64,000 nucleotides of DNA. Origin: an uncultured Candidatus Rokubacteria bacterium (GTDB lineage Bacteria; Methylomirabilota; Methylomirabilia; Rokubacteriales; CSP1-6). The position numbers and the translations under genes were made by a program. Where the stretch lies: contig CAVXJS010000009.1 of NCBI GenBank assembly GCA_963762145.1, forward strand, positions 480,001 through 544,000. Reading direction: 5' to 3'. Below, piece after piece: positions 1 to 64,000 of the stretch (positions are counted from its first letter, which is position 1; each line of letters starts with the position of its first letter). A model generated the notes under the pieces. The model searched no databases and was not told the DNA's origin. It worked only from the letters and a program-made list of their open reading frames with translations.

Positions 1-443
1 TGATCCACCACCTTCAAGGTGTCGTCGAGGTTGATGCTGCTCTCCGCGATGATGTCGGGCATCGTGGCCAGACCGGTCTGGCAGATGTGGAGGAACGGAA
101 TCACCTCGGTGTGGCAGTGGGGCAGGATGTGGCGGGGAAACCCCGCGAAGGTGGCCGCCCCCGCGCTGCCCGCGTCCACGATCGTGGTCACGCCCGAGTA
201 GACGCCGCCCAGGTCCGGGTTCACCCCGGTGCGGCTGATCCCCTCGAAGACGTGGGCGTGCAGGTCGATCAGGCCCGGCACCACGGTGCGCCCCCGGACG
301 TCGATGGTGCGCGCGGCCTCGGTCTCCGCGATGTCGGGGGCGATGCGCGCGATGGCGCCCCCCTGCACCGCCACGTCCTGCTTGCCGTCGAGCTTCGTGG
401 AAGGATCGAGCACGGTGCCGCCCTTGAGCAGGAGGTCGTACAT
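1..443 (-). CDS. Amidohydrolase/deacetylase family metallohydrolase (dihydroorotase-like), truncated by window edge
   Basis: Not in ORF track. Manual translation: MYDLLLKGGTVLDPSTKLDGKQDVAV...PGLIDLHAHVF...GVTTIVDAGSAG, containing the amidohydrolase HxH metal motif. Confidence 0.85.
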   Translation of the reverse strand, partial: MYDLLLKGGTVLDPSTKLDGKQDVAVQGGAIARIAPDIAETEAARTIDVRGRTVVPGLIDLHAHVFEGISRTGVNPDLGGVYSGVTTIVDAGSAGAATFAGFPRHILPHCHTEVIPFLHICQTGLATMPDIIAESSINLDDTLKVVD

Positions 444-457
444 GAGGTCTCCGATCG

Positions 458-2413
458 TCAGCGAGTGAAGTGGTCCCAGAAGCGCGCGCCCGCGGCGACC
501 GAGAGCGGCACGTCGTCCGCCAGCATGTAGCCCTCGCGCGCCAGCGCCTCCGCGGCCTGCCGCACGCGGTCGAGATACTGCTCGCGGGACGCATAGCGCT
601 CCGCCACGGACAGGCGAGGGTCGCCGGTCGCCTCCCGCTCGGCGCGATCTCGCGCCAGGGGCAGCACGGCTCCCGCGAAGACCAGGAGCTGCTCGGCGCC
701 GCCGATGTCGGGATGCCGCAGGTTCCAGCCGGTGTGCGCGGCCAGTGGCACCGCGATCTCCGGCAGGATGATGCCACCGAGCTCGTTCCCGTCACCGTCC
801 ACCGCGGAGACGAGCGAGCCGAAGGGCTTGCCGGGGGTGGGCGGCAGCGCGCTCCAGTCGAGGCGGCGCGGCCGCGGGTTGTGGCGCGGGTAGCGGGCGG
901 CCGGGATCCGCGAGAAGGCGGCCGCGAGGCGGTCGGGCGGCACCGCGGTGCCGTCCGCCAGGCGCGGGTGACGGCTCGGCGGCGGCTCGATCCCGTCCAC
1001 CACCCAGCGGTCGAGGCTCACCAGGCAGGCGCGCAGCAGCACCGAGTAGTCGGCCACGCCGCGGAGGTTCTGCGAGCGCTCGACCGGCGCGGTCGGGTCG
1101 GCGGGCGCCGGCTGCGAGTCCGTGGGCGGCCAGATGCCGAGACCGTGCTCCGTCCCCGCGAAGTGATAGACGCGGGTGTGGGGCCCGGACGGGACGTCGC
1201 GCGTCCCGTCGGGATCGGTGTGGATCAGCGAGGCGTCGCCCCGGTGATACTCGGCCGAGCTGTTCGTGTAGTAGGCGCGCAGCCGGCTGCCGCGCGCGTC
1301 GAGGCGGGCGTGCAGCGCGTCCTTCGCGCCCGTCTCGGGCTCCGCCTGGGGCTGATCCGTGAACGGGAAGAGATGCGCCATCATGTTGTTGCGGTCCTTG
1401 GAGTGCTGGCCGAACCGCTGGTTGAACTCGCCGCGCATGCCGCCCGCCACGTTGGCGATGACGCCGTCGAGCGCCTCCCGCCCCTGCTCGTCCAGGTTGA
1501 GGTCCTCGTGGATCAGCGTGCGGAGCAGGCGTCCGGTCTGCGAGCGCCCGTAGCCGTAGGCCCAGCGGAGGCGCCCCGGCGCGGGATTGCCCGCCTCGGC
1601 GCCGCCGTGCTTGAGCCAGGCGACGCTGTCGCGCAGCGCAGCCATGGCGAGCCCCTGCACCGGCGCGCCCTCCGCGGTGTAGGTGATCTGGTAGAGCCGC
1701 CCCTTCTCGAAGCCGCCGTCGAGATGGATGTGGCCGGCGTCGGGCACCGCGCGGCCGCCCTCCGCCCGCGCGAAGCGCCAGCGCTCGCGCGGGATCACCG
1801 CGGGCGGCCCGTCGGGCTGGTCGCGCACGGTGAGGAGCGCGTCCCGCTCCTCGAGGTCCGCGGCGGGATAGGGCACGTGGCCGCGGTCGGACAGCAGGAA
1901 GTCGGCCACCGGCCCGGTGGACTGCACCTGGGTGTAGATGCGGCCGCGCAGCGGCCGGCCCTGCGCGTCGCGCGCCTCCGGCGTGCGCATGCCGATGAGC
2001 CCCGGCACGCGCGGCAGGTCGCCCTGCCAGCCGCAGGAGATCACCACCCAGCCGCGCTTCATCAGGAAGCCGTCGCCCACGTCCACGGGCGGATTCGGAT
2101 CCGATCCCGGGCCGAAGACGGGCCGGGTGGCGCGGTTGAAGTTCGGCACCGCCACCGTGTTGCCGCGGTTGACCACGTCGAGGAGCACGCGCCCGCTGCA
2201 CTGCCCCCGATCCACCGGCAGCAGGATGGACACGTCCGAGTCCCACGTCACGCGTCCCTGCGCGTCGCGAGGGGCCAGCTCCACGTCGGTGATGCGGCGA
2301 TTGGCCGCGTGGAGCGGATCGATCGCGAAGTGCAGGCGTCCCTTCAGCTCTTCGTAGCCGGGGAAGCCGTTGAGCGGACGCCGCAGCGTGATCTCGAATC
2401 GCGTGACGGGCAT
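458..2413 (-). CDS. Alpha/beta hydrolase domain-containing protein (Abhydrolase_10-like)
   Basis: 651 aa ORF with family-typical segments DVVNRGN, GWQGD, GRSQTGR and DGDGNELGGI; sits in operon position. Confidence 0.75.
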   Translation of the reverse strand: MPVTRFEITLRRPLNGFPGYEELKGRLHFAIDPLHAANRRITDVELAPRDAQGRVTWDSDVSILLPVDRGQCSGRVLLDVVNRGNTVAVPNFNRATRPVFGPGSDPNPPVDVGDGFLMKRGWVVISCGWQGDLPRVPGLIGMRTPEARDAQGRPLRGRIYTQVQSTGPVADFLLSDRGHVPYPAADLEERDALLTVRDQPDGPPAVIPRERWRFARAEGGRAVPDAGHIHLDGGFEKGRLYQITYTAEGAPVQGLAMAALRDSVAWLKHGGAEAGNPAPGRLRWAYGYGRSQTGRLLRTLIHEDLNLDEQGREALDGVIANVAGGMRGEFNQRFGQHSKDRNNMMAHLFPFTDQPQAEPETGAKDALHARLDARGSRLRAYYTNSSAEYHRGDASLIHTDPDGTRDVPSGPHTRVYHFAGTEHGLGIWPPTDSQPAPADPTAPVERSQNLRGVADYSVLLRACLVSLDRWVVDGIEPPPSRHPRLADGTAVPPDRLAAAFSRIPAARYPRHNPRPRRLDWSALPPTPGKPFGSLVSAVDGDGNELGGIILPEIAVPLAAHTGWNLRHPDIGGAEQLLVFAGAVLPLARDRAEREATGDPRLSVAERYASREQYLDRVRQAAEALAREGYMLADDVPLSVAAGARFWDHFTR

Positions 2414-2434
2414 GGGATGACCTCGCGGAGCGGG

Positions 2435-4253
2435 CTAGAGGCCGAGCGCGCCGAGGCGCTCCGCGCGTCGGCACCCCGTCGCGGTCCCAGCCGCGCAGGG
2501 CGTAGTAACGATCGAGCATGCGGCCCAGCTCCTCGGGCGGGCAGTAGGCGCCCGCGGAGGGACCCTCGGGAATGGGCTCGTGCATCACGCGCCACGGCAG
2601 CGCGTCGTCCTTCCGGCGCACGCCCTCACGCACGTTGAAGAGCCGCTCCAGGTTGATCACGCGCTCCCCCACCCGCTCGAGCTCGTCCACCGTGACGTCG
2701 AAGCCGGTGACCGCGCTGACCATCCGGGCGTACGGCTCCTCGATGTAGACGCCGAAGCCGCGCTCCGAGGTGAATCGGCAGAGGACGAGGGAGTCGTCCA
2801 GCGCGGTGAAGTGCTGGCTGCGCACCGCGAACTCCGGCTTGCCCTCCGGGCTGCGCCGATCGTAGTTCTGCGCGTACTGGGGCGTGGGGCGCGTGTCGTG
2901 GTGGCTGCCCCCGCGGGTGGCGGTGGCGTAGCCGATGGACATCCCCTTGAGCGCCCGCGCCGAGTGGGCGGGCAGCTCGAGGCGCTTGACCGCGTAGACG
3001 AGGCGGGTGCCCTCGGCGTGCACGGACTCGGCGAGGCGCCAGCCGCCCTCGGCGAGCCGGTCGCCGAAGCCCTCCCGCGCCGCGGTCATCTCGATGAGCT
3101 TCAGCATGCCGCGCCAGTCGCCCCAGCCGAAGGGCAGGCCCACCTCCGACTCGCGGAGCCAGCCCCGCTCGAGCGCCTCGCACACGAAGGCCAGCGTGAC
3201 GCCCATGCTGATCGTGTCGAGCCCGAGCAGATCGCAGAGATCGTTGGCCCGCGCGAGCGAGGCCGCGTGGCTGTTGCCGAGCATGGAGCCGAACGCGAAG
3301 ATCGTCTCGTACTCCGGCATCTTCGCCTTGAGGCCGGCCAGCTCGCCCTCGCGGATCTCATACTGCTTCCCGCAGGCCACCGGGCACTTGAGACACGTGG
3401 TGTCCTTGTCGTGGAAGTGCGCGTGCATCTCCTCGCCCGAGATCGCCACCGCGTCCGCGAAGACTTCCCCGCGCAGGTTGTAGGAGCCGAGCGCGCCGAG
3501 GGTGTTGATCGGCTTCACCAGGAACGGCGTCCCGTAGGTCGAGAGCGCCTTGGTGCCGGTCTTGAGCGGCTCGCGCTGCTGCTCGAGCAGCGCCTTCAGC
3601 GCGGGGGGGTCGGCCACCTCGGTCTTGCGCGAGCCCGCGACGACCACCGCCTTGACCCGCTTGCTGCCGAGCACCGCGGCGAGCCCGCCGCGGCCCGCGA
3701 AGGCCTCGCGATTCTTCCAGTAGGTCCCCATCGCCGCGAAGCGCACGAGGTTCTCGCCGCCGGGCCCGATGGCCATCGCGTCCACGTCGCCGCCCTCGGC
3801 CGCGTGGATGGCGGCCACCGTGTCGCGCGTGGTCCGGCCCCAGAGCCCCCGCGCCGGCCTGAGCTCGGCGCCCGCCTCGGTGATCTTGACGTACACCGGC
3901 TCCGCGGCGCGGCCGGTGATCACGATGGCGTCGAAGCCGGTGCGCTTCATGGTGGCGGGCCAGCGGCCCCCGAACGTCGAGTCGAAGAAGAGACCGGTGA
4001 GCGGCGACTTCCCGGCCACGCAGGCGCGGCTGTTGCCGGGCACCGTGGTGTCGGTGATCGGGCCCACCGCGAAGACCACCGCGCTGGCGGGATCGTAGGC
4101 GTCCACGCCCGCCGGCACGTGATCGAGCATGATGCGGGCCGCGAAGCCGTTGCCGCCCAGCAGGCTCCGCGCCATCTCCGGGGAGACGGACTCGACGCGG
4201 CTCCGGCCGTCGGTGACGTCCACGAACAGGATCCGGCCGCCGTAGCCTCGCAT
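2435..4253 (-). CDS. Aldehyde:ferredoxin oxidoreductase family protein (tungsten/molybdenum)
   Basis: AOR motifs LGGNGF, KSPLTG, GRGGLAAVLGSKRVKA, CxxCPVACGK, EYET, DxxGLDTIS, ERLFNVREG and YYALRGWD. A 1-nt indel near 2460 makes the ORF run on to 792; the true stop is TAG at 2435 (DGVPTRERLGALGL*). Confidence 0.9.
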
Positions 4254-4297
4254 GGGCGCCCATTTTAGAGAGATTGAGAGGCGGTTACAATGACCGG

Positions 4298-4834
4298 GTG
4301 GACGATCTGCTCGCCGCCGCGCTGGGCCAGATGACCGTGCTCGACGAGGCCGGCACCGGGACCTCGCTGGGCTCCTTCTGGGTCAAGCGGCCGATCGTAC
4401 TCGCCTTCGTCCGTCATCTGGGCTGCATCTTCTGCCGCCAGCAGGTCGCCGGGCTCTCGAAGCGGGTGCCGGAGATCGAGCGGCGCGGCGGCCTGCTCGT
4501 GGTGGTGGCGCCCTCCAGGACCGAGCACATCGCGGGCTTCCGCCAGAGCACCGGCTACAAGGGCGCGCTCTTCGTGGATCCCACCCTGCGCGCATTCAGG
4601 GCCGCGGGCCTCGTGCGCGGGCGGGCCAGCACCTATCACCCGCTCGCGATGCTCCGCGGCATCGGCGCGATGGTGCGGGGCTTCCGCCAGGTCGGCCGGC
4701 ACGGCGATATCGTGCAGCAGGGCGGCACCTTCGTGCTGGGACCGGGAAACCGGGTGCGATACGAATGGCGCGACCGCTACGCGGGGCACCACCCGGACCT
4801 CGACGAGGTCGTGAAGGCGCTCCCCTCACCCTAG
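4298..4834 (+). CDS. Peroxiredoxin-like family protein (AhpC/TSA_2, PRXL2-like)
   Basis: FVRHLGCIFCR CxxC motif and QQGGTFVLGPG. GTG start chosen 6 nt after TACAAT. Confidence 0.85.
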   Translation: MDDLLAAALGQMTVLDEAGTGTSLGSFWVKRPIVLAFVRHLGCIFCRQQVAGLSKRVPEIERRGGLLVVVAPSRTEHIAGFRQSTGYKGALFVDPTLRAFRAAGLVRGRASTYHPLAMLRGIGAMVRGFRQVGRHGDIVQQGGTFVLGPGNRVRYEWRDRYAGHHPDLDEVVKALPSP

Positions 4835-4901
4835 CCCTCTCCCCAGAGGGGAGAGGGGACCACGAGAACCCTCTCCCTTGAGGGAGAGGGCAGGGTGAGG
4901 G
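4824..4901. repeat. REP-like palindromic element (CCCTCACCC..CCCTCTCCC...GGGAGAGGG family), probable bidirectional terminator
   Basis: Two CCCTCTCCC-N-GGGAGAGGG hairpins enclosed by CCCTCACCCT/AGGGTGAGGG, located between convergent genes. Confidence 0.75.
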
Positions 4902-4905
4902 TGGT

Positions 4906-7899
4906 CTAGCTGGCGCCCAGGCCGCGCAGCCCGCGGCGCGCCGCTTCCGCCAGGTCGGGCTCGACCCCGTTGATCGCGAGCAGCTTGCGGTACACGATCA
5001 CCGCCGCGGCGTTCTGCTTGAGCGTGGCGAAGGCCTGACCGGCGCCGACCAGCGCGCGGCGGGCCCACGCCGAATCGGCGTTGAGATAGGCCGCGGTCAT
5101 GTACATGTCGGCGGCCTCCTGGGCCTTGCCCGCGGTGCGATATCCCTCGCCGAGCCGGTAGGCGGCCTCCGCGGCCACCGCGCCGTCGCCGGCGTCGAGG
5201 GCCTCCTCGAGCCGGCCGCGACCCTCGTCCCACTTGCCGTCGGCCACCAGCAGCCGCCCCTGCCCCAGCAGGCCGAACGCCTTCTCCTTCGGGCTCCCCG
5301 CCGCGGCGGCCGCGCGCGTGTAGGTGTCGAGGGCCGCGGCGCGATCACCGGTGGCCTCCTGGGCCTCCGCCATCAGCATGGTGCCGCGCGGGGTCGGGGC
5401 CGGCGCGGCCGCGCCTCCCGCGGCGGGCTCGAGCGCGCGGCGCGCCTCCGCGGCGGCGCCGGTGCGCAGCAGGGCCTCCGCGTAGCCGAGCCGGTTGGCG
5501 CCGGTGGTGGCGCTGCCCGGGAAGCGCTCGCCGAGCTTGGCGTACATCTCGCGCGAGAGCGTCCACTGCTCCCCCTGGCTCGCCGCCGTCGCGAGCGTGG
5601 TCAGCGCGACCTGGGTGCCCTCGTAGCGCGGGAACTGGTCGGCGAGCCGCAGGGTGAGCGTCTTCGCTTCGGGCCAGCGCTTCTCCTCCGCCGCCACCGC
5701 GGCCAGCCCGTGGAGGAGGCGCGGCGTGGTGATCGGGTCCACCGCGCCCGCGACGATCGGCGTCGCGGCTTGCTTGAACTCGTCGAGCCGGCGCTGGTTG
5801 AACAGCACCGCGGCGAGGCCGTAGCTCGCGGCGGCCGACACCGGCCCGGTGGTCGCGTCGCGCGCCTGCACGTAGTCCCGCACCGCCGCGTCCCACTGCT
5901 GGCGCGCGAAGTCCGCGTTCCCCATCCCGAGGTAGGCGACCCCGGTCTCGCCGAGGCCCTGCGCGGCCTGGAAGTCGCGCTCCGCCTCCGCGGGCTTGCC
6001 GGTGGCCAGGAGCGCCGCGCCGCGCGTGACGCGCGCCCGCCCCACGTAGGGCGAGACCGGCCCGCGGGCCACGATGCGGCCCAGCTCGGGCAGCGCGTCG
6101 GCGGCGCGACCGCCGCGCACCGCGAGGATCGCGCGGTTCAGCACCGCCACCTCCGTGTACGGGCTATTCGGGTAGCGATCCACCACCTGATCGAGCAGGG
6201 TCTGCGCCCCCGCGAAATCTCCCGCGCGCCCGGCCAGCTCCGCCGCGAGCACGAGGGCCTCGGGCGCGCGCGGGTCGCTCTGCGCCTCCTGCGCGTAGCG
6301 CGTCCAGCGCTGGCGCGCCGCGTCGGGCTTGCCGCTCTGCACCTCGGCCCAGCCCAGCGCGAGGCTCGCCGCCGGCGCCTGCGGATAGCTGGGATACCCC
6401 GACAGGAACCCGCTGTAGGACGTGACGGCCTGGCCGTAGTCCCGCGCCCAGTAGGCGGCCTCGCCGCCCAGCACGAGGGCGGCGGCCCGGATCTCGGCGG
6501 GCGCCGCGGTGTCGGCGACGAGCTTGCGTGCCCCGTCGCGCGCCTTGGCGAACTCGCGCGTGTCGAAATCGATCTGGGCGAGCCGCAGCGCGGTGTAGGC
6601 GGCCAGCGCGGGCGAGCCGGGCGTGGCGCGGACGAGCTCGAACCGATCCCGCGCCTCGGCGACCTGTCCGCTCGCCCGGCTCGCCTCCGCGCTCAGCATC
6701 AGCACGTAGGAGCGCGTGGCGGGATCGAGCGTGCGCGCGAGCAGCTCGTCGTTGATCTCGCGCGCCTCGTCGAAGCGCCCCTTCTCGGTGGCCCAGCGGC
6801 TGATCAGGAGGCGCACCGGCACCACGAGCGGGCTGTTCCGGTCCATCGCCTCGAGCTTCTTGGCCTCCTCGCGGGCGGCCGGATAGTCATCGAGGTCGAG
6901 CAGGGCCTGCACGAGCCCGGCCCGGGCCCAGACCGCCTCGCGCGATTTCGGATAGGCCGAGAGCAGGCCGCGATAGGCCTTCGCGGCCTCGAGCGGCTGG
7001 CCGGCGGCCCGGCTCCACCAGCCCAGACGCAGGAGCCCGTTGTCGATCAGCACCTGCGGTCCGCCGGAGACGAACGTCTGCAGGCGCTGGACCGCGCCCG
7101 CGTGATCCCCGAGGCGGCCGAGCGTGTCCCCGAGCCAGAACGTGCCTTCCCACGCCACCGCGCGCGGGGCGCTCTGATTGAGCAGGCCGACCCAGGTGTC
7201 GCGCGCCTCCGGGTAGCGCTTGAGCCCGTACAGCGCGAGCCCGCGGCCGTGGCGCGCGTAAGGGATGATGGCGGGCGGCGCGCCGGATTTGAGCAGGGCA
7301 TCGAAGGAGTTGAGCGCGCGGTCCGGCTTGCTCAGCTCGAGCGAGATCCAGCCGAGCTGGTGCGCGGCGTAGAGACCGAGCTCGCCGCGCGGATCGTCCT
7401 GCTGCACCTGCAGCATCAGACGCTCCGCCTCGGCCGGCTTGTTGAGCCGGACCAGCGTCTCGCCGAGCCAGTAGCGCGCCTCGCGGATCTGCGCGCGCTC
7501 TCTGGTCGACTGCACGGCCTTCTCGAGCGCGACGCGGGCTTCCTCCAGCTCGTTGCGCTGATAGCGGGCGCGCCCGCACTCGATCAGCTCGGAGGCCACG
7601 CCGAGCAGGCTGCCCACCGGGTTGCAGGCCAGGAAGCGTGGCGGGGCCAGCGGGGCCACCGGGCGCTCGCCGAGGTGACCCACCATCGGGGCGGGCGGCA
7701 GCTCGGGCATCCCCTGCGGCGCGGGCGGCAGCGGCACTGCGGGCAGCGGGACCGGCGGCTTGTCGAGCGCGGGAACCGCCAGCGGCACCAGCGCCGCGAC
7801 GTCGGGTGCCGGCAGCGTCAGGGTGATCTCGGCGTGCGCGGGGGCGCCGCCCAGCCCGGCCAGTAGCGCAGCCACCAGGAGTACGCGCGACCTGATCAC
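4906..7899 (-). CDS. Large exported tetratricopeptide-repeat protein (~997 aa)
   Basis: GTG start overlaps the upstream stop (GTGA). Signal peptide RSRVLLVAALLAGLGGAPAHA, Pro-rich linker, many TPR helices ending in YP. Confidence 0.85.
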   Translation of the reverse strand: MIRSRVLLVAALLAGLGGAPAHAEITLTLPAPDVAALVPLAVPALDKPPVPLPAVPLPPAPQGMPELPPAPMVGHLGERPVAPLAPPRFLACNPVGSLLGVASELIECGRARYQRNELEEARVALEKAVQSTRERAQIREARYWLGETLVRLNKPAEAERLMLQVQQDDPRGELGLYAAHQLGWISLELSKPDRALNSFDALLKSGAPPAIIPYARHGRGLALYGLKRYPEARDTWVGLLNQSAPRAVAWEGTFWLGDTLGRLGDHAGAVQRLQTFVSGGPQVLIDNGLLRLGWWSRAAGQPLEAAKAYRGLLSAYPKSREAVWARAGLVQALLDLDDYPAAREEAKKLEAMDRNSPLVVPVRLLISRWATEKGRFDEAREINDELLARTLDPATRSYVLMLSAEASRASGQVAEARDRFELVRATPGSPALAAYTALRLAQIDFDTREFAKARDGARKLVADTAAPAEIRAAALVLGGEAAYWARDYGQAVTSYSGFLSGYPSYPQAPAASLALGWAEVQSGKPDAARQRWTRYAQEAQSDPRAPEALVLAAELAGRAGDFAGAQTLLDQVVDRYPNSPYTEVAVLNRAILAVRGGRAADALPELGRIVARGPVSPYVGRARVTRGAALLATGKPAEAERDFQAAQGLGETGVAYLGMGNADFARQQWDAAVRDYVQARDATTGPVSAAASYGLAAVLFNQRRLDEFKQAATPIVAGAVDPITTPRLLHGLAAVAAEEKRWPEAKTLTLRLADQFPRYEGTQVALTTLATAASQGEQWTLSREMYAKLGERFPGSATTGANRLGYAEALLRTGAAAEARRALEPAAGGAAAPAPTPRGTMLMAEAQEATGDRAAALDTYTRAAAAAGSPKEKAFGLLGQGRLLVADGKWDEGRGRLEEALDAGDGAVAAEAAYRLGEGYRTAGKAQEAADMYMTAAYLNADSAWARRALVGAGQAFATLKQNAAAVIVYRKLLAINGVEPDLAEAARRGLRGLGAS

Positions 7900-9323
7900 T
7901 TGGTGCCTCCGGGCGCCTTCTTGGGGGTCGCCGGCTCGGGGGCCGCCTTCTTGGGCGCGGCCTTCTCCGCCGGCGCGGGCTCGGCCCGGGCCGCCGCGTT
8001 GACCGCGGCGAGCCGCTCCTTCGCCCAGGACGCGAGCGTCTTGTCCGGGCTCTTGGCCGCCACCTCCTCGTAGAGCTTCGCGGCCGCCCCGTACTGCTTC
8101 TGCTCCTCGTGCGCCAGGCCGGTGCCGGCCAGCGCGCGGAAGCGCATGGCGGGGTCGAGGGCGGGCGCCTCCGCGGCCGACTTGAAGGCGGTGATCGCGG
8201 CGGCGTGGCGGCGCTGCTTGAGCTCGCTCTCGCCCAGCAGCACGAAGGCCTCGCCGCGCACCGCGTCCTCCGGGCTGCGGGAGGCCGCGCGCGCCAGGGT
8301 GGAGGCGTCCTTGTAGCTGTTCTTGGCGAAGGCGGACTGGGCCATCTCGAGCGAGACGCGGCCGCTCAGCGGGTGATCGGGGAAGTCCTTGCGCAGCTTG
8401 GCCCACGCGGCGTCGGCGTCGCGCGGCCGCCCGATCTTGCTCGCCACGACGCCCGCGTCGTAGAGGCTCTCGGCGCTGGCGGGCTGCGACGCGAGGACCT
8501 TGTACTCCTCGGCCAGCTCGTCCTTCTTGCCCTGGCGCACGAGCGTGTCCACGATGTTCCGGCGCGCGCCGGCCGTCAGGTCGTTATTCGGATAGGCCTT
8601 GGCGAACGCACGCAGCTCGGCCACCCCCTCGTCGGTCTGCCCGCTCGCGATCAGGGCCTGGCCCAGCGTGTAGCGCGCGTCGGGCAGCAGCCGGTGATCG
8701 GTGTACTTGGCCACGAAGCCGCGGAGGAGCCCCACCGCCTCCTCCGCCCGCTTGAGCTCGAGGAGGGTGCGGGCCAGATAGAAGGTCGCGGACGAGACGT
8801 TGGCGTGCTCGGGATAGCTCGAGAGGATGCGCCGGAACTCGGTGACGGCCTGCTCGCGCCGCTTGAGCTCGAGATTCACCCAGGCGAGCCCGTAGACGGC
8901 GTCGGGGGCGCTGGGCGAGCTCGGGCTGTCGGCGAGGATCTTGTCGTAGATGGCCCGCGCCTCCGGGAAGCGCTTCATGCGGAACAGCGTCTCCCCCTCC
9001 CAGAAGCGGGCCTCTTCGGGCCGGCCGGGCGGAGGCGAGAAGGTCTGGGCCTTCCGGAATGCCTGCAGTGCCGCCTCGTGCTGCCCCTGGGAGAGGCGCA
9101 CCTTGCCGAGCAGAAGTGTGGCGTCGGGGATGCGCCCGTCAGTCGGGTAGCGCTCGACCAGACGCTCGAGCATGCGGCTCGACACCCCGTAGAGGCCGTC
9201 CTGGAAGGCCCGGTCGCCGACGGTCCACAGCCGCTCCGGCTCTCCGACCGCAAGCGCGAGCGACGGCCAGGCCACCAGCACGCCGAGCGCCGAGATAAAG
9301 ACGCGTAGCGCCGTGGGTTTCAT
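7896..9323 (-). CDS. Exported TPR protein (BamD/YbgF-like repeats)
   Basis: 475 aa, signal peptide ending ALA, repeated TPR motifs, Lys/Ala/Pro-rich tail. Confidence 0.85.
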   Translation of the reverse strand: MKPTALRVFISALGVLVAWPSLALAVGEPERLWTVGDRAFQDGLYGVSSRMLERLVERYPTDGRIPDATLLLGKVRLSQGQHEAALQAFRKAQTFSPPPGRPEEARFWEGETLFRMKRFPEARAIYDKILADSPSSPSAPDAVYGLAWVNLELKRREQAVTEFRRILSSYPEHANVSSATFYLARTLLELKRAEEAVGLLRGFVAKYTDHRLLPDARYTLGQALIASGQTDEGVAELRAFAKAYPNNDLTAGARRNIVDTLVRQGKKDELAEEYKVLASQPASAESLYDAGVVASKIGRPRDADAAWAKLRKDFPDHPLSGRVSLEMAQSAFAKNSYKDASTLARAASRSPEDAVRGEAFVLLGESELKQRRHAAAITAFKSAAEAPALDPAMRFRALAGTGLAHEEQKQYGAAAKLYEEVAAKSPDKTLASWAKERLAAVNAAARAEPAPAEKAAPKKAAPEPATPKKAPGGTK

Positions 9324-9561
9324 GGCAATGAACCCACGCTACCACGAAACCCAAGCCCCTACCGCATCCGGAGACAGGGGGGCGAGGGCCCGGACTTCGT
9401 CTTGTCCAACCGTCCGGCTCGTTGCAGCTTCCTGGTATCCTCTGCCATGGCCGGTTGCCGTAAGCGTCCCGCCCGAGGATGATGGTCTACCTTCCCAGTC
9501 ACTCCCGAGAGACAAAGCGTCGGCTCCCGGACGGGCCCGAACCGTCCTCCCGAGCGCCTGA

Positions 9562-11070
9562 ATGGCACGTATGAGTCTCGAGCCCAACCTTCGCGAGATG
9601 GAGCGCGGCCGTGAGGCGTACTGGCTCGCTACGCCTCGACCTCGCCCGTCAAGCTCCGCTGGCGGGCCGTGACCGTGCGCCACTGCTTCCACGTGCTTCC
9701 CGGCGAGTCGATCCTCGAGCTCGGCGCGGGTAGCGGGCTCTGGACCGAACACCTGACCTCCGTGCTTCGGGGCGAGAACCCGATCACAGCCGCTGTGTTC
9801 AACTCGGACTTAGCTGACCAAGCGTCAGCGCGGCGGCTCGAGAACACCGACGTGGCGCTGGTCAGCGACCTCGGGGCGCTACCTGCCCGCCGAGACTTCG
9901 ACTACGTGGTCGGAACGGCCATCCTGTGTCACGAACGCTATACGGGAATCTCAAACATATTCACCGTCTCTTGAAGCCCGGAGGGCAGATGCTGTTCTTC
10001 GAGGCCAACTACTGGAACCCGCAGGTACTCCCAAGAGCCGGTCCGGCCTTGAGACGGCGTGCCGGAAACGCGCAGTGCCAGGTGGGCATGCGAAAGTACA
10101 AGTTGATGAAGGCCGCGTCGCACCAGGGGCTGACCCACGTCGAGATCGATCCCTTACGACATCGTCCACCATGTGCCACGCTCCCTCGTCCGATCCCGAT
10201 CCAGCAGATCAGCCTTCATTCTCGAGCACGTCCTCCTGGTCCGCGAGGCGTGCGGGACTCTCTACATCTGGGCCGAGAAAACCGGCGAACGGCAAGCCCC
10301 GGCGCCACCGGTCAGCCTCGCCCACCACGAGGAGCCTGCGGGGATCGACGTCCGTGGTCGTGCCCTCGTCGCAACGAGGAGATGAACGTGCCCGGCGCTG
10401 GTCGAGACCCTCCTGGACGCCTATGGCGACTAATCCACGAGATCATCATCGTCAACGACAACGGCACAGACCACACAGCCTAGGTGACGCGAGAGGTCGC
10501 GCAGGACGAGCCGAGAGTCCGGCTCGTCGACCGGCCGCCGCCCAACGGCGTCGGGCTGGCGCTCAGGGACGGCTATGCCGCCGCTACCGGGCGGTACATC
10601 CTCACCATGGACTGTGATTTCGTACAGATCATTCCCGAGCTTCGAGATCTCTTCGATGTCATCGCCGCCGGACATGACGGCGCCATCGGCAGCCGCTTCT
10701 CCCACGAGTCCGTGCTGATCAACTATCCTTTCTTCAAGATCGATCTGCAACCGCGCCTTCCACCTGCTCGTCAGGCTTGTTCTGTCCGGCGGGTCCATGA
10801 TATTTCGAACAACCTGAAGCTCTACCGGGCGGAGATCTTGAAGAGCATCCACATCAAGCAGCGTCACTTCGCGGCGAACGCGGAGACGGGGCTCAAGCCA
10901 CTGCGGCCGGATACGACATCGAGGAGGTGCCGATCTCCTGGATCAACCGGACGCTCGAGATGGGCAGCTCCTCGTTCCGGATCGTGACGGTAGCGCCGAA
11001 CTATCTGGGCACACTGGTGCGGGCGCTCTCCATCGTCTGGAGAGGCAAACCTCGCTCTCGGCCAAGATGA
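9562..11070 (+). CDS. Fused class I SAM-dependent methyltransferase / GT2 glycosyltransferase (several frameshifts)
   Basis: Consecutive fragments: ILELGAGSG, LLKPGG, NEEMNV, IIIVNDNGTD, ILTMDCD, GSRF. Intact gene versus pseudogene is unresolved. Confidence 0.75.
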
Positions 11071-11196
11071 ATGGCCGCATCGAGCGTTGTCAGGACCTCA
11101 TCCGCAAGTCACTGACCGTGGAATACGTGAATACGATTCGCCTCGGCGATCACGTCACATACATCAGCGACCTCGGAGAGCTGACGGGCACTCGCG

Positions 11197-12786
11197 GTGC
11201 TTGAGAGGCTGAATCGCCTCGAGGGTCGGGTGGCCGCGGCGCTCGACGCCAGGCGATGGTGGATCGTCGGCGCGGTTTCTCTCCTGTATCTCTCCGTCAC
11301 GTGCGTCCTGGCCCACTACAAGCTCTTCTGGAACGACGAGCTCTTCACCGTGTATATCGCCCGGCAGCCCACGCTCGCCGACATCTCGGCCATCCTGGCC
11401 ACCGGCGTGGAGCAACTGCCTCCCACCTTCCACGTCCTCACGCGCCTGCTGATGCACCTGTTCGGCGAGTATCACCTCACGGTCCGCCTGCCCGCGATCA
11501 TCGGGGTCGGCGCGATGGGGATTTGCCTGTTCATAGTCGTGTCCCGGCGCACGTCGACGGTGTACGGGTTGATCGCGATGCTCCTTCCGCTCGCCACCCT
11601 GCCGCCCGTCGCCCAGGCCTACTCCTATGCGTACGAGGCCAGGCCCTATGGTCTGGTCCTGGCTTTTTCGGCCGCATCTTTGCTGTGCTGGCAGTCGGCG
11701 ACGGACGGACATCGGCGAACCCTCTCGCTCGTGGGGCTGACCGCCACGCTGGCGGCGGCGCTCGCCAGCCACTACTACGCGGTCCTGGTGTTCGTTCCTC
11801 TCGCGGTGGGAGAGCTCGCCCGATCTCTAGGGCGCCGGCGCCTCGATCTCGCGATCTGGGTCGCCTTCTGCGTGGCGACGATCCCGCTCTGGGCCTTCCT
11901 GCCGTTGATTCAGGCCGGTCGGAAGCTCGCCAGCACGTTCTGGACGAAACCGCGATGGGCCGACCTGGTCGGCTTCTACCAGAACATCCTCTCCCCGGCG
12001 GCGGTCCCATTCGTTGTCATCATCCTCATCCTGGCGCTCTATGCGATCGTTCGCTCCTCGGCTGCTGCGGAGCGGAAGGCTACCACCGATGCTTCGCCAC
12101 CCCTGCACGAGGTGGTCGCCGCCCTCGGCTACCTGGCGATCCCCGGCATCGCCATCGTTCTCGCCAAGTTCGTGACCGGAGCGTTCACCGATCGATATGC
12201 GCTTCCGGCCGTGATTGGCTTGGCGCTGATCGTTCCGTGGGGTGCGTATCACCTCCTCGATCGCCGCGCGACGATGGGCGTGGTCCTGGCCGCTCTACTG
12301 TGCAGCTGGTTCGTGGTGATGGTTGGCATCGAGCCGGCGAGGCAGCTACGCCAGGACCGCGCCTATCTCGAAGCGGCCTACCACCTCTTTCGGCGGCTGG
12401 CGCCCGGCGACGAACCGATCGTGATTGCCAGCCCGCATACATTCCTCCAGCTCAGCTACTACGCTCCTCCAGATCTCGTCTCGCGCTTCGTGTACTTGGT
12501 CGATCCGGCCACCGCGCTGCGCTATCTCGACACGGACACGCCCGAGCTGGGGATTCGCGAGTTCCGACGCTGGACACCGCTAAGGATCGAGGACTACGAT
12601 GCATATCTGTCGGCACATCCCCGCTTCCTGCTCTATAATCGCGGCCGTTGGGCCTGGCTGTTACCGGCGCTGGAGGCCAAGAGCGTCCGCATCCAGGTGG
12701 TCGCATTCGATGCCAACCTTCCGCTCCTTCTGGTGGAGGCCGTGCCCAAACCAGCCACGGGCAGAGACCCTGCATCCCCGAGATAA
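11197..12786 (+). CDS. GT-C-fold membrane glycosyltransferase (GT39/ArnT-like)
   Basis: FWNDE loop motif, VRLP, YEARPY, SHYY, multiple TM helices. Confidence 0.8.
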   Translation: MLERLNRLEGRVAAALDARRWWIVGAVSLLYLSVTCVLAHYKLFWNDELFTVYIARQPTLADISAILATGVEQLPPTFHVLTRLLMHLFGEYHLTVRLPAIIGVGAMGICLFIVVSRRTSTVYGLIAMLLPLATLPPVAQAYSYAYEARPYGLVLAFSAASLLCWQSATDGHRRTLSLVGLTATLAAALASHYYAVLVFVPLAVGELARSLGRRRLDLAIWVAFCVATIPLWAFLPLIQAGRKLASTFWTKPRWADLVGFYQNILSPAAVPFVVIILILALYAIVRSSAAAERKATTDASPPLHEVVAALGYLAIPGIAIVLAKFVTGAFTDRYALPAVIGLALIVPWGAYHLLDRRATMGVVLAALLCSWFVVMVGIEPARQLRQDRAYLEAAYHLFRRLAPGDEPIVIASPHTFLQLSYYAPPDLVSRFVYLVDPATALRYLDTDTPELGIREFRRWTPLRIEDYDAYLSAHPRFLLYNRGRWAWLLPALEAKSVRIQVVAFDANLPLLLVEAVPKPATGRDPASPR

Positions 12787-12823
12787 CGCCCTGCTGCCAG
12801 CTGGCAACTGAGGAGCACTGCCT

Positions 12824-13921
12824 TCACGAACCGCCGCGCCCATCCATCCACACTCTTTTGGGACGACGCGCCTCGACACATCGCCGGTATTGCGCCGACA
12901 CGACCAGGAAGCCGTCGTCTAGAAGCTTCTCGACACCTTCGAACCGTCGAGCCGTCGCCTGCTTCAAGCTAAGATTCCGGTTCTCCTTCAATCGAGCCCA
13001 ATACGTCTGATACTCCTCAGCGGCCGAGACCCGATAACGATCGGTCCGCACCGCTTCCTGAACCTTATCGGGGAAGTTGCTCACGAACGGGTAATGCCGC
13101 AGGACACAAGTCAAGTCGGCGATGGCCGCATTTGCAGTGTGATGCCATCTCACGAACGGGAGGAGGGGCGGCGACAGAAAGATCAGGGGAGCTTTCGTGA
13201 GACCGTTCTCGGTTCCGAAGATCGACTTGCGAATGCCCCCGACATGCGCCTTGATGTCGGGGTTGGCAGGGGCGCCGTGGCCGTAAGGCCGCCGCTCGAC
13301 GTTCGACGTATCGTAGTACGGATAGCACTCCTTGAGAGAATCGTCCGGTGCACTCTTCAATTCGTTCAGTGGTATATCGGAAAAGAAGTCGAGCATCTGC
13401 GCCAGCACGGCGGTGTAAGCGTTGGCGTTCAAATATGTCAGGAGTGCGCCCACATCGAGCACCTCGGAGAATGGATAGTCGAACAGCTCGTCTATATCCG
13501 CCATGAGATTCCATCGACCCTCGGAAAATCGCCGCACGAGATACCGCTTCATCACCGTCTCGTACTTTCGATACGGCCGCATGGTCTGGAGGATGGTGAT
13601 CCGCTCGAACGTCCGCGCGAGCTCGACGGTCTGATCGGTGGAACCATTGTCCAACAGGACGATGTGCTTCACGCCCAGCGCCTGGTGATGTTCAATAAAT
13701 GACTTGACGTGGAGTTCACCATTTCTGACCACGCAGAGCACGATCAGCTCGTCGATTGCATACGAGATCTTCCTTGGGCCGTGGAGGTGGCGCACGGTTG
13801 CCCGGAGGATAAGTGGACGAAGGCGAAATTCGACGACCTGCGACAGTCGCTCGCGCAGGCGCTGCACCTTGTGGGAAGTCCGTACCTGACTCTTGAGCCA
13901 CGATACCCAGGATGGACGCAT
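12824..13921 (-). CDS. GT2 family glycosyltransferase (Glyco_tranf_2_4-like)
   Basis: VVRNGE, HH..LGV.HI.LLDNGSTD, W.LMADIDE. Confidence 0.85.
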   Translation of the reverse strand: MRPSWVSWLKSQVRTSHKVQRLRERLSQVVEFRLRPLILRATVRHLHGPRKISYAIDELIVLCVVRNGELHVKSFIEHHQALGVKHIVLLDNGSTDQTVELARTFERITILQTMRPYRKYETVMKRYLVRRFSEGRWNLMADIDELFDYPFSEVLDVGALLTYLNANAYTAVLAQMLDFFSDIPLNELKSAPDDSLKECYPYYDTSNVERRPYGHGAPANPDIKAHVGGIRKSIFGTENGLTKAPLIFLSPPLLPFVRWHHTANAAIADLTCVLRHYPFVSNFPDKVQEAVRTDRYRVSAAEEYQTYWARLKENRNLSLKQATARRFEGVEKLLDDGFLVVSAQYRRCVEARRPKRVWMDGRGGS

Positions 13922-14167
13922 CTAGAGCTGTGATGGGCGAAATAAGGAGTTGACGTGCAGCGCGCCGTTTCTGACCACGGAGAGGACGATCAACTCGTCC
14001 GCGCTATATGGGATCTTTCTCGGACCATGGTGGTGGTGCACGCTCGCCCGGAAAATGAACGGAAGGATGCGATGCTCGATGTCCTGGGGGACGAGGTCGC
14101 CCAGGCGCTGGGCCCGGGGGGATCTCGATATCCGGCTCTTCAGCCGGGATCGCCAGTCTGGAGCCAT
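13922..14167 (-). pseudogene. Truncated N-terminal paralog of the adjacent GT2 gene
   Basis: HGPRKIPYSADELIVLSVVRNGALHVNS aligns with HGPRKISYAIDELIVLCVVRNGELHVKS, then stops. Confidence 0.75.
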
Positions 14168-14332
14168 TTTTTACCTCTTTGCCCCCTCGCCCGAGCTCGG
14201 ATGAGTCGCGCCCGACCCGGTACATCCGAGGATCGGGCCGAAGTCACAGCATGTCAAATCGGCCCCGCGCTCCGGGGAATGGCGGGACGACCGTCGGCGG
14301 CTTGGGTCGAGGCGCCTGGGAGCCGATAGGCC

Positions 14333-16057
14333 TTGTACCGCAGCGAGTTGAAGGCGTTCGCCCTCGTGATGGGCCTGACCGTGGCCTGGTGGATACCCCA
14401 GCGTCATGGCCCCATCGATGCCCGGTCCGATGGCGCGACTTACTACATCCTGGGAACCTCTCTGGCTCAGGGACAAGGATATCGTCTCCTCAACGAACCG
14501 GGGGAGATCCGGGCAGTGCAGTACCCACCTTTGCTCCCGCTGGTGGTCGCCGCACACCAGAAGGCTCTCGCCACCGGCGACTTCGTCGTCGTCGGAACGT
14601 GGCTGCGCGCGTTCTACTTCCTTCTCTCGCTGGCATTGGCGGCCGGGGCCTATCGGCTCGCCCGGGACTACCTGCCGCCGCGGCGGGCACTTCTGGCGGC
14701 GGCGGTCTCGGCCATGGCACTGCACACCTGGTACCTCGCCGGCGTGCTCTACACCGAGATCCCGCTCGCCCTGGTGGCGGTCTGGTTCGCGATCTGTGCG
14801 TGCCGGGCCCACCGTCCAGGATATTGGCTCGCCACTGCCGCGCTGGGTGTGGCCGCATATTCTCTGCGCACGGCCGGCATCGCGTTGCTCGCCGCGTGGT
14901 GCATTTCCGCGCTCGTCGACCGACCCGGGGGAAGGACCGAGGGCGGGCCGCCCGCCTATTCGCGGTTCATGCGAGCGGGCGCCCGCGCCGCCGTCGCCCT
15001 CCTCCCCCTCATCGTCTGGCAGACCTACATCGGATCAGTCACGGCGAGCGACGAATACCACCGTCCGGTCTACCCGTACCAGCGATCCGCCTATCAGTAC
15101 CCCAACGTGACCTATTCGGAGAATATGAGTCTGGTGAGTCCCTTCACGCCGGAGCGGGGACGGATCACGCTCTGGGGGCAGATCTCGCGGTTCGCGATCA
15201 ACGCGGCCTACATCACTCCCTCTCTGGGCGGGGCGGTCACCGCCCAGCGGGGATTCTGGGAACTGACGATCCAGGACATCAACCGCCTGGTGAGGCGCGA
15301 CCTCCTCCCCCGCTGGGCCGCGCTCCTTCCCATGACCGGGTTGGGCCTCGTCATCCTCGCCGGAGCCGCCATCATGCTGAGCCGTCGACAATGGCTCCTT
15401 CCGCTCTGCGGCGCTACTGCCGCCGCTCTGATGTGCTTGACTCCATGGCCCGAGCAGTTCGTCCGCTATTTCACGCCGATGATTCCGTTCCTCGCGATCA
15501 TGCTCGTGACGGCCCTGGGCGCCGCCGTCGACGTGACGGTACCCGCCGACCCCGGTGCAGGTCGACGGCTTCCCCGGTTCGGCCGGGCGCTCATGGTCGC
15601 GGCGCTAGCGATCGTGCTGGCCGAGGACGGCTATGTCACGTGGTGGTCGTTCCACGCACGTCCGGCCATCCCGGTGACCTTCCATGACACGGCCGGTCGC
15701 GCGACGACCACCGCGCGGCTACTCTTCTACGACCCCCAGGCGGCTGCGCTGGATGCGGCGCTGGAGCAGGTGCGCCAGCGGGCGAGGCCCGGTGACGTGA
15801 TGGCCACGACCATGCCGCACTGGGCGTATCTGCGAACCGGAGTCAAGGCCATCCTTCCCCCGATGGAGGCCGACCACGAGGAAGCGCGGCGACTGCTGGA
15901 CACGGTGCCGGTGAGATTCGTCGTCCTGGACGAGCTACGGTACCCGCAGATCAGCCAGCGCTACGCCTCCCCGGCCGTCGAGGGGCACCCGGCCCTCTGG
16001 CATCGTATCTACGAAACCTCCGATGGCCAGGCCCGCCTCTACGAGAGGGTACGCTGA
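14333..16057 (+). CDS. GT-C-like polytopic membrane glycosyltransferase
   Basis: DARSDGATYYILGTSLAQGQGY..YPPLLP, TEIP, LRTAGI; many TM segments. Start uncertain. Confidence 0.75.
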   Translation: MYRSELKAFALVMGLTVAWWIPQRHGPIDARSDGATYYILGTSLAQGQGYRLLNEPGEIRAVQYPPLLPLVVAAHQKALATGDFVVVGTWLRAFYFLLSLALAAGAYRLARDYLPPRRALLAAAVSAMALHTWYLAGVLYTEIPLALVAVWFAICACRAHRPGYWLATAALGVAAYSLRTAGIALLAAWCISALVDRPGGRTEGGPPAYSRFMRAGARAAVALLPLIVWQTYIGSVTASDEYHRPVYPYQRSAYQYPNVTYSENMSLVSPFTPERGRITLWGQISRFAINAAYITPSLGGAVTAQRGFWELTIQDINRLVRRDLLPRWAALLPMTGLGLVILAGAAIMLSRRQWLLPLCGATAAALMCLTPWPEQFVRYFTPMIPFLAIMLVTALGAAVDVTVPADPGAGRRLPRFGRALMVAALAIVLAEDGYVTWWSFHARPAIPVTFHDTAGRATTTARLLFYDPQAAALDAALEQVRQRARPGDVMATTMPHWAYLRTGVKAILPPMEADHEEARRLLDTVPVRFVVLDELRYPQISQRYASPAVEGHPALWHRIYETSDGQARLYERVR

Positions 16058-16067
16058 GCGATCGACG

Positions 16068-17798
16068 TCATCGACCCGGCTTCGCGCGGTCGGTCGCAGT
16101 TCCCTCGGTCGGCTCGGCCGAGCGCTCGTACACCGCGACCTGGCCAGACGAGCCCTTGTAGATCTCGGTCCAGCGGGCGGGCGCCGCGCGCAGCACCTCC
16201 ACGGTTGACCGCCGCATGAGATGCGCGATATCGACGTCGGTGCCGTCCAGCACGATGTACTTGACCGGCACGCCATCGAGGAGCGCTCCGGCTTCTTTCG
16301 GATCGGCCTCGAACGGAGGCATGACGGTCTTCGCGCCCGTGACCAGGTATGCCCAGTGCGGCATGGCGGCGGCGACGACGTCGGCGGGCCGGACACGAGG
16401 CCTCAACCATTCCAGCGCCTCGTCGAGCTCCCGATCCGGCCGCGTGTAAAAGAACAGCCGGAATTGCACCGGCGAGCCCCGCCGATCGTGCAGCACGACC
16501 TCGCCGCGGATGGTGCGATATGCATCCAGCACGGTGAACGTCTCCACCATGAGGACGACGCAGACCACTGCGGCGGGAAGCACGCGAGCAATCGCCCGGA
16601 TCGGGACTGGCCCCCCGGGCCACGCCCGGCTTCCCAGGGATCGGAGACACTGGAGCAGGAACAGGACCAGGAAGGGAGCCAGCGGCGACCAGTAACGCTT
16701 CAGCTGCAGGGGCCACGGCGTGAGGCAGACTGCTCCGACGTAGAGCAGGACGTACAAGGCGATGACGCGTTCCGGCCGCGCCAGATGCAGGGCGAGACCG
16801 ACAAGGACCAGCAGCCCCAGGAACGCCACCGCCGCCGTCGCCAACCCAAGGCCACTCGGCTCCCAGGCGAGCGCCCGCAGGCCCGGCACCCGAGCCAAAA
16901 GCGCCTGCCACTGCCCCCGATCCGCGCTCACCGCTTCCCCGAGTGATCGGGGCAGCCGGGTCAGGTTGCCCACCACGCGCCATCCGAGATCTGCCGGGGA
17001 CGCCTTGCCCAGCTCCGGCCGATACGGGTCCCGGAGGGTCAGATTGGTCCCATAGGTGACGTTGTAGAAGAGGTAGTCGGCACGCTGATACGAATACGCG
17101 GGCATCGCATACGACCCGCCCGCCTGCACCCCCGCAACATAGGCCTGCCAGCCCACGATCGGCAGCATCGCGAACGCACACCGGAGAGCCGCCCGCTTGA
17201 ACTCCCGGCGCACCAGACTCTCGCCGATCCATGCCATGAACAGGGCGATTCCGGCCGTTCGTAGCAGGTACGCGCATGTGGCGCACACCGCGGCCGCGAC
17301 CGGACGCCGGCGGGGGCCGGACCCGCCGCTCCAGAGCACGAACAGGACAGAAGCCAGCGCGAAGGGCAGCTCGGCGGAAAGGAGATCCGACAGGAACATC
17401 GTGAACAGGTGGAGCACGCACACCGCCGCGCCGGCCAATGCGTGCCCGCTCGGCAGGAATCGCTGGAGCAGCACGTAGCTGCTCAGCGCGTGAACGGTGA
17501 ACATGAGGAAGAACGTCAGCCGCAGCCAGCGGCCGACGACCATCGGATCACTGCTTCCCAGGACCAGCTGGTGAAGCGCCACGAGGGCGGGGAGGAGCGG
17601 CGGGTACTGCACCGCCTCGATCTCTCCCGGTTCATTCAGGAGCCGGTATCCCTGACCCTGTGCGAGCGCGGTGCCGAGAACGTAGTAGACACCCCCATCC
17701 CAGCGAAGATCGATAGGCCCCCGGAGACGTGGAAGCCAGACCGCGACGATCAAGGCCAGCAGAGCGAGGAAGGCCAGCGAGCGGGTCGAGCGACGCAC
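16068..17798 (-). CDS. GT-C-like polytopic membrane glycosyltransferase (paralog of 14333..16057)
   Basis: DLRWDGGVYYVLGTALAQGQGYRLLNEPGEIEAVQYPPLLP, AELP, LRTAGI. Confidence 0.75.
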   Translation of the reverse strand: MRRSTRSLAFLALLALIVAVWLPRLRGPIDLRWDGGVYYVLGTALAQGQGYRLLNEPGEIEAVQYPPLLPALVALHQLVLGSSDPMVVGRWLRLTFFLMFTVHALSSYVLLQRFLPSGHALAGAAVCVLHLFTMFLSDLLSAELPFALASVLFVLWSGGSGPRRRPVAAAVCATCAYLLRTAGIALFMAWIGESLVRREFKRAALRCAFAMLPIVGWQAYVAGVQAGGSYAMPAYSYQRADYLFYNVTYGTNLTLRDPYRPELGKASPADLGWRVVGNLTRLPRSLGEAVSADRGQWQALLARVPGLRALAWEPSGLGLATAAVAFLGLLVLVGLALHLARPERVIALYVLLYVGAVCLTPWPLQLKRYWSPLAPFLVLFLLQCLRSLGSRAWPGGPVPIRAIARVLPAAVVCVVLMVETFTVLDAYRTIRGEVVLHDRRGSPVQFRLFFYTRPDRELDEALEWLRPRVRPADVVAAAMPHWAYLVTGAKTVMPPFEADPKEAGALLDGVPVKYIVLDGTDVDIAHLMRRSTVEVLRAAPARWTEIYKGSSGQVAVYERSAEPTEGTATDRAKPGR

Positions 17799-17816
17799 GC
17801 GGGCGGGGTTCCGAGC

Positions 17817-18995
17817 CTAGTCGGCTCGCCTCGTGTTGTGGGCCAGCTGGGTGTCCAGGAGACCGAGGACGTAGTCGATGACGCCGGTCACCACAACGAT
17901 GGCCGCGATGACCCAGCAAAACGACATGGCGATGAACCGCGACCAGTGCTCGTACGTGGAGCCGGTCCGGACCAGCTCGAAAAAGCTCGGCAGCACCAGG
18001 AGTCCGCCGCCGATCAGCAGGATCCCGGGAATCCACCACACGAGGCGGCTCGCGAAGAACCGATCGAGCAAGCTCGCGCTCCGCACGTTCAGCGCGATCG
18101 CGACCATCCGGGCGGTCAGATAGCTGGCGCACAGCAGCAACCCGGCGAGCGTTCCCGCCAGGTGGCTCACTACGAACCGGTAGATCATCCACTCCTGCAC
18201 TTCGCGATACCGCGCGTAGTGCGCGGTCGGGGTGAGCATGAGGGCGATCGCCAGCGCGAGCCAGAGCAATCCGAGGATCGCGAGCGGACGCGCGGGTCGA
18301 TAGAGCAGGGCCGCGTCGAGAATGGCCTTCAGGAATCGCAGACCATCCTTCCCGGGGCGGAGCTTCGATTCACCCTCCCGTTCGTGGTACGGCATGTCGG
18401 TCTCCACGATCCGAAGGGTGTCGTTCAGCACCGCGCGGGCGCTCATGGCGGGCGTGAAATGCAGGCCATCCGGCAGCGGGAGCAGCTTCGCGAGACATGT
18501 GCGGCGCACGACCCGCATGCCGCTGGCGGTGTCGCGCACCGGCGAGGAGGACAGCAGGATCAGCAGCCCGGCGAACATGCGATTGCCGACCCGACGGAGC
18601 CAGGGCATCTTGCTCTTCTCGTTGAGGCGACAGCCGAGAGCCACGTCCGCGTCGTGCTCGGTCAGGGTGTTGACCAAGCGAGAAAAGAATCGGGGCTCGC
18701 ACGTGCCGTCCGCGTCGAGGAAGCCGAGCAGATCCGCGTCGGACTGCGTCCACGCTTCCTTGATGGCGGCGCCGTAACCGCGGTTCTCGGGGAAGACGAT
18801 GAGCTTGATCCGATCGCTCCATCGGCTCGCCAGCTCGACGGTGCGATCCGTCGAGCCATCGCTCACCACCGTGATCTCCACGCGCGTCACCGGCGATGTG
18901 CCGATGATGTATTCGCGGGCCTCGAGACATCGCTCGATGGTCTGCTGGATACTGGCTTCCTCGTTGAGCGCGGGGATCGCGATCAGCAGCTTCAT
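17817..18995 (-). CDS. GT2 glycosyltransferase, polyprenol-phosphate glycosyltransferase (DPM1-like) with C-terminal TM helices
   Basis: MKLLIAIPALNEE, VSDGSTD, NRGYGAA, FLDADG, DTASGMR, EREGESKL. Confidence 0.88.
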   Translation of the reverse strand: MKLLIAIPALNEEASIQQTIERCLEAREYIIGTSPVTRVEITVVSDGSTDRTVELASRWSDRIKLIVFPENRGYGAAIKEAWTQSDADLLGFLDADGTCEPRFFSRLVNTLTEHDADVALGCRLNEKSKMPWLRRVGNRMFAGLLILLSSSPVRDTASGMRVVRRTCLAKLLPLPDGLHFTPAMSARAVLNDTLRIVETDMPYHEREGESKLRPGKDGLRFLKAILDAALLYRPARPLAILGLLWLALAIALMLTPTAHYARYREVQEWMIYRFVVSHLAGTLAGLLLCASYLTARMVAIALNVRSASLLDRFFASRLVWWIPGILLIGGGLLVLPSFFELVRTGSTYEHWSRFIAMSFCWVIAAIVVVTGVIDYVLGLLDTQLAHNTRRAD

Positions 18996-19044
18996 CGGTG
19001 ATCGTGCCCCCGCCATGACCGCATGGCATATCTTACCCTCTTTC

Positions 19045-19073
19045 TTGACGTCATCTTCGGGGCCCACTATCGT
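19045..19073 (+). promoter_or_regulatory. Putative sigma70 promoter
   Basis: TTGACG-17 nt-TATCGT, 9 nt upstream of ATG 19083. Confidence 0.55.
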
Positions 19074-19082
19074 ACACAGTGG

Positions 19083-20915
19083 ATGAAGTCCTCGGCACGC
19101 GCGCCGCACCCTCGGGTCGACCGCACGGTCGCCGTCTTCCTCGCCGCCTTCATCCCGGTCGCGGCCTACGTGGTGTTCCGGCTCCCCTTCCGCTTCCCCC
19201 CGGAAGGAATGATCGTCTCGCCCTCGCTCGTCTTTGGCTTCAACAACGCGGTGGCCATCGCGGGGGTGGTCATTCTCCTGGCCCTCGTCACCGTTTTTCA
19301 GCTCTGGCGGCGATCCGACGCTGCAAGGCGTCGGACTTTTGCTCCGTGGTTCTACGAGAACGAAGAGGTCGCGCCGCGGGATCGAATCCGGTGGAGAATC
19401 TTCGCGTTCATGACCGCCGCGCACATCGTGCTGACGGTCGTGATGTGGGTGATCGCCCGCACCTCGAACACCTGGCGAATCGACTTCGAGGCGTCGCACT
19501 TTCTCTGGCGCCTGCAGCTCATGGAGCTCTTCGGCGCCCGTCCCTACCTCGACTTCCAGCACGAATACGGCCCCGCCCTGCTCTACGTGCCCATCCTCGT
19601 GCATCGCGTCCTCGCGCCGGCGGGGCTCACGCTGGAGGCGGCCTACTATCTCTCGCACCTCGGCGCCAGCGTGCTCGGGATGGCAGCGATCGTCGTGCTG
19701 CTCGACCACACGCGCGTCCCGAGGGTGCGGAAGGAAGTGGTGTTCTGTCTCCTGGCCGCCGCCGGCCTCATGCCGTACATGGGGCTCAACGGCAATCTCG
19801 TGCGCTACCTTCCGCCGTATCTGAGCGTCCTCCTAGCGGCTCGGGTGCTCGGCGGGGCTCACGGCCGGGCCTGGACGGTGGCCGTCGTGTCGGCGCTCGG
19901 AGTGGTCAACATCCTGATCTCGCCAGAGATCGCCCTCGCCTTCGGCCTCGGCTGGGGCGCCTACTGCGTGTTCATCGGCTGGACCGATCGCGGGCGGGCA
20001 ATCCTGGGCCTCGCCGGGCTCGTGGTGGCGGGCGTCCTCGGGGCGGTGACCCTGCCGCCTCAGTATGCCGGAACCGTGTTCAGCTTCTCGGGCGGCGCCA
20101 ACAACTTCCCGCTCGTGCCGGCTGCCCACATCGTGTTCTACCTGACGACCCTCTTCGTGGTCGTGCCCACCCTGTTCGCGGACGCGCTGACGGGTCGAGG
20201 CCGCCCGCCCGCGCTCCTGTTCGCGATGGCCACCATCTGCGTGGTGATGATCCCCGGCGCCCTCAGCCGCGCCGATCCCCCTCACGTTCTCTTCTACGGC
20301 CTGGGTCTGTCGCTGCTGCTCCTCGTGCAGGCCGGGATGCGCTCCCGGTCGGCGTTCGCGCTCTGGGCGGTGGGCTACGCGGCCGTGGTCATCGGCGGCT
20401 CCCACGTGAGCAACGCGCGCGCATTCTACGGAGCGTCGCTGCAATCCCTCCTCCATCCCCGAAGCTTCGTCGTCGAATTCGTCCGCAGCCAGGAGCCGCC
20501 GATCACCGACGCGCAGCTGGATCGCCTCAAACAGTACCCGCCCCTGGGAGTGCCATTCTGCTCGTACGGCACCGACCGGCGGACCATGGAGCAGCTGTGG
20601 GCGCGGCGCCAGATCGATCCGGAATACTACTGCGGGATCATCGGGGTCTATTCAGAGGATCAGCTCGCCCGCAAGATCGCCGACACCACCCGGCACGAAT
20701 ATCTCCTCGTGCGCAAGGCCTTGCTGGGCCAGGTCGACACATGTTCCCGGCACGTTGCGACCATCCAGGAATCATTCATCTATCCGGGTCCGCTCTCGTG
20801 CAAGCGGGAAGCGATCGAGAGCGACCTCGCGGTGAACCGGGCCATCACCACCCACTATCGGGTCGCGGAAGAGCTCGGACCGTACGCGATCATGAGGCGC
20901 GCCGGCGGGTCCTGA
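19083..20915 (+). CDS. Polytopic membrane protein, possible GT-C or polysaccharide-modifying enzyme
   Basis: About 610 aa with many TM helices and a G.RPY.DF..EYGP loop motif; glycosylation context. Confidence 0.6.
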   Translation: MKSSARAPHPRVDRTVAVFLAAFIPVAAYVVFRLPFRFPPEGMIVSPSLVFGFNNAVAIAGVVILLALVTVFQLWRRSDAARRRTFAPWFYENEEVAPRDRIRWRIFAFMTAAHIVLTVVMWVIARTSNTWRIDFEASHFLWRLQLMELFGARPYLDFQHEYGPALLYVPILVHRVLAPAGLTLEAAYYLSHLGASVLGMAAIVVLLDHTRVPRVRKEVVFCLLAAAGLMPYMGLNGNLVRYLPPYLSVLLAARVLGGAHGRAWTVAVVSALGVVNILISPEIALAFGLGWGAYCVFIGWTDRGRAILGLAGLVVAGVLGAVTLPPQYAGTVFSFSGGANNFPLVPAAHIVFYLTTLFVVVPTLFADALTGRGRPPALLFAMATICVVMIPGALSRADPPHVLFYGLGLSLLLLVQAGMRSRSAFALWAVGYAAVVIGGSHVSNARAFYGASLQSLLHPRSFVVEFVRSQEPPITDAQLDRLKQYPPLGVPFCSYGTDRRTMEQLWARRQIDPEYYCGIIGVYSEDQLARKIADTTRHEYLLVRKALLGQVDTCSRHVATIQESFIYPGPLSCKREAIESDLAVNRAITTHYRVAEELGPYAIMRRAGGS

Positions 20916-20928
20916 GGCCCCGGCCTCG

Positions 20929-21684
20929 CTACCGCATCCGGAGACCAAGGATCGAGGCCGCGACCGCGAGCGTCCGGCTCTCGTCGAGGCCAAAGCCCCG
21001 GTCATTGCCCTCCCACAGGTCGAGCGACATCGGGCCGCGCGGGGTCTGGAGCATCAACCGCCCGCCGTCCTCGGGGAGCCGCAGCCCCACGGCCCCCATC
21101 CGCGGGCTCGCGTCATTCACCGCGAAGAGCGTGGTGCCGTCGAGCGCCATCCGCGGTGCCGGGTGCGCCCCCGCCTCGGCGGGCACCGCGGCCAGCACGC
21201 GCCCGGACTCGTCGCGCAGCACGAGGCCGCCCAGCTTGAACCCGGCCCGCAGGTCCTGCAGCAGGCCGTCGAGGGGCCGGCCGCTCCGAGCGCGCTCCGC
21301 GAACCGGGCGAGCGTCGTCATCTCCCGGTCGGCACGGTCCGCGACGTCGGAGAGCCGCTCCCGCCGCCGGCCGAAGGCCGCCGCGATGAGCCCGCAGGCG
21401 GCCAGCGCGACGAACGCGATCACGTCGTCGGTCTTGCTGATCGAGAGCGTCAGGTAGGGCTCGGTCAGGAAGAAGTTCAGGCTCATCGCGGCGATCAGCG
21501 CGGTGACGAGCGCCGCACCGCGGCCGCCGAGCTCAGCCACGACGATCGTGAAGGCGATGAACACGAAAGCGAGATTGGACGCGGCCACCTGAGTGCGCAG
21601 CGGGATGAGGACGATAGCCAGCAACATGGAGCCCAGCGTCCCCGTCACCATCCAGATTCTGGCGTCGTCGGTCCGGCTCATCAT
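20929..21684 (-). CDS. Stand-alone DUF4118 (KdpD-type membrane sensor domain) protein
   Basis: Four TM helices with NFFLTEPYLTL, resembling the KdpD DFFFVPPYFTF segment; no kinase domain. Confidence 0.75.
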   Translation of the reverse strand: MMSRTDDARIWMVTGTLGSMLLAIVLIPLRTQVAASNLAFVFIAFTIVVAELGGRGAALVTALIAAMSLNFFLTEPYLTLSISKTDDVIAFVALAACGLIAAAFGRRRERLSDVADRADREMTTLARFAERARSGRPLDGLLQDLRAGFKLGGLVLRDESGRVLAAVPAEAGAHPAPRMALDGTTLFAVNDASPRMGAVGLRLPEDGGRLMLQTPRGPMSLDLWEGNDRGFGLDESRTLAVAASILGLRMR

Positions 21685-21794
21685 CGATCACGCCTCCTCA
21701 TCGGCGATCGACAAACAGGTTGAGGGCAAGACCGCGAGTCCTAGAAGAACGAGTACAGGTCATTTTCAATCATTGCCCCCTCCGGTTGGCTGCG

Positions 21795-22365
21795 TTACCG
21801 GCCGTCGAGCGCGAGGTTCAAGGCAAGCACGTTGACGCGAGGCTCCCCGAGGAGGCCGAGGAAGCGTCCCTCCGTATGCTGGTCAACGAGGGCGCGCACC
21901 GCATCCGGCGCGAGCTTGCGTTCCCGCGCGACGCGAGGCACCTGATAGAGCGCCGCGGCCGGGCTGATGTGGGGATCGAGGCCGCTGCCGGACGCGGTCA
22001 CGAGATCCACCGGCACCGCCGCCTTGTTGCTCGGGTCCGCGGTTCGCAATGCCTCCACCCGTCCCTCGACCGCGGTGATCAGCGCCGGATTCGTCGGGCT
22101 CAGGTTCGAGCCGGACGAGGCCGCGGCATTGTTGGGGAACGGACTCGTGCGCCGAGGGACGGCTCCAGAAGTACTTGGGATCGTCGAAGGGCTGCCCGAT
22201 GAGCGCCGAGCCCACCACCTTGCCGTCCTTCACGATCAGGCTGCCGTTTGCCTGGAAGGGAAACACCATCTGGGCGATGCCGGTCACCACCAGCGGATAG
22301 ACGACGCCGGTGATCACGGTGAGGATCAACAGGGACATCAGAGCCGGTCTCAGGTGCGTCGCCAT
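21795..22365 (-). CDS. kdpC: K+-transporting ATPase subunit C (frameshift)
   Basis: [28 protein letters not shown]; [18 protein letters not shown]; [11 protein letters not shown]. Confidence 0.95.
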
Positions 22366-22379
22366 GGTGATCCCTCCAC

Positions 22380-24461
22380 TCACACGAGCTTCAGGGCAAC
22401 CAGGATCATGTCGATGATCTTGATACCGGGGAACGGGATGATGAGCCCCCCGACGCCGTAGATCCACAGGTGACGGCGCAGCAGGGCGGCCGCGCCGACC
22501 GAGCGATACTGCACGCCCTTCAGCGCCAGGGGGATCAGGGCGATGATGATGAGCGCGTTGAAGATGACCGCGGAGAGGATCGCGCTCTCCGGGGTGGCCA
22601 GCCCCATGATGTTGAGCGTTGCCAGCGCCGGGATAGGTGGTGGCGAAGGCGGCCGGGATGATCGCGAAGTACTTGGCCACGTCGTTGGCGATGCTGAAGG
22701 TGGTGAGCGCGCCCCGGGTCATCAGCATCTGCTTGCCGGTCTCGACCACCTCGAGCAGCTTGGTCGGGTTGGAGTCGAGATCGATCATGTTGCCCGCTTC
22801 CTTGGCGGCCTGGGTGCCGGTGTTCATGGCCACCGCCACGTCGGCCTGGGCGAGCGCGGGCGCGTCGTTGGTGCCGTCGCCGGTCATCGCGACCAGCCGG
22901 CCCTGCGCCCTGGAGGTCGCGGATCAGCTTGAGCTTGGCCTCCGGGGTGGCCTGGGCGAGGAAGTCGTCCACCCCCGCCTCCGCGCTGATCGCGGCCGCG
23001 GTGAGCGGGTTGTCACCCGTGATCATGATGGTCTTGATGCCCATGCGGCGGAGCTGGGCGAACCGCTCCCGGATGCCGCCCTTGACGATGTCCTTGAGCT
23101 GGATCGCCCCGAGCACGGTGGCTCCGTCGCAGACCACGAGCGGCGTCGCGCCCGCCTTGGCGATCGTGTCCACCGCCAGCCGCACCTCCGCGGGATAGCG
23201 GCCGCCGAGCTTGCCGACATGCGCCTCGATGGCATCGGCCGCGCCCTTGCGGACCTGCCGGCCGTTGAGGTTCACCCCGCTCATGCGGGTCTGGGCCGTG
23301 AAGGCCACGAAGGTCGCGCCCAGCTTCTCGATCTCGCGCTCGCGGATCTGGTACTTCTCCTTGGCCAGGATGACGATGCTGCGGCCCTCCGGGGTCTCGT
23401 CGGCGAGCGAGGCGAGCTGGGCCGCGTCGGCCAGGGTCGCTTCCGTCACGCCCGCGGCCGGGAAGAAGGCGGTGGCCTGCCGGTTGCCGAGCGTGATCGT
23501 GCCGGTCTTGTCGAGCAGCAGGACGTCCACGTCGCCCGCCGCCTCGACCGCCCGGCCCGACATGGCGATGACGTTCTTCTGGATCATGCGGTCCATGCCG
23601 GCGATGCCGATGGCGGACAGCAAGTGCGCCGATCGTGGTCGGGATCAGGCACACGAGCAGCGCCACCAGGACCGTCACCGTGACCGGGGTGCCCTGGCCG
23701 GCCGCCGCGACACTGTAGAGGGAGAACGGTAGCAGGGTGGCGGTGGCCAGCAGGAAGACGATGGTGAGCGCGGCGAGCAGGATATCCAGCGCGATCTCGT
23801 TGGGGGTCTTCTGCCGCTTCGCGCCCTCGACCAGCGCGATCATGCGGTCCAGGAACGCCTCGCCGGGGTTGGCGGTGACCTCGACGATGATCCAGTCGGA
23901 CAGCACCTGCGTGCCGCCGGTGACCGAGCTGCGGTCGCCACCGGCTCTCACGGATCACGGGCGCGCTCTCACCGGTGATCGCGGCCTCGTTCACCGAGGC
24001 GATACCCTCGACGACCGTCCCGTCGGCCGGGATGAAGTCGTCCGGCCTCGACCAGCACCAGATCGCCCTTGCGCAGGGCCGAGGCCGAGACCGCCTCGTA
24101 CCCCTCCGTCCGGTCCGGACGCGACAGCCGCTTGGCCTGTAGGTCGCGGCGCGCCTTGCGCAGCGACGCGGCCTGGGCCTTGCCTCGGCCTTCGGCCATG
24201 GCCTCGGCGAAGTTGGCGAAGAGCACGGTGAACCAGAGCCAGACCGAGACCCAGAAGATGAACCAGCCCGGCGCCTCGCCCTTTCCGACCAGCGCCTGGA
24301 ACCAGAGGAGGGTCGTGAGGATGGAGCCGACGTAGACGACGAACATCACCGGGTTCCGCACCTGGCGCTTGAACGTCGAGCTTCCGGAACGAATCGACGA
24401 TCGCCTGCTTGACGATGCCGGCGTCGAAGAGCGAGCGCGAGCGGGCCACCGTGCTAGCCAT
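22380..24461 (-). CDS. kdpB: K+-transporting ATPase subunit B (frameshifts)
   Basis: [43 protein letters not shown] across fragments. Confidence 0.95.
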
Positions 24462-24471
24462 GTGTCAGCTC

Positions 24472-26278
24472 CTACTTCGCCTGCGATCAAGGTGAGGTGC
24501 TCGACGATCGGGCCCAGGGCCAGGGCCGGCACGAACGTCAGGGCGCCGACGAGCACCACCACGCTGATCAGCAGGACGACGAACAGCGGCGTGTGGGTCG
24601 CGAGCGTCCCCGGCCCCGAGGGGACGATCTTCTTCCGGGCCAGCGAGCCCGCGATCGCCAGGACCGGAACCGCCAGCCAGTACCGGCCGAACAGCATGGC
24701 CAGCCCGAGTGCGGTGTTGTAGAACGGCGTGTTGGCGGAGAGCCCGGCGAAGGCGCTGCCATTGTTGTTGGACGCCGAGGAGAAGGCGTAGAGGATCTCG
24801 CTGAACCCGTGGATACCCGGGTTGAGAATGCCCGCCTTCCCGGACGCGGTGACCACCGCGATCGATGTGCCGATCAGCACGAGGGCCGGCGTGATCAGGA
24901 TGACCAGCGACGACATCTTCATCTCGTAGGCCTCGATCTTCTTGCCGAGGTACTCGGGGGTGCGGCCCACCATCAGACCCGCCACGAAGACCGCGACGAT
25001 GGCGAACATGAGCATGCCGTAGAGGCCCGAGCCCACCCCGCCGTAGACGACCTCGCCGAGCTGCATGAGCCACATGGGCACGAGCCCGCCGAGCGGCGTG
25101 TACGAGTCATGCATGGAGTTGACCGAGCCGTTGGAGGCCGACGTGGTGGCGGTGGCCCAGAGGGCCGAGTTGGCGATGCCGAAACGAATCTCCTTTCCCT
25201 CCATGTTGCCGCCCGACTGCAGCACGCCCGCCGTGTGATCCGCCCCCTGCTTGACGAGGACCGCCCCGTTCTGCTCGGCCACGTAACAGACCGCCAGCAG
25301 CGCCACGAACATGACGGTCATGGCCGCGATCAGCGTCCAGCCCTGGCGGGTGTCCCCGACCATGACGCCAAACGTGTGGCAGAGCGCCGCGGCGATGAGG
25401 AGGATCGACAAAACCTCGAGGAAGTTCGCGAGCGGCGTGGGGTTCTCCAGAGGATGGGCGGAGTTGGCGTTGAAGAAGCCGCCGCCGTTGGTCCCGAGCT
25501 GCTTGATCGCGATCTGCGAGGCGGCCGGGCCCACCGCGATGACCTGCTCGGTCAGCGTGGACTTCTTCATCTTGGGCTGGCCCTTCTCGTCGAGCACGGG
25601 TTTGCCGTCCTTGTCCGTCTCGGGCTCCTCGTACTGGGTCGGCTGGACCACGGTGGCCTTGGCGTAGGGGCCGAATGTCTGGACGACTCCCTGGGATACC
25701 AGGGCCAGGGCGAGCACGAACGAGAGCGGGAGCAGGATGTAGAGCGTCCCCCGGGTCAGGTCGACCCAGAAGTTGCCGATGGTCTCCGATGAGCGCCGCG
25801 CGAAGCCGCGGATCAGCGCGACCAGAGTGGCCATGCCCGAGGCCGCCGACACGAAATTCTGCACCGTGAGGGCGAGCATCTGGGTCAGGTAGCTCATGGT
25901 GCTCTCGCCGCCATAGCCCTGCCAGTTCGTGTTCGAGGCGAAGCTCACCGCGGTGTTGAAGGCGGAATCTGCGGAGACCGCGCCCATGCCCTGCGGATTG
26001 AAGGGCAGAACCCCCTGGACGCGCTGAAGCAGGTACACCGCGAGCAAGCCGAGCAGATTGAAGGACAGCATGGCCGACGCGTACGACTTCCAGCCCATCT
26101 CCGCATTCGGCCACACTCCGCCCGCGCGATAGATGAGGCGCTCGAGCCAGCCGAGGACGCGGTCGAGGGCGATGCGGCGGCCCTCGTAGACGCGAGCCAT
26201 GTATGCCCCGAGCGGCTTCGCCAGGGCGAGCAGCACCACCACGTAGAGGACGAGCTGGAAGATCCCGTTCGCAGTCAT
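24472..26278 (-). CDS. kdpA: K+-transporting ATPase subunit A
   Basis: NTNWQ, TNGGGF, SNGSVN, NNGSAF filter motifs. A terminal indel hides the TAG at 24472. Confidence 0.95.
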
Positions 26279-26367
26279 TGAAAGAGCTCCGGCTTCAGCA
26301 AGGCCATTGCCAGGTAGACCAGAAGTCCCAGGGAGACCACCGCGCCGACGACATAGAGCAAGGGCAT
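26275..26367 (-). CDS. kdpF: K+-transporting ATPase subunit F (30 aa)
   Basis: [30 protein letters not shown], matching the YL..ALL.PE.F motif; GGAGG RBS; ATGA overlap with kdpA. Confidence 0.9.
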
Positions 26368-26376
26368 GGAAACCTC

Positions 26377-26460
26377 CTACAGCCGCTCACAGAGCCCGAC
26401 CAGGAGCCACGACAGCCAAAAGAACACGAGGGTCACGCCGAGGAACAGGATGTCCGCCAT
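26377..26460 (-). CDS. Small hydrophobic membrane peptide upstream of kdpF (27 aa)
   Basis: [36 protein letters not shown]; its stop overlaps the kdpF RBS. Confidence 0.75.
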
Positions 26461-26564
26461 CACACGCTCTCCTTCTTGCAATCTCGGTCATCGCGCCGAA
26501 CCTTCCGAACTCGAATCCTAGCCGGGCTGCCCTCAGAGGGGTCTCAAGAACGGGCCCTGCCGTG

Positions 26565-26657
26565 TCAAGAAGACGTCAAGAGCCGGCGAAGCGAGGCGGT
26601 TTGCGCAAGAAATCGAAAAACAGCCTGCCCGCCCGGCGGATTTTGACGTCTTCTTGA
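26565..26657. promoter_or_regulatory. Inverted pair of identical 15-mers TTGACGTCTTCTTGA, putative KdpE sites or -35 regions of the divergent kdp promoters
   Basis: Copy on - strand at 26565-26579 and on + strand at 26643-26657; each has TTGA repeated with 11-nt period. Confidence 0.65.
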
Positions 26658-26733
26658 TGTGCCGCCGGTATCTACTGGGCGTGGTGGTTGAATCGCGTGG
26701 TTCTTCCGGCGTAGGCTGGCGCCGGGCCGATTG

Positions 26734-29431
26734 ATGAGCACCGAGCGTCGCCCGGATCCCGACGAGCTGCTGGCCCGTGTCAAGGAGGCGGAAACTCGCC
26801 AGGCACGCGGCAAGCTCAAGATCTTCTTCGGGGCGGCCGCCGGCGTCGGCAAGACCTACGCGATGCTCGAAGCGGCCCGCGAGCAGCGGGCGCAGGGCGT
26901 GGACGTGGTCGTGGGCTGGGTCGACACCCACGGCCGCGCGGAGACGGAGGCCCTCCTGGGCGGCCTGGAGATCCTGGTTCGCCGCCCGCTCGAGTACCAC
27001 GGCACCACGATCCGAGGAGTTCGATCTCGACGCCGCCCTGGCACGCCGGCCCGCCCTGATGCTGGTCGACGAGCTGGCCCATACCAACGCGCCCGGCTCG
27101 CGTCACGCCAAGCGCTGGCAGGACGTGCTCGAGCTGCTCGACGCGGGCATCAACGTCTACACCGCGATGAACGTGCAGCACGTCGAGAGCCTCAACGACG
27201 TGGTGGCCGAGATCACCGGCGTGATCGTGCGCGAGACCGTGCCGGACTCCATCTTCGAGCACACCGACGAGGTCGAGCTGATCGACCTGCCCCCCGACGA
27301 TCTGCTCCATCGCCTGCGGGATGGCAAGATCTACGTCCCCGATCAGGCGCGCGAGGCGGCCGAGAACTTCTTCCGCAAGGGCAACCTGATCGCCCTGCGC
27401 GAGCTGGCCCTGCGGGTGACCGCGCAGCACGTGGACGCCGAGATGCGCCACTACATGCGCGACCACGCGATCCAGCGGACCTGGCCGGTGCGCGAGCGGC
27501 TGCTGGTCTGCATCGGGCCAAGCCCGTCCTCGATCCGCCTGGTGCGCGCGGCGAAGCGCATGGCGGAAGGGCTCGGGGCGGAGTGGATCGTCGCCTACGT
27601 CGAGACGCCGGCCCAGACCCGTCTGTCGCAGGACGCCCGCGATCGGGTCGCCCAGACCATGCGGCTGGCCGAGCAGCTCGGGGCGGAGACGCACACCCTG
27701 ACCGGGGCGCGGATGAGCGACGAGATCCTGGCCTTCGCGCGCGCGCGCAACGTGAGCAAGATCGTGGTGGGCAAGCCCGAGCGGCCGCTGTGGAGGCGGA
27801 TCGCGGCGGGCTCGATCGTGGACGCGCTCGTGCAGGGCAGCGGCGAGATCGACGTGTACGTGATCAGCGGCGATCGCGACGAGCCGCGACCGCTGCCGCC
27901 TCGCGCGTGGCAACCGCAGACGGAGTGGGCGCCCTACGGCGCCGCCCTGGTCGCGGTCGCGATCGCGACCGCGATCGCGTGGGCGATGTTCCCGTACTTC
28001 GCGGTCTCCAACCTGATCATGGTCTACCTGCTCGGGGTGATCATCGTGGCCACCCGCTACGGCCGGGGCGCGCTCCCTGCTCGCCTCGATCCTGAGCGTG
28101 GCCGCCTTCGACTTCTTCTTCGTGCCGCCCTACTTCACCTTCGCGGTCTCGGACACCCAGTACCTCGTCACCTTCGCGGTCATGCTGGTGGTGGCCCTCG
28201 TGATCAGCAGCCTCGCCGTGCGCATCCGCGCCCAGGCCGAGTCGGCGCGGGAGCGCGAGCGGCGCATGGCCTCGCTCTACGCGATGAGCCGCGAGCTGGC
28301 CAGCGCGCGCAGCGTCGGCGCGCTCCGCGAGGCGGCGGTGCGGCACATCGCGGAGGTGTTCGGCAGCCGGGTGGTCGTGCTGCTCCCGCAGCCGGACGGC
28401 CGTCTCGCCCCGGACGAGGGGGACGCCGCGCACTTCCCGCTGGACGCGAGCGAGCTGGCGGTCGGCCAGTGGGTCTACGAGCACGGGCAGGTCGCCGGGC
28501 AGGGCACCGACACGCTCCCCGGCGCCTCCGGGCTCTACCTGCCGCTCACTCGGCTCGCGCGGCGGCGTGGGCGTGCTCGGGGTCCGGCCCGTGGACCCGC
28601 GCGCCGCTGCAGGCGCCGGAGCAGCTTCACCAGCTCGAGGCCTTCGCCAGCCAGACCGCGCTGGCCATCGAGCGCGCCCAGCTCGCCGAGGAAGCGGAGC
28701 GGGCGCAGGTGCGCGCCGAGACCGAGCGGCTGCGCAACTCGCTGCTGAGCTCGGTCTCGCACGACCTCCGCACGCCGCTGGCCTCGATCACGGGCGCCGC
28801 CAGCACCCTGCTCGAGAACGAGACGCACCTCGACGCCGGCACCCGCCGCGACCTGCTCGAGTCCCTGCACGAGGAGGCCGACCGGCTGAACCGCCTCGTG
28901 CAGAACCTCCTGGAGATGACGCGCCTCGAATCGGGCACGCTGCAGCTCCACACCGAGTGGCATCCGGTCGAGGAGGTGGTGGGGGCCGCGCTCGGCCGCT
29001 TCGGCAAGGCGCTCGCGCGGCGTGCGGTCACCACCCGCGTCCCCGCCGACCTGCCGCTCGTGCCGATGGACGACGTGCTGATCGAGCAGGTGCTGATCAA
29101 TCTCCTCGACAACGCGCTCAAGTACACGCCGGCGGAAAGCCCGATCGAGGTGAGCGCGGAGGACGGCGGCGGCGCGGTGCTGATCGAGGTGGCCGATCGC
29201 GGGCCGGGGCTCCCGGCGGGCGAGGAGCGGCGCATCTTCGAGAAATTCCACCGCGCCGAGACCGCCCCGAGCCAGCGCGGCGCCGGGCTCGGCCTCGCGA
29301 TCTGCCGGGGCATCGTCCACGCGCACGGCGGGCGGATCTGGGCCGAGAACCGTCCCGGCGGCGGCGTCAGCGTCCGCTTCACGCTGCCGGTCAAGGAGGC
29401 CCCGCCGATCCTGAACGAGGCCGATGGCTGA
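26734..29431 (+). CDS. kdpD: Osmosensitive K+ channel sensor histidine kinase (frameshifts)
   Basis: GAAAGVGKTYAML, VDELAHTN, USP domain, DUF4118, GAF, SVSHDLRTPL, GAGLGL. Confidence 0.95.
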
Positions 29432-30143
29432 GCCCGGCGCGGGCACGCCCCCCCCGGCCCCCCCACCGGTGATCGTCCTCATCGAGGACGAGCCCCAGAT
29501 CCGGCGATTCCTGCGCGCCACCCTCGGAGCTCAGGGCTACCGCCTGCACGAGGCCGCCACGGGCGAGGACGGGCTGATCGAGGCCGCCGCGCGCCAGCCC
29601 GACGTGGTCATCCTCGACCTGGGGCTGCCGGATCTCGACGGGCTGCAGGTGATCCGCCGGCTGCGCGACTGGAGCCGCGTACCGATCATCGTGCTCTCGG
29701 CCCGCGGCCAGGAGCGGGACAAGGTCGCAGCGCTCGACGCCGGCGCCGACGACTACGTCAGCAAGCCATTCGCGGTGGGCGAGCTGCTGGCGCGCCTGCG
29801 GGTGGCGCTGCGCCACGCGGCCGGCGGCGAGTCGGGGGAGCCCACCTTCACGGTGGGCGGCCTCCGGGTGGACCAGGTCAAGCGCCAGGTCCAGCTCGAC
29901 GGCAACGACGTCCACCTGACCCCGATCGAGTACCGGCTGCTGACCTGCCTGGTCAAGCACGCCGGCCGGGTCCTGAGCCAGCGCCACCTATTAAAGGAGG
30001 TGTGGGGCCCCGCGCATACCGACCAGGCCCACTATCTCCGCGTCTACATGGGGGCCCTGCGCCGCAAGCTCGAGCGGGACCCCGCCCGCCCCCGCTACCT
30101 GCTGACCGAGCCCGGTGTCGGGTACCGCCTGGCCGCCGAGTAG
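29424..30143 (+). CDS. kdpE: OmpR-family response regulator
   Basis: DLGLPD, GADDYVSKPF, LRVYM, TEPGVGY; follows kdpD. Confidence 0.93.
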   Translation: MAEPGAGTPPPAPPPVIVLIEDEPQIRRFLRATLGAQGYRLHEAATGEDGLIEAAARQPDVVILDLGLPDLDGLQVIRRLRDWSRVPIIVLSARGQERDKVAALDAGADDYVSKPFAVGELLARLRVALRHAAGGESGEPTFTVGGLRVDQVKRQVQLDGNDVHLTPIEYRLLTCLVKHAGRVLSQRHLLKEVWGPAHTDQAHYLRVYMGALRRKLERDPARPRYLLTEPGVGYRLAAE

Positions 30144-30163
30144 TCCCGGAACCCTCCGAAAAC

Positions 30164-30246
30164 TTGACAGCATCTATATAGTGTCTTAGTGTTCTAGGAC
30201 ACTATATCTTTAACGGCGAGTTCGGCTTCGAATTGTCCTAGGGACA
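30164..30246 (+). promoter_or_regulatory. Promoter with GntR (YtrA-type) palindromic operators
   Basis: TTGACA at 30164; ATATAGTGTCTTAG-N4-CTAGGACACTATAT at 30176-30207; second palindrome TGTCCTAGGGACA at 30234-30246; gntR lies downstream. Confidence 0.75.
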
Positions 30247-30257
30247 GTTGGCCGGGA

Positions 30258-30293
30258 CCCACCATCGAGCCCACCATCGAGCCCACCATCGAG
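30258..30293 (+). repeat. Tandem repeat (CCCACCATCGAG)x3
   Basis: Three exact 12-nt units ending in the GAGGAGG RBS. Confidence 0.9.
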
Positions 30294-30297
30294 GAGG

Positions 30298-30510
30298 ATG
30301 GAGATGAATACGCACCTGCACGAGCAGCTGGTCAGAGAGCGGTTGGACGAGGCCCGGGCGACGGCGGCCCACCTGGCCCTCCTCCGAAAGCTCCGGCCCG
30401 CGCGCCGGCCGGTGCGGGTCGCGGTGGGGTTCGCGCTCATCAAAGCCGGGCACTGGGTAGCCGGGCGGGCGCCGAAGCTGGCGGCCGGCACGCGACGAGC
30501 TACCGCCTGA
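30298..30510 (+). CDS. Small hypothetical protein (70 aa)
   Basis: Strong GAGGAGG RBS; first gene after the promoter. Confidence 0.6.
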   Translation: MEMNTHLHEQLVRERLDEARATAAHLALLRKLRPARRPVRVAVGFALIKAGHWVAGRAPKLAAGTRRATA

Positions 30511-30523
30511 GGGAGCGGCGGAC

Positions 30524-31525
30524 GTGGCGCGCGAAGCCTCGCAGATCACCCCGCCCTCGGGGCTCCGGGTCAACCCGAAGAGCGCGGTGCCGGTCCACGT
30601 CCAGCTCCAGACGCAGATCCGCCACCTCATCAACATCGGCTCGCTGAAGCCGGGGATGCAGCTGCCGACCGTGCGCCAGCTCGCGGGGTTTCTCCGGATC
30701 AACCGCAACACGGTGGCACGCGCGCTGGCCGACCTGGACCAGGACGGGTACCTCGAGAGCCACCAGGGCCGCGGCACGTTCGTGGCCGACCGACCGCCCG
30801 CACACGAGGGGCGGGCCGCGCGCAGCCTCGAGCGGCTCGTGCAGGAGACGCTCGAGCGGGCTCGGCGACTGGGCTTCACGCACGAGGAGCTGGCCGCGAC
30901 CATCGCCGGGCAGGCCCCGGCCGCGGGCTCGACGCACCGGACCAAGGTGCGGGCGCTGCTGGTCGAGTGCAATCATCCCGAGCTCACGCGCTATCGCGAG
31001 CAGCTCGAGGAAGAGCTCCCGATCGTCGTGGATCGGCTCCTCGTGGAGGAGCTCGGCGCGCGCTTCCGGGAGCCGGGCTTCCTCGCGGGCTACCGCGTGG
31101 TGATCACCACGTTCTTCCACATCCACGAGGTCAAGCAGGCCCTGCCGCCCGATGGGCCGCCCGCCCTCGCGCTTCTGTCCGAGTCCAACATCTCCTCCCT
31201 GCTGCGGCTCACCGAGCTGCCGCCGGGCACCCCGGTCGGCCTGATCTGCAGCATCCCGAGCGGCAGCCAGAACCTGCTCAGCTCGGTCCAGTCCGCTGGC
31301 CTGTCGCATCTCGTGCCGGTCCTGGCTTCCGCCGACGATCCCTGGTCCATCGACCGGCTGCTCGAGAAGACGCGCATCCTCGTGTGCTCCGAGCAGGCGC
31401 TGGCCGTGCTCGACGGGCGGATCCCGGAAGACGCGGAGGTGATCCGCTCCCACCGGCGCCTGGACGAGGGAGGAATCGGGCTTCTCCGGGACCTCCTCGC
31501 GCAGCTCGACGGGGAGCGGGCATGA
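30524..31525 (+). CDS. GntR family transcriptional regulator (YtrA-like HTH with long C-terminal domain)
   Basis: LPTVRQLA...NRNTVARA...GRGTFV. Confidence 0.9.
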   Translation: MAREASQITPPSGLRVNPKSAVPVHVQLQTQIRHLINIGSLKPGMQLPTVRQLAGFLRINRNTVARALADLDQDGYLESHQGRGTFVADRPPAHEGRAARSLERLVQETLERARRLGFTHEELAATIAGQAPAAGSTHRTKVRALLVECNHPELTRYREQLEEELPIVVDRLLVEELGARFREPGFLAGYRVVITTFFHIHEVKQALPPDGPPALALLSESNISSLLRLTELPPGTPVGLICSIPSGSQNLLSSVQSAGLSHLVPVLASADDPWSIDRLLEKTRILVCSEQALAVLDGRIPEDAEVIRSHRRLDEGGIGLLRDLLAQLDGERA

Positions 31526-31938
31526 CCGCGCGCGAGGCGATGACGCCGGCGCCGCTGACCGTGACCCCGCGCACGAGCGTGGCGGCCGCGCTCCGCCTGG
31601 CCCGCGACAACGGGATCGGTCACCTGCCGGTGGTGGAGCGGGGCCGGATCCTCGGCGTGCTACGGCGCGAGCGGCTGCTCGCCCTGACGCCGTCCGAGGC
31701 TACCACGCTCTCGCGCCACGAGATGCACGACGCGCTCGCGCGCCTGACCGTCGAGCGCGCGGTGGAGCCGGCGCTGACCCTGTCGGCGGCCACGTCGCTC
31801 ACGGAAGCGGCCCGCCTTCTCCTGGAGCGCGGCGCGCACGAGGCCCTCGTGACGGAGGACGGGCGGCTCGTCGGCATCCTCACCCACTCCGATCTCCTGC
31901 GCGCGCTGGTGATCGACGAGCCGGAGGCGGTGGCATAG
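31522..31938 (+). CDS. CBS domain protein (AcuB-like)
   Basis: ATGA overlap; MTPAPLTV, HLPVV, LVGILTHSDLLRA. Confidence 0.85.
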   Translation: MTAREAMTPAPLTVTPRTSVAAALRLARDNGIGHLPVVERGRILGVLRRERLLALTPSEATTLSRHEMHDALARLTVERAVEPALTLSAATSLTEAARLLLERGAHEALVTEDGRLVGILTHSDLLRALVIDEPEAVA

Positions 31939-32570
31939 GTACCGGGCCGGCGGTCTGCGTCTTCGATCTGGATCACACGCTGGTCAACTCCCCGCTCGAT
32001 CTCAAGGCGATCGGCCGCGACATGGAAGCCTTCGTACGCGACCGCGGCGTCCCGGTGCCCGCGCGGGCGCTCCGCTGGTCGGGCGCGGAGCTGTTCGACC
32101 TGGTGCGGCGCGAGGCCGCGCACCTCGAGGCCGAGCTGCTCGCGATCCCGGTGGCCTACGAGCGGCGGGCCATGGCCGAGGCGACCCTCGTGCCCTTCGC
32201 GCGCGAGGCGGTCGCCGCGATGAAGGGCCTCGGCTTCGCCACCGCCATCTGGACCAACAACGACCGGGTCGTCGCCGACTTCGTCCTCGCGCGCTTCGAG
32301 CTGCTCCCGCACCTCGACCTGATCGTCACCCGCGACGAGATGCGCCGGCTCAAGCCCGATCCGGACGGGCTGCGGGTGGTGCGGGAGCGGTGGCCGGACG
32401 CCGAGCGGATCGTGGTGGTGGGCGACTCGTGGGTGGACGGCGCCGCGGCCCTGGCCGGCGGGGTCCCCTTCATCGCCTACCGCCCCGACCGGGCCGAGAT
32501 GGAGCAGCGCGGCGTCGTCATCGCGGCGGAGATCCACTCGCTGCTCGATCTGCCCGCGGCGCTGGCGTAG
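31935..32570 (+). CDS. HAD family hydrolase (phosphoglycolate phosphatase-like)
   Basis: Motif I VFDLDHTLVNS lies upstream of the called ATG 32022; KPDP and VGDSWVD present. Start appears non-canonical (ATA). Confidence 0.85.
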   Translation: MGTGPAVCVFDLDHTLVNSPLDLKAIGRDMEAFVRDRGVPVPARALRWSGAELFDLVRREAAHLEAELLAIPVAYERRAMAEATLVPFAREAVAAMKGLGFATAIWTNNDRVVADFVLARFELLPHLDLIVTRDEMRRLKPDPDGLRVVRERWPDAERIVVVGDSWVDGAAALAGGVPFIAYRPDRAEMEQRGVVIAAEIHSLLDLPAALA

Positions 32571-32574
32571 GCCG

Positions 32575-32612
32575 CCCCGCTCACCCTGCCCGCTCCCCTG
32601 AGGAGAGAGGGT
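32575..32612. repeat. Degenerate copy of the REP-like palindrome
   Basis: CTCACCCTGCCCGCTCCCCTGAGGAGAGAGGG resembles the element at 4824-4901. Confidence 0.55.
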
Positions 32613-32628
32613 GCGTATAATTCGCGGC

Positions 32629-33948
32629 GTGGACCTGTTCGACACGCCGCCGTCCTCCGCCGCGAAGGCGCCCGCGCCCCTCGCCGACCGCATGCGCCCG
32701 GCGAGCCTCGACGAGGTGGTCGGCCAGCCGCAGCTCACCGAGCCCGGCAAGCCGTTGCGTCGCGCGCTCGAGGAGGGCCAGCTCCACTCGATGATCCTCT
32801 GGGGCCCGCCCGGCACCGGCAAGACCACGCTCGCGCGGCTCCTGGCCGACGTGGCGGGTGCCCGCTTCGTGCCGTTCTCGGCGGTGGTGTCGGGGGTCAA
32901 GGAGATCCGCCAGGTGATGACCGAGGCGGAGGCCGAGGGCGGCCGCCGGGGGCAGCGCACGATCCTCTTCGTGGACGAGATCCACCGCTTCAACCGCGCG
33001 CAGCAGGACGCCTTTCTGCCCTACGTCGAGAAGGGCACCATCGTGCTGATCGGCGCCACCACCGAGAACCCGTCGTTCGAGGTCAACGGGGCGCTGCTGT
33101 CTCGCTGCCGCGTGTACGTGCTCCGTCCGCTCGCCGAGGCCGACCTGGTCGCGATCCTGGAGCGCGCGCTCGCCGATGCCGAGCGCGGCCTCGGCGGGCG
33201 CGCGACCGCGGAGCCCGACGCGCTGGCCCTGATCGCGCGGCTCTCCGACGGCGACGCGCGCACCGCGCTCAACGTGCTCGAGATCGCGGCCGCCGATCCG
33301 GGCGCCCGCGTGACCGAGGCCGCGGTGCGCGACGCGGTCCAGAAGAAGACCCTGCTCTACGACAAGTCGGGCGAGCAGCACTACAACCTGATCTCCGCGC
33401 TCCACAAGTCGCTGCGCGACTCCGATCCCGACGGCGCGCTGTACTGGCTCGGCCGCATGCTCGAGGCGGGCGAGGACCCGCTCTACGTGGCGCGACGGCT
33501 GGTGCGCTTCGCCTCGGAGGACGTGGGCAACGCGGATCCGGCCGCGCTGCGCCTGACGCTCGACGCCAAGGAGGCCTACCACTTCCTCGGCACCCCGGAA
33601 GGCGAGCTGGCCCTGGCCCAGGCCACCTGCTATCTGGCGCTGGCGCCCAAGTCGAACGCGGTCTACACGGCCTGGAACGCGGTCCGCCACGACATCCAGG
33701 AGAAGCCGGCCGAGCCGGTGCCGCTGCACCTCCGGAACGCGCCGACCGGCCTCATGAGCAATCTGGGCTACGGCCGCGGCTACCAGTACGCCCACGACGC
33801 CGCCGACGCGCAGGTGAGCCAGGAGCACCTGCCCGATGCCCTGCGCGGGCGCGTCTACTACCGGCCCACCGAGCGCGGCGCGGAGAAGGAGATCGGCGAG
33901 CGGCTCACGAAGTGGCGGGCCTGGCGCGACAAGCAGAAGCGCGCGTGA
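32629..33948 (+). CDS. rarA: Replication-associated recombination protein A (MgsA/RarA AAA+ ATPase)
   Basis: PLADRMRP, GPPGTGKTT, DEIHRF, GATTENPSF, SALHKS.R.SD.D, ASEDVG. Confidence 0.95.
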   Translation: MDLFDTPPSSAAKAPAPLADRMRPASLDEVVGQPQLTEPGKPLRRALEEGQLHSMILWGPPGTGKTTLARLLADVAGARFVPFSAVVSGVKEIRQVMTEAEAEGGRRGQRTILFVDEIHRFNRAQQDAFLPYVEKGTIVLIGATTENPSFEVNGALLSRCRVYVLRPLAEADLVAILERALADAERGLGGRATAEPDALALIARLSDGDARTALNVLEIAAADPGARVTEAAVRDAVQKKTLLYDKSGEQHYNLISALHKSLRDSDPDGALYWLGRMLEAGEDPLYVARRLVRFASEDVGNADPAALRLTLDAKEAYHFLGTPEGELALAQATCYLALAPKSNAVYTAWNAVRHDIQEKPAEPVPLHLRNAPTGLMSNLGYGRGYQYAHDAADAQVSQEHLPDALRGRVYYRPTERGAEKEIGERLTKWRAWRDKQKRA

Positions 33949-33980
33949 CCGGAAACCCGGGGTCTGATACAACTAAATTC

Positions 33981-35099
33981 ATGGACGAAAAGCCCCGCAA
34001 GCTCCGGGTAGGGGTCGTCTTCGGCGGCCGCTCGGGCGAGCACGAGGTCTCCCTGGCCGGCGCCGCCTCGGTGATGGCTGCGATGGACCAGACCCGCTTC
34101 GAGCTGGTGCCCATCGGCATCGCCAAGGACGGCCGCTGGCTCATGGGCGGCGACCCGCTGCGCGCCCTGGCCGGCGAGGCCGCGCAGCTCGCCTTGGCCT
34201 CGGGTGATCCCGACGCCCACACCAAGCACGAGCTGCTCGAGCGCGCCGCCGCTCAGGCCACCGGCGCCTCGCTCATGCGCATGGAGACGTCCGAGGGCCT
34301 GCCGCCCGGCCTCCGCGACCGGCTGGACGTGGTGCTGGTCCTGCTCCACGGCCCGCAGGGGGAGGACGGCACCGTACAGGGGCTGCTGCAGCTCGCCGGC
34401 GTGCCGTACACCGGCGCGGGCGTGCTCGCCTCCGCGGTGGGCATGGACAAGGTCGCGATGAAGGATCTCTTCCGCGCCCACGGGCTGCCGATCGTGGAGT
34501 ACGCGGTGGTGCGACGGCACGACTGGGAGCGCGAGCCCGCGGCCATCGCGCGCGGGCTCGCCACCGAGATCGGCTTCCCGTGCTTCGTCAAGCCGGCGAA
34601 CCTGGGCTCGAGCGTCGGCATCAGCAAGGTGAAGGCCGCCGATGATCTACCCGCCGCCATCGACCTGGCCGCGACCCACGACCGCCGCATCATCGTCGAG
34701 CGCGCGATCCAGGCGCGCGAGGTGGAGGTTGCGGTGCTCGGCAACGACGAGCCGCGCGTCTCCGTCCCCGGCGAGGTCTGCTTCGCCGGCGAGTGGTACG
34801 ACTACGACACCAAGTACGGCGCGGGGCAGACCACGTTCAAGGTGCCGGCGCCGCTCGCCCCCGAGGTCACGGAGGAGATCCGCTCGCTGGCCCTGCGCGC
34901 CTTCCGCGCCACCGACTGCGCGGGCATGGCGCGCGTGGACTTCTTCGTCGAGGGCGATCGGCGCGTGCTCGTGAACGAGATCAACACGATCCCCGGCTTC
35001 ACCGCCTCCAGCGCCTACCCGCGCCTCTGGGAAGCCTCGGGCGTCCCGTACCCCGAGCTGATCGCCCGCCTCATCGACCTCGCGCTCGAGCGCCGGTGA
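33981..35099 (+). CDS. ddl: D-alanine--D-alanine ligase
   Basis: GGRSGEHEVS, HGPQGEDG, KPANLGSSVG, NEINTIPG. Confidence 0.95.
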   Translation: MDEKPRKLRVGVVFGGRSGEHEVSLAGAASVMAAMDQTRFELVPIGIAKDGRWLMGGDPLRALAGEAAQLALASGDPDAHTKHELLERAAAQATGASLMRMETSEGLPPGLRDRLDVVLVLLHGPQGEDGTVQGLLQLAGVPYTGAGVLASAVGMDKVAMKDLFRAHGLPIVEYAVVRRHDWEREPAAIARGLATEIGFPCFVKPANLGSSVGISKVKAADDLPAAIDLAATHDRRIIVERAIQAREVEVAVLGNDEPRVSVPGEVCFAGEWYDYDTKYGAGQTTFKVPAPLAPEVTEEIRSLALRAFRATDCAGMARVDFFVEGDRRVLVNEINTIPGFTASSAYPRLWEASGVPYPELIARLIDLALERR

Positions 35100-35208
35100 C
35101 GGGGCGCGGGGTGGGCGGGCGCTCGGGCCTGCTTTCCACCGTTTGCTTCTTTAAGCTCTTCATATGCGGGGGCCCAGAAATGGCCCCCGCACTCCCCCAG
35201 TCCGCAGT

Positions 35209-35341
35209 CAACCGTCCCGGAGCCGCGGACAACCGTCCCGGAGCCGCGGACAACCCGCTCGGAGCCGCCGACAAGCCTCCCGGAGCCGCGGACAACCGTC
35301 CCGGGGCCGCGGACAACCCGCTCGGCGCCGCCGACAACCCG
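35209..35341. repeat. 21-nt tandem repeat, 6 full units plus a partial unit
   Basis: Consensus CAACCGTCCCGGAGCCGCGGA with A-A-B-A-A-B higher-order structure. Confidence 0.9.
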
Positions 35342-35346
35342 CGCGC

Positions 35347-36462
35347 ATGCGCGTAGTCATCGCGGGCGGCGGCACCGGCGGCCACACGAGCCCCGGCCTT
35401 GCGGTGGCGGCGCGCCTCCGCGAGTCGGGCGTGGACGTGCACTGGATTGGCAGCCGGTCCGGCATCGAGGCCCGGCGCGTACCCGAGGCCGGGATCGCCT
35501 TCCACACGATCCCGGTGGGCAAGCTCCGCCGCTACTGGGACTGGCAGAACGTACCCGACCTCGCGGTGCGGGCGCCGGCCGGACTGGCGCAATCCTGGCG
35601 GCTGCTCCGCCGGCTGCGGCCGGCGCTGCTCCTCGCCACCGGCGGCTTCGTCGCGCTGCCGCCGGCGCTCGCCGCGCGGACCCTGGGCATCCCCCTGGTC
35701 GTCCACGAGCAGACCAGCGTGCCCGGGCTCGCCAACCGCGTGGCCGGCCGCTTCGCCCGGCGCATCGCGCTCACGTTTCCGCTCACCGGCCCCGAGTTCC
35801 CGAAGGAGCGCACCGTGCTCACCGGCAACCCGCTCCGGCAAGAGCTCCGGGGCGGAGCCGCCGCGGAGGCCCACCGCCGCTTCAGCCTGGACGCCTCGCG
35901 TCCGATCGTGTACGTGACGGGCGGCGCGCTGGGCGCGCACCGGATCAACCGGGACGTCGGCGCGGCGCTGCCTCGCCTGCTCGAGGTCTGCCAGGTGATC
36001 CACCAGTGCGGCGACAACGCCAAGAGCGGCGATCGGGCCTGGCTCGCCGAGCGCGCCCAGGCGCTGCCGGAGTCGCTCCGCCGCCGCTACGCCCTGACCG
36101 CCTACGTCGGCGCCGAGCTGCGTGACGTCTACGCGGCGGCCGCGCTCGTCGTGGGGCGGAGCGGCGCGGGAACGGTCAACGAGTGCTGCCAGCTCGGCCT
36201 GGGCGCCCTCTACGTCCCGCTGCCCGGCACCAGCGGAGACGAGCAGACGGCCAACGCACGCCTCGTGGAGGCCGCGGGAGGTGCCGTGGTATTCCCGCAG
36301 GTCTCGCTCACGCCTGACGGGCTCGTAGAGGCCGTGACGCGCCTCCTGGCGGACCGCACGGCCCTCGCGGCGATGGGCGAGCGGGCCCGGAGCCTCGCCG
36401 TGCCCGACGCGGCCGATCGCATCGCGCGGGTGCTGTTCGAGGTGGCGGGCGCGGCCGGGTGA
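35347..36462 (+). CDS. murG: Undecaprenyl-PP-MurNAc-pentapeptide GlcNAc transferase
   Basis: AGGGTGGH, TGGFV, HEQ, GNP.R, GRSGAGT. Confidence 0.92.
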   Translation: MRVVIAGGGTGGHTSPGLAVAARLRESGVDVHWIGSRSGIEARRVPEAGIAFHTIPVGKLRRYWDWQNVPDLAVRAPAGLAQSWRLLRRLRPALLLATGGFVALPPALAARTLGIPLVVHEQTSVPGLANRVAGRFARRIALTFPLTGPEFPKERTVLTGNPLRQELRGGAAAEAHRRFSLDASRPIVYVTGGALGAHRINRDVGAALPRLLEVCQVIHQCGDNAKSGDRAWLAERAQALPESLRRRYALTAYVGAELRDVYAAAALVVGRSGAGTVNECCQLGLGALYVPLPGTSGDEQTANARLVEAAGGAVVFPQVSLTPDGLVEAVTRLLADRTALAAMGERARSLAVPDAADRIARVLFEVAGAAG

Positions 36463-36469
36463 TCGGGGC

Positions 36470-37405
36470 ATGATCGCCTGGCTGGTGCTGCTGCAGGCCT
36501 CGCTCACCATCGCGGTGGCCGGGCCGCCCACCTCACCGGAGTACCTGCCGCTGCACGTGGCCCAGGCCGAAGGCCTCTTCGCCGCCCGGCAGATCTCGGT
36601 GACGCTCCGGTCCACGCGCTCGGACGTCGCCGCGGCCGAGCTGCTGGCCGGCGGGCAGGCGCAGCTGGCGGCCACCTCGCTCGACACCGCGCTGCGGATC
36701 GGCGGGGCCGCGGGCGTGCCGCCGCGGCTCGTCTGGGCCCTCACCGCCGCGCCGCCGGTCGCGCTGCTCGCCGCGCCCGGCCGCGCCGACACCATCCGAT
36801 CGGTGGCCGATCTGGCCGGCCAGACCGTCGCGGTCCCGGCACCCGGCAGCGCGGAGGACATGGCGCTCGGGCTGCTGCTCGCCCGGGCGGGCGTGCCGCT
36901 GCACCTTCTCAAGATCCTGAGCCAGGGAGAGCGCGGCGTCGTGCGGGCGCTCGAGGGCGGCGAGGTGGCGGCCGGCGTGCTCGGAGAGCCGTACGTGAGC
37001 CGGCTGGTCGAGAGCGGCAAGGCGGTGATCGTGGTGGACCTGCGCACCGCCAAGGGTGCGGCGGACGCGCTCGGGGGCCCCACCGTGGGCGCGGGACTCT
37101 TCGCGAAGGCCGGCGCCGAGCCGCCCGCGGCGACGATCCATGCCTTGCGGGCCGCGCTGCAGGCCGCGGTGGCCCGAACGATCTCGGCCGAGCCGGCCGC
37201 GCTCGCGGCTCGGCTTCCGTCGTCGGTCGTCGGGTCGCCGGCCGATTTCGCGCTGCGCCTTCAGGGCGCCCGTGACCTCTTCCTGGCCGACGGCCGGGTC
37301 ACGGTGGAGACGCTCGAGCACAGCCTCGAGCTGATCCGGACTCGCGCGCCGCTTCCCGTGAAGGTGAAGCTGCCCCGGCGGACCGAGCAGCTCCTCGTCG
37401 AGTAG
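36470..37405 (+). CDS. ABC transporter substrate-binding protein (NMT1/SsuA-like), orphan
   Basis: YLPLHVAQAEGLF, I.SVADLAG.TVAV, EPY pattern. Confidence 0.7.
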   Translation: MIAWLVLLQASLTIAVAGPPTSPEYLPLHVAQAEGLFAARQISVTLRSTRSDVAAAELLAGGQAQLAATSLDTALRIGGAAGVPPRLVWALTAAPPVALLAAPGRADTIRSVADLAGQTVAVPAPGSAEDMALGLLLARAGVPLHLLKILSQGERGVVRALEGGEVAAGVLGEPYVSRLVESGKAVIVVDLRTAKGAADALGGPTVGAGLFAKAGAEPPAATIHALRAALQAAVARTISAEPAALAARLPSSVVGSPADFALRLQGARDLFLADGRVTVETLEHSLELIRTRAPLPVKVKLPRRTEQLLVE

Positions 37406-37406
37406 G

Positions 37407-38003
37407 CTAGAGCAGGCCGCGACGCGACAGCAGCCCGCGAGTCGTGGTGAGCGGCAGCCCGATCACGTTGGTGAGGCAGCCGTCCACCGCCGCCACCAGC
37501 CGGCCGCCCAGCCCCTGCACCGCGTAGCCCCCCGCCTTGTCGAGCGGCTCGCCGGTGGCGACGTAGGCCTCGATATCGCCCTCGCCGTACTCGGCCATGC
37601 GCACCCGGCTCGTCACCGCCGCCGTCTCCTGACAAGGCGTTGTCCCAGCCGGTCCCACATCCACTATTGCCAGGCCTGTTATTACCTCATGCTCGCGGCC
37701 GCGAAGCTCGCGGAGCATCCGGGCCGCGTCGGCCGGATCCCGTGGCTTGCCGAGCAGCCGGCCGTCCAGGACGACCTCGGTGTCGGCCCCGAGCACCACC
37801 GCCGGCCCCCGCGCGAGGTCGAGGTCGCCGGCCACGGCCAGGGCCTTGGCGAGCGCGACGGCGGCGATGGCCTGGGCGGGCGGCCCGGACGGGTGCTCTT
37901 CGGGGATGTGGCTGGCCAGCACCTCGAACGGGACGCCCAGACGGCCCAGCAGCTCCCGGCGGCGCGGGGAGGCCGAGGCGAGGATGAGGCGGGGAGTGCT
38001 CAG
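37407..38003 (-). CDS. maf: Maf family nucleoside triphosphate pyrophosphatase
   Basis: LILASASPRRRELL, GADTEV, GKP, DKAGGY, NVIGLP; apparent CTG start overlapping the speE stop. Confidence 0.92.
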   Translation of the reverse strand: MSTPRLILASASPRRRELLGRLGVPFEVLASHIPEEHPSGPPAQAIAAVALAKALAVAGDLDLARGPAVVLGADTEVVLDGRLLGKPRDPADAARMLRELRGREHEVITGLAIVDVGPAGTTPCQETAAVTSRVRMAEYGEGDIEAYVATGEPLDKAGGYAVQGLGGRLVAAVDGCLTNVIGLPLTTTRGLLSRRGLL

Positions 38004-38917
38004 GTAACGATCAGGGGATTCTTGTCGGTGATGACGCGGTCGTTCTTCTCGATCGACTCGCGGAGGAACTTGGGCAGGCTGAAGCAGTGCAGGTGCGCGT
38101 TGCCGTCCCAGTAGCCGAGGTCCTTGGGGTTCAGGCGCTCGGCGATGAGGCGATCGATCTCGGCCGGAGACTGCTTCCGGGGATCGGTGCCCTTCGAGGC
38201 CAGGATGAAGCCCCACGGCGTCCCGAAGCAGGAGATGAAGCTCTGGTACGGGGCGACCACCGGGAAGACTTCCTGGAGCGTGCGGTTCACCGCCCCGTGG
38301 AAGAAGATCTCGTTCACCTTGGTCATGCCCGCCTGCATGGTCATGACCCCCTGGTCGGTCAGCCGGTCGCGGATCAGGGTGTAGAACTCCTTGGTGAAGA
38401 GCAGACAGGCCGGCCCTTCCTCCAGGGGCTCCACGAGATCGACGACGATCAGGTCGAAGCGGTCGGTGGTCTTCTCCAGATAGGCCCGGGCGTCCTCGTG
38501 GAGGACCCGGGTCCGGGGGTCGTCGAAGGCGCCCCGGTGCATCTCGGGCAGGTGCTTCTTGCACTCCTCGACCACCTCGCCGTCGATGTCCACCATGAGG
38601 CAGTCGGTGATCGTCTTGTACCGCAGGATCTCCCGGACCGTGGCGCCTTCACCCCCGCCGATGACCATGGCTTTCTGGGGCCGGGGGTGGGCCAGCATGC
38701 CGGGCTGCACCAGCGTCTCGTGGTAGATGAACTCGTCGGCCTGGCTCGACTGGATCCGCCCATCCAGCACGAGACACTTGCCGTACGAGTGGGTGTCCAT
38801 GATCTCCATGAACTGGAACTTGGTCTGGCGGGTGACGATGGTCCGGGCGATGGCGTGCATGTGGCCTTCGACCGGAGTGGTGGTCTCGAAGAACCACTTG
38901 TACTGAAGCGTGGCCAT
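38000..38917 (-). CDS. speE: Polyamine aminopropyltransferase (spermidine synthase family)
   Basis: LVLDGRIQS, DEFIYHE, IGGGEG, VDID, EDAR. Confidence 0.95.
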   Translation of the reverse strand: MATLQYKWFFETTTPVEGHMHAIARTIVTRQTKFQFMEIMDTHSYGKCLVLDGRIQSSQADEFIYHETLVQPGMLAHPRPQKAMVIGGGEGATVREILRYKTITDCLMVDIDGEVVEECKKHLPEMHRGAFDDPRTRVLHEDARAYLEKTTDRFDLIVVDLVEPLEEGPACLLFTKEFYTLIRDRLTDQGVMTMQAGMTKVNEIFFHGAVNRTLQEVFPVVAPYQSFISCFGTPWGFILASKGTDPRKQSPAEIDRLIAERLNPKDLGYWDGNAHLHCFSLPKFLRESIEKNDRVITDKNPLIVT

Positions 38918-38927
38918 GCCGACCCGA

Positions 38928-39338
38928 TCAGCTCGGGGTGGAGGCGACGGGCGCCTCGGCCGGCTTGTGCAGAAGCTTCCGGGGATGGTTCAGGAAGATG
39001 CCGCGCTGGAGCTCCACCACGGAAGCCCGGGCGGCCCCGAGCTGCTCCACGAGGTAGTCCGCGGCCACCTGGGGCTGGAGGACGTCGCCGCAGGAGAAGA
39101 CGTCGACGGCGGCGTAGCGATACTCCGGCCACGTGTGAATCGCCAGGTGCGACTCGGCGATGACGACGACTCCGCTGATGCCGAACGGGTTGAACTCGTG
39201 AAAAACGACGTCGACGATGGTGGCCTGAGCCCGCTTGGCCGCTTCCACCATGGACGCCTTCACGGTGTCCAGACTGTTGATGGCCTCTGCGTCGCAGTCG
39301 AACAGCTCGAGCAGCAGGTGACGCCCCAGTGCTTGCAC
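38928..39338 (-). CDS. speD: S-adenosylmethionine decarboxylase proenzyme
   Basis: G.HL, GISGVVVIAESHLAIHTWPE, DVFSCG; GTG start with GGAGG RBS. Confidence 0.95.
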   Translation of the reverse strand: MQALGRHLLLELFDCDAEAINSLDTVKASMVEAAKRAQATIVDVVFHEFNPFGISGVVVIAESHLAIHTWPEYRYAAVDVFSCGDVLQPQVAADYLVEQLGAARASVVELQRGIFLNHPRKLLHKPAEAPVASTPS

Positions 39339-39650
39339 TCTTTCCCTCCTCCCCAAGTTCTGGTCTGAATACTCCGGCGAAATTTTCTACTTGCCGGATT
39401 TTTCTGCACTGTGGGGCTATTTTTTTTCCATTGCAAGAAAAAAATGGCCGTTGAAACCGCTCCGGCGGCGTCGCGAGCGCTCGCCACACCCGCTCGACGA
39501 GCCCACCGAGCGGCGCCGAAGTCAACTTTTTGCTTGCGTTCGTCGGCCCAGCCGCTACGATGAGCGTGAAATTCACGACGGGCGGCGGTGGGGCGCCGCT
39601 CGTGAGACGGCGCGGCGTTTCCGCGTAACAACGCCACGAGGAGGGAGCGA

Positions 39651-40133
39651 ATGCGCTTCGCACCGGTGACCAAGGCGGCGGGCACGGCGGGCAACGCCGA
39701 GGGCTCGACCCCGCTGAACGCCTTCGACAACGCCCTGCTGGCGGCCGGCATCGGAAACATCAACCTCATCAAGGTCTCCAGCATCCTGCCCCCGGGCGTC
39801 GAGCTCGTCGAGCTGCCACGGATCAAGCCGGGCGCGCTCGTGCCGACCGCCTACGCGGCCATGACCAGCGAGGTGCCCGGCGAGGTCGTCGCGGCCGCCG
39901 TCGGCTGGGCCCGGCCGGTGGATCCCGCCAAGAACGGGGTCATCATGGAGTTCCACGACAAGGCCACGCGCGAGGAAGCCGAGCGGATGATCGTCCAGAT
40001 GCTCGAGGAGGCCTTCCGGGTCCGGGACGAGAAGATCCGGGACATGAAGGTCTTCGCGGTCGAGCATCGGGTCGAGCGGACGGGCTGCGCGCTGGCGGCC
40101 GTCACGCTCCTCGCCGACGAAGATCTCGGCTAG
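39651..40133 (+). CDS. pdaD: Pyruvoyl-dependent arginine decarboxylase
   Basis: LNAFDNALLAAGIGNINLIKVSSILPP, including the SS self-cleavage site. Confidence 0.92.
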   Translation: MRFAPVTKAAGTAGNAEGSTPLNAFDNALLAAGIGNINLIKVSSILPPGVELVELPRIKPGALVPTAYAAMTSEVPGEVVAAAVGWARPVDPAKNGVIMEFHDKATREEAERMIVQMLEEAFRVRDEKIRDMKVFAVEHRVERTGCALAAVTLLADEDLG

Positions 40134-40142
40134 CGCCGGCTG

Positions 40143-41000
40143 TTGATCCCGGCCGAGCCTCGCTTCATCGCCTGCCGGGCTTCCCTCCCGGACGCCCGGG
40201 TCGTTCTCTTCGGCATCCCCTTCGAGGGGCGCATCAACCTCCGCCGGGGCGCCGACCACGGCCCCCGCGAGCTCCGGCTGGCCTCCGACTCCATCGAGAC
40301 CTACTCCCCGTTCCTGGGCCGTGACCTGGAAGATCTCGCCATCGCCGATCTGGGCGACTGCGAGCTGGGCGACGGCTCGCCGCGGGAGCAGCTCGCCCGG
40401 GCCCGGGAGGAGATCCTGGGCTTCTGGCGGCCGGGGCTCTTGCCCGTCATGCTGGGCGGCGACCACACCGCCACGCTGCCGGTGATCGAGGTCCTGGCGC
40501 CCGCCATCCCGGAGCTGCGCATCCTCCAGCTCGACGCCCACCCGGACCTCCGCGAGGAGTTCCTCGGCGAGCGTTACAACTACGCCTCGGCCATGGCCCG
40601 GGTGATGGACGTGGTGGCGCCCGAGCGCGTCTTCCAGGTGGGCATGCGCACCGGCGCCCGAGAGGAGTACCAGCGGAAAGCGCCGCACCTCTTTCCGGCC
40701 CACCGGATCCATCCGGTGGAGGCGGTGAAGAGCCTGCTTCCCGAGCTGCGGGCCCACCCGCTCTACGTGACCATCGACGTGGACGTGCTCGATCCCTCCG
40801 AGGCGCCGGGAACCGGCGCGCCCGAGCCCTGCGGCATCACCGCCTCGGAGCTGGTGGAGATCGTCCGCCTGCTCGAGCCCTGCCGGATCGTGGGCACCGA
40901 CCTGATGGAGGTCGCCCACGCGTGGGATCCGTCGGGCCGCACCGGCATCACCGCCTCGTGGATTCTCCGGGAAGCCATCCTGACGTGGTGGGGCAAGTGA
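40143..41000 (+). CDS. speB: Agmatinase (ureohydrolase)
   Basis: GGDH, DAHPD, TIDVDVLDPS.APGTG.PE. Confidence 0.92.
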   Translation: MIPAEPRFIACRASLPDARVVLFGIPFEGRINLRRGADHGPRELRLASDSIETYSPFLGRDLEDLAIADLGDCELGDGSPREQLARAREEILGFWRPGLLPVMLGGDHTATLPVIEVLAPAIPELRILQLDAHPDLREEFLGERYNYASAMARVMDVVAPERVFQVGMRTGAREEYQRKAPHLFPAHRIHPVEAVKSLLPELRAHPLYVTIDVDVLDPSEAPGTGAPEPCGITASELVEIVRLLEPCRIVGTDLMEVAHAWDPSGRTGITASWILREAILTWWGK

Positions 41001-41082
41001 AGCTGCAGACGGTAGGCCCGCCTGGCCAGGCCAAGGTCTCGCCTTCGGCCGCGGCCGATAGCCCCGACCGGTTACACCACGG

Positions 41083-41105
41083 TCAACATGGCTCAGCCAT
41101 GTTGA
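41083..41105. promoter_or_regulatory. Perfect 11-1-11 palindrome, putative operator
   Basis: TCAACATGGCT-C-AGCCATGTTGA, 19 nt upstream of ATG 41125. Confidence 0.55.
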
Positions 41106-41124
41106 AGATGAAGGGAAGTCACGG

Positions 41125-41904
41125 ATGACCGCTCCCAGCGGATCGCAGTATTCCGCGCCAAGGTACTACGAGATCGCGTTCGACATGAACCGGCGGCAGG
41201 AGGTGAATTTCCTCGTGCACTGCTTCCGCCGCTACGCGCGGCGGCCGATCAAGACGGTGCTCGACATCGCCTGCGGCACCGGCCCGCATCTCATCCGCCT
41301 GGCCGAGCGCGGCTACGCCATGTCGGGGCTCGATCTCTCGCCCGAGAACATCGCCTTCCTCAAGGAGCGGACCGCGGCCAAGGGCTTCGACGCCAACCTG
41401 ATCGTGGCGGACATGACCCGCTTCAAGCTGCGGCGCTCGGTGGACGCGGCGATCTGCATGCAGGACTCGCAGGGCCACCTGCTGACCAACGAGGCCCTGC
41501 TCGCCCATCTCCGCTGCGTCGCCCGCGGGCTCAAGAAGGGCGGGCTCTACGTCTTCGACCGCTACATGTGCTCCTCCTGGACCGATCCGGCGCGGCGCTG
41601 GTCCTGGACGCGACGGCGCGGCAGCGCCACCGTGCGCGCCACCTTCGAGGCGCTCAAGGACCTGAATCCGGTGACGCAGACCTTCTTCGAGGACATGGAG
41701 CTCGAGGCGCACGAGAACGGCATCCGACGCGTCTACCGCCAGCGCCACGCCTCTCGAATGGTCTTCCCCCAGGAGCTGCGGAGCCTGGTGCAGCTCGCCG
41801 GCGGGTTCGAGATGGTCGAGTGGTTCTACGGGTTCAAGCCCCACCTCCGTCTCGATGAGGCCCACCATCCGCTGCTGATGGTCGTCGTGCTGCGAAAGCG
41901 CTAG
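41125..41904 (+). CDS. Class I SAM-dependent methyltransferase
   Basis: VLDIACGTG, GLDLS, ADM, LKKGG. Confidence 0.88.
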   Translation: MTAPSGSQYSAPRYYEIAFDMNRRQEVNFLVHCFRRYARRPIKTVLDIACGTGPHLIRLAERGYAMSGLDLSPENIAFLKERTAAKGFDANLIVADMTRFKLRRSVDAAICMQDSQGHLLTNEALLAHLRCVARGLKKGGLYVFDRYMCSSWTDPARRWSWTRRRGSATVRATFEALKDLNPVTQTFFEDMELEAHENGIRRVYRQRHASRMVFPQELRSLVQLAGGFEMVEWFYGFKPHLRLDEAHHPLLMVVVLRKR

Positions 41905-41913
41905 AGCCTCCTC

Positions 41914-43092
41914 CTGGCCACTCTGATCCTGAAACGAGGAGCCGAGCGGCGGATCCGGGCGGGGCACCCGTGGATCTACCGGGGCGAAGTGGCCGATCTC
42001 AAAGGCTCGTGGTCCGCTGGCGCCGCCGTCGAGGTCACCGACGCCACCGGACGCTACCTCGGGCGCGGCTTTTACAGCCCGCGGTCTTCCCTGGTCTGCC
42101 GTCTGCTCACGCGGGCCGACGAGGCCGTCAACGCGGCCCTGATCCGGCGACGGCTGGAGGCGGCGCTCGAGTACCGCCGGGCCGCCTCGCTCGTCGCGCC
42201 CGCCTACCGCCTCTGCTGGAGCGAGGCCGACGGCCTGCCCGGTCTGGTGGTGGACCGCTACGGACCCGTGAGCGTGATCCAGTGCCTCACGCTCGGCATG
42301 GCGCGCAACGCGGACTGGATCCGCGAGGCGCTCGCCGCGATCTTCCCCGACGGCCGGATCGTCCGGCTCGACGACCCGACGGCGGCGCGCATCGAGGGCT
42401 TCGAGGCTGTTCGCGAGACCCCGCCCGAGGATGAGCGGCCCGGCGGCGATCTGATCATCGAGGAAGGCCAGGGCCGCTTCGCGGTGACCCTGGGCGCGGG
42501 CCAGAAGACCGGCCTCTACCTCGACCAGCGCGACAACCGGCTCCTGACCGCCGGCCTGGCCTCGGGGCGCCGGGTGCTCGATGCCTTCTGCTACGGCGGC
42601 GGCTTCGCCTGCCACGCGCTGCTGGCCGGTGCCGAGCGCGCCCTGCTGCTGGACTCCTCCGAGGACGCGCTGGCCCTGGCCCGACGCAACCTGGCGCTCA
42701 ACGGGATCGAGGCCCGCGCCGAGCTGCGGAGCGGCAACGCCTTCGACGGGCTCCGGGATCTGGATGCGCGGGGCGAGCGCTTCGGGCTGGTCGTCCTCGA
42801 TCCCCCGCCCTTCACGCGCCGCAAGGACGCCGTCGAGGCGGCCGCGCGCGGCTACAAGGAGATCAACATCCGGGGCCTGCGCCTGCTCGAGCGGGGCGGC
42901 CGGCTGGCCACGTTCTCCTGCTCCCACCACGTCACGCCCGCGATGTTCGAGGAGATCTGCCGCGACGCCGCCGGCGACGCCGGCGTCCGCACCCGCGTCG
43001 TCGCCACCCTCACCCAGAGCCGCGACCACCCGATCATCCTCACGATCCCCGAATCCCGCTACCTCACCGGCCTCCTCCTCGAATCCACCTAA
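41914..43092 (+). CDS. RlmI/RlmK-family rRNA methyltransferase (PUA + MTase)
   Basis: GHPWIY upstream of the called start; SEADGLPGLVVDRY, GQKTG.YLDQR.NR, LDPPPF, DHP. Probable CTG start at 41914. Confidence 0.88.
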   Translation: MATLILKRGAERRIRAGHPWIYRGEVADLKGSWSAGAAVEVTDATGRYLGRGFYSPRSSLVCRLLTRADEAVNAALIRRRLEAALEYRRAASLVAPAYRLCWSEADGLPGLVVDRYGPVSVIQCLTLGMARNADWIREALAAIFPDGRIVRLDDPTAARIEGFEAVRETPPEDERPGGDLIIEEGQGRFAVTLGAGQKTGLYLDQRDNRLLTAGLASGRRVLDAFCYGGGFACHALLAGAERALLLDSSEDALALARRNLALNGIEARAELRSGNAFDGLRDLDARGERFGLVVLDPPPFTRRKDAVEAAARGYKEINIRGLRLLERGGRLATFSCSHHVTPAMFEEICRDAAGDAGVRTRVVATLTQSRDHPIILTIPESRYLTGLLLEST

Positions 43093-43158
43093 CTCGGGGT
43101 CAGGTCTTACATTCCGACAAACTGCGCTGAGCCGGAGTGTATCTACCGGCACGGCGCT

Positions 43159-43326
43159 GCGGGTGGGCGGTGGTGCGGGGGGCGGGGCCCTCCCGGGAAC
43201 CGTGTCTTCTGCGGATTGTCGAAGGCTCGACGGCTCTGTCTCGTGGCTCGATTGCGACGGCGTGACGTGCAAGCGACTCAGCGTGTTCCCGGGAGGGCCC
43301 CGCCCCCCGCGCCGCTGCCCACCCGC
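43159..43326. repeat. 42-bp inverted repeat enclosing 84 nt (MITE/REP-like element or structured RNA)
   Basis: Arms at 43159-43200 and 43285-43326; the 3 mismatches all form G-U pairs on the + strand. Confidence 0.8.
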
Positions 43327-43348
43327 GGCGTGAGCGCCTCGCGCGAGA

Positions 43349-44894
43349 CTAACTCTCCCGGTAGATGATGAGGAGAGCGCCGACGAGCACGAGGCCGACG
43401 GCCCAGAGCGCCCCGGGCACGCGCCGGCGCCCCTCGGGGAGCCGGAGCTCGAGCCAGCGCCCCCAGCCGATCACCAGGGCCAGCAGGCCGAGCGGCGCGT
43501 GGGTCACCTCGAGCAGGAACTCGTCCTTGAGATTCTGCGCGGCGTGCGAGTGGCTCAGGAGCATGCCACCGCCGACCACGCAGAGCAGCGGGAAGATCAG
43601 GGCCGCGCGCCGCGATGCGAGGCGCCCGCTGCGGACCATCCACTCGAAGATGCCGAAGACGATGACGAGCAGCACGAAGAACCGGTGCTGGGCCACCGTC
43701 GCGACGAGCCAGCCCTCCCAGAAGCCCTCGGGGCCGAGCGGCCACGACCCGGGATCGTTGCGCACGATCATGAAGGCGGCCAGGCCCAGGAAGACCAGCG
43801 GCCAGTGCCGCGCCCAGCGCGCCCGCCCGGTCGTGTGCAGCAGGGCCAGCAGACCCATGATGAGCACGAGGATCCCGGAGACGTGATGGTTGAACTCCGA
43901 CCAGGCGCGATCGGCGTCGTTGCGGGGGGCCAGCGGATCGTCGACCGGCATCTCCGAGATCGAGGGCGAGCGGAGCGACGGCATCCGCGGCGTGAAGCGC
44001 GTCGCGACCTCCGCGAGCGTGGCCCGATCGTGGGTGAGATCCACCGCGGGGGGCAGCGAGGTGAGCGAGGCCGCCGCGAAGAGCACGGTGAGGCCCAGGC
44101 CGACCTCGACCTCCACGAAGCGGCGCAGCGTGAGCTGGTCGGCCTCGGGCGCGCCGTCCATGCGGCGGATCGCGCGGGAGTTCAGCGCCCCCAGCACGAG
44201 CAGGCCGCCGAAGATCGCCACCTTGGTCAGCACCATGAGGCCGTAGGCGGTGCCGACGATCGCGGTCTGATCCGGGGCGTAGTTCCAGGTGAGGCCCACG
44301 CCCGCGGCCACCAGGACCGCGACCGAGGCCAGCGCCAGGTTCGAGAACCGCCGCAGCAGGGCCACCGGCCAGGGCCGGTCGCCGCGCCCGAACGCGGCCG
44401 CGGTCAGGTGCACGAGCCCGCCGATCCACACCGCGGCGCCCAGCTGATGGAGGCCGTCGAGCACCAGCAGCAGGGCGCGGGAGTCGAGCCGCGCCGCGGC
44501 GTGGCTGGTCCACGGGGCGGCCACCACCAGCACCGCGCCCAGCGCGACCACTGCGGGCCAGAGCCGCGACGGCCCGCCCGCGCGCCGCAGCCCGACGGCG
44601 CACGCGGCGAGGGCGAGCCCGGCCACGATCCGGACGACGCTCACCTGCACGTACAGCGTGTCGAGCGCCGCGCGCAGCGGCCAGGCCGCCTCGTGGAGGA
44701 GCACGAATAGCTCGTTGGCCAGCGACAGGGCCTGGCCCAGCGCGAGCGTGGTCGCGGCGACCGCGATGAGCAGCAGCGAGCGCGGCGCCTCGGGCCCGCG
44801 GGCCACGAGCAACAGGAAGCACACGCCGCCCACCGCGGTGGCCTGCGCGGCGAGGATCAGGCCGCGCAGCAGGACGTCGAGAACGGCAGAGCAT
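43349..44894 (-). CDS. CopD-family copper resistance/uptake membrane protein with C-terminal extension
   Basis: TSHAA, LHQLGAAVWIGGL, RRFS, YG..L.K; C-terminal SEFNHH, QH, HSH. Indel at the start. Confidence 0.8.
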
Positions 44895-44895
44895 G

Positions 44896-46068
44896 TCAGG
44901 CCGCCCGGCGTCGCCCCGTGCCCCACCGGACCAGCACATGAAGATCGGCGTGCCGAGCGCGACCGGGATCAGGAACCAGTGGGCCCGCCCGAAACAGGCC
45001 AGCACGAGCACGAGGTAGATGAAGTCGCGGTTGGCCACCGCGTCGGCCAGGCGGCCGGGCGGCGCCCGCGGCGGCGCCGCCGCGACGAGCGACGAGATAG
45101 GCGGACGCGGCGGTGCCGGTGATCGCCAGCGCGCCCAGGAGCAGCGGCCAGCGCGAGGCCTCGGCCAGGCTCCAGCCCGACCGCCATGCACCCGAACACC
45201 GCCACGTGGACGACGTTGTCGCCCCAGAAGTCGAGGCGCGCCCCGGTGGGCGACTCCTGGAACTTCAGCCGCGCCAGCTCGCCGTCGCAGCCGTCGAGGA
45301 TCGAGTGGGTCAGGAAGAGCAGCGCCCCGGCGACTGCTGCCAGCGGCTCCGCGGACAGGAAGAACGGCGCGCCCGAGCAGGCCGATGGCGAGGCTCACCA
45401 GGGTCATCGCGTTGGGGGTGATGCGCGTGCCCACGCAGCCGCCGGGTCAGCGCGAGCGAGATGCGCCGCTCGACGTGGCGCGACATGAAGCCCTCGCTGT
45501 CCTTGATGAGGCTCCGCAGGAGCCAGGCCTCGGCGGCCCGCGCGCCGGCGGCGCCCCCGAGCGCGAAGCGGCCGGCCGGATCGCCCGCCTCGGTGGTGCG
45601 CGGCCAGGCGCCCGGACAGCGCGGTGATCAGGTCCTCGCGCGCCGACGGCCTGGCCGCGCCGGCGCAGCACCTCGTCGATCCCCGCGCTCTCCACCACCG
45701 CGGTCAGCGACGAATCGACCGCGAGCGTCTCGGGACTCCAGCGGCATCTCGCGCAGGGCGCGCAGCCAGCGCGCCTGGGGGAGGACGTTGGCGGGCACCA
45801 GGACGAGCCGGGCCCGCGGCGCCAGCGGCGTGTCGGCATCGAGCGCGAACCGCCGCGGTGCCCGCGAGCAGGTGCGGCTCCTGACAGGCCTCGGGATGCA
45901 CCAGGATCCGCTCGAAGCCGGCCGCGCTTCGCGGCCAGCGCGATGCGCCGCACGCAGCGGCAGGCCCGCGACACGGTTCCGGGCGGCGGGGAGCCGCGCG
46001 TCCGCCGGGGCCGGCAGGATCACGAGGAAGCTCCGCACGGAGACGGCCGCGGAGGAGAGCGTGGTCAC
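44896..46068 (-). CDS. CDP-alcohol phosphatidyltransferase family protein with N-terminal extra domain (heavily frameshifted)
   Basis: ITPNAMT; ILDGCDGELARLKF..S..G..LDFWGDNVVH; ANRDF. Confidence 0.8.
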
Positions 46069-47107
46069 CGGGCCGATCCGACCCGCGTGGCCAGGGGGAG
46101 CAGCACGCCGCCGCGGCGGCTCGACTCGCGCGCGCCGCACTCGACCGCGACGCAGACCGCCGCCTCGGCGAGATTGCGGCTCCGTCGGCGCCCGGCCGAG
46201 CACGCGGGCGAGAACGCGTCGGCGACCGGGCCGAACCAGTCGGGATGCTGGGAGCCGTCGGACAGCGCGGGCGGGCGCCGGCCACGCTCGCTCGCGCGCC
46301 GTCCGCGCGGAGGACCACGGTGTCGTCCTCGAAGCTCGATGCGTCCCGGCGGCGCCGATCAGTGGGCCCGGTTGCGCCGCTCTCCGCGGCCCACGTCAGG
46401 ACGATGTCCGCCACGGCGTCCGGGAAGGTGCAGGCGCACCGTCGCGGTGTCCTCGACCGCGAAGCGATGGTGGCGCCGCGTCTCGAGACGGGCGCTGCAC
46501 GGCGCGCGGCGCAGGCGCCGAGCCAGCGCTGGACCACGTAGAAGACGTGCCAGCCGTGATCGGTCAGCACGCCGCCGCCCGCGACCGCCGGGTCGAGCCG
46601 CCAGTTGCTCGCCCTGCCGTCGCCGCGGCGGCCGGCTGGGTGCGCAGCGTCTGCCAGGCGACGCGCGCGCACCGGCCCGATCGCGCCCTCGCGGAGGAGC
46701 TCGGCGGCGCGCGGACGATGGGCGCGTGGTGCCAGTTGTGCACGGTGTGGAGCACGCGCGCGCGCGGCGCGCGCGAGCCCGGCCACGGCGCTCGAGCTCG
46801 GCGAGCGAGCCCACCAGCGGCTTCTCGCAGAGCACGTGCAGGCCGCGCGCGAGCGCGGCCTCGATCAGGGCCGCGTGGCTCGACGGCGGCGTGCAGACGT
46901 CGACGAAGTCGAGTCGTCCGCGGCCAGCAGGGACTCGACGCGAGTCGTACCAGCGCGCGCCGGGCAGGCGCGGCCCGGCACTCGGCCTGCCGCGCGGGGT
47001 GGAGTCGGTGGCGGCGACGATCATCGACGTCGGGCCGCTCGCGCCAGCCGGGCAGGTGGCCGTGCACGGCCACGTTGCCGAGGCCGATGATCGCGCCCCG
47101 GAGTCAT
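46065..47107 (-). CDS. Gfo/Idh/MocA family oxidoreductase (frameshifted)
   Basis: IIGLGNVA, DVCTPP..H, HVLCEKP, AGGGVLTDHGWH, VEDTA. Confidence 0.85.
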
Positions 47108-47108
47108 C

Positions 47109-48461
47109 CTAGTCTCGAGCCCATGCGCGCTTGAGCGTCACTCCGAGCGCTTCGTCCAGGATCGCGAGGCCGGCCCAGCGCCTGTGTCCTCGCGTGATCA
47201 CGAGGGGCGGATTGATGCCGGATCGTCGGCGCATAGGTCATGGCACGAGCCCGCGCCGCAGGCACTCCTGGTAGAGGTCCCGGGTGACGCTCCTTGTCGA
47301 GCGGCTCCTTGCGCTCTGCCGGTCCTCGACCAGCTCCATGCCGAGCAGCAGCCCGCTGCCGCGCACCTCGCCGACCGCGCGGTACTTCTCCTTCATCGCC
47401 TGGAGCTCGGCGAGCATGACCGCGCCGACGCGCTCGGACGTGCTCGACGAGGTCCTCCTTCAGGATGATCTCGAGCGCGGCGAGCCCGGCCGCCGAGGCG
47501 AGCGGATTGCCGCCGTAGCTCGACGAGCTCGAGCTCGGATTGGACCAGGGCTTGGCCGCGGTGAGCGTCTCGGTGGAGACGACGGCGGCCAGCGGGAAGC
47601 CGCCGCCCATGCCCTTGCCCACCGTCATGATGTCGGGCACGACGCCGTCGTGCTCGGCGCCCCACATCGAGCCCGGTGCGCCCGAAGCCGGTGATCATCT
47701 CGTCGGCGAAGAAGCAGCGCGCCGTGATCCTTGGCGATCGACTGCGATCGCGCGCAGGAAGCCGTCGGGCGGGATGATGTTGCCCGCGGTGCCCTGGATC
47801 GGCTCCACGATGATCGCGGCGATCTCGCCCGCGGTCTGGTAGCGGATGACGTCGCGAACGTAGTCCGCGCAGGCGATGCCGCAGTCGGGATAGCGTGAGC
47901 TTGCAGCGGGCAGCGGTAGCAGTCCGCATAGGGCGTCGAGGTGCTGGCCGGGCAGGAACGGGCCCCAGGTGATGCTTGAAGTCGCTGCCGAGGAGGCCCG
48001 AGCACGCCGCCGGTCTTGCCGTGGAAGCCGCCCCAGAAGCCGATGACCTCGTGCTTCCCGGTCGCCGCCTTGGCGAGCCGCAGCGCCGGCCTCCACCGCC
48101 TCCGCGCCGCCCGAGAAGAGCTGGATGCGCGTCGAGGCCCGCGGGGGTGACGGACGCCGAGCAGCTCGAGGAAGCGGGCGCGCGTCTCGGTGGTGAAGCT
48201 GCCGAAGGTGAGCCGCTCGACCTGGCGCTTGAGCGCCTCGACGTAGTGCGGATGGCAGTGCCCGACGCTGCCGACGCGCGATGCCCGCGATGAAGTCGAT
48301 GTACTCGTTGCCGTCCTCGTCGATGAGCGTCGCAGCCCTGGCCGCGCGCCATGGCCAGCCCGGAGTAGAGCGCGAAGGACTGGAAGCCCGGCGCGATGTG
48401 GCGCTGCCTCGCGCGCCACGATCTCCCGCGAGCGCGGCCCCGGCTCGCGCCGCTCGCTCAT
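47109..48461 (-). CDS. Class III PLP-dependent aminotransferase (frameshifted)
   Basis: DEDGNEYIDF, GHCHP, SGGAEAVE, FHGKT, EPIQG.AG, DEMITGFGRTG, PDIMTVGKGMGGG, YGGNP. Confidence 0.88.
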
Positions 48462-49352
48462 CGCCCGCCTCCCGCAGTCCGCCGGGCGCCGAAGCGCAGC
48501 GCCAGGTAGGCGGCGATGACCGGCGCGGCCTCGTCTCGGTAGAGCGCGAAGCTCGGCCACGCGTTGAGGTCGAGGAGCAGGAGGCCGCCGTCCGCGGTGG
48601 CGATGGCGTCGCCGCCGTAGATCTCGAGCCCGAGCGCGGCCGCCGCGTCGCCGCGCGAGGCGCGCGAGCCGGCCGCGGGTCGAAGGGATGCCCGGCCAGG
48701 CGTCTGATCCTTGTGGTAGAACCAGCGGAACCAGGGCGGCCCGCCGTCGGGACCGCCGCCGCCGGGCCGACGCCGTAGAACTTGATGAGATCGCCGGCCA
48801 CGTGCGGCTGCAGCACCGCGCCGCGCGATCCCGCGGGCGCGCGAGGCCGGCCGAGCGCGGCCGCGACCGCGCGCGTCCGTCTCCGCGAAGACGACGTCGC
48901 CCTCCTGCGTGTTGTGCACGTCGCCCCGCTTGACCCAGACCGGCAGGCGCGCGGGCGCCGGCGATGTCGGCCCGGAGTCGCCACGAGCCGGCTCGTGCAC
49001 GAACGGCACGCCGGCCTCATCGAAGCTGGGCGATCATCCGCTCGCGGTAGGTGTCGAGGACGGCGGCGGCGACGTTGACGATGCGGACGCCGTCCCGCTC
49101 CCACGCGGCGAGCTGCGCCAGCACCTCCTCGCGCTCGCACATGAAGAAGATCGCGCGCGGGCGGCGCCTCGGTGGGCCACGCGACGCTCCTCCGGGTCCT
49201 CGGAGCTCGACCTGGACGCCGCGCGCCTCGAGGTGCTTGCCGGTCAGGCGCAGGATCTCCGCGTCGTCGTTCTCGCGCCCCGGCGAATGCGCCCGCTCGC
49301 GGAAGATTCCCCAGCAGGTCAGATCGGCCACCCCCGTCCTCCTCGCGCTCAT
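48458..49352 (-). CDS. ATP-grasp fold hypothetical protein (frameshifted)
   Basis: WVKRGD, LQPHVAGDLIKFY, LGLEIYGGD, LDLNAWPSF (ATP-grasp-like D..DxN). Confidence 0.65.
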
Positions 49353-50072
49353 GTCCGTCGCGCTCCTCGCGCCAGCGCCTCGGCGCTGGCCACATCCTCC
49401 GCCCGGTCGACGTCGACGACCGTCTCGATGATCTCCCCGTAGAGCGGCTGGCCGCTGTCGTGCAGCCACCCCAGGTAGCTCGCGCAGCCGCCCGAGGTCC
49501 CGCGGCGGCGTCGAGGCGCCGCGCCCGCTCTGGGCACGAGGTACATCCCCGCGGTGACCAGACGCGCCGCCGCCGTCGCCGAGCGCCTTCCACGCGGCCG
49601 CCGCGCCTCGAGCGACGACCCACAGCGGCTTCTCGTCCGCGACGAACGGGGTGACCGCGAGCACGGTGGCGTCGTCGGGCCGGGACGCGGCAGCCGCTCG
49701 ACGAAGCGCGCGAAGTCCGCCGGCCGCGCACCACGCGTCGACCGTGGACACGAGCAGCGGCCCCGCGTGCCCGCGGCCGGTCACCTCGCGGAAGCTCTCG
49801 AGCGACGACGCGGTGGTCTTGACGATGAAGTCGATCGTCGAGCGCGGGGAACCGCGTCGCGGACCCACTCCACGCAGTCCCGCTCCTGCTCGTTGACGAT
49901 GATGGCGAGCGCGCGTGATCCCCGCCGTCGTCGAAGTTGCGCAGCACGCGCCTCGATCAGGGGCACGCCCGGCCACCTCCACCAGCGGCTTCGGCACCCG
50001 GTAGCCGTCCGCGCGCAGGCGGCTGCCCTCGCCGGCCGCGATGATGCCGCCTCGAATCGCACTCGCGCTCAC
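49349..50072 (-). CDS. Nucleotidyltransferase (NTP transferase family; frameshifted)
   Basis: GIIAAGEGSRL...PKPLVEV, STVD, DEKPL, DVDR. Confidence 0.85.
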
Positions 50073-50753
50073 GAGCAGCAAGGCCTCCACGCTCCGTCAA
50101 CGAATGGACCACGCGGTCGCCCGGGCAGCACGGCCCGCCGGGCGGCGGCGGGGCCGCGACCAGCCAGATGTGCCGCATGCCGAGGGCCCGCGCGCCCTCC
50201 ATGTCCCGGGCCGCCGAATCGCCCACGAACACGGCGTCGATCGGGCGCCACCCCCAGCCCGTCCAGCGCCTGCATGAAGATGCGCGGATCGGGCTTGGAG
50301 AATCCGACCCGGACCGAGTCGACGATGACGCCGAAGAGAGACCGGATCGCCGTAGTTATGACACACGGTCGTCGAGGTTGCCATAGAAGTTGGACACGAT
50401 GCCGAGCCGATAGCGCGCGCCGAGCCGCGCGAGCAGCGGCCGGTTCCGTCGCAGATGGCGGTGGGCGTCGTCGAGGAACCGGTCGGCGACGCGCGCGATC
50501 ACCCGCTCGTCGCGCACCGCGAGCCCGGCGGCGATGTTCGCGGTGAGGCGCCGCACCGTCTCGTCGAACGACAGCGTGACCGGGATCGCGTCCACGAGCG
50601 CGTCGTCGGCGCGGTAGAAGACGGGATCGAAGGCCTCCGGGCGGTCCGCCGCGCCCTCGGCGCGCCAGAGGCCGAAGAAGCGCTCCTTCCACGTCACCCC
50701 GTCGGCGTCGAGCGTGCCCCCGAAGTCGAAGAGCAGCGCACGCGGATGCTCAG
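50069..50753 (-). CDS. HAD family hydrolase (frameshifted)
   Basis: LLFDFGGTLDADG, VSNFYGNL, KPDPRIF, VGDS..RD. Confidence 0.85.
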
Positions 50754-52769
50754 ACAGGCGCGACCTCCACCGCCGCGTCGAACGCGGCCTGGCCGGCCGA
50801 GAACCCGAACACGTCCACCGCCGCGTCCGGGATGCACGCCGCGCCGGAGGTGAGCCGGTTGAGGCCGTCCCACCCGTCTCGCATCCAGACGGTGCGCGCG
50901 GGCACGCGATCGGTCACGCGGGCGCGGGCGCGCATCTCGCCGCGCTCGTTGAACACGCGCACCGCGGCGCCGTCCGCCACCGCGCGCGCGACCGCGTCGG
51001 CGGGCGACAGCCACAGCACCGGCTCGGGCTCGAGCGCGGCCAGCGACGGCAGGGCCCGCCCGTGATCGTAGAAGCCGTGGAAGTGCCCGAGGGTGCGCCC
51101 CTGGCGGAGCACGAGGGGGAAGCGCCCGGCCGGGAGATCCTCGTGCACCGGCAAGGGGGCCAGGCCGAGGCTCTCCGCGCGCGCCGAGTAGAGCTCCACC
51201 TTTCCGGACGGCGTGGGGAACACCAGATCCGGATGGCCCACCGACGACACGCGGAGCGCGCGCATCCCGCCCTCCGCGCGCAGGGCCGCCACCGTGGCGT
51301 GCCCGGTGGCCGGGTGATCGAGGATCGCGTCGATGGGCCCCGCCGCGTCCGCCCACGGATAGAAGTCGGCGATCTCGAGGCGGCGCGCGAGCTCCTGCAG
51401 GACCCACGCGCCGGGGCGCGTCTCGCCCCGCGGGCGGCAGGGCCGGCTCCATCAGGTAGAGATGCGTGTTGGTCGCCTTGCAGCCGAGCTCCTCGAGCCA
51501 CGACGTGCCGGGCAGGACGACGTCCGCGAAGCGGCGCGCGGTGTCGTTCCAGAAGAGCTCGTGGCTGACGATCAGGTCCTGGCGCGCGAGCGCGGCCTCG
51601 ACGCGGGCGCTGTCCGCGAACGACGAGAGCATGTCGGTGCCGAAGAGCAGCAGCGCGCGGACCCGGCCGGTCTCGAGCGCCTCGGTGATGCGCGGCATCT
51701 GGTTCGGCACGTAGTCGCCGGGCGGCCGCCGCTCGGCGAGCGCGATGTCGGTGAGGCCAAAGCCGTGCCCCTTGCTGCCGTGGCGCGGGCCCAGGCCGCC
51801 CCCCGCGATCCCCAGGTTGCCGGTGAGCGCGGGCAGGCACGCCACCGCGCGCGCGCCCTGCCAGCCGTTGGCGCCCTTGTGCATGCTGCTGCCGCCCAGC
51901 ACGATCATGGCCGGCCGCGTGCCCGCGTAGCGGCGGGCCAGGCCCACGATCACCGCCTCGTCGAGGCCGGTGACCGCGGCGGCCCACGCGGGCGGGTGCC
52001 GACGCACGTGCTCGGCGAGGGCCTCGAAGCCGGTGGTGTGCCGCGCGACGAACTCCCGGTCGCAGAGATCCTCCGCGACGAGCACGTGCATGATGCCGAG
52101 GGCGAGCGCCGCGTCGGTGCCGGGTCGGATGATCAGCACCTCGTCCGACTGCGCGGCGGCCTCGGTCCGGCGCACGTCGATCGTGACCACGTGGGCGCCG
52201 CGGCGACGCGCGGCCACCAGATGCGGGGCGGTGTTCGGCTGGCTCGCGAGATTTGCGCCCCACAGCACGATCAGCTGCGCGTGCGCCCCCATGTCCTCCT
52301 TGGTATTGGTCTCGAGCGGACCGGTGAGGCCGATGCCGAACCCGCCGAGCCCCCAGCAGATCATGGTGGGCGCCCACCACTGGCAGCCCCAGAGATTGGC
52401 GAAGCGTCGAAGGAGCTCCGAGTTGACGCGCGTGCCGTAGTTGTTGGCGAAGAAGCCGTGGCCCGACCAGAGCCCGACCGCCTCGCGCCCGACCGACCGG
52501 AGCGCTTCCGCGATGCGATCGAGCGCCGCGTCCCACGTCACCTCCCGGAACGGCGCGTCCCGGCGGTCGCGCGCGAGAGGGGTCAGCAAGCGCTGCGGGT
52601 TTCCGATGATCTCGCGCGAGGCGTGGCCGCGCACGCAGAGGAAGCCGCGGCTGTCGGGATTGTCCGGGTCGCCCGCGACCTCGACGAGCCGCCCGTCCTC
52701 GACGGTGACCAGCATCCCGCAGAGGGTCGGATGGCAGTTCATGGGGCACATGGTGCGGATGGTGGCCAT
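50750..52769 (-). CDS. Molybdopterin-dependent oxidoreductase with N-terminal Fe-S motif (one frameshift at ~51420)
   Basis: CPMNCHPTLCG...LCVRG, WGAN, PGTDAALA, ADVVLP, FPTPSGK, C-terminal molybdopterin-binding domain. Confidence 0.9.
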
Positions 52770-52785
52770 GTGCGGGTGCCCCGGG

Positions 52786-55469
<2,684 letters not shown>

Positions 55470-55520
55470 AGGACGGGTATTATACGCCCGGCGTCAGACC
55501 CCCGGAATCGGGCGCCGGAA

Positions 55521-56049
55521 TTAGGCCCCGCCGTCTTCCTCGATGCCGGAGAGGTCCGCCCCGCGCTCGGCCAGCAGCACCCGCACCGCGTGTCGCACCG
55601 TCGCGGCCGGATAGCCGCGGCGCAGGAGATAGTCGGCCAGCCGGGCCGGCGCCCGGGCGGCCTGGCCGCGCAGCAGGGCGGGCAGCCGCCGCCGGCCCGC
55701 CTCGAGCGCGCGCTCGAGCTCCGCCACCTCCTCGAAGGCGGCGGCGATCGCGGCTTCGGCCATGGCCCGCGGAATCCCCTTGGCGCAGGAGCTCCTGTCG
55801 CAGCCGGTGACTGCCGACCCGGCGCCCGCTGGCGCGCGCCTCAGCCCACCAGCGGGCGAAGGCCTGGTCGTCCAGATAGCCGCGGTCGACGAGATCGGCG
55901 ACCACGGCCTGCGCGACGTCGGCGGGGGCGCCGCGGCGCTGGAGGCGGCGGGTCAGCTCGCGGCCGGCTCCAGGACTTGCGGGCCAAAAGATCGAAGGCC
56001 GCCAGCCTGGCGGCCTTCGCGTCGAGCGTCGGGGCGGGCGGCGGCAGTG
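55521..56049 (-). CDS. recX: Regulatory protein RecX (frameshifts)
   Basis: A.DLLAR, GYLDD..FA, G..RLRQEL..G, YLLRRGY; located between recA and alaS. Confidence 0.85.
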
Positions 56050-57259
56050 CTACCCCGCTTTCTTCCCGAAGGGGCTGCGCACCGCCGCGGCCGGCGCGGC
56101 GGCGGCTACGCCCGGCTGCGTGGGCGCGGCGGTCGACGCGGTGTTGCTGCCGCCGGGATGCTCCCAGGTCATCTCGCCGGTGGAGAGGATGCCCTTGACC
56201 TTGAGATCGAAGTCGTCCGGGTTGGTGGCGGCGTCGCGCGCGGTCTCGTAGGTGATCAGCTCCTCGCGATAGAGCTGCAGCAGCGACTGGTCGAAGGTCT
56301 GCATGCCGTACTGGGCCTTGCCCGCCGCGATGACGCTCGGGATCTGCGGGGTCTTCTCGGCCTCGCGGATGCAGTCGCGGATGAGGCCGGTGGCGATCAT
56401 GACCTCGACCGCGGGCACGCGGCCGCTTGCCGTCGGCGCGCACCACGAGGCGCTGGGAGACGATGCCCTGGATGACCGCGGCGAGCTGGTCGCGGATCTG
56501 GTCCTCCTGGTGCGGCGGGAACATGGAGATGATCCGGTTGATGGTCTCCGCCGCGTTCAGGGTGTGCAGCGTGGAGAGGACGAGGTGGCCGGTCTCCGCC
56601 GCGTGGAGCGCCACCTCCATGGTCTCCGCGTCGCGCATCTCACCGACGAGGATGATGTCGGGGTCCTCGCGGAGCGCGGCGCGGAGCGCGTTGGCGAAGT
56701 TCACCGAGTCGTGGCCGATCTCGCGCTGGCTGATCACGCACTTGTTGTCCTGGTGCACGAACTCGATCGGGTCCTCGATCGTGATGATGTGGTCGTTCCG
56801 GTTCCGGTTCACGAAGTCGATCATGGCCGCGAGCGTGGTGGACTTGCCGGAGCCGGTGATGCCGGTGACCAGGATCATCCCGCGGCGCTCCATGCAGAGC
56901 CGATCGAGGACCTTGGGCAGGTGCAGCTCGTGGAAGGCGGGGATGCGCTCGGGCACGTGCCGGAAGACGCCGCGCACCTCGCCCATGGGCGAGGAAGATG
57001 TTGCACGCGGAAGCGGCCGACGCCCGGGCAGCAGTGTAGCCGACGTCCATCTCCTTGCCTTCCATCAGCATGTTGAGACGGCTGCTCTCCGAGGAGGGTC
57101 ATCGCCATCCCGTCGCACGAACTCGTGGGTGATCAGCGGGAGGTCGTCCTGCACCTCGAGGTGACCATGGATCCGCAGGATCGGCTTCGAGGCCGGCTTC
57201 AAATGCAGGTCGGAAGCCTTGCGCTGCGCGGTCTCCGTCAGCAGCTGCTGCAGTTCCAT
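56050..57259 (-). CDS. pilT: PilT/PilU family type IV pilus ATPase (frameshifts)
   Basis: [54 protein letters not shown]. Confidence 0.88.
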
Positions 57260-57272
57260 GGGGTTACCGCTC

Positions 57273-58320
57273 CTACTTGGCCACCTTCTCCGGCGCCGGC
57301 TGCGACGCGCCCCCGACGGCTTCAGGCCAAGGGCATCGCGGACTTTGACTTCGAGGTCGGCCAAGAGCTTGGGATTGTCCTTCAGATACCGCTTGGCGTT
57401 CTCCCGTCCCTGCCCGATTCGCTCACTCTTATAGCGTGTACCAGGTGCCGGATTTTTCGACAACGTTGTGCTCGGCGGCCAGGTCCAGAACGCGAGCCCT
57501 CCTTGGAGATCCCCTCCCCGTAGATCACGTCGAATTCGGCCTCGCGGAACGGCGGAGCAAGCTTGTTCTTCACGACTTTGACCTTGGTGCGGACGCCGAC
57601 GGCCTCGGTCCCGTTCTTGATGGTGTCCTGCCGGCGGATGTCGAGCCGTATAGAGGAGTAGAACTTCAGCGCCCGCCCACCGGTGGTCGTCTCCGGGGAC
57701 CCGAACATGACGCCAATCTTTTCGCGTATTTGGTTGATGAAGATCACCGCCCCCCCGGACCGGGAGATGGCAGCGGTGAGCTTGCGGAGGGCCTGAGACA
57801 TCAGCCGCGCCTGCAGGCCCGGGAGCGAGTCGCCCATGTCGCCATCCAGCTCCGCGCGCGGCACCAGCGCGGCCACCGAGTCGATCACGATCACGTCCAC
57901 GGCATTGGACCGTACGAGGGCCTCGGCGATCTCGAGCGCCTGCTCGCCGGTGTCGGGCTGGGAGATCAGCAGCTCGTCGGTGTTGACGCCGAGGTTCTTG
58001 GCGTACTTGGGATCGAGCGCGTGCTCGGCGTCGATGAAGGCGGCGGTGCCGCCCATGTGCTGAGCCTCCGCGATGATGTGGAGCGCCAGCGTGGTCTTGC
58101 CGGACGACTCCGGTCCGTAGATCTCGGTCACCCGGCCGCGCGGAATGCCGCCGATGCCCAGCGCGACGTCGAGCTGGAGCGCGCCGGTCGGGATGACGGA
58201 GATCTCATCGAAGATGCCGCCCTGACCCAGACGCATGATGGCGCCCTTGCCGAACTGGCGGTCGATCGCGGTGATGGCCAGCTCCAGGGCCTGGCGGCGG
58301 TCGCTCTTGACGTCAGCCAT
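57273..58320 (-). CDS. recA: Recombinase RecA (frameshifts near C-terminus)
   Basis: [39 protein letters not shown]. Confidence 0.98.
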
Positions 58321-58394
58321 GCTGATTCTCCTCGACTACGCGTGGAAGGGACCCGTGACCGGGTCCGAGAGGTAGACGAAAAAGGGTGGATAGC

Positions 58395-59159
58395 TCAACA
58401 AGTTTCCCCATGATACGGGCGCGTCTCGATCAAAGTCAACGAAGCGAGTGTGAGAGCGCGCGGAACGTCTGTCAATGTCCCGCGTTGGATACGTGCGGAC
58501 GATCCATAGTCGAGCGAGGTGCGCGGCGCCACTCCCGGCGCTCCCTGTGCGAGGACGGCATCGAGCGCGACGAGCGCGAGCAGAGCGCCCAGCCTCACGG
58601 CGCGCCTCAGCGTGTACCGCGCGCCCGTCGGCGAGAGATCGCTGCGCATCAGCGCCACCTCAGCCACCCGCTGCGTGCCAAAGGTCGTGGTGGCCGCCTG
58701 CGCGAGCGCGCCACGCAGCGGCGGCCCGGCCTGGCGCCGCCAGCGGCGCTCGTCGGGGACGCGCCCGATGGTGAGATGCGGATGCCACGGCCGCTCCTCC
58801 CGGGCGAACCCGCGCGTGGCGAGCGCATCCGTCACCCGCGCCTGCAGCCGGCGCGCCTCGAGCGCGCCGTGGGCCAGGCCCACCCAGAGAATGCGCGGCC
58901 GCTCGAGTCCGGGGTACGCGCCGATGCCGTGGAAGGTGACGTCCACCGGCGCGCTCCCGGCCGCGGCGTCGGCCAGCGCGGCCTCGGCTTCCTCGAGCCG
59001 CTCCTCGCTCTGGTCGCCGAGGAAGTGCAGCGTGACGTGGAGGTTCTGCGGCGGCACCCACGCGACCGCGGGGCCCAGCGGTCGGAGCCGCTCGACGGTG
59101 GCCGCGACCGCCGCACGCACCCCGTCCTCGAGAAGCAGCGCGACGAACGCGCGGATCAC
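58395..59159 (-). CDS. thpR: RNA 2',3'-cyclic phosphodiesterase
   Basis: MIRAFVAL, HVTL.FLG, PHLTIGR; GTGA overlap with cinA; long C-terminal run-on. Confidence 0.9.
   Translation of the reverse strand: MIRAFVALLLEDGVRAAVAATVERLRPLGPAVAWVPPQNLHVTLHFLGDQSEERLEEAEAALADAAAGSAPVDVTFHGIGAYPGLERPRILWVGLAHGALEARRLQARVTDALATRGFAREERPWHPHLTIGRVPDERRWRRQAGPPLRGALAQAATTTFGTQRVAEVALMRSDLSPTGARYTLRRAVRLGALLALVALDAVLAQGAPGVAPRTSLDYGSSARIQRGTLTDVPRALTLASLTLIETRPYHGETC
58410..58475 (-). promoter_or_regulatory. Putative tandem sigma70 promoters of recA
   Basis: TTGACT-18-TATCAT (58439-58410) and TTGACA-17-CACACT (58475-58447). Confidence 0.55.
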
Positions 59160-60406
59160 CGCCCTGACAGGAGGGCGCGGCGGAGCATGTCGAGGGCGGC
59201 CTGCGACGACTGCCACTTCACCGCCTCGCGCCCGCCCGCGAAGCGAAAGCGCCGCACCTCGATGCGCGGGCCGTCGCCGCCGGGCGCGGCCGCCGCGACG
59301 AACACGGTGCCGACCGGCTTGCCGGGCGTGCCGCCGTCGGGCCCCGCGATGCCGGTCACCGCGATCCCGCAGGCCGAGCCGGAGATGCGGCAGATGCCCG
59401 CCGCCATCGCCTCCGCCACCGGCGCGCTCACCGCGCCGTGCGCGCGCAGCAGATCCGCCGAGACGCCCAGGAGCTGCTCCTTGGCCTGGTTGGAGTACAC
59501 GACCACACCGCGCTCGACGTAGCGCGAAGAGCCTGCGATGTTGGTCAGCCGGTGACCGACCAGGCCGCCGGTGCAGGACTCCGCCATGGACACGGTGAGG
59601 CGTCGCTCCAGGAGGAGCCGGCCCACCGCGACTTCGAGCGTGTCCTCATCCTTGCCCCAGCAGTCGGCTCCGAGCGTAGCGCGGATCTCCTGCTCCACCG
59701 GGGCGAGCGCCGCCTCGGCCGCGCTGCGCGAGGCCGCGCGCGAGCGGAGCTGCACCCACACGTCGCCGTCCACCGGCACGCAGGAGACGGTCACCGGCCC
59801 CTCTGCGCCGAGCCACCGGGCGACCCGCTCCTCCGCGTCCGCGGGCGTGAGACCGGTGGTGTGCAGGGTGCGGAGCACCGTGCTCTCGCCCGCGCCGAGC
59901 CGCTGGCGCGCGAGCGGGCGCAGGTGCGATTCCACCAGCGAGGCGAGCATCGCGGAGCCGGACGGCAGCACCGCCACCGCGGCGCGCCGGACCTCGAGCA
60001 CCCACGCGGGCTCCCCCGCCGCGGGCCAGAGCACGGCGCCCTGCGGCAGGAGCGCCAGGCGGTCGAGCCGGCGCGGCATCGCCTGCCCGCGCCGCGCGAA
60101 ATCCTCCTCGATCGAAGCCAGCAGCTTGTCGTTGAGCACGAGGCGCGCGCCGCCGAGCCGGGAGAGCGCGCGCCGGACCACCTCGCCGCTCGAGCCGCCC
60201 GGCTGCGCCAGCACGACGACCAGCGCGGCGGCCTCGACGGCGCCGCGGAGGGCTTCCTCGACCGCGGTCTCGTCCTCGTCCACGACCTGCCGGGAGGCCA
60301 CCGGCACGCCCTCGGCCAGGAGCGCGCGCGCCACCATCATTCCCGCCGGGTCGTCCGCCGCCCCGAGCCGCGCGGCGCCCACCGTGACGATCCAGGCCCC
60401 GCTCAC
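59156..60406 (-). CDS. cinA: CinA family protein (NMN amidohydrolase PncC domain with degenerate N-terminal domain)
   Basis: AESCTGG, GSS.Y, GAVS..VA..MA, TGIAGPDGG...KPVGTV. Confidence 0.9.
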   Translation of the reverse strand: MSGAWIVTVGAARLGAADDPAGMMVARALLAEGVPVASRQVVDEDETAVEEALRGAVEAAALVVVLAQPGGSSGEVVRRALSRLGGARLVLNDKLLASIEEDFARRGQAMPRRLDRLALLPQGAVLWPAAGEPAWVLEVRRAAVAVLPSGSAMLASLVESHLRPLARQRLGAGESTVLRTLHTTGLTPADAEERVARWLGAEGPVTVSCVPVDGDVWVQLRSRAASRSAAEAALAPVEQEIRATLGADCWGKDEDTLEVAVGRLLLERRLTVSMAESCTGGLVGHRLTNIAGSSRYVERGVVVYSNQAKEQLLGVSADLLRAHGAVSAPVAEAMAAGICRISGSACGIAVTGIAGPDGGTPGKPVGTVFVAAAAPGGDGPRIEVRRFRFAGGREAVKWQSSQAALDMLRRALLSGR

Positions 60407-60413
60407 GGCCGGC

Positions 60414-60888
60414 TCACCGCGGGAAGCCGAAGAGGGCCCGCGCGCCCAGCACGAGCACCAGCGCGTAGAAGCCCGCGATGAGATCATCCACCATCACGCC
60501 CAGGCCGCCGGTGAGGACCTGGCTCTCGCGGGCCGGGAACGGCTTCCAGATGTCGAAGAGCCGGAAGAGCAGGAACGCGGTGACGAGCACCGGGATGGTC
60601 GGCGGCAGGAGGATCACCGAGAGCAGCATGCCCGCGACCTCGTCGATCACGATGACCCCGGGGTCCTTCCGGCCGAGCGCGCGCTCCACCCGCGAGCCGG
60701 CCCAGATCCCGACGACGGTGACGACGATCAGCGCGACCAGGATGCGCAGCGGGGTGACCGGCAGGAGCCAGATCGCGACCACGGTGACGAAGCTGCCCAC
60801 GGTGCCCGACGCCACCGGGGCGTAGCCCGCGCCGAGCACGACTGGCCAGCACGGAAGGCCAGCCGGTCGAGCCGGCCCGAGCGGCTTA
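60414..60888 (-). CDS. pgpA: Phosphatidylglycerophosphatase A (5' indels)
   Basis: ASGTVGS, KDPG.IVIDEVAG, FRLFDIWKPFP, GG.GVMVDD. Confidence 0.9.
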
Positions 60889-62199
60889 GTCGCCGACGAG
60901 CTCGTAGCCCTCGACCTCGACGATGGCGACCTCGGCGAAGCGCCCCGGGGTGAGCGCGCGGTCGCGCAGCAGCACCACGCCGTCGATCTCGGGCGCCTGG
61001 CCGGCGGTCCGGCCCTCGAAGGGGAACGCGGGGTCCGCGCTCGGCCCGTCCACCAGCACCGTCTGGCGGGTGCCCGAAGAGCGCCTTCTGGCGGGGCCAC
61101 GCCAGGCGGTCCTGGAGGTCCTGCACCTGCTGGGCGCGCTCGGCCATGACCTCGGCCGGCACCTGATCCGGCATGTCGGCGGCCGGCGTCCCCTCCTCCA
61201 CCGAGTAGGTGAAGACCCCGAGCCGGTCGAAGGCCACGTCCTCCACGAAGCCGAGCAGATTGTGAAAGGCGGCCTCGGTCTCGCCCGGGAACCCCACGAG
61301 CACGGTGGTGCGAAGCGTGACGCCGGGGATCGCGTCCCGCAGCCGGGCGATGACGTCCAGCATGCGCCGCGCGGTGACGCCGCGGCGCATGGCGCGCAGG
61401 ATCCCGTCGTCGCCGTGCTGCACCGGCATGTCGAGGTACGGCACCACGCGCGCGCGCTGCCACTTGGCGACGAGGCGGTCGGTGACGTGCGCGGGGTGCA
61501 GGTACATCGGCCGGATCCACGGCATCGTGGTGTCGGAGAGCGCCAGCAGCAGGTCGCCGATGTCGCCGTTGCCTGGGAGCTCGCGGCCGTAGGCCAGCGT
61601 GTCCTGCGAGACCAGGATCGCTTCCTGGACCCCGCGGCGCGCGAGCCCGTTGACCTCGGCCACGATGTCGGCGAGCGGGCGGCTCCGGTGGCGCCCGCGG
61701 AACTGCGGGATCGCGCAGAACGTGCAACCCATGTCGCAGCCCTCGGCGATCTTCACGTAGGCGTAGGGCACGCGCCCGGTGAGCAGCCGCGGGGTCTGCG
61801 CGTCGTACAGGTAACCGGGCGGCGCCGCGCTCACCCACGCCTGCCGCCCGTCGGCCTGGTTCACGAGCTCCACGATGCGGTGCAGCTCCGAGGTCCCGAG
61901 GATCGCGTTGATCTCCGGGATCTCCGAGCGGATCTCGCCGCCGTACCGCTGGGTGAGGCAGCCCGTCACGATGAGCGACCGGGCCCGGCGCCGCGCTCCT
62001 TGAGCTGCGCCAGCTCGAGGATCGTGTTGACCGACTCCTCGCGCGCCCGGTCGATGAACGCGCAGGTGTTCACCACGAGGCACTCGGCGGTCTCCGCCGT
62101 CTCCACGATCTGATGCCCGGCCTCGGTCAGCATGCCCAGCATCAGCTCGGAGTCGACCTGGTTCTTGGGGCAGCCGAGGGTCGTGAAATGGACTTTCAT
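60886..62199 (-). CDS. rimO: Ribosomal protein S12 methylthiotransferase (frameshifts)
   Basis: LGCPKNQVDSE, NTCAFI, KIAEGCDMGCTFCAIP, VGFPGET, APEIDG. Confidence 0.95.
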
Positions 62200-62262
62200 G
62201 ACGGGGTGTTAATGATCCCACACCCTCTCCGGCGGCGTCAAACGTAGCCCTCGGAACCTTCC

Positions 62263-62291
62263 TTGACGTCACCCGGTTGAGTGGTTACCGT
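62263..62291 (+). promoter_or_regulatory. Putative sigma70 promoter giving a leaderless mRNA
   Basis: TTGACG-17 nt-TACCGT, with ATG 62299 only 7 nt downstream. Confidence 0.65.
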
Positions 62292-62298
62292 GTCGCGT

Positions 62299-62811
62299 AT
62301 GCTGCGGATCGATCGCATCTCCTTGGCGCTGCTGCTGTCGCTGGCCCTCCTGGCCATCGCCGGCCCGGCGGCGGCCCACGTGGCCTCGCCGGCAGCTTCC
62401 GCCCCGATCGTCCCGACGCCGGAGGCCCCCGCGCTGATCCCGACCCTGACCGCGGCCCCCGCCGCGCCCACGCTGTCCTGGTATCTGCCCGCGGCGCTGG
62501 TCCTCGTAGCCCTGATCGCCTGGCGCGGTCCGCGGCGGGTCATGATCGTGACGCTCGCCCTGCTCCTCTGTGTCTTCGCCTTCGAGGACGCGCTGCACTC
62601 GGTGCATCACGGCTTCGATCCGAAGCAGCAGGAGGCGTGCGCGGTGGCCGCGGCCACCGCCAATCTGACCGCCGTGCAGGCGGACGATCCCGGCCTGTCT
62701 TCCGTCGTGCTCCCCGTCGTCGGTCGGCCCACGACCGATCCGGCCGCGTCCGGCCCGACCCGCTTCCTCAGCCCCGACCAGGGGCGCGCTCCTCCCTCCG
62801 CGATCCTGTAG
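62299..62811 (+). CDS. Membrane/exported leader protein with His/Cys patch and C-terminal RAPP motif (DUF2946/CruR-like)
   Basis: Signal peptide ending AAA-H, two hydrophobic helices, HSVHH...CAVA, ends DQGRAPPSAIL*; lies upstream of tonB and a TonB-dependent receptor. Confidence 0.7.
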   Translation: MLRIDRISLALLLSLALLAIAGPAAAHVASPAASAPIVPTPEAPALIPTLTAAPAAPTLSWYLPAALVLVALIAWRGPRRVMIVTLALLLCVFAFEDALHSVHHGFDPKQQEACAVAAATANLTAVQADDPGLSSVVLPVVGRPTTDPAASGPTRFLSPDQGRAPPSAIL

Positions 62812-62913
62812 TCCCGCCGCGGTCTCCCGACGCCCCGCGCGCCTCGTGCGCCGTGGCCAGCGGGTGTCCCGGCTGTCGCGGCTCCAATCCTGGCCTTGCG
62901 GAGGGAAGCGTTC

Positions 62914-63678
62914 GTGCTCAACGAGCTGTCGTGGCGGCGTGCGATGCCGATCGGCCTGTCCTGCGTGCTGCACGTGGCGCTGGTCACCGGTCTCATCGTG
63001 GGTCAGCACTGGGTGACCAGCGTGGTGGCCGTTCAGCCGCCGGTCCTTCCCGTGCAGCTGGTCACGCTCGATGCCGACGAGCCACCGCGCGAAGTCGCGC
63101 CTCCGCCTCCGCCACGACGGGAGCGGACGGCCTCGGTCCGGCGATCGGAGCGGCCCCGGCCATCGGAGGTCGCCCCCGCGAGGGTCGAGGAGCCCGCGCC
63201 GCAGCCCGTCGCGCCGACGCCGGAGCCGGTGCGGGAGCCGACGGAGATCGCGCCCGCGACGGTGGCTACCCTGCCGGCCATCAGCGAGCCCGCGCCGGCG
63301 CCGGCCTCGTCGGCCCCCGCGTCCAGCAGTCCGACGGTCGCGCTGCCGGCATCGGCCCCCGTGGTGGCCGCGAAGCCCCCGACCGCGGCGCCCGAGGGCA
63401 TCACCCGCACCGCGCGGCCGCAGGGCGGATATCAGGTGCGGCCCACCTACCCGACCGCGCCGAGGCGGCTCGGCATCCAGGGCACGACGCTCCTGCGCGT
63501 GCACGTGCTGGCGGACGGACGCATCGGCGACGTGCTCGTCGAGAGCTCGGCCGGCCACCCGGATCTCGACGAGGCCGCCATCGGGGCCGTCCGGGGCTGG
63601 CGCTTCGATCCGGCACGCCGGGGCAACGAGCCGGTGGCCATGTGGGTGCTGCTCCCCGTCGAATTCCGACTCAGGTGA
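62914..63678 (+). CDS. tonB: Energy transducer TonB
   Basis: TM helix SCVLH (SxxxH), Pro-rich linker, P.YP..ARR.GIQG, WRFDPA, PVEFRL; GGAGGG RBS and GTG start. Confidence 0.9.
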   Translation: MLNELSWRRAMPIGLSCVLHVALVTGLIVGQHWVTSVVAVQPPVLPVQLVTLDADEPPREVAPPPPPRRERTASVRRSERPRPSEVAPARVEEPAPQPVAPTPEPVREPTEIAPATVATLPAISEPAPAPASSAPASSSPTVALPASAPVVAAKPPTAAPEGITRTARPQGGYQVRPTYPTAPRRLGIQGTTLLRVHVLADGRIGDVLVESSAGHPDLDEAAIGAVRGWRFDPARRGNEPVAMWVLLPVEFRLR

Positions 63679-63691
63679 GGAGCCCTGGCTC

Positions 63692-64000
63692 ATGACCCGA
63701 CCCTCGCGTCTGCCGTTCCTCGCCGTCCGTCGCCGTCCTCCTCACCGCGGGCGCCGTCGGCGCGCAGGCCCCGCCCGCGCCGCCCATCCTCGAGCCGGTG
63801 GTCGTCGAGTCGAGCACCCTGCCGCCCGAGCGCACCCGCACCGAGGAGCAGGCGCGCGAGGAGATCGACCGCACCCCCGGCGGCGTCGCGATCGTCCCGC
63901 AGAAGGCCATCGAGGAGTCGCGCGGCGCCAACCTCAAGGACGTGCTCGACTTCGTGCCCGGCGTGCTGATCCGACCGCGCTTCGGCGCCGCCGACGAGAG
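63692..64000 (+). CDS. TonB-dependent receptor, N-terminal part (truncated by window edge; likely indel in signal peptide)
   Basis: GAGGAG RBS; TonB box LEPVVV; plug domain RTPGGVAIV...LKDVLDFVPGVLIRPRFG. Confidence 0.85.
   Translation, partial: MTRPSRLPFLAVRRRPPHRGRRRRAGPARAAHPRAGGRRVEHPAARAHPHRGAGARGDRPHPRRRRDRPAEGHRGVARRQPQGRARLRARRADPTALRRRRRE

Follow-up and report, generated by a model that had tools for sequence, protein, structure and literature searches.

Gene content and organization of the operon

The window, a 64,000-nucleotide stretch of an uncultured Rokubacteria (Methylomirabilota) assembly, contains a six-gene operon on the minus strand at positions 44896-50757. Gene coordinates were mapped from an intact orthologous locus, L007. 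In the window sequence itself, only fragments scored (CDP-OH_P_transf, GFO_IDH_MocA, Aminotran_3 and HAD-like pieces); in the intact orthologue, HAD, NTP_transf_3/NTP_transferase, Aminotran_3, GFO_IDH_MocA and CDP-OH_P_transf were confirmed with Pfam and NCBIfam. All six families named in the initial annotation were present at their positions on the minus strand by this mapping, and the overlapping or adjacent start and stop codons described between them were true of intact L007. The HAD and NTP transferase genes overlap there by 1 nt (TGATG), the NTP transferase and ATP-grasp genes meet at ATGA, the ATP-grasp/aminotransferase and oxidoreductase/transferase junctions are both GTGA, and the aminotransferase and oxidoreductase genes overlap by ~14 nt. 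The operon is flanked by a molybdopterin oxidoreductase and CopD in the window's genus.

The first gene (50069 to ~50733/50757) encodes a HAD-superfamily hydrolase of ~220 aa. Start-codon analysis placed its likely start at a CTG near 50733, 17 nt past the stop codon that ends the upstream molybdopterin oxidoreductase. Its orthologue matched Pfam Hydrolase, HAD_2 and Hydrolase_like, and the best NCBIfam matches were the REG-2-like/CTE7 subfamilies, all under cut-off. The usual second aspartate is missing because motif I reads D-F-G-G-T; the motif D[FYML]GGT was found in 68 of 71 HAD reading frames across loci. The NTP transferase (49349-50069, ~233 aa) has an intact G-x-G-x-R signature (AAGEGSRL), and its orthologue matched NTP_transf_3 (6.8e-10) and NTP_transferase (7.3e-8) in Pfam. 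It is presumed to be a CTP:alcohol-phosphate cytidylyltransferase.

The third gene (48458-49352) encodes a 291-aa protein with no family match in Pfam or NCBIfam. Although Pfam was silent, the fold bore out its earlier ATP-grasp label: the AlphaFold model (pLDDT 94.7) matched RimK/LysX/ArgX (VIA Z 22, rmsd 2.7-3.0 over 241-249 residues), and Foldseek gave a probability of 1.0 to Ddl/ArgX/ITPK1/synapsin. Residues K137, D255 and N257 are invariant in the family, which comprises 965 representative clusters. Rosetta-stone fusions join this protein to the NTP transferase (P0122, P0124, P0180 and P0250), to both the HAD and the NTP transferase (P0147), and to the CDP-OH transferase. The ATP-grasp enzyme is part of the pathway core, with a role independent of amination. 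The nearest structures are amide ligases, and the weak Pfam votes are split among the sugar-transfer-associated, RimK and inositol-trisphosphate-kinase ATP-grasp families, so either a kinase or a ligase role may be proposed.

The next two genes could form an amination pair. The first encodes a class III PLP aminotransferase (47109-48461, ~440 aa, GABA-aminotransferase-like), whose orthologue matched Aminotran_3 with an E value of 6.2e-101, fragments of the family also matching in the window; NCBIfam and PDB gave only generic class III matches, none above a curated cut-off. The second encodes a Gfo/Idh/MocA NAD(P)-dependent oxidoreductase (46065-47124, ~347 aa) with the Pfam GFO_IDH_MocA and C-terminal domains. 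Its PDB matches were generic and its NCBIfam matches, to xylose, levoglucosan, inositol-2 and UDP-GlcNAc-3 dehydrogenases, were weak and far under cut-off (iolG, 60 against 355). A quick ATP-grasp tree shows at least 4-5 switches between having and lacking the aminotransferase while the ATP-grasp protein is kept. Judged from this distribution, the pair is an optional module on a four-gene core.

The last gene (44896-46068) encodes a CDP-alcohol phosphotransferase of 388 aa (Pfam CDP-OH_P_transf). An N-terminal nucleotidyltransferase-fold domain of ~190 aa, which has lost the G-x-G-x-R signature, precedes a six-helix membrane domain with the complete motif DGCDGELARLKF.ES..GA.LDFWGD. The AlphaFold model (pLDDT 80) has six membrane helices after a juxtamembrane helix. 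In the PDB, the sequence matched AF2299 (E 7.5e-20) and IPCT-DIPPS (E 3.9e-11); structurally, the whole chain matched the same two proteins (Z 25.8 and Z 23.9, respectively) and the N-domain matched IspD/GlmU (Z 12-13). Its best curated matches were IPCT/DIPPS (5e-21), archaetidylinositol-phosphate synthase (5e-15) and PIP synthase (2.5e-9), all of which use inositol phosphate as acceptor. By sequence and predicted structure, this is an AF2299/DIPPS-type six-helix enzyme with a degenerate nucleotidyltransferase domain. In Ignavibacteriota, Bacteroidota and some Verrucomicrobiota, the operon is found with a second transferase class of ~310 aa that has ~180-200 residues past the motif. None of the six enzymes reached a curated NCBIfam equivalog cut-off (75 bits against 580 for DIPPS, and iolG as above), and therefore no substrate was assigned by homology.

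Frameshifts in the window copy

Reading-frame switches numbered 10-13 per 2 kb across the operon versus 1-5 in most of the window. The window copy carries 94 private frameshifting indels (83 insertions and 11 deletions, nearly all single-base), whereas seven same-genus loci have 0-2 apiece; with a single exception, those of the window copy fall between 44887 and 50371. Such a load, 94 indels in 5.5 kb and almost exactly limited to the operon, with neighboring CopD and the bulk of the molybdopterin oxidoreductase free of frame breaks, could be taken as the mark of a decayed pseudogene array that has lost its function in the source genome. We consider this highly improbable. True decay should also give stops and relaxed substitutions, yet once the indels were dropped there were no stops among 1,872 compared codons, and dN/dS was 0.28-0.35, near the 0.09-0.31 of intact orthologues compared pairwise, which are under purifying selection. 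The excess of one-base insertions over deletions, the further frame-switching patches elsewhere in the window, the nearby essential alaS (alanyl-tRNA synthetase), likewise split over frames, and the retention of the operon in 20 of 20 same-genus genomes also argue against decay. Because the codons are stop-free and constrained after indel removal, the indels are read as assembly errors, in which case the source genome very probably has a working copy. The need to polish the reads, raised in the initial annotation, was thus borne out.

Conservation and association with inositol-3-phosphate synthase

Conservation of the gene set in other genomes, on which the annotated cluster depended, was found from the genus level upward. 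Full 5.8 kb matches were present in 20/20 same-genus genomes and in 3/4 other genera of the family. The same order, HAD-NTP-ATP-grasp-aminotransferase-oxidoreductase-transferase, occurs in at least nine phyla, the groups sharing it being Rokubacteria, Nitrospirota, Acidobacteriota, Verrucomicrobiota, Thermodesulfobacteriota/Myxococcota, Pseudomonadota, Chloroflexota, Elusimicrobiota, Gemmatimonadota and Ignavibacteriota. Among 80 distant loci, 43 had all six families and 63 had the aminotransferase and/or oxidoreductase. No paper describing the six-gene operon was found in a literature search.

The one extra gene recurrent beside the operon in many phyla was inositol-3-phosphate synthase (MIPS), recognized by Pfam PF07994/PF01658 within a neighborhood of ~6 kb around the ATP-grasp gene. 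It was nearby in 41 of the 80 loci, at 33/63 with the amination pair versus 8/17 without; the flanks of the other 39, some of which end at contig ends, did not contain it. In a phylum sample of 201 genomes, MIPS was present in 90 of the 93 with the ATP-grasp gene versus 59 of the 108 lacking it, and the three ATP-grasp-bearing genomes without MIPS were 78-88% complete. For loci of other phyla without adjacent MIPS, the gene was found elsewhere in the genome in 10/10 checked. The co-occurrence proposed as a check on the earlier reading is therefore real. As had been noted, the window has no MIPS; the copy of the source genome is on another contig (C7), adjoining a paralogous transferase. That locus also has MMPL, MlaC/E and an HpnH-like radical SAM gene.

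Proposed pathway and its product

Families were assigned from sequence and structure, and from these we infer the pathway steps. With moderate confidence, the operon is read as a CDP-alcohol (Kennedy/DIP-type) pathway in which MIPS-made inositol phosphate is the starting point and a CDP-activated, inositol-derived, optionally aminated alcohol becomes part of a phosphodiester. The NTP transferase would activate the inositol-derived phosphate with CTP, and the oxidoreductase and aminotransferase would convert a ring hydroxyl to a ketone and then an amine, on either the phosphate or the CDP-linked form. The membrane transferase would then release CMP and attach the (amino)inositol phosphate to an alcohol, and the HAD hydrolase would take off a phosphate at some step. 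Loss of the general-acid aspartate at D+2 would be unusual for a phosphatase of secondary-alcohol phosphates and counts against this reading. The ATP-grasp enzyme may be a kinase that, with the HAD hydrolase, repositions the phosphate ahead of cytidylylation, or a ligase that adds a substituent to the head group. A phosphodiester with an aminated polyol or cyclitol head group, as first proposed, is supported by operon conservation and MIPS co-occurrence. For the inosose-to-inosamine logic, the dehydrogenase/aminotransferase pair is indeed present, but the family does not match: the inosose aminotransferases known so far belong to the DegT type and not to class III, so this step is an analogy, by which the amine would be placed on the cyclitol. 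The operon product is probably an amino-inositol phosphate compound, ending either as the head group of a membrane lipid or as a soluble compound of the di-inositol-phosphate type.

A lipid product can be put forward only tentatively. It would be a phosphatidyl-inosamine-type glycerolipid or an inosamine-phosphate sphingolipid or hopanoid, made either from CDP-inosamine and a lipid alcohol or from CDP-diacylglycerol and inosamine phosphate followed by HAD dephosphorylation, although CDP-diacylglycerol as donor would leave the NTP transferase without a role. The homologous Bacteroidales cluster was proposed for inositol sphingolipids, but its functions are "not confirmed" in the available text of Heaver et al. 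(2022; PMC9246714), and that pathway is unproven. PIP and archaetidylinositol-phosphate synthases are the next-best relatives of the transferase, and the long post-motif stretch of the ~310-aa class could hold a lipid acceptor; the window's enzyme, however, is of the six-helix AF2299/DIPPS class. Lipid-transport genes adjoin the operon in some Rokubacteria and the MIPS locus of the source genome, but such neighbors are not conserved across phyla, and the molybdopterin oxidoreductase and CopD flank the operon in this genus. A soluble phosphodiester as the product is somewhat unlikely; it would be an aminated compound related to di-myo-inositol phosphate or glycerophosphoinositol, serving as compatible solute or cytoplasmic metabolite. 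A soluble CDP-alcohol would react with a soluble inositol-phosphate acceptor and HAD dephosphorylation would follow, as in DIPP to DIP, a logic that the dedicated soluble NTP transferase and HAD fit. In sequence as well as across the full predicted fold, cytosolic nucleotidyltransferase-like domain included, the transferase most resembles AF2299 and IPCT-DIPPS. According to the available text of Clarke et al. (2015; PMC4634129), neither of these processes lipids, and a six-helix architecture, as in our model, goes with a soluble acceptor, lipid-acceptor enzymes having 3 or 4 extra helices. That rule was generalized from few structures. In one relative (L011) the operon has lipid-handling neighbors (MlaC, an ABC ATPase and an MMPL/HpnN-like transporter), and Bacteroidales relatives have an MprF-type flippase-like gene within the cluster. 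DIP-type solutes are not known outside (hyper)thermophiles, whereas the operon is carried by soil, groundwater and gut bacteria.

It is improbable that the alcohol is some other polyol or sugar derivative (an aminopentanetetrol-type or serinol-type head group, or an amino sugar phosphate) and MIPS proximity incidental. In favor of such an alcohol, curated models assign no enzyme to inositol, MIPS is not adjacent in nearly half of the distant loci, and terminal aldehydes or amines are the typical substrates of class III aminotransferases. Phospholipids with aminopentanetetrol occur in Aquificales and in some methanogens; their biosynthesis was the subject of none of the titles and abstract openings surveyed. 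Against this stand the adjacency of MIPS in the other loci across many phyla, its all but obligatory presence per genome, and the inositol phosphate bound by all the nearest characterized relatives of the transferase.

Comparison with known systems

The IPCT/DIPPS pathway to di-myo-inositol phosphate (Archaeoglobus fulgidus AF0263, PDB 4MND; Thermococcales NF041135) resembles the favored amino-inositol pathway in its MIPS-derived inositol phosphate, the cytidylyltransferase step that follows, the phosphatase needed last, and a membrane transferase with an N-terminal nucleotidyltransferase-fold domain and juxtamembrane helix (DGF-SR..-R+-S). In the operon, however, the fused N-domain is without G-x-G-x-R and a separate NTP transferase gene would do the cytidylylation job; an ATP-grasp enzyme, oxidoreductase and aminotransferase are added; the transferase scores 75 bits against the equivalog cut-off of 580; and the carriers are mesophilic. 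AF2299 of A. fulgidus (PDB 4O6M/4O6N/4Q7C), crystallized with CDP-glycerol and a CDP-alcohol phosphotransferase with no known physiological role, is the transferase's best match in sequence and structure (323/333 residues). It shares the two-domain build and a near-identical catalytic motif, DGCDGEIARLKFMES..GA.LD, at 22-24% identity, a likeness in the sequence and structure of the transferase only. The PIP/AIP synthase and phosphatase route to phosphatidylinositol (bacterial and archaeal; NF045883, NF040950; PDB 5D92, 6H53) has the same transferase superfamily, an inositol-phosphate acceptor and a last phosphatase, but its donor is CDP-diacylglycerol or CDP-archaeol and no soluble NTP transferase is needed; the operon transferase reaches 37 bits where the cut-off is 170 and 56 where it is 180.

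In Bacteroides (Phocaeicola) vulgatus and Prevotella, a putative "alternative" inositol-lipid cluster combines an NTP transferase, a CDP-alcohol phosphotransferase and a HAD beside MIPS (Heaver et al. 2022; PMC9246714). The likeness drawn to it in the initial annotation is one of homology and not just logic, as Bacteroidales carry the orthologous ATP-grasp gene with the NTP transferase, CDP-OH transferase, an LPG_synthase_TM protein and HAD, followed by MIPS in 5 of 8 loci. The word "ATP-grasp" does not occur in the available text of that paper, and its locus tags (RS13095, RS13105 and RS13115) would leave space for exactly two unnamed genes between them. Unlike the window's operon, the Bacteroidales version is without the oxidoreductase and aminotransferase, and its transferase is of the shorter class without the N-domain.

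The amination pair has its own counterparts. Dehydrogenase and aminotransferase pairs acting on activated sugars or cyclitols (GnnA/GnnB, WbpB/WbpE, IdhA/MosB and ValM) convert C-OH to C=O and then C-NH2, the first step often being catalyzed by a Gfo/Idh/MocA enzyme, and the same two-step chemistry would apply to the operon by analogy. Most of the known aminotransferase partners are DegT-type; the operon's enzyme is class III, as are ValM and AcbV.

Gene content and conservation of the operon

The initial annotation described six coupled minus-strand genes at 44896-50757, encoding a HAD protein, an NTP transferase, an ATP-grasp protein, a class III aminotransferase, a Gfo/Idh/MocA oxidoreductase, and a CDP-alcohol phosphotransferase, and read them as a route to an amino-cyclitol phosphodiester, either lipid or solute. 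The gene families and their order were found as described. The G+C content of the window is ~73%, and the labels of proteins near-identical to its own point to the uncultured Rokubacteria/Methylomirabilota. Minus-strand stop-to-stop pieces between 44.9 and 50.8 kb matched CDP-OH_P_transf, GFO_IDH_MocA (N and C domains), Aminotran_3 (four pieces), and a HAD-like domain. All the genes were read cleanly in L007, an intact orthologous locus, where four of the five internal junctions overlap by 1-4 nt and the fifth by ~14 nt. The gene set was therefore confirmed, since the families are present and the start and stop codons overlap in an intact copy. In Pfam/NCBIfam searches with the L007 orthologues, families were assigned to the HAD protein (a member of the HAD superfamily), the NTP transferase, the aminotransferase (E 6e-101), the oxidoreductase, and the 388-aa CDP-alcohol phosphotransferase (46.9 bits against a Pfam cut-off of 22), while the 291-aa ATP-grasp protein matched no family in either collection.

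The 5.8-kb stretch was matched in 20 of 20 same-genus genomes, at 75-89% nucleotide identity, and in three of four genomes from other genera of the family. A match of at least 5.4 kb in one place was found in 14 of the 41 genomes searched, with the remainder broken by contig ends. The 16 genomes from the order's other families gave short matches only, nearly all within the aminotransferase. The likely HAD start lies 17 nt past the end of a minus-strand, formate-dehydrogenase/DMSO-reductase-like molybdopterin oxidoreductase gene (50750-52769), and the gene of a CopD-like membrane protein (43349-44894) begins 1 nt beyond the transferase stop. Given these spacings, the operon may be co-transcribed with both flanking genes in this genus; its neighbors differ in other genera. 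No ATG, GTG, or TTG was found upstream of the HAD catalytic motif (L007:1480-1545; ~50710-50757 in the window). Of the same-genus loci, seven have CTG directly before LFDFGGT and one has GTG, a pattern suggestive of a CTG start. Rfam gave no match in the window at gathering thresholds.

Frameshifts in the window's copy

From 44.9 to 50.8 kb, third-position G+C points to a different frame every 100-200 bases, with 10-13 frame switches per 2 kb compared to 1-5 over most of the window. For frameshift counting, tblastn with orthologue proteins was too noisy at 73% G+C. Eight same-genus loci were aligned over 43396-52253 of the window to count indels. The window's copy contained 83 private frameshifting insertions and 11 deletions, compared to 0-2 such indels in each of the other seven loci. 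Nearly all were single bases and all but one lay within 44887-50371; one private frameshift was found at 51424, in the molybdopterin oxidoreductase. When the indel columns were skipped, there were no stops across 1,872 compared codons of the six genes, and dN/dS against the nearest relative was 0.28-0.35 (0.09-0.31 for intact pairs). Judged from this alignment, the frameshifts are technical and represent assembly errors. A decayed operon was also considered; it was rejected because decay would have left stops and relaxed substitutions alongside the 83 insertions, and because the neighboring alaS gene is split as well.

This essential alanyl-tRNA synthetase gene (52786-55500, minus strand) is spread over at least two overlapping frames, with the ORFs at 52786-54558 and 53886-54968 each matching its own part of tRNA-synt_2c. 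The 54-58 kb stretch likewise has elevated frame switching, further patches lie elsewhere in the window, and the synthetase region looks like another patch of assembly indel errors. Since the assembly contains such local patches, gene calls within them should not be trusted. At 10000-18000 the G+C content falls to 0.60-0.68, with many frame switches and a strong AT skew at 16-18 kb, and one PMT_2-type and two family-2 glycosyltransferases are among its ORFs. The region may have been acquired horizontally as an island for cell-envelope glycosylation, or it may be another low-quality patch. A search of sequencing runs listed 20, from soil or rhizosphere, each with 0.30 or less of the sampled words.

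The operon in other phyla

A pattern search of species-representative genomes with an ATP-grasp profile matched the operon, or a four-gene core without the aminotransferase and oxidoreductase, in at least 594 confirmed places, and 80 loci were taken for analysis. By local profile searches, 43 of the 80 carry all six families and 63 carry the aminotransferase, the oxidoreductase, or both; most of the incomplete loci were broken by contig ends. These 43 distant loci, together with the 20 same-genus genomes, bear out the treatment of the six genes as one cluster. The order HAD, NTP transferase, ATP-grasp, aminotransferase, oxidoreductase, transferase was kept in Rokubacteria, Nitrospirota, Acidobacteriota, Verrucomicrobiota, and Thermodesulfobacteriota/Myxococcota, as well as in Alpha- and Betaproteobacteria, Chloroflexota, and Elusimicrobiota, and was permuted in Ignavibacteriota and Gemmatimonadota.

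The aminotransferase and oxidoreductase were both absent from 17 loci. These included all eight Bacteroidales loci, which carry the NTP transferase, ATP-grasp, transferase, an LPG_synthase_TM protein, and HAD. On a quick ATP-grasp tree (SH-aLRT support only, with 5 of 89 rows ungrouped), the aminotransferase switches between present and absent at least 4-5 times. Because this presence varies and the pair is missing from 17 loci, amination is, judging from gene content, an add-on to the four-gene core that has been repeatedly gained or lost, and the ATP-grasp enzyme is not there for the sake of the amine.

Additional genes were seen in two phyla. Eight Acidobacteriota loci (L029, L032-L034, L036, L038, L042, and L049) carry a second, divergently transcribed set of HAD, ATP-grasp, and transferase genes 5-8 kb from the main operon, whose own HAD is missing. 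The ATP-grasp copies of this second set fall on one side of a branch (SH-aLRT 81) and form a clade with those of L037, L050, and L051, which have no NTP transferase (support 100). Six Verrucomicrobiota loci (L057, L061, L066, L069, L075, and L089) have two more CDP-alcohol transferase genes, a second NTP transferase, and a GNAT gene upstream, and a class I/II aminotransferase (Aminotran_1_2) downstream that could be serine-palmitoyltransferase-like.

Association with inositol-3-phosphate synthase

Inositol-3-phosphate synthase (MIPS) was the sole further gene family beside the operon in many of the phyla sampled. All-against-all clustering of ORFs, which chained neighbors at high G+C, spotted long-form MIPS and a few neighboring genes that were then confirmed with Pfam. 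MIPS was counted in its long form (PF07994 plus PF01658) or its short mycothiol-type form. Of the 80 loci, 41 had MIPS within ~6 kb of the ATP-grasp gene, among them 33 of the 63 that carry the amination pair and 8 of the 17 that do not. In a phylum sample of 201 genomes (93 with the ATP-grasp gene and 149 with MIPS), it was present in 90 of the 93 genomes with the ATP-grasp gene compared to 59 of the 108 without. The tallies include one unpublished genome (G095), and the related genomes in them are not independent. The three ATP-grasp genomes that lacked MIPS were 78-88% complete. Ten genomes of other phyla without an adjacent MIPS gene were checked and all carried one elsewhere, and in the four Verrucomicrobiota among them it was on the same contig, ~18-30 kb from the operon.

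Co-occurrence with MIPS had been named in the initial annotation as a check on its inositol reading, and these counts come out in its favor. Its remark that no MIPS gene is visible in the 64-kb window also holds, as the genome's copy is on another contig, C7 (126.6 bits; TIGR03450 522 bits, under the cut-off of 638). The surrounding locus (L010, C7:218001-238000) encodes an MMPL/HpnN-like transporter, MlaC, MlaE, an HpnH-like radical SAM/DUF3463 protein, a phosphonopyruvate-decarboxylase-like protein (284 bits against a cut-off of 312), and a paralogous transferase that is 30% identical to the window's, shares its two-domain build, and combines a dead nucleotidyltransferase with a CDP-alcohol transferase. 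These neighbors may point to a connection with hopanoid or phosphonate lipids. In three other Rokubacteria loci (L014, L015, and L011), the paralogous transferase, MIPS, and the six-gene operon stand side by side.

The ATP-grasp protein and the other soluble enzymes

The best PDB sequence match of the 291-aa protein was the graspetide ligase PsnB (E 4e-4), which is not convincing. An AlphaFold model built from an alignment of 74 diverse relatives (pLDDT 94.7) matched Ddl, ArgX, PsnB, ITPK1, and synapsin with a Foldseek probability of 1.0 and aligned to RimK, LysX, and ArgX with Z 21.4-22.0 (VIA-align). By this predicted structure the protein has the ATP-grasp fold and belongs to that superfamily. 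K137, D255, and N257 are invariant among the 74 sequences; by analogy, we take K137 to be the ATP-binding Lys and D255-x-N257 the Mg-binding acidic-x-Asn pair. Weak Pfam matches among the 74 members were to ATPgrasp_ST (20), RimK (15), and Ins134_P3_kin (14), with a best E of ~0.002, and neither the query nor any member reached the gathering score of a named ATP-grasp Pfam family (RimK, Ins134_P3_kin, and others). With matches accepted at E up to 1e-3, the family is a large one of 965 representative clusters. Naturally fused proteins link it to the NTP transferase in four clusters, to HAD plus NTP transferase in one, and to a CDP-alcohol transferase in one.

Motif I of the HAD protein reads D-[FYML]-G-G-T in 68 of 71 HAD ORFs, so that the second Asp of the phosphatase motif D-x-D (nucleophile and general acid/base Asp) is replaced by Gly. 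The oxidoreductase belongs to the broader Gfo/Idh/MocA family and scored 59.9 bits against the equivalog cut-off of 355 for IolG (TIGR04380, myo-inositol 2-dehydrogenase). When the PDB was searched by sequence, the aminotransferase, oxidoreductase, and NTP transferase drew generic family matches only, with no clue to substrate.

The transferase

The transferase is assigned to the CDP-alcohol phosphotransferase superfamily (PF01066). The catalytic motif D-x2-D-G-x2-A-R-x7-9-G-x3-D-x3-D is complete in L007 (DGCDGELARLKFLESPIGARLDFWGD), and its equivalent is present in 59 of the 84 ORFs examined. The best curated matches were IPCT/DIPPS, archaetidylinositol-phosphate synthase, and PIP synthase, all far under their cut-offs; the match to NF041135 (IPCT/DIPPS) scored 75.3 bits against an equivalog cut-off of 580 and covered profile positions 212-352 of 419 only. 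The closest PDB sequence was AF2299 (E 7.5e-20), followed by Archaeoglobus fulgidus IPCT-DIPPS. The model (pLDDT 80) has six membrane helices and superposes on AF2299 with Z 25.8 and rmsd 3.7 over 323 of 333 residues, and on IPCT-DIPPS with Z 23.9. The first 190 residues alone are IspD/GlmU nucleotidyltransferase-like (Z 12-13). Pfam gave no NTP-transferase match on this N-domain, and its signature position reads LPAPPGA (consensus of 42 sequences); the separate NTP transferase gene keeps the G-x-G-x-R signature as AAGEGSRL. Two transferase classes accompany the operon: an AF2299-like class with the N-domain, as in the window, and a class of ~310 aa without it.

Proposed pathway and product

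The product is probably an inositol-derived, optionally aminated phosphodiester, with lipid and solute about equally likely. The NTP transferase would activate an inositol-derived phosphate with CTP, and the transferase would move the activated group onto an alcohol to give the phosphodiester. The initial annotation leaned on lipid and solute systems alike. According to Clarke et al. (2015; PMC4634129), lipids are not processed by AF2299 or DIPPS, and a soluble acceptor accompanies the six-helix build. For this reason the lipid reading is not followed outright; by analogy, the build weighs towards a soluble acceptor for the window's transferase. An aminopentanetetrol head group is only a minor rival because of the MIPS link, which disfavors it.

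The ATP-grasp step can be read in two ways. HldE and GmhB provide the model of a kinase/phosphatase/nucleotidyltransferase trio, and the ATP-grasp, HAD, and NTP transferase could form a similar one, which would shift the phosphate from the position given by MIPS to the one that is activated. The HAD protein may act on an activated or unusual phosphate. Alternatively, the ATP-grasp enzyme could be a ligase that decorates the head group. Its nearest structures are ligases, the weak Pfam votes are split, and neither these votes nor Foldseek, VIA-align, or the ESM Atlas told kinase from ligase.

A broader proposal, to which we give slightly less than an even chance, is that many soil, groundwater, sediment, and gut bacteria make an undescribed class of compound, an inosamine (amino-inositol) phosphodiester built by an AF2299-type transferase and a previously unrecognized ATP-grasp family. 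Such a compound would be a new cationic/zwitterionic phospholipid head group or the first solute of mesophiles resembling di-myo-inositol phosphate (DIP), and the ATP-grasp family would also belong to the unproven Bacteroidetes inositol-lipid route. Bacteria are considered to have inositol lipids and inositol phosphodiesters only rarely. Identifying the product would add a head group or solute to the membrane or stress biology of Rokubacteria, Acidobacteriota, and Verrucomicrobiota, which are major uncultured soil phyla, define the function of an ATP-grasp family without a Pfam model, place the AF2299 crystal structures in a biological context, and put to the test the second route that has been proposed for inositol sphingolipids of gut Bacteroidales. 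If the broader proposal is true, the structurally solved orphan AF2299 class also gains a physiological role.

Comparison with known systems

No paper combining CDP-inositol with ATP-grasp was found in the literature search, nor was the term phosphatidylinosamine in the papers listed. Titles and abstract starts on Rokubacteria inositol, on inosamine phospholipids/CDP-alcohols, and, since 2022, on CDP-inositol gave no description of the operon. Since no enzyme passes a curated equivalog cut-off, the operon is best classed as a new variant of the CDP-alcohol/inositol theme and not as a member of a described pathway.

Three systems come closest: the hyperthermophile DIP pathway, the orphan AF2299, and the putative alternative inositol-lipid cluster of Bacteroides vulgatus/Prevotella. 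The last of these encodes an NTP transferase, a CDP-alcohol phosphotransferase, and a HAD protein together, as seen here, and lies directly beside MIPS, an arrangement absent from the window but found in 41 of the 80 related loci. In its description (PMC9246714), those three proteins are named, the word ATP-grasp does not occur, and the functions in inositol phospholipid/sphingolipid synthesis are not confirmed. IPCT/DIPPS has a competent N-terminal cytidylyltransferase domain with G-x-G-x-R-(L/M), whereas in the window's transferase the fold is kept and the signature is gone. IPCT/DIPPS also needs a genome-encoded MIPS for its substrate, and the window's genome has one. With the AF2299-type enzymes, the transferase shares a superposable two-domain architecture, a nucleotidyltransferase-like cytosolic domain followed by a six-helix domain.

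Follow-up and report, generated by a model that had tools for sequence, protein, structure and literature searches.

A candidate copper-sensing arrest peptide encoded upstream of tonB in a member of the Methylomirabilota

The leader gene and its operon

The stretch of DNA analysed here (64,000 nucleotides, hereafter the window) comes from the phylum Methylomirabilota/Rokuibacteriota, not from Proteobacteria, in agreement with the probable non-proteobacterial host proposed in an earlier, sequence-only reading. Its last part carries a leader ORF for a candidate copper-sensing arrest peptide, followed by tonB and by the beginning of a gene for a TonB-dependent receptor. The features of this region are as follows.

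62252–62291, plus strand: promoter region, with GGAACC at 62252–62257, −35 element TTGACG at 62263–62268, a 17-nt spacer and −10 element TACCGT at 62286–62291
62299–62811, plus strand: leader ORF, 170 amino acids, ATG at 62299, stop codon TAG at 62809–62811; homologues are known
62299–62379, plus strand: predicted signal peptide (residues 1–26, ending A-A-A) and His27, the predicted mature N-terminus
62479–62589, plus strand: predicted transmembrane (TM) hairpin, with TM1 at about residues 61–75, an Arg-rich loop WRGPRR and TM2 at about residues 81–97
62596–62640, plus strand: predicted periplasmic metal-ligand patch, H100-S-V-H103-H104 (62596–62610) and Cys114 (62638–62640)
62641–62784, plus strand: spacer, residues 115–162, variable in sequence and fixed in length
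62785–62796, plus strand: putative RAPP arrest motif, codons CGC GCT CCT CCC (163–166), followed by SAIL
62812–62913, plus strand: intergenic region, 102 nt (42 C, 36 G, 17 T, 7 A) with internal hairpins
62914–63678, plus strand: tonB, 254 amino acids, GTG start at 62914
63692–64000, plus strand: 5′ end of the TonB-dependent receptor gene, Plug domain; the gene extends past the window

Re-reading of the sequence confirmed the ORF boundaries and the GRAPPSAIL ending reported earlier; the translation of 62299–62811 terminates in RFLSPDQGRAPPSAIL. Pfam and NCBIfam matches to the leader protein (TctB, DUF5993, DUF4131 and MmdD) were sub-threshold and TM-like, and were dismissed as noise. The predicted signal peptide and the two TM helices of the earlier reading are supported by alignment and by an AlphaFold2 (AF2) model, which places an N-terminal hydrophobic helix at residues 2–25 and further helices at residues 62–76 and 78–104; as a whole this model is weak (mean pLDDT 65, pTM 0.30) and was used for helix positions only. 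Residues A26 and H27 are kept at 90% or more in the family alignment A2, and an AxA-H pattern is visible in the alignments, which suggests signal-peptide cleavage before His27. The N-terminal His thus predicted might be histidine-brace-like. The hairpin loop has the consensus rpRr, with R79 kept at 90% or more in the family alignment.

The predicted −10 element lies 7 nt from the leader ATG. A strict promoter scan listed no plus-strand site. Among 59 distinct upstream regions of leaders, TTGA[CG] was found at −36 ± 1 in 52, TAnnnT at −13 in 47 and GGAAC at −46/−47 in 42, while an SD-like tetramer at −20 to −4 was present in only three; the start codon was ATG in 56 of the 59. The consensus of ECF-type promoters is GGAAC-N16-GTT. 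This promoter geometry supports the earlier suggestion that the leader mRNA is leaderless, as it probably is.

The downstream assignments, tonB and then a TonB-dependent receptor, were upheld by domain matches. The tonB product matches TonB_C (E 4e-20, 72.5 bits against a 24.6-bit cut-off) and TIGR01352 (E 2e-18); it has LSCVLHV, an S..H motif, in its N-terminal TM segment and a Pro-rich middle, and its start, VLNELSW, is conserved among homologues. On the 67-residue piece of the receptor within the window the Plug match (E 4.8e-4, 21.0 bits) is below the Pfam cut-off of 23.9 bits; on the longer frame beyond the window it reaches E 1.2e-18. One extra base near 63725/63726 shifts the receptor frame in the window; it is missing in DNA contigs of X1 and X5 (at 63726) and in X17 and X15 (at 63725). 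The X1 contig, an independent one, spans 62200–63998, and no stem difference is among its listed differences. In RNA libraries of relatives at 90–99% identity (X17 and X15), contigs match portions of the leader, of the intergenic region and of tonB; in one X17 contig 62811–62890 is skipped. Contigs do not reveal where a transcript ends, from which strand it comes or how abundant it is, and these may stem from carried-over DNA, so they were not counted as evidence of expression.

A conserved family and its relation to DUF2946

A search for homologues of the leader yielded 273 proteins, and the family comprises at least 815 representative clusters at 50% identity, nearly all without a Pfam match. 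All 40 sequences of alignment A2 share H100, H103, H104, C114, R163, A164, P165 and P166. The 150 best of the 815 cluster representatives contain RAPP in 140 cases, RGPP in four and neither in six, the tail after the motif being 1–8 residues long (mode 4); 143 of these 150 have an HxxHH-type motif, and the Cys is invariant in alignment A3. The distance from this Cys to the Arg of RAPP is 47–49 residues in all 138 scored representatives and exactly 48 in 112. RAPP and the His/Cys patch, both singled out in the sequence-only reading, are thus conserved, together with their spacing, across a large family.

Among close homologues, 118 of 120 have RAPP. By script, C-terminal RAPP was missing in 4 of 76 loci: in L011 and L049 the RAPP coding string is present and the frames are broken, L053 ends at a contig edge, and L047 had no match. 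Since PDQGRAPP was among the patterns used in the metagenome scan, loci L032–L078 are biased towards the motif, and its conservation is better judged from the cluster representatives.

The leader had been linked earlier to DUF2946. The corresponding Pfam model, PF11162, misses it: no match was found to the leader protein at E ≤ 1, nor on the leader at E ≤ 10 in a six-frame search of the genome, and only one of 150 family representatives matched at E ≤ 0.01. Two weak PF11162 matches elsewhere in the same genome, C5:34322–34510 (E 0.27) and C9:208390–208575 (E 4.6), were rejected as wrong-frame low-complexity strings. The link is remote and runs through a bridging protein, L081, a short Methylomirabilota protein that carries HSVHH...C...H...RAPP. 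Homology to a protein that scores as DUF2946 is demonstrable: L081 passes the PF11162 cut-off (25.0 bits against 23.7) and aligns by hhalign to profile A2 of the leader family (probability 98%, E 1.4e-13) over residues 75–166, the C-terminal half. The nearest named Atlas cluster is also DUF2946 (score 0.82, a lead only). The leader has neither CXXC nor CxxxC; it has a single invariant Cys, C114, with Ala where the second Cys would be. From its sequence it reads as a divergent, N-terminally extended relative of CruR and CutF.

A literature search on HSVHH returned no paper, and none of the papers listed combines DUF2946, CutF or CruR with Rokubacteria or Methylomirabilota; supplements may already list the leader family. 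The main text of a survey of RAPP/RGPP peptides (PMC12992588) contains neither "Methylomirabil" nor "Rokubacteri", though its supplementary lists may include the family.

Predicted pairing of the putative arrest codons with the tonB start signal

The putative arrest codons are complementary to the Shine-Dalgarno (SD) region of tonB, and the two arms of the predicted stem are located as follows.

62787–62803, plus strand: predicted anti-SD arm, within the RAPP and tail codons, pairing with 62896–62910
62896–62910, plus strand: SD arm, with the SD core GGAGGG at 62900–62905

The segment 62793–62803, TCCCTCCGCGA, is the reverse complement of 62896–62906, TTGCGGAGGGA, with one G-U pair, and CGCT at 62787–62790 pairs with AGCG at 62907–62910 past a 2-nt bulge (62791–62792). 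All these coordinates, given in the sequence-only reading, match the sequence. A ribosome that stalled while Pro165 occupied its P site would presumably cover the anti-SD arm. The stem is part of the minimum-free-energy fold of 62760–62930 (−81.4 kcal/mol, z −2.24; 5 of 200 shuffles were as stable), and it is the dominant predicted structure in both the window and its clade, so that the stem proposed earlier was recovered by folding. The RAPP window binds the SD segment at −28.5 kcal/mol, compared to −21.1 kcal/mol for the best other window of the leader ORF (156 windows of equal length). In the clade of the window, defined by identity of at least 57% and taken without L007, which has no assigned start, the RAPP window is the top SD partner in 22 of 25 loci (91–156 windows per locus); in the large "APAA" clade it ranks only 32–64 of 156. 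Loci with a missing or doubtful downstream start (L007, L010, L021, L024–L027, L029, L072, L074 and L078) were left out of this rank test. Ensemble calculations give SD pairing to the RAPP/tail window a probability of at least 0.66 in 16 of 24 representatives (1.00 in the window), of 0.26–0.50 in three and of at most 0.06 in five. A RAPP window pairs more stably with its own SD than with that of another locus (cognate −20.2 vs non-cognate −18.5 kcal/mol; permutation p 0.015 for 17 dereplicated loci, those with an intergenic region above 140 nt being excluded).

Codons 166–170 show zero synonymous variation where the residue is kept (20–22 of 22 clade members), while in the rest of the leader ORF the majority of codons for Ala, Pro, Gly, Leu and Ser vary synonymously. 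Covariation, which the sequence-only reading had looked to, did not emerge: none of the 15 stem pairs shows compensatory changes within the clade, and the observed scores are matched by shuffles in 407–500 of 500 trials, so that constraints on the protein and on the SD might suffice to explain why the stem is conserved. Pairing between Pro-Pro codons and a GGAGG-type SD comes almost as a matter of course. The first Pro codon of RAPP is CCT in 52 of 73 leaders, against a background of 5%; as CCT or CCA is found in other RAPP leaders as well, this bias may reflect the stall and not the stem, and it had no clear link with predicted pairing. Predicted masking of the SD is strong in the clade of the window, while masking by RAPP codons is absent from some branches of the family. 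When the ribosome footprint is blocked from pairing, the predicted unpaired probability of the SD is only 0.23 in the window and 0.03–0.42 overall, so the predicted switch is a partial one. On these models, the stall site probably masks the start signal of tonB.

We consider it somewhat more probable than the opposite that the leader belongs among CruR/CutF-type (DUF2946-like) regulatory leaders and that its stall, released by copper, exposes the tonB SD. What was observed are sequence features and how well they are conserved, predicted structures and the neighbouring genes; the stall, cleavage of the signal peptide, membrane topology, the metal and the way the response runs are what we infer, in the following sequence. 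The main role of the leader would be to be translated, not to work as a finished protein. Translated from a leaderless mRNA, it would be inserted co-translationally, and its signal peptide cut so that His27 becomes the N-terminus; the TM hairpin would place H100-x-x-H103-H104 and Cys114 at the periplasmic face. The ribosome would stall upon reaching RAPP at codons 163–166. At that moment the fixed 48-residue spacer would span the exit tunnel and the translocon, so that the metal-ligand patch would just have emerged. The stalled ribosome would also cover 62787–62803, which on free mRNA would be paired with the tonB SD; the SD would therefore be exposed and tonB translation allowed, and expression of the receptor and CopC may follow. 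Copper bound to the emerged patch would most likely fold or pull the nascent chain and release the stall, after which the stem would re-form and the uptake operon would be turned down, as for CruR.

Alternatively, the leader could sense metal by the same arrest but act on transcription, which we regard as fairly unlikely: the stall would block Rho loading on the 102-nt intergenic RNA, its release would let Rho terminate before tonB, and the stem would arise incidentally, from Pro-Pro codons lying opposite a GGAGG-type SD. CruR is described as acting in this way (PMC9426467). An intergenic region of about 82–118 nt is kept in most homologous loci, no intrinsic terminator was found in 62812–62913, and the absence of covariation within the clade and of RAPP-SD pairing in some branches fits this output too. 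On the other hand, the intergenic region is G-rich for Rho loading (36 G vs 42 C) and predicted to be heavily structured, and both the top rank of the RAPP window in 22 of 25 clade loci and the greater stability of cognate pairs favour SD masking. SD masking and Rho termination are mutually compatible modes.

It is improbable that the leader is a working membrane protein, for example one that assists the TonB-receptor-CopC system as a chaperone or by binding copper, with a stall-free RAPP of structural or targeting function. The leader exceeds typical leaders in size and contains a TM hairpin, and its N-terminal His and HxxHH-C patch resemble periplasmic metal sites, for instance that of CopC. 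Against this, apart from the conserved last part, R155 to G162, the spacer is variable: residues 126–158 vary in sequence, lack secondary structure in the AF2 model and have pLDDT below 50 at 126–144. Such variability at fixed length, together with the predicted disorder, fits a ruler and not a fold, and the spacer would occupy the exit tunnel and the translocon during a stall. Moreover, RAPP or RGPP sits 1–8 residues from the stop codon in 144 of the 150 best representatives, and a C-terminal R[AG]PP followed by at most eight residues occurs in only 4 of 6,058 coding-like frames of the genome. RAPP is described as avoided in proteomes save in arrest peptides (PMC12992588).

A signal other than copper, either Ni, Co or Zn or the Sec/YidC insertion capacity monitored by SecM, MifM or ApdA, seems a poor fit, even though the patch is His-rich with a single Cys, His-only CutF-like clusters are described next to HupE/UreJ (Ni/Co) genes (PMC9973294), and the receptor lacks a copper-receptor signature (its best NCBIfam match is PqqU-like and far below cut-off, with no copper-receptor model among the matches listed), because the neighbours point elsewhere. 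In most loci the leader is followed, after about 100 nt, by tonB and then by a receptor Plug. The intact homologue has genes, all in one direction, for a TonB-dependent receptor (Plug and barrel), a BNR-like protein, a CopC with an N-terminal His and a CxxCH protein, and a cupredoxin gene adjoins this operon. Other members head CopC (L016, L065), PCuAC (L075) or a receptor directly (L020, L023, L025). Monitoring substrates of the Sec/YidC class (SecM, MifM, VemP, ApdA and ApdP) are encoded upstream of a sec or yidC gene; downstream of the leader there is no such gene, but tonB, TonB-dependent receptor and CopC genes. Since members head tonB-receptor-CopC, CopC or PCuAC operons, copper is favoured over the Ni, Co or Zn considered in the sequence-only reading, the basis for this preference being the neighbouring genes.

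Implications and comparison with known leaders

Copper-sensing arrest leaders have two studied cases, CruR and CutF, both from Proteobacteria and defined via the DUF2946 model. The present family would follow the same logic with another set of ligands, an added membrane anchor and another first target, tonB. Its phylum is known from little else than metagenomes, so surveys that rely on the Pfam model undercount this class. Tentatively, with the odds somewhat against so full a picture, the family may constitute a phylum-wide set of nascent-chain copper sensors anchored in the membrane, invisible to Pfam and numbering at least 815 clusters at 50% identity. In these, a histidine-brace-like N-terminal His and HxxHH-C would replace the Cys pair of DUF2946, and the TM hairpin would set the translocon geometry. 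The arrest codons (CCU CCC and the tail) would themselves be the anti-SD, so that a single 17-nt element of a leaderless mRNA would serve both as stall site and as riboswitch arm. Separate paralogues would gate TonB-receptor, CopC and PCuAC operons, giving Methylomirabilota, the methane-oxidising branch included, a copper regulon that acts post-transcriptionally. With its fixed 48-residue ruler, invariant His and Cys residues and predicted arrest-codon stem, the system is compact and lends itself to mutation. From it one could learn how a metal bound outside the membrane comes to exert force on a ribosome, and it may explain how copper supply is regulated in uncultured soil Methylomirabilota.

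The literature background that the sequence-only reading gave for CruR and CutF agrees with the published descriptions. CruR (Bp2923 of Bordetella pertussis, DUF2946, PF11162) is an exported small protein heading a TonB-dependent-transporter operon, and the leader, predicted to be exported, likewise heads an operon with such a transporter. The RAPP of CruR is described as lying 45 residues from CXXC, a distance kept within 1–2 residues, and three residues ahead of the C-terminus, and RAPP mutants as losing expression (PMC9426467). Both proteins thus have RAPP a few residues before the stop and a fixed spacing between metal motif and RAPP, 45 residues in CruR and 48 in the leader, and they share the proposed logic in which copper releases the stall and uptake goes down. 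In contrast to CruR, the leader has HxxHH-x9-C in place of CXXC, adds an N-terminal His, a Pro/Ala linker and the TM hairpin, escapes PF11162, has tonB first downstream and belongs to another host phylum; Rho termination operates in CruR, whereas SD masking is predicted here.

The C-terminal RAPP is shared, by description, with ApdA, ApdP, ApcA and a Streptomyces lividans set that includes the 4-TM SLIV_18480. C-terminal RAPP/RGPP arrest peptides are described as small proteins, secreted or in the membrane, whose genes precede regulated ones; some precede metal genes and have TM segments and conserved His, and TonB-dependent receptors, YcnI, PCuAC and PepSY are named among the downstream classes (PMC12992588). 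Unlike what is proposed for the leader, those of the Sec/YidC class monitor protein export. In SecM-secA, a stall near the end of the exported leader is described as exposing the stem-held SD of the next gene (10.1101/2025.02.05.636593), as proposed here; SecM, however, monitors export, uses another arrest sequence and has no metal ligands.

CutF of Rhodobacter capsulatus (cutFOG) is described as an exported protein that senses copper while still nascent, its stall at the C-terminus opening a stem in the mRNA that shields the SD of the next gene (10.1101/2025.02.05.636593, PMC9973294), and the leader resembles it in the proposed stall-opened stem. Unlike the leader, CutF has CxxxC and a PPP motif dependent on EF-P, and in CutF copper induces the stall and switches on a detoxifying oxidase, whereas the operon of the leader is uptake-like. 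The leader differs from CutF in turn in that its predicted anti-SD is formed by the arrest and tail codons themselves.

The leader and its family

The leader in front of tonB encodes a protein with the following parts, listed in protein order.

Features of the leader, as read from the sequence
62299 to 62809-62811 (ATG to TAG), + strand: leader ORF, 170 residues
First part, + strand: hydrophobic N-terminus, ending AAA/H
Second part, + strand: Pro/Ala-rich linker after the N-terminal segment
Third part, + strand: two hydrophobic segments with WRGPRR between them
62596-62610, + strand: HSVHH patch
62638-62640, + strand: Cys114
Between Cys114 and RAPP, + strand: spacer of 48 residues
62785-62796, + strand: RAPP motif, then the tail SAIL

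This protein is a member of a large, unnamed family: 273 leader-like proteins were retrieved in a word-indexed search, and their source names point to Methylomirabilota/Rokuibacteriota, in agreement with the non-proteobacterial host supposed in the sequence-only reading. Among the 120 of these matches that were listed, 118 end in RAPP followed by 1-6 residues, the two exceptions being one RDPP and one truncated sequence. Leader matches were present in 97 of 251 whole genomes of the phylum (the tally includes the unpublished genome G076). A profile built from 40 diverse members detected 815 representative clusters at E <=1e-3 and 639 at E <=1e-10.

In the alignment of the 40 members, H100, H103, H104, C114, R163, A164, P165 and P166 are invariant, and A26 and H27 are at least 90% conserved. 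Among the best 150 of the 815 representatives, RAPP is found in 140, RGPP in 4 and neither in 6, mostly fragments; the tail after the motif is 1-8 residues long (mode 4), and the Cys-to-Arg distance is 47-49 residues in all 138 scorable sequences. Thus, both the RAPP motif and the His/Cys patch, on which the proposal of a metal-sensing arrest peptide was built, are conserved in homologues. The stretch of residues 126-158 has a constant length but a freely variable sequence; it has no secondary structure in the AF2 model, with pLDDT <50 for 126-144. In one homologue (L011, G160:C31) an AT-rich segment of ~80 nt, in GC-rich surroundings, interrupts the leader within TM1, with the RAPP-coding end and tonB intact after it.

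Upstream regions of the family are consistent with the earlier description of the gene as leaderless. TTGA(C/G) at -36 +/-1 and TAnnnT at -13 were detected in 52 and 47, respectively, of 59 distinct regions, while an SD-like tetramer at -20 to -4 was detected in only 3; 56 of the 59 loci start with ATG. The hexamers are spaced by 17 nt and the -10 element is 7 nt from the ATG, so that the transcript is predicted to start at the ATG or one base before it. A GGAAC element is conserved 10 nt upstream of the -35 element, at -46/-47, in 42 of the 59 loci. In the window it reads GGAACC (62252-62257) and is followed 16 nt on by GGTT (62252-62282 in all), which is also conserved. This arrangement resembles a promoter of the ECF-sigma type that overlaps the sigma-70-like promoter.

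In three more coding-like frames of the window's genome, only 2 residues separate RAPP from the stop: C11:273491 (-), C10:308330 (+) and C14:105636 (+). The first encodes 132 aa ending in SRAPPFA, and the 75-nt spacer behind it starts with tcccctccgt, which complements acggagg, the SD of a gene for a 476-aa secreted protein; this frame is a candidate for another leader built in the same way. In many relatives, at least two paralogous leaders lie within a few kb of each other on one contig, in convergent, divergent or tandem orientation (G161:C31, G158:C58, G155:C45, G159:C32, G176:C54, G178:C103, G164:C6 and G163:C7), which suggests that separate leaders gate several operons within one gene cluster, one leader per operon.

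Downstream genes and the putative sensed metal

Directly after the leader lies a TonB gene (TonB_C, E 4e-20), followed by a gene for a TonB-dependent receptor, whose Plug domain was matched at E 4.8e-4, under the Pfam cut-off, on the 67-aa piece in the window and at E 1.2e-18 on a longer frame. The receptor signal peptide (ATG 63692) and the Plug domain are in different frames (63692-63800). Independent DNA contigs from other studies have one base fewer here, at 63726 in X1 and X5 (two studies) and at 63725 in X17 and X15. The window, therefore, appears to have one base too many at ~63725/63726, and removal of base 63726 eliminates the frameshift in the signal peptide. At least three further frame changes are present in the receptor gene and one in the BNR-like gene (positions 2149-5535 of the window's own locus L001, or 63648-67034 in window numbering), and the upstream radical-SAM/TRAM gene (60728-62199, - strand), intact in the related genome G145, is here broken into two frames, the first of which encodes a 77-aa N-terminal piece. 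The recurrence of frame breaks in these genes suggests an indel-rich assembly, not pseudogenes. The leader, the stem considered below and tonB are intact; X1 runs across all three with only one gap, at 63726, and the differences listed between X1 and the window include none in the stem.

The homologous locus of G145 is intact and contains, on the same strand and in this order, genes for the leader, TonB, the receptor (Plug and barrel), a BNR-like protein, CopC with His as the mature N-terminus, and a 191-aa protein whose C-terminus carries CxxCH. The leader-tonB-receptor-CopC genes face a convergent cupredoxin gene. The region beside the operon (7667-12438 of the G145 locus L101, syntenic with 5863-9337 of L001) includes the gene for the CxxCH protein and, on the opposite strand, those for a 526-aa protein, the cupredoxin, a fasciclin-domain protein and a LolA-like protein. 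Elsewhere in the family, leader homologues head CopC genes (L016 and L065) or a PCuAC gene (L075), or are directly followed by a receptor gene (L020, L023 and L025). These CopC, PCuAC and receptor-plus-CopC neighbours favour copper as the sensed metal over Ni, Co or Zn, which had been put forward as possible ligands. The assignment is based on gene context, since no copper-receptor signature was found in the receptor, whose best match was PqqU-like and far under the cut-off.

Predicted pairing of the RAPP codons with the tonB SD

Features of the RAPP-SD stem
62793-62803 with 62896-62906, + strand: main arm, one G-U pair
62787-62790 with 62907-62910, + strand: extension after a 2-nt bulge
62900-62905, + strand: tonB SD core GGAGGG, 8 nt ahead of GTG 62914

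The pairing coordinates are exactly those of the sequence-only reading, and the minimum free energy fold of 62760-62930 holds the stem (z -2.24; 5 of 200 shuffles fold equally well). In the window's clade (leader loci with at least 57% identity to the window), the RAPP window outranked all others of the ~156 windows in its ORF as partner for the SD segment in 22 of the 25 loci; L007, a clade member with no start assigned, was left out of the ranking. Ensemble calculations gave SD pairing with RAPP or the tail at P >=0.66 in 16 of 24 representatives. The SD-partner sequences of the RAPP/tail window differ among clades, and cognate RAPP-SD pairs are more stable than non-cognate ones (p 0.015, 17 loci). 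Codons 166-170 have zero synonymous variation among sequences with the residue retained (20-22 of the 22 in the clade), and 52 of 73 leaders use CCT for the first Pro of RAPP, compared to 5% of other Pro codons.

Against this support from ranking, ensembles and codons stands the covariation analysis, in which no compensatory change was found at any stem pair within the window's clade and shuffles equalled the observed scores. In addition, 5 of the 24 representatives have no RAPP/tail-SD pairing in the ensemble, and in 'APAA', another large clade of the family, the RAPP window ranks poorly as SD partner. Masking of the ribosome footprint is predicted to free the SD of the window only to 0.23. 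The CCT bias does not follow SD pairing, and CCT or CCA is present in other RAPP leaders too. We therefore conclude that SD masking is likely at the window locus and is not universal across the family. By analogy with CruR, the output may alternatively be Rho-dependent.

Folds of the window's clade contain a 5-bp hairpin, GCCCC/GGGGC, at 62771-62785 (the S-P-D-Q-G codons just before RAPP); several other clades have a different hairpin of 6 to 10 bp in its place.

Relation to DUF2946, CruR and CutF

The kinship with DUF2946 raised in the sequence-only reading is not visible to the Pfam model: PF11162 matched neither the leader protein nor, in a six-frame search of the genome at E <=10, its locus, and it matched only 1 of the 150 best leader-family representatives. 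One genome of the phylum, however, encodes a shorter protein (L081) above the PF11162 cut-off (25.0 bits), with one hydrophobic segment at the N-terminus and, after it, HSVHH, C-x7-H and RAPP. This protein matches the leader-family profile over residues 75-166 (probability 98%, E 1.4e-13). A protein language-model search with the leader returned only unnamed Methylomirabilota clusters, the nearest named family being DUF2946 (0.82). We conclude from these comparisons that the C-terminal half of the leader is a remote DUF2946 relative. The leader family has gained a predicted cleavable signal peptide with the His that follows it, the linker and one extra TM segment, and HxxHH with one Cys stands in place of the DUF2946 Cys pair.

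Known members of the class include CruR (PMC9426467) and CutF (PMC9973294; bioRxiv 10.1101/2025.02.05.636593). The published CruR signature is a ligand patch at a fixed distance, 45 residues (+/-1-2), from the C-terminal RAPP; the leader family likewise holds a conserved ligand patch at a fixed distance (47-49) from its C-terminal RAPP. Section 13 of a survey (PMC12992588) reports that, in different phyla, leaders with RAPP or RGPP precede genes for TonB-dependent receptors and for copper proteins. In the main text of the articles covered by our literature search, HSVHH was not found, nor was a link of the CruR/CutF-type class to Methylomirabilota. The class itself is already known; what is novel is a branch invisible to Pfam, with another ligand set, a membrane anchor and tonB as the first target, together with a predicted anti-SD made of arrest codons and a predicted leaderless transcript.
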